A stretch of DNA of 32,363 nt from a virus. Every line of letters begins with the position of its first letter. Positions within the stretch are counted from its first letter, which is position 1. Location: IMG/VR virus record IMGVR_UViG_3300040786_000066; one strand, 5' to 3'. The notes beneath the pieces were generated by a model, which saw only the letters and a program-made list of their open reading frames with translations, was not told where the DNA came from and did not search any database. Below, in pieces: positions 1 to 32,363 of the stretch. Position numbers and translations under genes: made by a program.

Positions 1-1
1 A

Positions 2-388
2 GTTACAGGTGCAAACAAACTTAGAAAGAGGTACCCCGACAAGTTTTTGGTTAAGTTTGTCTCAACCAAAAGAATGACAATTAACGGAAAAATTAAAGTT
101 ATTGATAAAGATATCTCAGACTTCTCAGTAGACAGAACTAAAAAAGAGATTGGCGAGATTAAAATTGATTGGACTATGACAAACAACCTTCTAATAGAAG
201 AGACCCTCGACGAATTGATCAAGGGCATGGAAATCGACAAATCCACGTTTTACAAATCTTACAAAGCACTTCCTTTAGCCATATACATCGAAATCGAGAG
301 GCTATCAGTTTCAAAATCTGCATTGTACAAAAGTTTATGTGCCAAAGCACGTATCGTTGCCGAAAGCTTTCATAGAAGCATCAAATAA
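2..388 (+). CDS. Hypothetical phage protein, 5'-truncated by the window edge
   Basis: The frame of ORF 47..388 is open back to position 2 (VTGANKLRKRYPDKFLVKFVSTKR...) and ends at TAA 386-388. No recognisable motif. Confidence 0.6.
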   Translation, partial: VTGANKLRKRYPDKFLVKFVSTKRMTINGKIKVIDKDISDFSVDRTKKEIGEIKIDWTMTNNLLIEETLDELIKGMEIDKSTFYKSYKALPLAIYIEIERLSVSKSALYKSLCAKARIVAESFHRSIK

Positions 389-489
389 ATCAAATATTGT
401 TATTTTTATAGCTTTATTATTCGTAATATAGCCGTTCCAAAGATTACCCACACGAGCTGTAGGTAAACATTTAACCTAAAAAATTCCAT

Positions 490-810
490 ATGGACAAAAG
501 TTATGAAGTAACACCGGAAGATTGCAACGAAGCAATCACCCAAGAAATATATATTCAAGCTGGGTTCAAGACATCACTATGTGTGCTGCTCTTGAACACT
601 GGTTTTGAAGCAGTAGGTCGTTATGCACCCATAGACATTCAAGATATTAATATATCTATAGGAAAAGAAAAATCTAGGGCTGCAGCAATGGTTGAAGTTG
701 TAAAGCATCTTGAAAGCGTAAGCCAGTGGAAAAAAGCTGTAGACGATTTGAGAGAGCAAGAAAAAAAGAGGAGAAATCCTAAGCAGTATTACTGCAGAAC
801 CAAAACGTAA
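490..810 (+). CDS. Phage Gp49/Gp66-family protein (N4 gp49 / Sf6 gp66-like)
   Basis: TSLCVLLLNTGFEAVGRYAPIDIQDINISIGKEKSRAAA resembles the family pattern T.CVL.L.NGF...G.SA......F...IG...AR..A. ATG follows an A-rich leader. The C-terminus is uncertain because of a possible indel in the A run near 760. Confidence 0.7.
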   Translation: MDKSYEVTPEDCNEAITQEIYIQAGFKTSLCVLLLNTGFEAVGRYAPIDIQDINISIGKEKSRAAAMVEVVKHLESVSQWKKAVDDLREQEKKRRNPKQYYCRTKT

Positions 811-815
811 AATAT

Positions 816-1068
816 ATGATAACTGAAAATCAATATTTACGTTAGAAATTCGAATGGATTAATAAAGTGCGTGTTGGTACAGTTCCCACATTATATTACA
901 CCAAAGGAGAAGCTCTCCGTCAAAGCATGAAGGAGCTACGCTAAGAAAAATAGGTGCCAAGCAATACTATGTGGATTCAAAACACAAAAAAATAGTAAAG
1001 AACCCTCTTCAAAAGGGAACCCAGAGTATTGGAACTTAAATGGACAAGCCTTTACAGCACTAACATGA
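816..1068 (+). CDS. Small hypothetical protein (frameshifted, absent from ORF track)
   Basis: Reconstructed across several indels: MITE/INIYVRNSNGLIKCVLVQFPHYITPK...KIGAKQYYVDSKHKK...PEYWNLNGQAFTALT*. The TGA at 1066-1068 overlaps the next ATG (ATGA). Confidence 0.4.
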
Positions 1069-1394
1069 CCTGGAAACAGCGATCAACCATAGTTAACTTC
1101 TACCATAAGTACTTTGCTACCTATGTCAACAAGCAGCTTAAAGAACCATTTCCTACATTCATGGCCTACACCTTGAACATGGACGTGATTATTTACGATG
1201 TTTACTCAACGTTTACGCCCGATATTACCAACATGTGGATTCTCTCAAAAATGATTGAAGATACTGTGGTTAAATGCAAGATACTGAGAGATGACAGCCC
1301 GGAGTTTAGAAGACATACTGGTATAGGTTACAGGTTTGTCGAGGAGGAAAAAGATCGAAAAATTATAGTGAATTTTAACTACATTAAACATTAA
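1065..1394 (+). CDS. Hypothetical protein (~109 aa)
   Basis: ORF 1029..1394. ATG 1065 (MTWKQRSTIV...) is preferred over TTG 1029 because of the ATGA overlap with the upstream gene. Confidence 0.6.
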   Translation: MTWKQRSTIVNFYHKYFATYVNKQLKEPFPTFMAYTLNMDVIIYDVYSTFTPDITNMWILSKMIEDTVVKCKILRDDSPEFRRHTGIGYRFVEEEKDRKIIVNFNYIKH

Positions 1395-1398
1395 GAAA

Positions 1399-1943
1399 AT
1401 GGCAAAAGTTACAGCAGCACAAAAGCAGCCGCAGAGGCTCAAGCAGCAGAATTAAAAGCAACAGCAGTTCTAGAAGCAAATGAAGCAGCTCAAGCAGCCG
1501 CAGAGGCTCAAGCAGCAACACAAGACGCTTTAGAGATGGAAGTATTCGAAGATGCTCCAGTAGCAGATCTTGACACTCCTGTAGCAGGAGAAGAAATTGA
1601 AAATGGAGCTGAAGTTCCTCAAAACGAAGGACCTGATGAGACAGGAAACGAGCTACAACCAGGAGATGAGATCACTGATCCAGACCCAGTAGAAATTCCT
1701 GAGGAAGAAATGCAAGTAGGTGATATTCAAGATGAGTCTCAAGATGAATCTCAAGATGAGGCTATGCCAGAAGATCCAGGAGCTGAGTTATCAGGAAAGT
1801 ATGATTTCTCTGCTAAGCGTCTTGAAGAGTATCTTCTTTCTGCAAAACCGCAGGATAAAATAATTCAAGAATCTCAAGGAGGTAATTTTATATCCAATAT
1901 GGATCATACAATTTACGTTCCAATCTCTTTATTCATTAAATAG
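1399..1943 (+). CDS. Acidic low-complexity protein with Ala-rich N-terminus
   Basis: ATG 1399 gives MAKVTAAQK. Adding one A in the run at 1421-1424 joins AAAEAQAAELKATAVLEANEAAQAAAEAQAATQDALE to ORF 1536..1943, which has an E/D/P-rich middle and a short folded-looking C-terminus. Confidence 0.7.
1423..1517 (+). repeat. 26-bp exact direct repeat, two copies, coding
   Basis: aagcagccgcagaggctcaagcagca at 1423-1448 and 1492-1517, encoding AAAEAQAA. Confidence 0.85.
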
Positions 1944-1949
1944 TATAAT

Positions 1950-2734
1950 ATGTCGGAACTAGATAAGAGGGTAAAACTCCTGTTCGCGATCCGAAACATG
2001 TAATAAAGCCTTGTTTTATAACGTACAGATTGTCTTGCGTAGGCGAGGAGGAGGATCCAATAGATTTGGAAATTAGCCCTTTGCCATTTTAATTGCGGCA
2101 TCCGTAATTAGCGAGAATGAGCGTACGACTATAGAACAAGGTTTATCAACAGCCATGATAAACGTTATGGATAGCATAGAGGCCCAGTACACAATTTTAG
2201 GATTCAAACAAAATGAAAAGCAGCAATTAAAGAGACTTTCCTAACCCGTGAAGGGTTTATGGAAGCAGCTCTTTCAGACGAGAAGATGAAGAAGTTTGCA
2301 GTAATGTTAAACAACAACTTGTACGCGTTCAGAATAAAGAAAGCGCTGCACGATGACGGAGCTATTACTGACACAGCATTGCTTTATAACGATAACGTAT
2401 TTGAACTTCCTTTAGCAAAAACAAACCAAAAGAAAGAAATTCTAATAAGCAACTCGCTTTTAGAAATCTTCGATCGGTATTTATTATGCGAAGAACTTAT
2501 TCGTAAAGGAGACAGTATAACAGCTTTCTTAGTAGAGCATAATGATGTCTTGTACAAAGTAATAAAAGCCAATACTACAAATGACAAAAGATCTCATCAG
2601 ACGAATATCTTCAAGTCTTCAGTACAGCTTACAACGAGACTTCTGACATTATACTCGCGCATGAAATAAATATGTTAATAAACAATAACCCTGCTTTTCA
2701 GTCTATTACATTAACGGACGGAGAGTCAAATTAA
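1950..2734 (+). CDS. Hypothetical protein (~260 aa after frame repair)
   Basis: ATG 1950 MSELDKRVK...PVRDPKHVIKPCFITYRL...AAIKETFLTREGF runs into ORF 2259..2669. A probable indel near 2586-2590 gives the C-terminus ISSDEYLQVFSTAYNETSDIILAHEINMLINNNPAFQSITLTDGESN* ending at 2734. Confidence 0.55.
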
Positions 2735-3290
<556 letters not shown>

Positions 3291-3322
3291 ATTAGCGTCT
3301 ATATAACACTAAATTTACACTC

Positions 3323-3546
3323 ATGAGCAATTTTAAAGTCAGCGACGCAGACAAGGAGAAATTAGGGTCGTTGGCCTAGTCATCAAAGAACAGACAGAGA
3401 TTTTTCTGTTAGATAATGATGCCTTCATTAACAAAGGAAATAAACAAGCAGCTAAACGAGCTAGGGTAGCAAGCCTAAAAGCCGGAAAAGCAGCCAAACA
3501 ATACAGAGCGGAATCGATGAGAGTACTCACGCCGCCAACAGCTTAA
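3323..3546 (+). CDS. Histone H1-like Hc1-family small basic protein (frameshifted, absent from ORF track)
   Basis: MSNFKVSDADKEKLGSL, an indel near 3373-3376, then LVIKEQTEIFLLDNDAFINKGNKQAAKRARVASLKAGKAAKQYRAESMRVLTPPTA*. This matches the Bacteroidota Hc1-like motif KGNK.A..RAR..SL...K..K.(F/Y)R..S. Confidence 0.8.
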
Positions 3547-3575
3547 GGATTTTGACATTATTCTTATTTATAGGT

Positions 3576-3604
3576 AAAACCCCTTCATTTAATTATGAAG
3601 GGGT
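3576..3604. terminator. Intrinsic terminator-like hairpin between convergent gene blocks
   Basis: Perfect 10-bp stem accccttcat (3579-3588) / atgaaggggt (3595-3604) with loop ttaatt. A short U run follows on the minus strand. It lies between stops at 3546 (+) and 3617 (-). Confidence 0.75.
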
Positions 3605-3616
3605 AAGTATGTGATT

Positions 3617-6600
3617 CTATTCCTCTACAATCATATTTTTAACCAGAGCAACAGTTCTGAAAGGACCGTAACCAGTAGTAGCTATTTTAGCCGTAGCATC
3701 GTACAAATCATTTAAAGTTACGTCGGGTTAGTCATTACCTGCGGCGCTATAATAGCAGTCTCCACTATAGTCTTTACAAATTTAGCTCCCACAGACACAC
3801 CTATCATCATAGACCCGTTTCCTGTGGTCATATCGTAAATAGATTTCAAAACAAATACATCACTAGTAGCCATGGTCCATCTTTGATAAACCAATTTCAC
3901 CATTTCATTATCCCTAGTCTCGTCATCAAGAGCATATGCAAATATTCCCGAAGCAGCTGCTCCATCACTGAAAATACTAAGAGATCCCCATCAGCATAGA
4001 CAGATTTTTCTTTTGTTTCTCGTTAAGAGATCCATTTTTAATTACATCCATTTTATGTTCGTGAAACTGTTGAGCCATAGAGTATACTGTATAAAGAATA
4101 CCTTCAGTCTCAGAGCCTTTCCACTCATATCTATAGTCAGTCCGTCTTCGTTCATAACCTTTACCAGCCTTGAAGCAGACTCGTTCTCTTCCGCTGTCAT
4201 CGGTTTTGCAAAATACCTAGCAGTTTTAGAAAACAACCAAGTTCTCATCTTGGCAATAAAGCCCATATAAGTATAGTAAGTTGCTAACGACTTGGAAGTA
4301 TCATCCAAAGAAGAATATAATTCAACTATAATCTCCTTAATATGATTAGCATCAAAAGTAGTCCAAGCTCTTTTCATGGTTCTATCCTCGTATGGAGTAT
4401 TTGAATCCTCATTAAGCCCGTACCTCTGTTTAGCCATCTCAGCTTTAGTAGCGTCGTAGAATTTCTTTCTATCCTTAATTAACTCATCTGAAGCCCTGCA
4501 TTAGCAAAGTGAAACCGCTTGTCTTTCTTTTCGTCATACTTAAGATTCCCATCTTCGTCTATACTATGAGCATAAAAGTGCCTTGCTCCAGCATATAGGC
4601 TACCATGGTTATCTTCTGCCAAGACTCCATCATCATTTTGTTGATAAACATAAGATTCTTACTCTGGAATATATTTTTGCTCTCAGTTTGTTCATCATCT
4701 CTTTAAGCGCAGCAGTATCTGAAGTAGCTATACCGTAAGTTCGATCTATGGCTTCTATCACTGCTTTTCTTTACCATGAGTCATGGCTACAAGTTTAAAT
4801 GCTTGTGCATAACTCTTGGCGCTAAACTCTCTAGTACCTTTAAATAAAGCTCCGTAAAGTTTATCTCCTACATAATTAGCGGTAGTAACTAAAGGGTTGG
4901 TAAAAGTCTCCAGTAAACCCTGGCTAATAGTACCGGCAATTGCAGCATTAGTTACAAACTTGTTTAAAGATTTAACCATTTTATTGCTTCCATCACTCTC
5001 CTGGTGATTAATTACCCTACGTTGTATAAGGCTTACAGAATCAATAACCCCATTAAGTTCAGACATACTTAAAGTCTCATGTCTTTTAATAGTATAGTAT
5101 AACGATCTTCCAAATTCGGATACATCTTTATAATGGTACGTATCAAGAGCAGCCAATACAAAAGCATCCATGGCATTCTCTATGTTATCCTCTATTCTGC
5201 TTATAGGGTTTTCACCAGCTCTACTAGAATCCTCTCCAATATCGTTTATAGAAAGAATAGCTCTTCTACCAAAGTAAATTGATCATCAGCAGTATCACCT
5301 TCCTTAGGCAGTTGCCCTGCAAACACAGACTCTGTACTAAACTCATCATCAATAGGTCTTTTGTTAGAGTCATCCTTCATAGCCCTGTTCATATTGACTT
5401 TCTTAACAGATTCTCTTGCTGCAGTCAAAGGATCCGTCTCCACAGAAGCACTGGCTTTTGACTTACCCACTAAAGGCATCCAGCCATAAGGTATTACGAC
5501 CTCGTGGTAAACTGACATATTAGCAAATTTCTGTGCTGTATTCTTAATAAACATCAAGTAATCTTTTTCAGCCTGTGAGCTTACTTGAGAAGGATCTTTT
5601 AATATAAAAGCATTAGCCCTAGTTTGATTATCAGTAGTATATAAATCTTTATAAACTTCCTTCATACTAGACTTATACATCGCCGGCCCTAACTGAGCTA
5701 TACTAATACCTTTAGCCTTAGCTAGCGCATCAATAAGGCGGTTATGCTCATTCTTATACACCATGAAATCTGTTCTAATGTCCACAGCACTTCCCTGAAT
5801 CTTTCTGTTAAAGAGGCTCCGTATTTGTTACCCATTCTAGAGGTAGCAAATATAAAGTTACTCACAAAGAAGCGTCTTTTGGGTTAATAGTATGGTTGAA
5901 CCCCATCAGGTGCATAATCACGTGATCAGTTAATGTCCATAAATCATTATTATACTTGGCTTCAGCATCCTTAAGCTTGTTGCTCATGGAGTTCCTGAAA
6001 TCATGCAGTGCATCAATAAGCTTATGGTTATCCTGATTAGGATCATAAGTCTCTAGAATCTTTTCAGCTCCTTTTATTCTTCTTAGCCTTGTCGTTTGTG
6101 AACATGTCCTCAAGTCTCAAATAATCTCCAGAAGTCATGGCTAAAAGTTAGTTAAAGCTTCGATAGGATTCTTAACATAAGTCTTGGATTCAAAAGCTCA
6201 GGTCGTTTAAGCATATTCAAAACAGCCCTGGCACGTCTTCTCCGGACTTCTTCATAGATTCTATCATCTGCTTAGTCATAAGCAATATAGTAGCTACATC
6301 GTGAAGATTAGGTACATAACTAAATTTATCTAAGCCAGGATTTGATATCACCGTGCTTACACTAAAAGAAGGGTCTATGATTTTTGTTGAATCATCACTA
6401 GCCCGGCTTTTATTAAACGCATATTGTGGGTGCCATTCTTCCATTCTACAGTAGGCATAGCTATTCTAGCCCCATTGTTTGTTAAGTACTTTCCATGAAT
6501 ATTGTTACGCTCATTTGCTCCAAAATCAATGCCTGGATTATCATCGTGATTAATTACAATCAAACGAGTTTCTCCTGTTATTTTGTTGGTTAACATTTGT

Positions 6601-9600
6601 ATGTTACTAAACTCTGTACCGTAATTAGCGTCTGAAGCTAGCCTTGTAAGATCATGAGAGGCTGAGTCAGCTCCTCTAATAAGAGCTCTAAGACCTGCTT
6701 CTTTATCATTACTTTTCAATGCTCCAGCATGTCTTTTAGCATACCTATCTTGACCATTAAATAAAGTATCAAGTGTGCTACCAACAGATCTTATGTATTC
6801 TTTTTTGTTGAGGATTTCTACAATTGCAGCAATGTGCTCTTCCTCTGTTTTTAAATCACCGTCCAAAGTTCTCATTACATTTGCAGGCAATTTAACTTCT
6901 AATCCTACTGATTTTTCGCCTTGTTTTTTACCTGCTCTTTTAGCTAAATTATACATTAAAAGCATTCTTAGGGTTTTCACCTTTTATAGCCAGCTTTTGC
7001 AAAGCTCTTTCATATATTTTCTTAGCTTTAGCTTCTACATTATTTACTGCATCAATGTCTTTTCCTCCAGAGGCTTGAAACATAAATTGTTTAATATCCT
7101 GAGATGCAGAAGTATCCATAGTAATAGCAGGTGTTCTACCTTGAGCTATAAAATGCTGCAAGAGTTCTGCTGAAACATCGATTAACCCCTCTTTTGTAAT
7201 GTTTTTAGGTTTGTACCTTAGCCTGTCCATGTGAGCAAGTTCTTCAACACTGTAATTTCCCATACTATTCTCTACATAGAAAACAGCAGTCTGCCCTGTT
7301 TGAATTCCCAGCTCCATCAACATCAATTTGTAAATAGATGTCTGTATACTAGCCTTCATCATAGCATTCTCTTTGTAAGGGCTCATAACTCCTTTCATGT
7401 TGGTACCGCCTTTCCAATCCCAAAACATTCTTTTACCTATCTCTTTTGTTTTGTAATCAAAGATATGAGCACGGCCTTCCCCATCAATTACAACTAAATC
7501 GATAGTTCCCGCAATACCTAAAGTAGCGCTAGATAGTTTAACCTCTGGCATTATAGTAATAGGACCTCTCAACTTGTTCATAGCAGGAACTACATCATCT
7601 ATAAGAAGACGAACAAAATCCATGGCCGGTTGTGAGCTGATTGCTCTGTCCATCATAGCTTTCCTTAAGAAATCGACGTTTTCTTTAAAGAAATATATTC
7701 CGGAGTGTTCTCCTGCCCTTTAAGATAATCCCAGAAAACTCCTGGAAGTACTTATCAAATCCTACAGTATCTGGAGAACCAATACCATTTCTAATATGAT
7801 CAGCAAAATACAAAAGGCTCTTACTTTTTTTACCGTCCTTATACTCAATCGTGTTAGCATAATTAAGGGCCCTGAAAAGTCTCTGCTATACCGTGAAGGT
7901 ATGTACCTTCCTGAGTTTTAAATTCAAACTTGTTTGCCACTAGCTTGTATGCAAATTTATACTCAGCTGTCTTATCATTTTCAAGGAATTTCTTTGTAGC
8001 CTCAAAAGCCTCATTAGAAAGATCTTTACCCTCCTCTTTACCTTCTTTTTTAGCTTTGGCTATATAATCTTTATAAAACTCAGAGTACATGCTATTTAGA
8101 ATAAATGCCTCTGAATCCGCTTTACCGCTAAACTGCTCTTGAAGATAGTGAGTAACCCTGTCAAGCTTAACGTCGTTCTTTTATAGTAGAAGTATCCCCT
8201 TCTGTTACCAGTTCAAGCCCTCCGGTTGCCTTTTCTATCATAGCCTTTGTATCCATAGGTGTATGGATCATAGAAAACTTGACTGATGCAAAATTCTTAT
8301 TAGCGTCCAAGTATTTTCGGCTTTAACTAAGAAAGCATTATTCATTTTATATTCTCTACAGTATCCCACGGGTATAACTTGTAGACTGCTGAAGAGTCTT
8401 GCTCTCCATCAGCATTCATTTTATTTCCTAACTCGTCCATAAGAATGATGTTTCCATCTCCTACGCCGCGAACCATGCCTTTTCTAACAAGGCCTTGAAA
8501 AATATCTCTACCAGAAGCTCTAGGAATAAAAAACTCTTTGAAACTACTTATATGCTGCTCATCAAATACTGCAAGAGGTGTAGGGTTCATCTCTGTAGAA
8601 TACTTCATACCAATATTAAAGATGTCAGCCACAGTAGAGTTTACAGTGAACCCAGTAGATAACCAGTCCAGTGTCCTGTTCTTTGTTAGCTTCTTCAAAA
8701 GTCTTCTGTAAAATCGTCAACAGACCTGGCAATGGCCAAATTATCCTGAGGATCGATTCCCTGTAAAAGCTTCTCTAAATTTTTGGCGGCGGCGAGTCCT
8801 AGTTGATCCACAAAGACTTCCTCTACTACGTCAGTTTCTGAATGCTTTAAGCCTGTGGTATTGTACATAGCGCTGTACCAAGGAATATCACTCTGGTATG
8901 TATTCTGTACATTCTCCATAAGAGCAGCATGTGCTCCTGGATTATACTCAGAAAGCCACCTAGCATAATAATGTCCAAATTCATGAAACACTGTAGTAGA
9001 ATCAAACCTGTCGTGGTTAAGAACTATAGTCCCGTCAATTATAAACCCTTTTTTATTTTCAAAACTAGGCCCATATATCATCTTAATCTCCTGAGGACTA
9101 AGTATCTTAGCTTTAAGATTAGGCATCATATCTTGAAATATACTTACTACACGATGAGCCACTACAAGTCTTGAAGTAAGACTGGGAGCTTTGTGCATAT
9201 CAAAGTCTTTCTATCGTCTTCTGACACCATGTTGTTTAAGAACAAATTAGTGTCATCAATTGATGTAGCAGGTATATTGCTTTTTTTTTTAGTAGCCTTA
9301 AAAGCCATGTTATTCAAAACCCGTTTACAGAATTTATCTTAAGTATGTTTTCACCTGTTCTAAAAGTAGATGCAAAACAACTTTCTTTCCGGATCCTTTA
9401 AGATGTTTGTTGTAACGTTTTATAGCACTTGCAACAACACCACTATCAAAAGAATCGTCTATTGCAATATCATATCCTCTATACATAGCTGATATCAAAA
9501 GAAATTCCATTCCTTCTTTGAATAAATCGTTCTTAGTCATGGCTGAGTCCTCTTCAGATTCTCCGCTAAATTCTCTCTCTACAGCCCCCTGAGCCATGTC

Positions 9601-10045
9601 TTTACTAGTAAACTTCAGAAAAGACCGGTCGTCTGATTTAACCAGCTTTTCCGCTTTGTTTTTTTCCACTATAATCTGGGTAGTGTTACCTGGATTAGGG
9701 CTCAGTATACCTGTCTTAGTTTTGCCAAAATAATTATCGGCTATATCTTTGTATAAATTAGCTCCACTAGCTATAAGCTGGTCCATTGATTCTACATCTT
9801 CCATCGCACCAAGAGCTCTAAGGCCTTCAGTAGTAGTTGGTTTGCTGTTTGTAAATATGTAACTAGCTGCTTTGGAAAAGGTGCTTGAATTTTCAAGCTC
9901 ACTTACCGTCGGTAAAACGTTTTTTAGACAAATCTCTAGGATGTACTACGGCAGTTGAATTTGAGGCGATAGTTTTCGCCCCAAATTGCTCTACTGTTGC
10001 CGGATATTTTCCCTCATTTATGTCTAAGGCTATGGCACACTTCAT
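3617..10045 (-). CDS. Giant virion cargo protein A (~2140 aa): zincin metalloprotease domain, PD-(D/E)xK nuclease domain, helical/hydrophobic C-terminal region
   Basis: Starts MKCAIALDINEGK at 10045 after an AT-rich spacer. Minus-strand ORFs tile continuously with frame switches. Motifs are HEFGH (8971-8985) and GTYLH...E...IDL...DYKT...QTSIY (7330-7910). Ends ...VKNMIVEE*(TAG) at 3617. Confidence 0.8.
7280..7920 (-). other. RecB/AddB-like PD-(D/E)xK nuclease domain
   Basis: EGTYLHGIAE; MPEVKL; GIAGTIDLVVIDGEGRAHIFDYKT; QTSIYKLML (QxxxY). Confidence 0.88.
8790..9120 (-). other. Zincin-like metallopeptidase domain
   Basis: KGFIIDGTIVLN....STTVFHEFGHYYARWL, with a downstream VEEVFVDQLG glutamate as candidate third ligand. 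Confidence 0.85.
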
Positions 10046-10056
10046 ATTATTATTTT

Positions 10057-13000
10057 TTATTTACAAGAAGGATTAATAAACGCTGCACCATCATTTTGAA
10101 TAGTACTTAAATATATATTATAGTCTTTAGAAGACACGTAGATAAACTTATTCGGGCCTAAGTTAACATCTTTAATCGAGATTGGACGTATCTTTTGAAT
10201 GAATCGTCGTAACCACTGGCAACAGTTTTACAAACATTTCAAATCCGTCTTCACTCTCAGTAGTTCTTAGAACAATAACCTCAGCTTCTTTTCCTGCAAT
10301 ACCTAATGTCATCTTTTATGTGGTGCTTGAATAAGTTTATCTTCTAAAGCTTTCATTTTCAAATCATCACTCAACCATACTTTAGATACCCTGTTTTAGT
10401 AGCTTGCTCTGTCTTAGTATTAATCTGAACTAGTGTTCCATTATCCATTACAAGGCCTCCGTTATTCTTTAAACGACTGATAGTCACTTTAGTTATGTTA
10501 GAAGTCTTGCTTGTTTGTGATTTAATCACATAAGACCCGTTAATCATAGTTTGAACTCCATCTTTCATAGGTGTCTTTAAAGGCTTTAAGTAGTGGTTCA
10601 ATATATCGATACCCCTACAATTTCCTTTGATGCTACTTTATTAAAGTTCACATTCTTCAAAATACCAAAAAACGAAGCCTCTGCTCCAACATCCATGTTG
10701 CTAATTATCTGAGAAACCTGGTACATCATTTCCGAAGTAACCATAGGATCTGAAACACCAGTGCTTTTATTAATATCTGTAACAATAGCAGGAATCAAAG
10801 TTCTTGTGGAACCTTTGTTGGATTTAACTACCAAGTCACTATTGAGGTATGTTACATAAGAAGGTGTTTTAGCAACCGAAGAAGCTTCCTTAATATTAAG
10901 AACATCAAAAGCACCTCCAGCAGTGGCAAGTACCCTACTTTCTCTGGAAATTATATAGTCACTTTGAACATCAGCATCTGTAAATAAATTAGCTATACCA
11001 ATATTTATTGCAACGTTCTTAGATACCATAGTAGTAGGAACTGTACCTATAATACTCAAATTAGTTTCCTTTTTCTTATCCGCGTCCTTTAAATTACTAC
11101 TTTTATAGGAGCAATAATATTACCGTTCAAGTATAAATCAGGATTATCGGCCATTAGATGTACACCAGCAACTTCAAAAGACCCTGTCTCACTAGCTATT
11201 AAATAAGTCTCTACTTTAGAGTACCCAGTGTTCCAACATAAGCTAGAATACGAATAGGTTTTCCATCTTTTGAGCGGAATACCCTATTTGCACTCCTTGT
11301 AAAGCAAGCTCTTTAAGAACATTTTTGCCGATTTTAGAAAAATCAACGCTCGAAGGCATCGTAGTGTTAGGCAAAGCTTCACTATTTTCAGATGGAAATA
11401 ATCTGTAAGCAGGCTCTTCTTTTGTATGTGCATAAAACACAGCTCCTCTTAACTGCCATTGTGGTACAATATATGCTTCGCCCTCAGTATACATGGTGCC
11501 TTTATGTACTTTAGTTATAGATGCATCAGGACCATACCCTAGACCTCCTTCATTACCGTCTGCAAAATAACCAGGAAGCTCTTCGTTAGGGTCTCCTTGA
11601 TTTGGATCTTCTAAAGCAACAGGTTCTATGCCACTGGCTCTTTCAGCTGATTGTATGTTTTCAAGAGCTTCTGCTATAACATCATCTTCATACTTAACTT
11701 CCCTTTAACCATACCTAGTATAAAAGAATAGTGGGTCTTACGGCTTTATAATCAGCTGCAGTCAATTTAGAAACATGCGCTGCAAGTGCTAAGTTTATCT
11801 CTTCAAAGCCTCTATCATAGTACTTTTTTTGATCTCTCCTGCACTTACAATTAATGCATAATAGCTCAAGTTATTGTAAACTTCTTTTGTAACGCGTTTA
11901 ATTCAGGGTTATTAGTTTTAATTTTAAGCTCGCTAATACCTTCATGTATCAAAGAGGTCTCTAAAGAATCAACGTTTGCATTTTAAGCTTAGGGAAAAAT
12001 ACACTGCGTTTGTAGAATCGTAAGTCTTATTTCTTCCAAGATTTGATAACGCAGCATTCTCAGATCCTTGCATACGGTGCAACTCTTCTTTGCATACTCA
12101 ATATAAGTTTCAAAATTCTTTACAAAAGCTCCTCTGTTTGCAGGCTGGTTAAGAGACATATTTTCTTTTTATAGTCCCGTCTTCTTGCACAGTCATTACA
12201 ACACCAGTAGCATATGTACGTTTTTCAACGCCTTTTGAGTCAACGCTAACAGTGTTTCTATTAAAATAGCTCTCAACTTGAATCTTAGAGATATAACCAC
12301 CTATGTTTTTTAAGCGTTCATATTCATATCCTTTCCAGCAATAGCACTAGTTTCTTTTACTGAAAGGAATAAGGAAGGCATTTTATAGCGCTCACTCTCA
12401 TAAAGACTCTTGAATAAGTATCTTGACTGAGGGTGTAAAACACCATAAGGTTAGGGTTAAATACTTTTGAGCATCATTTTGGCTCTTATATTGTCAATTT
12501 TATCGTTTATAATTGCGTCATAAAGGACATCAGCATCTAAGTCCTTAAGTATTTTATCTAGTTTGTATTGCTCTATTTGAGCATTCTCATTTAAGTTTCT
12601 AACAGACCTAAATTTAGCAATCTCTTCACCTACTTTGATAAGGTGTATAAGACTCTTTATCGATTCAGGAGCAGTGTTTATTCCTGCTTGCTTAAGAGAA
12701 TTCTCACTGATAGATACATTTTCCAAATCACCGACTTTAATTTCAAACTTTCTAAGTACTTCACTAATGTTTTCATCATACAAGAAGTCAATAGTAGCCT
12801 TAGTGTCATAACCAAGAAGCATCATTGCCGTCATAATAGGGTTAGTAAGTTGATTAGATCTAATCTTACCTAATATAAGCTCCTTAGCATTATCTGTTGC
12901 AGCAGAAAGAAACTGTGATTGTGCGTCGTTACTCAACTGTTTTCCTATTACCTCCACAAAAGCTTTACCCACCAAGGCTTTATTTTCAGGCAAATTCAAG

Positions 13001-16000
13001 AACTTTGTAAAATCATTCAAAAGTTTTTGCTTTGAAGAGCACCGGCTTTTATGTCAATATCGTACAAGGATTTTGCAAGGCTTCTTATCATGTCTCCAGC
13101 TTCTTCAGACCCCAGCCCGTATTGAGCTACGTCTAGATTAGCCTTAAGTTCAGCAGAAAGTATGTTGACCAAAGTCTTTACAGAATCAGTAGTTTTTCCT
13201 TCTGTGAGAACCAGCTTAGCTATAGTTTTCTGAAGCTCAGTTGACTCAGCAATATTATTAGATATGGTAAAACGATCCAAATCAGCAAATCCAGATCTGC
13301 TTTTACTCTGTAGTACCCTGACTCAAAATCAACGTACGCTATATTACTCTCAAAAGAAAGGGTTTTCAAAGCTCTTTCTATCTGACCCGCTGTAGTTTGT
13401 ATCATAGTTAATCTTAGCGGCCTGTAGAGCAGAATTTATCTTAAGAACTGTAGCAAATATACCAATAGCCTCTTTACCCTGGGCAGCTAAATTCTCATAT
13501 TCAAATATTACTTTAAAGTCTTCACCACTTTTAGTTTTAACAGCTCTATTGCTTATGATACTAGCCAACACGTCTACATAGCTAAGCATTCCAGCGCTTT
13601 CAGAAACATCTAATAAAACACTACCGTCAAGATATCCAACATCTATTTGTCCCTTTATCCACTTTCTCTGTTCTGTTGCTATCTTTCCAAGATTTTGACT
13701 TCTACCGTTTATATCTAAAACATAGAAGTTTCACCTGAAGACATCAACCAACTTTTGTACATATCAGTAGCCATTGCCATATTTGCAGCAAGCTTATCGC
13801 CGTTAGCAGAATCTTTAGATTCTTCTGCAGTCATCAAAAATTCGCCTACATGTATCAAACCAGCAACGCCTGTGGCTGTAAAAGGATTACCAAAGTGCTC
13901 AAAGTCTTTTTTTTTTTTAGGCGCTCTTCTAACATTAACACCTTCATCTGAGAAAATGTCCATTGCTTTTAGCTGATTCCAACTTTTACTCTTATCAACA
14001 GTAGCAGCAGATTTTGAAAAACGAACACCTTCCTCATACTTTTCAATACGTTTTATAATAGAATCAAACATGCCCATAGAGATAGGCGTATTCAACTCTA
14101 CGGCAGTGTCAACATTATCCAAGGCTCTAAACACACCATCAGCTATTGCATTTGAAAGCAAGTTCTCGTAGTTGGCATGAATCTTTTTTGTGCTTTGTCG
14201 TATAAGAGAATCTATTTTTCAGGTTGAATAATTGTCTTTTAGCTCTCTCTAGTTTTATAACGGCAGATCTAATCAGCACAGCAGCCTCAGCAGGCCTTCC
14301 TTCTATAGGATACTGCTCGTTTAAAGAGTCCACTTTTTCTGTCTGGTATTAACAAGATCCATACTTTGTTGATTTGAATCTGCTATCAACTTTTTTATTC
14401 TTATTTCTGAATCTAGGATATCTTTATTATAAGCCAATTTCATATTAGCTACGTTAAAACCAGTATCGTCTGTGATAAATCTAGAGAAATCAAATGTCCT
14501 ACCATTAGCATCAATAGTCTTAGTAAGTACACTCAAAGTATCGATGTCCATATCCCTCCAGTATTCACAAGGTGCTCTGTAGGTGCGAATGTAGCATTTC
14601 CTTGAGCATCAAGAAGTTCAACAACATTACCCATAAAACCAGACTGCTTACTCTGTCCCGGTATACGAGTCAACGCTACTTCCAAACTAGATATAAAGTC
14701 TTTAGCCATCCCTAGCACATGCTTTTTTCTAGCCGCTTCTATGATTTCATTTATAGCTTTTATGCCTTTAGGGCTTATAGTGGTACCTTTTCAAAGTCAT
14801 TCAAATAAGTAAGCACTTGCTGATCAAAGTATTGTTTTCCATCACCAGCCTTCTGCTATAAATTCTTTTCACCCTAGTAGTATAGTGAACCGTACCACCG
14901 TTAAGAGTTATAAATCTAGCACCTACTTTTGGTTTATTGTCAAAGTACGTCTCTGCATTTTTTCATCTAATCCGTCAGTTCCTATTATATCCGCTAAAGA
15001 AACTCCTTTATCCAGACCAAATGCACTAGCCATGTATGTAGGAAGAACAACTTCGGGACGAGTAACAGAGTAAACATTGTTGCCCTCTGCGTCTTTCTCC
15101 TGAGTTTCCAGTATAAGTAGCGCTCTTTTAGCATCCATTTCTTTCTCTGTGGTGTCCTTATTTAAAGGGCTTTGTAAAAGCTCTGTACGCATCAGAACTT
15201 TCAATTTTATAGTCTTGTTGTTTTAGTGTACTCGTACCATCTTAAACTATGTCTTTCAGTTATATCTTCTTTGAGAAGACCCGCCGCTATTTTTTAAATT
15301 AATATCCTCCCTAGAAAAATTATCGTCGTAGTACCACTTAAAACACCTGAGTTTTCCTCTGGCATCTGTAACTTTAACCAGCGCATTTTCATCCAGGCTA
15401 TCATACTTAGCAGCATCCAAATCGTCACTGTAAAGCACGTCCGAGTCAATACACCTAATACCATAATGCTAGGTTATTAATCATTTCATCTGTCACAGCA
15501 CCGTATCGCATAATAGTCTCAGTTCTTTTACCTTTAACTGTGTCGTCTGTTACAAGCACATCATCAAAGGAAGAATCTGCTCATTTATCTCATCAATATT
15601 TGCACGAGAAATAATTACTCTATGTGGCTCATTTGCCTCAGTACGACCTGCATCAAGTATACCTTTTATAAAAGCAGATCTACCTACTCTTTTACCATTA
15701 GGCATTGTAAATATATTGATCGTCTTGTGCGTAGCTGATACAGTTCCAATAAATCCGGACATCTTCATCTTTACAGTGTCCTGAAAGAATGCCGATCTAA
15801 GTGTACCCATTACCTTAGCACGTACAGCAGGTGAGTCCATTGAATAAACGCTACCTTCAATTGTAACAGTTCCTGTAGCTTGGTCAGTAGCCAGCTTTTC
15901 TCCTTTTATAATCTTGTGTATAAGTAAAGAATCTGTCTTTTGAAAAGCAAGGTTTGCCATCTCGTATACACCGGCTCTAAGCACAGTATCATAAGCAGCT

Positions 16001-19000
16001 TTTCAGGACCAGTAAGGCCTGTAGTAGAAACGTTACCCTCTATAAATCGAGCTATAATTTTATCAAATCTTGTTCTATTAGTTTCTTCTGGCAAAGCTTG
16101 AAACTTAATAGCTACATTTGAAAGATCACGCCCTATACGTAAAGAGTTAATAGTCATTCTACCTCCCATAGCATTCTGAAGATTCTTTGAAGTCAGGTTA
16201 CTAAGACCACCAAAAGAAACCGCATTTACAAGTTGAGATAGTAAAGTAAGAGATGAAGCTTCGTGCAACTCTCCTGAAATATCGTAAGAGTGCGCTTTTG
16301 TAAGTACTTCATAACTGTACTCATTAGCCATATAGTCAATGTTTGGTTTGTTTTTGTTCACTTTTTTGCTGAAAACATCGTCGTATTTATTGAGTTTCTT
16401 ATGACCTGTTTTCTGATTAGAAGGAACAGTTATAAGGCCAACAAAGCTGTACAAGTTTACAGGATTTTGTCTCAGTATCTCCATTACTTTGCCCCAAACA
16501 ACGTCATCACTTACCTCATGACCAACGCTTTTGTTAAGATTTCTCATCACAGCCTGGTGCAGCTCTTCCATGTTGTTGGCTACAAATACTTCATCTTCAG
16601 CATCTCTGTTATTTACTACTCTTTCAAGGCGCATTACAGGCTGCTTAAATTTTATAGAAGTATTCATCTTCTTAAAGGTATTGTACAATTCTACACTACC
16701 TAATTTCCTCATCTGCTCTGTAGTAAAGGCATCTGTACAGATTTCTTTTGAAGAATCTGTCTCATCTTGCCATACTCAAATGTAGTAGTAAGTAACTTAA
16801 GGGCCTCTTGATTCTCTGTGTTAAAGCTCCCAAAATACCTCCTCTAGATTCCGCCATAATAAGGCTCATAAGAGGATGCATAAACTGGATAGCATCAGAG
16901 TTCTCCTGAGTATTCCCCATAGAGTTTAGTAAATTCACATAAGTAGTAGGATCGCTAATAGTAAAACTAGGTATCAAATCCGGTAACACTATCATGTTAT
17001 TATCCTTTATCTCTGCTATAGCGTCCATGTAGTTTTCCATAGTAAATGCATGCTCTCTAGCCATAACATCCACAACACCGGAAGTATTAATCTGTCCTTG
17101 TCCTACATTTGCAAGTTCTTGTGTTTGCTGTTCTACCTCTGAAGACAGTGACAAAGCGAGACTGGATCTAAGTAGTTTTGTAAGGCCATTTGTTAGCCCT
17201 GCGTCCAATCCAAGAGCTTTTAAAGCTGGCTCAGTATCTTCAGATGTACTTGCAAATACATGAGTAGTACCAACATTGAATTTTACAAAAGTAGCAGTAC
17301 CAAATTTACTTATCAAATTTCCATCATCAAATCTTGATATAACACCAAGTCCCTCAAGTTCAGCTAAAGTCCTTCCTTCTAACTCCTCAAATTCATAGCT
17401 GTTTCCAGCCATAATTCTTTTCGGAAGCGTCCATAGAGATTTCATTGTCCCCATATATATCAAGGTAGCTAAGAAGATTATCAGTTCCAAAGTCTTTTTT
17501 CAAACCTGCGATGGTAATTTTTTGGCTGTATGCATTACCTCTTGTAAGTTCCGATTGAGCTCTTTTAAATTGACCAACAAGCATGCTTTCAACTTCCTCT
17601 AAACCAGTAGTAACTCCACTATCAATTTTGAATAGTAACTTCCTATAGACTCTCCTTTGGGATATTTAGCCGAAAAGTATGACTCGTCGCCCATTGTCAA
17701 TGTCTTTAAAGCATGCCCATAAATACCATGTATCAAATAAAACCTGTCGTGAAATTCATCAACATTAGTAACTATCCCTTTATGACCCTTAAGCGCAGCC
17801 TGTATTTTAGTAGCGTTCACTTTTTTATCAGCCATGCTAATTCTATTTCTCAAAGGCGCTTTGTACCTCAGCATCAGCTTTGACAGGATTACGATACAGC
17901 TCTGCCCTTACACCTAAATGAGGCTTAAGTAAAACTACATCTGGGTTACCGTCAAAGAAACAAAATCAGCTCCTCTATCCATGTCTGAATCTGAGTAACT
18001 CACTGTGTCAGGGTGTATTTTAATTTCAGCAAGCAATGCATTAATAGGCCTTGTCATATCTCCTTGAAGCTCTGAGTAGTCTTTAAGAAGTTCTTCTCTA
18101 AGCGCAGAAAGAGCACTAGTACGCACTTCACGATCAAGCGATTTGTTAGCTGTCAAATAAAGCGAATTGTAGTTACTTAAAATAAAGCTTTTAAGGTGTG
18201 ATATAGTAATCCTTTGAAGATCTTCATTCTTCTGAGCTTGGTAAGCTATGTATCCAGCAACAAGTTGGTCCTTAATATCTTCACTTGCGCCCAACATATT
18301 CAAAGTAGTATTTACTTTATGCATCTGAATATTGGACTTATCAGAGTAATTTACCGGTTGTATATAGAATTCAGTTCCAACATTTTTAGGCGCCTTAAGA
18401 AATCCATGGATCATGGCATGCTCTATCCTTACACGCTCATCCCATGAAGAAAGTTTTATAGCCTTACCAAGATTAACCATTGGAGTTTTAATACAGTCCC
18501 GTCATATTTAGCAGGAGGTATCAACTGATTATGACTTTCAAGAAAAGGATTAAAATAAAATCTTCCAGGGTGTACTTTTGTATTAAAGTGGTTGTACCTT
18601 GAAATTTGCTGCGACATAGAAGAGTCTCTATTAGGGGTAGATGTAGCCCCAGTTTTAACCCCTCAACAGTTATCGATTTATGACTATCTACATTAAACAT
18701 AGAACCAAGAACAGTTAAAGCATCCCTGATATCATTGTAGTAGCCGACATTCTTATGTAGTCTGAATGCTCAAATGCATTTGTTATTTCATTTTCAGTGG
18801 CTTTTAAAGGAGCTACTTTTTTGTTAACAGCTGCTACATAAAGTAACTTTGAAAAGTATTCAAAACCTCGTACTGCGCTTTTCCAAAGACATAGAGGATT
18901 GAAATCTTTTGTTCATATTGCTAAAAGAGAAGATAGTCCCAAAGCCATAGCGACATTTTCCGCTTTAGCTATTGTATCCATTTTAAAAATACTTATCGGA

Positions 19001-20872
19001 ACACCTCCATTCGAGCTTATTTTAACAGTAACATCGCCTCCTGCAAGTACCTCAAGAGCACTAGCTATAGTTTCTTTAGTGTACCCTCCAGTCATCATAA
19101 CAGCTGCGATCTCAGTGTTAACAGTAGCAGTAGTAGAGGAAGAATCTATTCCTCTAGTTACAGTAGTAACACCGTCATCTACTTTCATATACCTAACATT
19201 ATCTTTATTGATAAGAGCGTTATGAAGAGCTTTTACTATAGAGTGGTTTATGGTAGTATGAACAACTCCGTTTTTCTTGCTGCTCTATAAATAGAATAAA
19301 CAGAAGTCCCGTCAGCCATTAAAGTAGCGTCCTTACTAAAACATGTAGCATAAGAGTCTCAGCAATTCTACCGGCTTCTGAATCCTGGTTAGAAAGTTCT
19401 TTAAGCGATTTAATAAACGTATTAAGATTTTACCGGCGTTAGTAAGATGAGGAGCAACAGTAAGAAAATCTATTACAGACATCCTGTCCCCAAATTCTAG
19501 CTTATTGTCTGAGTTCTTTTAACAAGCCTAAGCATTGGAAAAGATTGTGTATAAAGCTACTGTCTGAATCAAGAGCGCCAACAAAGGGTCAAAAGAATCA
19601 GCGTTTCTTTTACTAGAAGAATTATAAGAGTAGTAAGATACAGGAGTTATATCTGTAATAATACCATCCTGATTCTTGTAGTAATATTTTTCATCTACTG
19701 AAGTAAAATAAAATGAGTTGTTCTCTAAAGTAGCTTCTTCTTTTAACTCGGCGTCAGCTCTAAATGCTAAAGTGTCAATGTCTACTATGTTAATAACATT
19801 AGAATTGCGTTTCCTTTAGCATCCAAATCCTTAAGAGAATATTTATTTTTCTCGCCTTTTAAATAGTAAAGGAAGCCCTTTTATATTGAAAGGTTTAGGG
19901 TTAAGCACTTCATTGTCTTCTCCTATAAAACCACTAACCATTTGATTCTCTGACTTCATATCCTTGTGAGATACGTTAACAGCTTTAATAAGGTTGTTAA
20001 GTATAAAATCAAAATCAGTAGCCAATACCTCGTTGAAATATTTATTTTAATAGCTTCATTACCGTTTAAAACAGCAGCATCTAGAGTAGTATCCTCTTCG
20101 CTGTACTTTACAGTAGAAGCTGCAACTTCACTTTCTATAGCTTTTCTAACAGCATTCAAACCAGAATTGATATCCTCCATAAAGCCTCGCTCACTGGAAG
20201 TATTATCAATTAGCTTAGCATAAAAAATCTTTCTTGTGAATTCCATAAACTCAGATCCTACACCACTCATTCCAGGAAAGTAAGTAGACAGAAAAGGAGA
20301 CCAAAATCAGAAGCATTTTCTTTTAAGTTTTAGACTTAAGCATTCTAGCGCTCTTTCTTTTAAGCATCTCCGTGCTCGTATTATCGGTAGTAAGTGTCTC
20401 TACTATAACAAGATCCGGATCAACTAAGATACCGGTCTCGTTAACAGTTTGTACTATGGATGTGAAGTTATCTATCTTTTGAGCTACTTCAGTATTCGTA
20501 TTGTTAGTTGCACTTAAATTTGTAAGTGAAGTATAGATGTCATCGAAGTTAGAGTATCCCTCCATAGAAGAAAGAACAGCCATACGTGAAGCAATAATTT
20601 CAGGATCTTTCTCACTGTTTTTTTGCAACGAAAGCCTCTATGTCAGCAGTATTTTTGAGATTAACCATTTTTCTTGCTGTTGGTAAACTCATCAACATAG
20701 CTCCTTGAATTACATGGGCCATTGTTAAAGGATCAAAACCAGTTCCTTTTAATGTTGACTCTAACTTGCGTACTAATACTTCCGCGTTTAGAGTGCCAGA
20801 AAGAGTTTCCTCTTGTATCCCTTTAGTAAAGATTACACCTGCTATTTTTGCACTTACTGAACAATCGCTCAT
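10057..20872 (-). CDS. Giant crAss-like virion DNA-dependent RNA polymerase (two-barrel, beta- and beta'-like regions in one chain, ~3600 aa)
   Basis: Starts MSDCSVSAK and ends GAAFINPSCK*. Motifs in order: ENSDAIQFMHP (16873-16908), TRIPGQSKQS (~14641-14670), APTEHLVNTGGDMDIDTL (DxDxD 14540-14554, needing one base added in the G run), GKEAIGIFA (~13452-13480) and SAATDNAKELIL (~12870-12909). These are typical of crAss-like/phi14:2 gp66-type RNAPs. Confidence 0.88.
13545..13950 (-). other. DUF4326-like domain inserted in the RNAP
   Basis: VNVRR...HFGNPF...MYKSWL...WIKGQI..GYLDG...SYVDVLASIISN parallels the DUF4326 pattern GNPF...Y..WL...L.G..L...CHGDVL. Confidence 0.6.
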
Positions 20873-20892
20873 TTTATATATATTTTGTAAAG

Positions 20893-23800
20893 TTAAAAGT
20901 TACATTTGTTTAAAAATTCTATGAAGTCTTCATCTTCTCCGTATACCGACATCACTTTCATCAACGCATCTTTAACTGCAGCAGAAGGGTCGTTAGGGTT
21001 TTCTATGTAATCTCCTTCCTCCATAAAAGCAAACAGCCCTAATGCTGAATCTATAGCCTCAGCTCTAACTGCTTTATCCAAGCTTATACCGCCGTCATAA
21101 TCTTGCAATACTTTTATAAATGCCGCTCTTATAGGATGCTTAATATCTGTTGATTTAACTACAAATTCAGGAGCGATTCATTAGTAACTCCATTAAATTG
21201 TATAGTAGCTCTGTGAAGGACACCTTCAATTTTACTCTTCATTGTATCAAGAGTTGCTCTGTCTTCCTCTGTGTTTGTACTTCCCTTAGTTAAAGTAGTT
21301 AAAAACTAATCTCGTCAAGCATTATACCGAGTTCGGTAAGTCCCAAAGATAGCAGCTTATTTGTAACCTCAACGCTCTCTAGTGCATTAATTGCAGTTAA
21401 ATTTTCAAGAAAAGATCTCTGCCCATCAGTAAATTTAATTTTCTTAACTTCAGGTCCATTATTATTAATTGCCGCACGTATTTTAGCAGTTCCAGCAGCA
21501 GTTATAATAAACGAAGGTACTTTAATTCCTACTATACTAGACATTAAATAAGGAGCCATGGCCGCAGTAAAGTTTGAATCCACAATTCCCAAATTATCAT
21601 TCTTACCCTTCCTTACATTCGGCTTCAATGTAAACTTAGCTACATCCGAAAGCAAAGTAAGTTTCATCAGTGTAGAGCAGATTTACCTCTTAAATATTCA
21701 TTTACATTAAACACATATCCTCCAGACTTAGAACTACTAGGGTATATTATAGTAGATTTTTTAGTACCAGAAGGACCTTCATTTATACCGTTATTTACCA
21801 AGTACCCTGTCGCAAAATCATCCAAAGCAGTTTTAGAGTCTCGCTCTTTGTCCATACTGAAATAATATCTTTAATTTTTGTTTTGTAATCTTCGCCTTTA
21901 CTTTCGTAAAATCTTGCAAGATCTCTGCCTACTAATTCATAATGCGACTTAAGCTCTGCATTAAATTTAAACGAGTGGTTTTCATAACCTCTAAAGGATG
22001 TGTAAACATATCCCCACTTTTATTGTAGAAAGAAAAGCTTTCTGAGCTTTAGTAACTTTAAACTCTCTATCAATACCTTCTATATTAGTTTCTATAACAG
22101 AGCCTACAACAGCTCCTTCCAAAGGGTTTTGAATTCTTCACTTAGTGGAAACTTTGAAGATGCAGCAAGCACAAAAGAATCATGTAACTTAAAAGCAGAC
22201 CCGTGCTGCACAAAGTAGTCTTGTAAAGCCACAGAAAATCAGAGGTAAAGCTCCCATTTGGACATCTGGATTATTAGCAAGTATCACAGCTAATTCGTTC
22301 AATGGTGCTTTATACGTTAATCTAGCTATTCCTAATTCAGCAGGGATAGCGCCTTCAAAATTCTTTAGTTTATTAGTAGAGTCAAGACCCTCCATTTTTA
22401 AGTGTAGATACAATTTTATCACTGTCTAAACTACTGGTAACGCTATTGTTAGTAGACATTAACACAAAGGATTCTCCGTGTAGATTTCCTGAATCACTAC
22501 CAGAAACAGCAACTCCGTCTTTAGATAAATCTACGTACACGTTTTACTTACTACAGCACCACCTTCTCTAAGCGCTTGTACACTTAGTCCTAAAACCACC
22601 GCCTTCTGTATTTCTTGCTGGAGCTATTACATAATCGTTTTATTATACTCAGCCGTTGCTAATTTTCCGACCATCTCTTCTGCAGCCATGATACCACCTG
22701 CTCTAGTATAAAGAATCTCATCTATTTCACCGTCCAATACAATATCCATAACATCTTTACCTCCTACTTTAAAGACCTTAGTAGTATCATACTGCACTTT
22801 CAAAAGAGCTTGTTCTAAATCTTTAATTAATTGGTTTGATGCAGGGCCTCCACTTAAAGTATCCAATTGAGATACTACGTGGTTAGTATTTCCTTCTTGA
22901 GCCATGATTAAAACATCGATATCCTTTTTTACTTTTCCGTTTACAACTCTAACAAGACGCGATACTCTAAGAACTATTTTTTTAGGTTTAGGTATCTCTG
23001 AAGTACCACTATAGTTGAAAATGTCCAACGTTTCTTTTGGGAGTATACTTTTGAATGTTAATGAAATAGGGCTAGGATAACCAGCCACATCAAGGTTTTC
23101 TTTTGTTACCCTTGCAGTATAAGTTCCAGAACCTCTGTTAGATGCATAAATGTAATCATTCAAAGTTTCTTTACGCGTGTTAGTAGTATACGGTCTATAT
23201 ACAAATCCTTTTCCGTAACTATCAGATCCAAACGTAGATGATTTACTTTTATATAAAAGATTCCAAATATCTTGTATTTCTATAATGTTAGACATCATAT
23301 CAGTGTCGTTATCGTCCATCGCCCTTCCTGAGTTGAGAGATTTCCACAAAGCGTTTTGTACTTTATTAATTTCATTGTAAAGTACTGTTGCTCTATAATG
23401 CTTGAATCTATACCAAGAGCATTTTTCAGCCTTTCCATATCTTTCATAAGATCGTCATGCGTTCTTTGAGGTCTATTTTCTGGGCTGTGTGGATCCTTGT
23501 TTCTTTTGCCTTTCTGCTTCTGCTGCTTTTGCTGCAGCTGCTTGCGCTCTCTTTTCTGCAGCAGATCTTTTCGCATCCTCAGCTTTCTTTTCAGCTGCTC
23601 TTTAGCCGCTGCTTCTGCAGATGCTGCTGCCTGTGCTTTAGCTTTAGCTTGCTGTTTTTTATAGCCGCATCGCTCTGTCTTTTACAATCAAAGCTGCTTT
23701 ATACAACGCATCAGTTATGCTCTCAGGTGAATAACCAAGATTGTATAACTCCATGGTACTGTCAGGAAGCGTAATTTCAGTTGAGGTGTTACCAGGCTCA

Positions 23801-26800
23801 AGCTGTGCTATCAAAAGAACAAGCTGCTCTGGATTTAAATCTACTTTAGCCCACATAGAGAATATTCCTAATTGAGTAGATATTTCTTTAACGTCCACTT
23901 TAGAGCTTCGGCCGGCATGTTTAGTTCTAAAAAAGCTGCTCTAGCTCGTACTATAGACTGAGTAAGAACTTTAATTTTTGCTTCTAATTTTTTAGGTAGT
24001 GGAGCAGATGCTGTAAAACCGTCAAAATTAACTTCAAATTGTCCTGAAGTATTTTGCTTAGGCGGGTTAATAGCAGTCATAACATCCTCTTCCAAAGAAG
24101 CTATAAGGGTATAATAAATCTTGTTTTACGGTATTTAGCAGCCTCCTTGAAAAGCTTCTCGTAAGTGCTTGTAAGTGTAGGATCAGTAATAGTGCGTTCC
24201 ACCTCTGCTAAGTATTGCTGTACGGTAACGCCGCCCACAGTAGACTCTTCTCCAGCCATGATCAAGTTTAACTTCTCTTGTATAAAGGAGCCACAGTTCC
24301 TGTGTAATTAGTTACACCTAAGTCCTCTACTCCATACAGTTCTTTGTTAAATTCTTCGGTGGAAGCTAGCTCGTTTAAAACTTTAAAATAAACATGATCA
24401 CTGACACGCTTAACGCTCTCAGCTTCGGTGTCCCAATTCAATGTCATATTGAGTATATCGGTATACTCTTTTATACCAGTACTGTCATAATTTACGTTAA
24501 CCTGAGTATCAATAACTCCTTTTATTAACCACGGATTATTTCCACTTTTCCAAATCCAAAGAAAGGAGTCCAGGACCCTTTTGTTTTCCACCTGTGCCTT
24601 CTGAGCTTCTGTAAAAGCTACTTTAACTCCATTAACGTTTATAAAAGTCCAAATCTCTTCCCCATTTTATAAGTGCTTTCACTGGTTATGATGCCAGCTT
24701 TCAACAAAGCAGGATTCTTTTATCAAAAGTAAGTTTCGAGATTCTCTCAGCTTCAATAGTTACAGCAGTTTTTCAGCTGCTTCTTTGAATACTTTAGATT
24801 TATCAAGATCTTCTTCGGTCATCTCTAAAGTATCTAAAGCAACAGCAATATGATTTTTCATCATGTCCTGTACTGCTGTATCATTTAGATCAGTTGCAAA
24901 CACTTGAAGACCTACAAGCCCTTCGTACAGTTCCTGACTAAGAAACTTATACAAATCTTCTGTTACAGAGTCAATTTCCGCAATAAGGTTTTCTCTTACA
25001 AGAGCATCGGTTTCAGTTAAAAGTAATTCAACTACTCCAAGGTACTTCTTAACAAGATCTTTCTGGTCAACTGTGAGTTTTTTAAATGCATCACGGCTTC
25101 CTCTATGACCAAGTAAAGCTTTATCTCCCTCTAAAACTGTACAACCTTAGTATAATTTTTAGCAATGTCGTCTTTAGGAATTACAAATTTAGTTCCTGGA
25201 AGCTGCACGTAAGGCATTAAAAGCAACACTTTAGGTCCTGCTGGAAGAGCTAATACTTCAGTATTCCCTGGAGCTTCCTCATCAGGATCTTCCTCAGACT
25301 CATCTAATTCTCCGGCAGCCGCTGTATCTGCTGATACTACATCCTTAAATATCTCAAGATAGTTATCTTTTAATTTAGCTTTTGCAGACCCATCTAAAGA
25401 GGAGTCAGGTATCATAACTTCTCCGTCAGGCATCTGTCTTGATGTTGCTTCAGCAGGTATTATAATACTTTCATTTCTGTTTACAATTACAGCGTAATCA
25501 AAAGCTCTAGTAGCTAACGTGGTAAGAGCTCTAGAAACAGTTCTAATATAAGTAGCACCGCTACCTGTGTCTTCAGGAGTAACCATCTCTCCTATCATAT
25601 AGTTTGCTTCAGATCCTCCTACCATTTTAGCAGGAACAACTTTAAAGTATTTCGCATACCCTTCCTTCTCGCTAAGCGATCTCATTTTAGAAGGGTCCTT
25701 GTTGTAACTAACCATGTCTGCTGGAGCAATAAGCACGCTGAATTTTATCTCTGAGAGCCCTCAGGTCTTGCCTCATTGTCTGCTATATTCTTAAGTATAT
25801 TAGTTTCTATATTATCAATTAAAACATCGTCATTCAACACCTTATAAAAATCAGCTGAAGATTCTTTGTTCGCAGAGTCTACCATTTGAATACCATAAAA
25901 TCTGCCTCCAGTAGTACCGTACTTAGTACCAGGCTCCATCTTAATATAGTCAGGCACATATGTGATATCCCCTTCAGCAGCCTCATTAGCCATACTTATT
26001 GCTGCGAGACTGTCTCCCAAAAGCTGTTTCTTGATCTAAAGAGAAATCCATGTAGGCTATAGGATGTGCTCTTCTTACTTTCAAAGATGTCTCGTAGAAA
26101 ACTCCTTCATGCGGAAGTGTAGCTCCAGACTGTCTAGGATCTCCTAAAAGTAACAAACCTATTTTATGCCCAGTAATATTGTGTATCTCATTGAACTTCT
26201 TTATAAGATCATCAATACTCTCCAACTCAACCATGTCGTCGTTCACTACAGTAACAGCTTGAACATAAGTAGCTTCATCAATTGCTATTATCCCGATCGC
26301 TGATAGTGTAGCTATAGCATCTTCATCTTGCTCTATTACAGCAAGTTTAAGCATCTTATGCAGATTGTCCACAGACATTCCTTCCATACCCTTGCTAAGC
26401 TTCCCAACACTTTTAGAAACAATTTCTATTTGTGATTCAAAAGTAGCGACAGGAAGAACTGCAGTATTCATATACCCACTGTCTTCTAATATTTCTACAG
26501 CAAGCTTTAACCCCATCTGTATAACTGAAGAAGACTTTCCTGACCCAGCTATACCTGTAACGTAAACGGCTGATATATGATTTATAGAAGGCATAAAAGC
26601 CAAACGCTCTGCCGATAAAGCATCTGCCATTTTTCTGTACGCAGGAGAATACACAAAAGCACCAGCGTGTTTTGCAGCATGTTCCTGAGCAGCAACTACG
26701 ATATTATCGTACTCAGTCATTGCTTCAATATCCCTTTTAAATTTACTGTAAAAGGAGTAAAATCTGTGGTTACAGCCCCTACAAGAATAGACAGTCTTTA

Positions 26801-29800
26801 GAAGCCTCAGCTGCTTTAGTCATATTAGAGTTATCAGAAAGGATGTTACCAACCGATCCGTTAACATTAGCAATATGGCCATCAATAGCCTCTCTCATAT
26901 CCATCGCTTCTTCTGAAGTAAAGGGTGTTTTAAGATCAATATTATTATACAACCTGAATAGTACGTGTTCTATTTTAATATTAAGAGCACCTATTTCGTT
27001 AGGAGACATGTCAGCAGGATCTTTAGCTAAAGCAATTTCTAAATCAGGATCTTCTTTACCAACAAGATATTCAAGACCATCAATATCTTCATCTTCTATA
27101 AGGGCCCTAAAAGCTCTCATAGTAAAAATATTGTCGTTATTCTTTGCTGTGATGTATGGCAAAGGAGTTGCTTTGTCTGATACTTTAGCTATAAAATCAG
27201 ATGATCTTTTGAACAACCATTTAGCCACCATCATTTTAGTCACTCCTTCAAGAATCAATGGCACAGTATCAAATGATTCAACTCCAACTACTGCAGCAGG
27301 AACTTCTATTATATTCGATGTTTCCAAGAATTCTACAGCGCCTTCCATGGTTCTAAAGTCTACCATTTCACTAGTAGACGCATTCATTAAACTGTCTAAA
27401 TAAGTTCCTAAAGCAACCTCATCAATCTCAAGATTCATGCTTTCATAGATAGGATTACCTATTCCTTTCGAAGCAGTAGGCTTAAGCAAAGAAGACATTG
27501 TTTCAACGTCAGCTAACATTTGCTTATCAGATTCTGTATGTAAAGAAGGGTCCTTTTAACAACTTCCATCATTAAAATAGGGTCGTACAAAAGTCAGTAA
27601 AGAAATCAGACGTTACAGTATAGTCTTTATATGAATGCTCTTCTATTTCAGTATCTTGATTTGACTCGTGTTGATATTTAAAATCGATGATATCTAATAC
27701 ATTCTTTCTAAAGTCAGCTAGCATTTTAAGATAATGACCTGCGTAACCATTTTCATTAGATACAAATTGACCCAGCACTTTTGCCATTTCAAGTCTTATC
27801 TCCATTTGACCCAGAACCTCGTCAATTTTACTACTGTCAGTAAGAGTATAAATACCTTCATGCCCTGAATCAAGTAGTGCTCTTACAGAACTAAGACCAT
27901 CTTCAACAAGAGTTTTGTTTAGCAAAGAACCATTAGAATCTTTTTTGAAAAGCGCATTTATACTCTTTCTTTTAAATGGATCGTTTCTGTAGAAGCTACC
28001 CATCTCCAAGGATTTAGACGCTTTATCGCTCATCGCCTTCAGTTCCAATACATGTTTTCCGGATACATTGATAGCTCCTTTCAGCCTGTTTGAACCTTTG
28101 GCCATAATCATTTCGATAAGACTATGCCCATAATCTTGGATTTCAGGCTCATTTTCAAAGAGGGCCCCACTCAGGAACCACAACTTTTCTAACATCTTTC
28201 ACGATAGATTTGAAAAACTTAGAGACAACTTCAGGAGTAAGTTCGTCCATAAACTCTTTACCTCTATCAAGCATTTCGACGTTTCTGTCATTTGTAAGCT
28301 TCAATATTTCTACGTACAGATCTAGCATGTCCTCTTCAGTAGCTTTCCGTCCGCCCCTTTTGCAAATATTGACGCTTCATGGTTAGGGTCTAATGCTATT
28401 GCAGTCTCTTTAAAATCCACTTTGTCATATAGCTTAGTAATAGCCTTTAAAGCTTTTCACTTAGCATACCGTAACTAGCATCTCTCAAGATATTACCAAG
28501 CTCAGCAACACCATCTTCACTTGAATCGGCAACACTAGTTATAGTATTCTCTAATTCATTTGCTTTTTGCTCTGTCTGGGCATGAATTTTTTCATCCAGT
28601 TTTGAACGAAAACGCATGGACATTAACATATCCTTTAAAGGCTCGGCACCCATCTTAGCATACTTTTCTTCCCTATTATATTTTGAACCAAGCATAGTAT
28701 TGTCAGCCAGCTCGTTCTGCATTAAGTAGTACTCAGCTGCAACGCCTGTTGATATAGCTCTAATTTTTCTATAGTTAGATAGTAAAGTAACAACATCCTT
28801 ATCTGTTACAGTGGACGATAATTTAACCTCTTTCTCTAGCCTAGTAAGCTTGTCATCAGTTGCCTCCCCTATTACTTTATCTTCTTTTTTCTTTTCTCTA
28901 CTTTAGAGCTTTAGTTTCTTTAGAGTCGCTTTTAGCGTTTTCTCCTTTAGGTGCTTTTTCAGCTTTACTAGCTTTGGTTTGTTCCTTGATGTCCGCTATT
29001 TCTTTGTTCTTAAGAGCCAAATTTTCAGCTGATTCTTTAAGAATAGATGGAATCCTTGCAAAAAACTTTCCTTCATCCATAGCATCAAGATCTGAATAAA
29101 CAGACATAGAAATAACTTTAGCATTATGGAACTCTAGCAAGTTACCCATAAGGTTAACGTAGTCTTTACGCATGGAATTATTATCCACGAAGTCTTTTAG
29201 TCTATCATCAGCTTCAATTTTATTTTTAGCTTCCCAAACATTCCTTTGTTAATAAACGTATCCACTACATTTATATCATGTTCGTATTGCTTAAATATCA
29301 TATCCCTAAAGACTCACTTCCACTTCCTTGAATAATCGGTTCAAAAGCTTCAAGAGCTTCATTATATTCCTAAGATTTTAGGTCCAAGACTACCTTCGCT
29401 TTTCATTTCTGCCAATACAGAAAGTAGCTCTTCTTTCTACCGTCCATAAGTATATCAGTCATAGAACTTGCAGATGTAATAGGGCTCAAATCAACTTTGT
29501 GCCCAATCATACCCATAGGTCCACCTATAGCCCCAGCTACTCAGAGGTAAGGTAACGCTCTGCAGCATCTTTAAAATAACCATCATCAAATATTGTAGAG
29601 TATCTTCCTTTTCCAGCTTCGTTTGCATTATTAATCAATGCTCCATAAGCACTGGCCACTTGTTTTACACCGTCTTGAAATAACTCTTCAGCCATTTCCT
29701 CAAAACCTTCTTGTCTTGCAACGTAAAGCATATGACTTGAAGGAAGAACTTTAGTAGCTTTTCCAAATATGTTAGAAACTACTTTTGCATAGACTCCAAA

Positions 29801-31404
29801 GCAAACCTAGCCTTTTCTCTGAAGCCGCTTTAGGAGCTTCTTTAGCAACTGATGCAAACAACTTTTAAGCAGCCCTTCCTGCTCTGTCTTCATAGCAGTT
29901 TTATGTTTTCTCTCAACACTTTTACTTCATAATCTCCTAAGATATAAGAAGCGTATTTAGTAGCTTTCCACATAGCAACAGCCATAGCTCCAGTAATAAC
30001 AGAAGCTTCAGATGTAGTATAGCCATTTTCAATAGCTTCGTTATAGGAATCTTTACAGACATTGCTGTTAATACACCCCTTACTGACATTTCTGCCGCTT
30101 TGTTTTGTGCTTTTGTAAAGCCGCTCCAGAAAGTCCGCCATTAATAATTCCTGCAGCCCCTGCTCGTCCAAGTCCACCAGCTAATGCAATCTGTAGCGCT
30201 ACATCTGCAGTGGTAGTTAGCGCCGCTTCTAAAGATCCAAAACCCATCTTGCATAGCTTCTCTAGACATTGAAGTATTGTTAGATTTCAACTTAATACCC
30301 TTTGTGGTAAACCAGTTGTACAAATCACTTTTCTTACATCTAAGTCTTCATCAGAAAACATACTAGCCACTCCGTAACCTCCAGCTATTGAAGCTCTTGT
30401 AAGCTGCACCGCTGTATCCATTACGTTAACAGCCATATTAAAAGGAGATCTAACAAGTATCTTGGCATAATCCAAAACACCGTCAGCCTCTAATTTATTG
30501 TTCTTAAAAACTCTATCTAAGTTTACATCAAACATTCCCAACATGCTTGTAGGACCTGTATCTAAATCCCAACGCGAAACAACCTGGTCATCCCTTACAT
30601 CAGCTAACTTTCCAGTAGCCTCGTCAAGAACTCTTCCGTCGTGAATCGCATTGAAATAAAGGCCATTAACTCCTTCATTAGGGTCTATTCCGTAAAAGCA
30701 TCAGAGTAAGCTAAACCTCCAAAGTAGGGTCTTTTCTAATTCCTTTAATAATTCAGGTGAGTACTCTTTTATAACATACGACTCTTTGCCGTCTGCATCT
30801 ATCTCTTTAATTTTAATTGCAGAAAAGTTTTCTCTGTAATCTTTTGTAGGTGCAGTCCAGTCATCCCTGTTTTAAGAGTTCCTGCCATATTGCTAAAGCG
30901 CGTAGTAACATCCATTCTAAGAGCGCTCATGTCTTCTCTAATAAGCTCGTGCCCTGTTTGAGATCTTTGATATTGTCCTAGCTGAAAGTTGGCAAACTCT
31001 TTTTAGAGTTGTCGTATGCTTGGTCAAAGCGCATTTTAGCTTCAGAGCCGTAACTATTTGAAAACTGTTTTGTACTTTAGAGTCTTTCCAGTAATCTTCT
31101 TTTGATTTAAATTCGCCAAATCCGTCAGTACCATAGACATCAAAAGATTTTTAGTGCTGATATCCGAGCAGTTACTCTTGTGAGAAACCAGTCCTCCTTA
31201 GCATTAACGCCTGCTTTTCCAGCGGCAGAATTTTCATCTACCATAGGTCTAACAGGTGGTTTTCAGGATCCTCTGGAGCTATAGGTGCTTGAGATGCTGT
31301 GGTATCTATTGAAGGGCCTGATGGAGGTGTAGATATTACTGGAGCCACACCGTTGTATTTTCTTGTACTGCTGTGTCTAAAGAAGAGTTTGCTATTTCTG
31401 ACAT
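20893..31404 (-). CDS. Giant virion cargo protein C (~3500 aa) with a central SF1 (RecD/Dda-like) helicase domain
   Basis: Likely start MSEIANSSLDTAVQE at 31404, immediately after a TAA at 31408-31410. Fragment ORFs tile continuously. Helicase motifs lie at 25480-26580. Ends EFLNKCNF* at 20893. The start position is inferred. Confidence 0.75.
23500..23670 (-). repeat. Ala/Lys/Glu-rich low-complexity helical linker
   Basis: A (gct)-rich stretch that reads KAQAAASAEAAAKEQLKKKAEDAKRSAAEKRAQAAAAKAAEAERQKKQG in the probable true frame. Confidence 0.7.
25480..26580 (-). other. Superfamily 1 helicase/ATPase domain
   Basis: Walker A VTGIAGSGKSS, Walker B IIAIDEATYV, motif III LLLLGDPRQSG, motif V-like VGGSEANYMI, motif VI-like LTTLATRAFDY. 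Confidence 0.85.
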
Positions 31405-31407
31405 AAC

Positions 31408-32363
31408 TTATTTTACTTATTGAATTAAAACTTTGTATATTTCCAAAGTCGCCTGGCGCTGTAAGAGCAGATCGTGTAGACAAGAAGTTAGCCATCTTAT
31501 CGTCAAGTTCTCCCATAACAGCTAAGCCCTGTAATTTTTCTCCTTGTTCACTAGAGGATTTTCTAAGCGACTTCACCTTAGTAAAATCATCATCTTGTGC
31601 ACGTTATCTGCACCTAAGTTAGAGTTGTCTATTCCATTTACATCCTGTAAAACTCCCTTTCTTTGTAGTTGCCTTAAGAATCATCCCACTACCAAAGCCT
31701 CCTGCAGTTTTAGTTTTACTGCTCCGTCTAAATCAAATCTATCGTTATCAAAATAATCCAAGTACCTAGCATAGGTTGAAGACTAATAGCTGTATTCCCT
31801 ATGACGCGTTTAAAAGTTGCTGCAGAGTTCTGTATCACTTTTGCGCGTCCATGGCCATTGCAAAATTATTTGCGGCAGGTATACTGTTTGGATTAGCTAT
31901 AGATTCTTTTCTATATCTTTCCACTTCCATACCTTTCTGCATCCACATTGCATACTCTCTAGTATCTGACTGGGCCTTTTCTGATATGTTTCCAGGAAGA
32001 AGATTCTCCGCAGGTGTATTTATTACAATACCGCCTAACTTGCCCTTAGAAGACTTAATAAACGCTCGTCTAGCGTCTAGCTTCATAGGAGTCAGTTTAA
32101 GCATGTCTTGCGTTCTAATTTTACCAGAAGCATCCATAGGCATAAATACAATAGGCATATTCTCATTAGGCGCTATCACAGCATCCTCAGATATAAACTG
32201 TTTTACAGCTTCTGCACTATTGCCAAGCAGCGTTCTAAAGTTGTTCCACTAGGGATATAAATCTCAGACTTGTCTGTGTAAGAATCAATAGCCTGGTTTT
32301 GCATAAAGTTATTTGCTGCGTTTTTCAAGTCAGGAGATGCTTTAGGGTCATTACTAATTTCAA
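31408..32363 (-). CDS. Hypothetical virion-associated protein D, 5'-truncated (C-terminal ~320 aa)
   Basis: Fragments 31835..32179 and 31576 onward join with frame switches. The probable end is ...GDFGNIQSFNSISK* if one A in AGTAAAATAA is an error. It is co-oriented directly upstream of the giant genes. Confidence 0.6.

Follow-up and report, generated by a model that had tools for sequence, protein, structure and literature searches.

Three giant genes lying side by side in a virus contig, here called C, B and A, carry secure cysteine codons only at the termini where one encoded protein faces the next, and every crAss-like phage compared with them follows the same rule. The window, meaning the whole stretch of DNA that was analysed (32,363 nucleotides; IMG/VR virus record IMGVR_UViG_3300040786_000066), has four such junction cysteines within about 9,270 reconstructed codons. 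The two cysteines of a junction disappear or appear together when genes of the block are fused or split, and this co-variation favours head-to-tail pairing of consecutive proteins, most simply through disulfides.

Identity and reconstruction of the cargo block

On sequence grounds, the three genes encode the crAss-type virion cargo block in the form it takes in this phage, with a giant protein (C) and a protease/nuclease protein (A) on either side of a virion RNA polymerase (B). The three giant genes are co-oriented, a zincin motif lies in the last of them, and the order C-B-A was confirmed against related loci L005-L008 and L019-L022. Gene C starts with MSEIANSS at 31404 and has a Walker A motif (GIAGSGKS) at ~26555; gene B has the polymerase DxDxD motif in its TGxDFDxD context (TGGDMDIDTLSVLT, 14562-14521), which recurs in 20 of the 22 homologues longer than 2,000 aa; and gene A has the zincin motif HEFGH at ~8985 and a PD-(D/E)XK nuclease domain at ~6950-7700. 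The domain assignments of the initial annotation were thus upheld. By BLASTP, TGGDMDIDTLSVLT of B aligns to TGSDFDIDKMYVM of gp66 of Cellulophaga phage phi14:2 (E 5e-5, motif segment only), gp50 of Bacteroides phage crAss001 reaches the same protein by sequence search, and phmmer with P0010 against PDB sequences found no match. Virion packaging of such proteins has been seen by mass spectrometry in crAss001 and phi14:2 only (PMC10172136; annotation).

The reading frames of the window had to be rebuilt. A codon-usage Viterbi path contained 185 frameshifts, of which 121 are one-base losses and 64 are gains, with ~52 errors in gene C (3,511 codons, one cysteine) and ~54 in gene B (3,613 codons). 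Alternative genetic codes (TAG=Q, TGA=W, TAA=Q) were rejected, as none of them mended the broken frames; the contig carries indel errors. Megablast and tblastn of window pieces and P0016 against a phage collection gave no match, related-locus searches with a window fragment in viral contigs and with A1 in metagenome contigs were likewise empty, and a word-based protein search with P0002 returned only itself.

The junctions themselves can be read directly (Table 1). Gene C ends ..FLNKCNF before a TAA stop (20895-20893); B starts MSDC (ATG 20872), with a TAA at 20902-20900 closing the frame upstream and no earlier start codon, and ends ..NPSCK before TAA at 10059-10057; A starts MKC (ATG 10045) and ends ..KNMIVEE before TAG at 3619-3617. 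A hairpin directly after the A stop codon closes the three-gene block, and gene D, upstream of C, ends ..LEIYKVLIQ* at 31417. The cysteines at the end of C, both ends of B and the start of A lie exactly where the initial annotation had placed them, on the minus strand, and the outer ends of the block and the end of D are cysteine-free, as it had also stated.

Table 1. Features of the cargo block in the window
Feature	Position	Strand	Remark
Gene C, putative giant cargo protein, ~3,510 codons	20893..31404	-	Aligns to C proteins of L005, L006, L008
Sole Cys codon of C (TGT), third residue from C-terminus	20902..20904	-	
Gene B, predicted crAss-type virion RNA polymerase, ~3,610 codons	10057..20872	-	
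N-terminal Cys codon of B (residue 4)	20861..20863	-	Column C4 invariant in alignment
Internal Cys codon of B	15343..15345	-	In frame, well-aligned stretch
C-terminal Cys codon of B (second residue from end)	10063..10065	-	
Gene A, putative cargo protein, ~2,145 codons	3617..10045	-	
Sole Cys codon of A (residue 3)	10037..10039	-	1 Cys in 2,145 codons
Terminator-like hairpin (CCCCTTCA..TGAAGGGG then TTTT)	3576..3603	-	Read directly from sequence

Besides its terminal pair, the Viterbi path of B contained three internal cysteines, at 15453, 15345 and 11238. The first adjoins in-frame stops and the last lies 13 nt from an inferred frameshift. At 15345 all aligned homologues have variable residues other than cysteine, Tyr in some; this codon could reflect a substitution error or be a genuine exception, and it stays as ambiguous as it was first called. 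The claim that the true frames are nearly free of cysteine held on the reconstructed path, in which C, B and A together have the four junction cysteines and these three doubtful ones.

Terminal cysteines across relatives

Across 37 systems, of which 12 are represented by the B protein alone, every junction-facing terminus carried a cysteine (109/109) and no outer terminus did (0/34), in a tally that ignores shared ancestry and spans only about three kinds of independent fission or fusion event. All 21 full-length B homologues (2,442-3,773 aa, ~30% identity) had exactly two cysteines, one at residue 3-8 and one within the last 3 residues. In metagenomic relatives, C had a single cysteine at position -2 to -4, once at -11, and none at its N-terminus, and A had a single cysteine at residue 3 to 5 and none at its C-terminus. 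At each cut the downstream protein had one cysteine at about residue 3-6, and the upstream protein had one within its last 1-11 residues, in some cases as far as 9-11 residues from the end.

Cultured and curated phages obeyed the same rule. In phi14:2, the sole cysteine of gp67 (1,797 aa, ending ..SNTIC) is its last residue, gp66 (2,180 aa, starting MACK and ending ..QECK) has only Cys 3 and Cys 2179, and gp65 (1,421 aa) has only Cys 3. In crAss001, the cysteines lie at -3 in gp47, at residue 5 and -9 in gp50, which has one internal cysteine besides, and at residue 5 in gp49. DAC15, IAS virus, LMMB, crAss002, cr271_1, cr56_1, cr4_1, cr113_1, cr10_1 and FpV4 also conformed.

Away from the termini, cysteine was nearly purged: 3 in 133,416 residues of the metagenomic systems and 79 in 71,595 (0.11%) of the GenBank systems, against 0.71% in neighbouring genes of related loci. 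The purge is not absolute, as gut and cultured Crassvirales tolerate the few internal cysteines behind the 0.11%. Given this difference and the split between junction-facing and outer termini, the cysteine pattern of the window is far beyond chance.

The junction cysteines were also conserved where little else was. In the last 300 aa of C (12-21% identity), the cysteine is one of only two invariant columns, and five columns are invariant in the first 300 aa of B, M1 and C4 included. N-side cysteines were flanked by Lys or Arg in 29 of 54 cases, compared with 12.5 expected; basic neighbours lower the pKa of a thiol. Junction cysteines were encoded by TGT 61 times and by TGC 9 times. When residues 1-300 of B were modelled, Cys4 came to lie on a short coil before the first helix. 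For the C-terminal 300 aa of C, AlphaFold gave an unusable model (mean pLDDT 42), and a complex prediction of that segment with the first 300 aa of B reached no verdict (score 0.00), which speaks neither for nor against binding.

Two apparent exceptions were examined and rejected. The B gene of L001 looked like a cysteine-free split, and its breaks proved to be a single in-frame TAA and one frameshift, with homologue alignments running uninterrupted across both. The split A gene of L007 is intact in the near-identical contig L006, which has the same B and C proteins.

Fusion, fission and rearrangement

Where C and B are fused (FpV4, Suoliviridae, L029), both C/B cysteines are absent and the B/A pair is kept; where B and A are fused (Intestiviridae), both B/A cysteines are absent and the C/B pair is kept. 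A search for remnant cysteines near the former junctions of fused proteins found none. Conversely, where a long B is split into a short B and A1, a new pair is present (..LC* followed by MAC..). The rule was kept in crAss001, DAC15 and IAS virus, in which C is encoded on the other strand from its partners, and in L029, in which an unrelated gene separates the two partners. The cysteine rule tracks the proteins rather than gene adjacency and survives gene rearrangement, and the cargo block behaves as if it were one polyprotein of 5,000-10,000 residues, cut into two to four genes according to lineage.

Because the junction cysteines are lost or gained together, pairing of each C-terminus with the next N-terminus is favoured, and the same paired changes count against self-closure of B and against pairing between copies of the same protein. 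The initial annotation had predicted that, among relatives, terminal cysteines would be enriched only at internal junctions and lost on fusion, and this comparison came out as predicted. Its larger reading, a disulfide-linked ejection chain, gained partial support from it, in the head-to-tail pairing.

A proposed disulfide tether and its alternatives

We consider it probable that the terminal cysteines of each cut pair head-to-tail by a disulfide, giving a linear C-B-A chain that reductant could open. With all other cysteines purged from the block, the two cysteines of each cut would bond to each other across the protein boundary on assembly or release of the particle, and the product would be a linear chain with only very short side stubs. 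Tethered in this way, the cargo proteins would stay joined in their order and could travel lengthwise through a narrow channel, and thiol reductants of the host cytoplasm could then open the links. The chemistry of the link, its timing, one-to-one packaging of the chain, unfolded threading through the tail and reductive release are all steps that we infer. In crAss001, the virion cargo includes gp47, gp49 and gp50, whose exit requires partial unfolding, and disulfides do form in that virion, in the tail and portal vertex (PMC10172136). The setting counts against a tether, with the proteins synthesized in a reducing cytoplasm and the crAss phages of the gut living oxygen-free. A broader proposal is that all Crassvirales and their environmental relatives carry a disulfide-joined cargo thread of 0.6-1 MDa, which would leave single file, N-terminus first, and be cut by host thiol reductases into active enzymes; we hold this tentatively, at somewhat less than even odds.

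Other uses of the terminal cysteines would have to account for the same data. Consecutive proteins could be joined through them by a bridging metal ion, a multi-copy cluster or another thiol-based bond, which would explain pairing and co-variation equally and sidestep the difficulty of disulfide formation under reducing conditions in the cytoplasm or without oxygen in the gut. We regard this as quite unlikely: each terminus offers one cysteine, with no conserved His or Cys partner nearby and otherwise variable flanks, one thiol per side makes a poor metal site, and disulfides are documented in the crAss001 particle (PMC10172136). It is also unlikely that the cysteines bind some other partner (portal, capsid interior, tail, other cargo or a host factor) or copies of the same protein, as C-C or A-A dimers, a B ring or B-B chains. 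A particle may contain each protein in several copies (PMC10172136), and Intestiviridae have a smaller upstream cargo protein with a lone near-C-terminal cysteine and no N-terminal partner in view, so terminal cysteines can have other partners. Yet neither other partners nor self-pairing predicts cysteine-free outer termini, or that a fusion removes exactly the two facing cysteines and keeps the other pair; had B closed on itself, fusion would orphan its remaining cysteine, which is kept.

A role in processing or assembly, such as trimming by the zincin or recognition during packaging, with no lasting link, is very unlikely. A does have a zincin protease domain, and for fused forms a cleavage that yields the separate proteins has been proposed by the phi14:2 authors (bioRxiv 10.1101/2020.03.07.982082), but a single cysteine among variable neighbours is a weak recognition signal, and this role leaves both the purge of other cysteines and the joint change of facing termini unexplained. 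Chance, gene-calling artefacts or a by-product of a nucleotide signal at the junctions, for example for translational coupling, might be suspected in a window full of sequencing errors and among metagenomic start codons that are predictions. The comparison with relatives all but refutes these: the rule is obeyed in error-free relatives and in curated phages from culture, it holds for non-adjacent genes and on opposite strands, both cysteine codons are used, and the split between junction-facing and outer termini is complete.

Comparison with known systems

A close counterpart is gp67-gp66-gp65 of phi14:2, likewise a giant protein, a DxDxD polymerase and a zincin-bearing protein under the same cysteine rule, with gp66 as its virion RNA polymerase (Drobysheva et al., bioRxiv 10.1101/2020.03.07.982082). 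The window proteins differ in being 1.5-2 times longer, and their BLASTP likeness to phi14:2 is confined to the catalytic motif. The preprint does not mention cysteine or disulfide (bioRxiv 10.1101/2020.03.07.982082). The crAss001 proteins gp47, gp50 and gp49 share the terminal pattern of the window, with gp47 encoded on the opposite strand and gp50 having its internal cysteine as differences; they were detected in the virion by mass spectrometry and are thought to leave partly unfolded via the tail (Bayfield et al. 2023, PMC10172136). The disulfides described there are confined to the tail and portal vertex, with none between cargo proteins (PMC10172136).

In Schitoviridae, N4 gp50/gp51/gp52 and DEV gp71/gp72/gp73 comprise a giant virion RNA polymerase and partners that are ejected through the cell envelope, and cysteine makes up 0.00075% of the ejection proteins versus 0.865% of the whole proteome, a suppression explained as avoiding periplasmic disulfide enzymes (PMC11445570). 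The crAss block is likewise cysteine-suppressed relative to neighbouring genes; it differs in keeping its junction-facing cysteines, whereas the Schitoviridae ejection proteins have none, termini included, and their polymerase is a single chain with a different fold. Cysteine loss from ejected proteins of N4-like phages was already known; for the terminal cysteine pairs, a literature search found no paper describing them.

AB toxins, such as diphtheria toxin (A-B) and clostridial neurotoxins (light-heavy chain), have one interchain disulfide that cytosolic thioredoxin opens after membrane passage. By analogy, the proposed tether would follow the same release logic. The toxin chains derive from one nicked polypeptide in which internal cysteines flank a loop, whereas the crAss proteins come from separate genes and would be joined through their extreme termini within a virus particle.

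Implications for crAss-like phages

The crAss-like phages are the most abundant human gut viruses. It is still an open question how these phages manage to deliver ~1 MDa of protein, with the infection-initiating polymerase among it (PMC10172136, PMC13434306), and the strict, order-wide cysteine rule supplies a concrete hypothesis of a covalent tether that is cheap to test. The rule also has a practical use in choosing true start codons and detecting false splits in giant genes: it flags the start of crAss002 gp33 and the split genes of L001 and L007. If the tether is real, it would explain equal protein numbers and ordered exit, as well as the free tolerance of gene fission and fusion within the block. 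On the broader proposal, delivery of the cargo would be redox-gated, and a disulfide would replace the peptide bond wherever the polyprotein has been cut in evolution.

Reconstruction and domains of the cargo block

The minus strand of the window from ~31.4 kb to 3.6 kb is a single coding run fragmented into short open frames. A recoded stop codon was rejected as the cause, since stop reassignment does not restore the frames, and a codon-usage Viterbi path was used for reconstruction, shifting frame 185 times (one-base losses at 121 sites and gains at 64; ~1/175 nt). The path runs through three giant genes encoding cargo protein C, the crAss-type virion RNA polymerase B and the protease/nuclease protein A, together termed the block (Table). 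The B start is the first start codon past an in-frame TAA, and a hairpin and T-run directly follow the A stop. Direct reading of the window returned exactly the junction termini given in the initial annotation, and its domain assignments were upheld: a Walker A motif in C (GIAGSGKS, ~26555), TGGDMDIDTLSVLT in B (14562), and in A both HEFGH (8985) and a PD-(D/E)XK nuclease (Pfam E 6.6e-6; PHROG exonuclease E 5e-9).

In relatives with a long A (~3,000 aa), AAA_30/AAA_19 helicase-type matches occur in A, unlike the window's clear Walker A motif in C, and helicase modules seem to shift position inside the block. Two relatives encode a small Hc1 protein (histone H1-like, PF07432) on the opposite strand just past A, at a position corresponding to window 3323-3546. 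On another related contig, genes with Tad2-like and Sequestin Pfam matches, families that act as anti-defence sponges, adjoin the block downstream.

Table. Locations and sequence features of block genes, neighbouring genes and related proteins.
Feature	Location	Strand	Detail
C, window	ATG 31404 to TAA 20893	-	MSEIANSS to FLNKCNF; 3,511 codons on reconstructed path
B, window	ATG 20872 to TAA 10057	-	MSDC to NPSCK; 3,613 codons on reconstructed path
A, window	ATG 10045 to TAG 3617	-	MKC to NMIVEE; 2,145 codons on reconstructed path
Long A	L005:21227-30541
Long A	L006:20653-29397
Long A	L022:20692-29736
Hc1 gene	L005:30639-30818
Hc1 gene	L020:27903-28109
Tad2-like and Sequestin genes	L021:27568-28298
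crAss001 gp45 (cargo protein 1)	L010:1988-4516		Cys 390/398
phi14:2 g069	L011:4986-6248		Cys 369/378
cr271_1 gp44	L027:136-2325		Cys 337/347
LMMB 861-aa protein	L012:3576-6161		ends in KQSCR
crAss002 gp30	L015:4393-6066		ends in FRCGGKKKIA
FpV4 gp30	L014:4054-5850		starts with MKKKC
crAss002 gp33, region of start	L015:15088-15186
Gene between partners, L029	L029:14039-16060		673 aa, two Cys

Cysteines at junction-facing termini

The true frames had been described as nearly Cys-free. This held for C and A, each with one Cys on the reconstructed path, at the junction; B has its two terminal Cys and three internal ones (15453, 15345 and 11238). The Cys at 15453 adjoins in-frame stops, which indicates a corrupted frame there, and that at 11238 lies 13 nt from an inferred frameshift. 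The Cys at 15345, already called ambiguous, remains so: it lies in frame where the alignment is good, and all homologues differ at that column, some having Tyr. Gene D, upstream of C, ends in EIYKVLIQ.

A word-based search returned one relative, protein P0001 on contig L001, where a gene ending in DIINNC is followed by one starting with MNKC, each product carrying that single Cys. Searching 1.84 billion representatives with the MNKC protein (phmmer) returned 27 homologues. All 21 full-length B homologues (2,442-3,773 aa; 24-33% identity to the query) contain exactly two Cys, the N-side one at residue 3-5 (in one case residue 8, probably because the start was called four codons upstream of the true one) and the C-side one among the last three residues. 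On their contigs, the giant protein upstream, C, lacks Cys at its N-terminus and carries only one, at -2 to -4 (once -11). Downstream, A carries one at residue 3-5, with its C-terminus free of Cys (one A protein has an additional internal Cys), and the D end never carries Cys. This pattern recurs at four IMG/VR loci that are more distant (28-34% identity in the catalytic region). Over the final 300 residues of C (12-21% identity), just two columns are invariant, one of them the Cys; the first 300 residues of B have five, including M1 and C4. Two apparent exceptions were sequence faults: homologue alignments run continuously over the in-frame TAA (4513-4515) and frameshift (~5094) that divide B of L001 into three reported genes, and A, split in contig L007, is intact in the near-identical L006, which has identical B and C proteins.

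Cultured and curated phages agree. In phi14:2, the sole Cys of gp67 (1,797 aa) is its last residue, the polymerase gp66 (2,180 aa) has only Cys 3 and Cys 2179, and gp65 (1,421 aa) has Cys 3 alone; in crAss001, gp47 and gp49 each have a sole Cys, at -3 and at residue 5 respectively, and gp50 has three, at residues 5 and 1334 and at -9. The same rule, Cys at ends facing the next block protein and none at outer ends, also holds in DAC15, IAS virus, LMMB, crAss002, cr271_1, cr10_1, Flavobacterium phage FpV4 and three phages in which TAG encodes Gln (cr56_1, cr4_1 and cr113_1).

Across 37 systems and 80 proteins, with a terminus taken as the first 8 or last 11 residues, Cys occurs at 109/109 termini facing another block protein and at 0/34 outer termini (Fisher P ~1e-33, shared ancestry ignored). 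Outside the termini, the metagenomic block proteins contain 3 Cys over 133,416 residues and those of GenBank phages 79 over 71,595 (0.11%), compared with 0.71% in neighbouring genes and ~1.5-2% in crAss001 and phi14:2 replication enzymes. Codon usage for Cys is TGT 61 and TGC 9. The terminal Cys first noticed in the window are confirmed.

In LMMB, crAss002 and FpV4, smaller proteins of cargo type are encoded upstream of the block; each has a lone Cys close to one end, with no matching partner terminus in view. They may be homodimers or join the proposed chain in another mode. In three distant phages (crAss001, phi14:2 and cr271_1), a smaller upstream virion protein, otherwise Cys-free, has two Cys 8-10 residues apart, which may form a conserved intra- or inter-chain pair.

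Fused, split and rearranged blocks

The initial annotation predicted that junction Cys would be lost where block genes are fused, and this was found in both types of fusion, with the pair at the other junction kept. C and B form a single protein in FpV4 (gp32), four Suoliviridae and probably contig L029 (5' end cut); these fusions have no N-terminal Cys and none near the former junction, and retain the C-terminal Cys together with the N-terminal Cys of A. Where B and A are fused (LMMB, crAss002 and cr271_1), the fusion still starts with MSC but has no C-terminal Cys, and C keeps its own C-terminal Cys. In a split clade, a short B (~2,450 aa) precedes A1 (~1,460 aa), which aligns to the C-terminal third of long B; a new Cys pair marks their junction (LC at the end of B, MAC at the start of A1), and long B has no internal Cys.

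The fusions and splits indicate that two facing Cys are gained and lost together. Neither this nor the Cys-free outer ends would be expected if B closed on itself or each protein dimerized with its own copies, and the proposal that the proteins are chained in gene order is well supported by the co-variation of facing Cys. The rule also survives with the C gene on the other strand (crAss001, DAC15 and IAS virus) and in L029, although an unrelated gene separates the partners, which excludes a nucleotide-level signal at gene junctions. The intervening L029 gene lies between the C-terminal-Cys protein and an MKC protein.

Proposed linkage and delivery

We hypothesize that the facing termini are joined by a disulfide, chemically the simplest link between two isolated, conserved thiols. 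Consistent with this, Lys or Arg adjoins the N-side Cys in 29/54 cases (12.5 expected), the protein ends on its C-side Cys in 20/55, Cys4 lies on a short coil preceding the first helix in a predicted structure of the N-terminal 300 residues of B (mean pLDDT 74), and disulfides occur in the tail and portal vertex of crAss001. A chain joined via extreme termini would have stubs of 0-10 residues and could exit along the cargo route as one thread; in this hypothetical delivery model, threading through the tail would be followed by release of the proteins by reduction. The timing of the proposed bond would have to fit a reducing cytoplasm and a gut without oxygen.

In crAss001, the virion cargo includes gp47, gp49 and gp50, whose exit requires partial unfolding, and N-to-C ejection was proposed for another cargo protein (Bayfield et al., PMC10172136). 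That paper reports disulfides for the tail and portal vertex only and never mentions cysteine. Cys suppression in ejected proteins is known in N4-like phages and was ascribed to periplasm passage (PMC11445570); those proteins lack Cys entirely, whereas the crAss block keeps the junction-facing Cys. Neither a paper on N4 nor the phi14:2 preprint (Drobysheva et al.) mentions cysteine or disulfide, and full-text literature searches, covering Drobysheva et al. in preprint form, found no description of terminal Cys pairs.

Judged from the sequences compared, the terminal-Cys rule belongs to the entire phage order and not to the window alone. It can also aid start-codon choice, flagging the start of crAss002 gp33, an RNA polymerase fusion: residues 33-35 read MSC, follow an AT-rich stretch and match the MSC start of LMMB and cr271_1, so that the annotated start seems 32 codons too early and MSC the true one.
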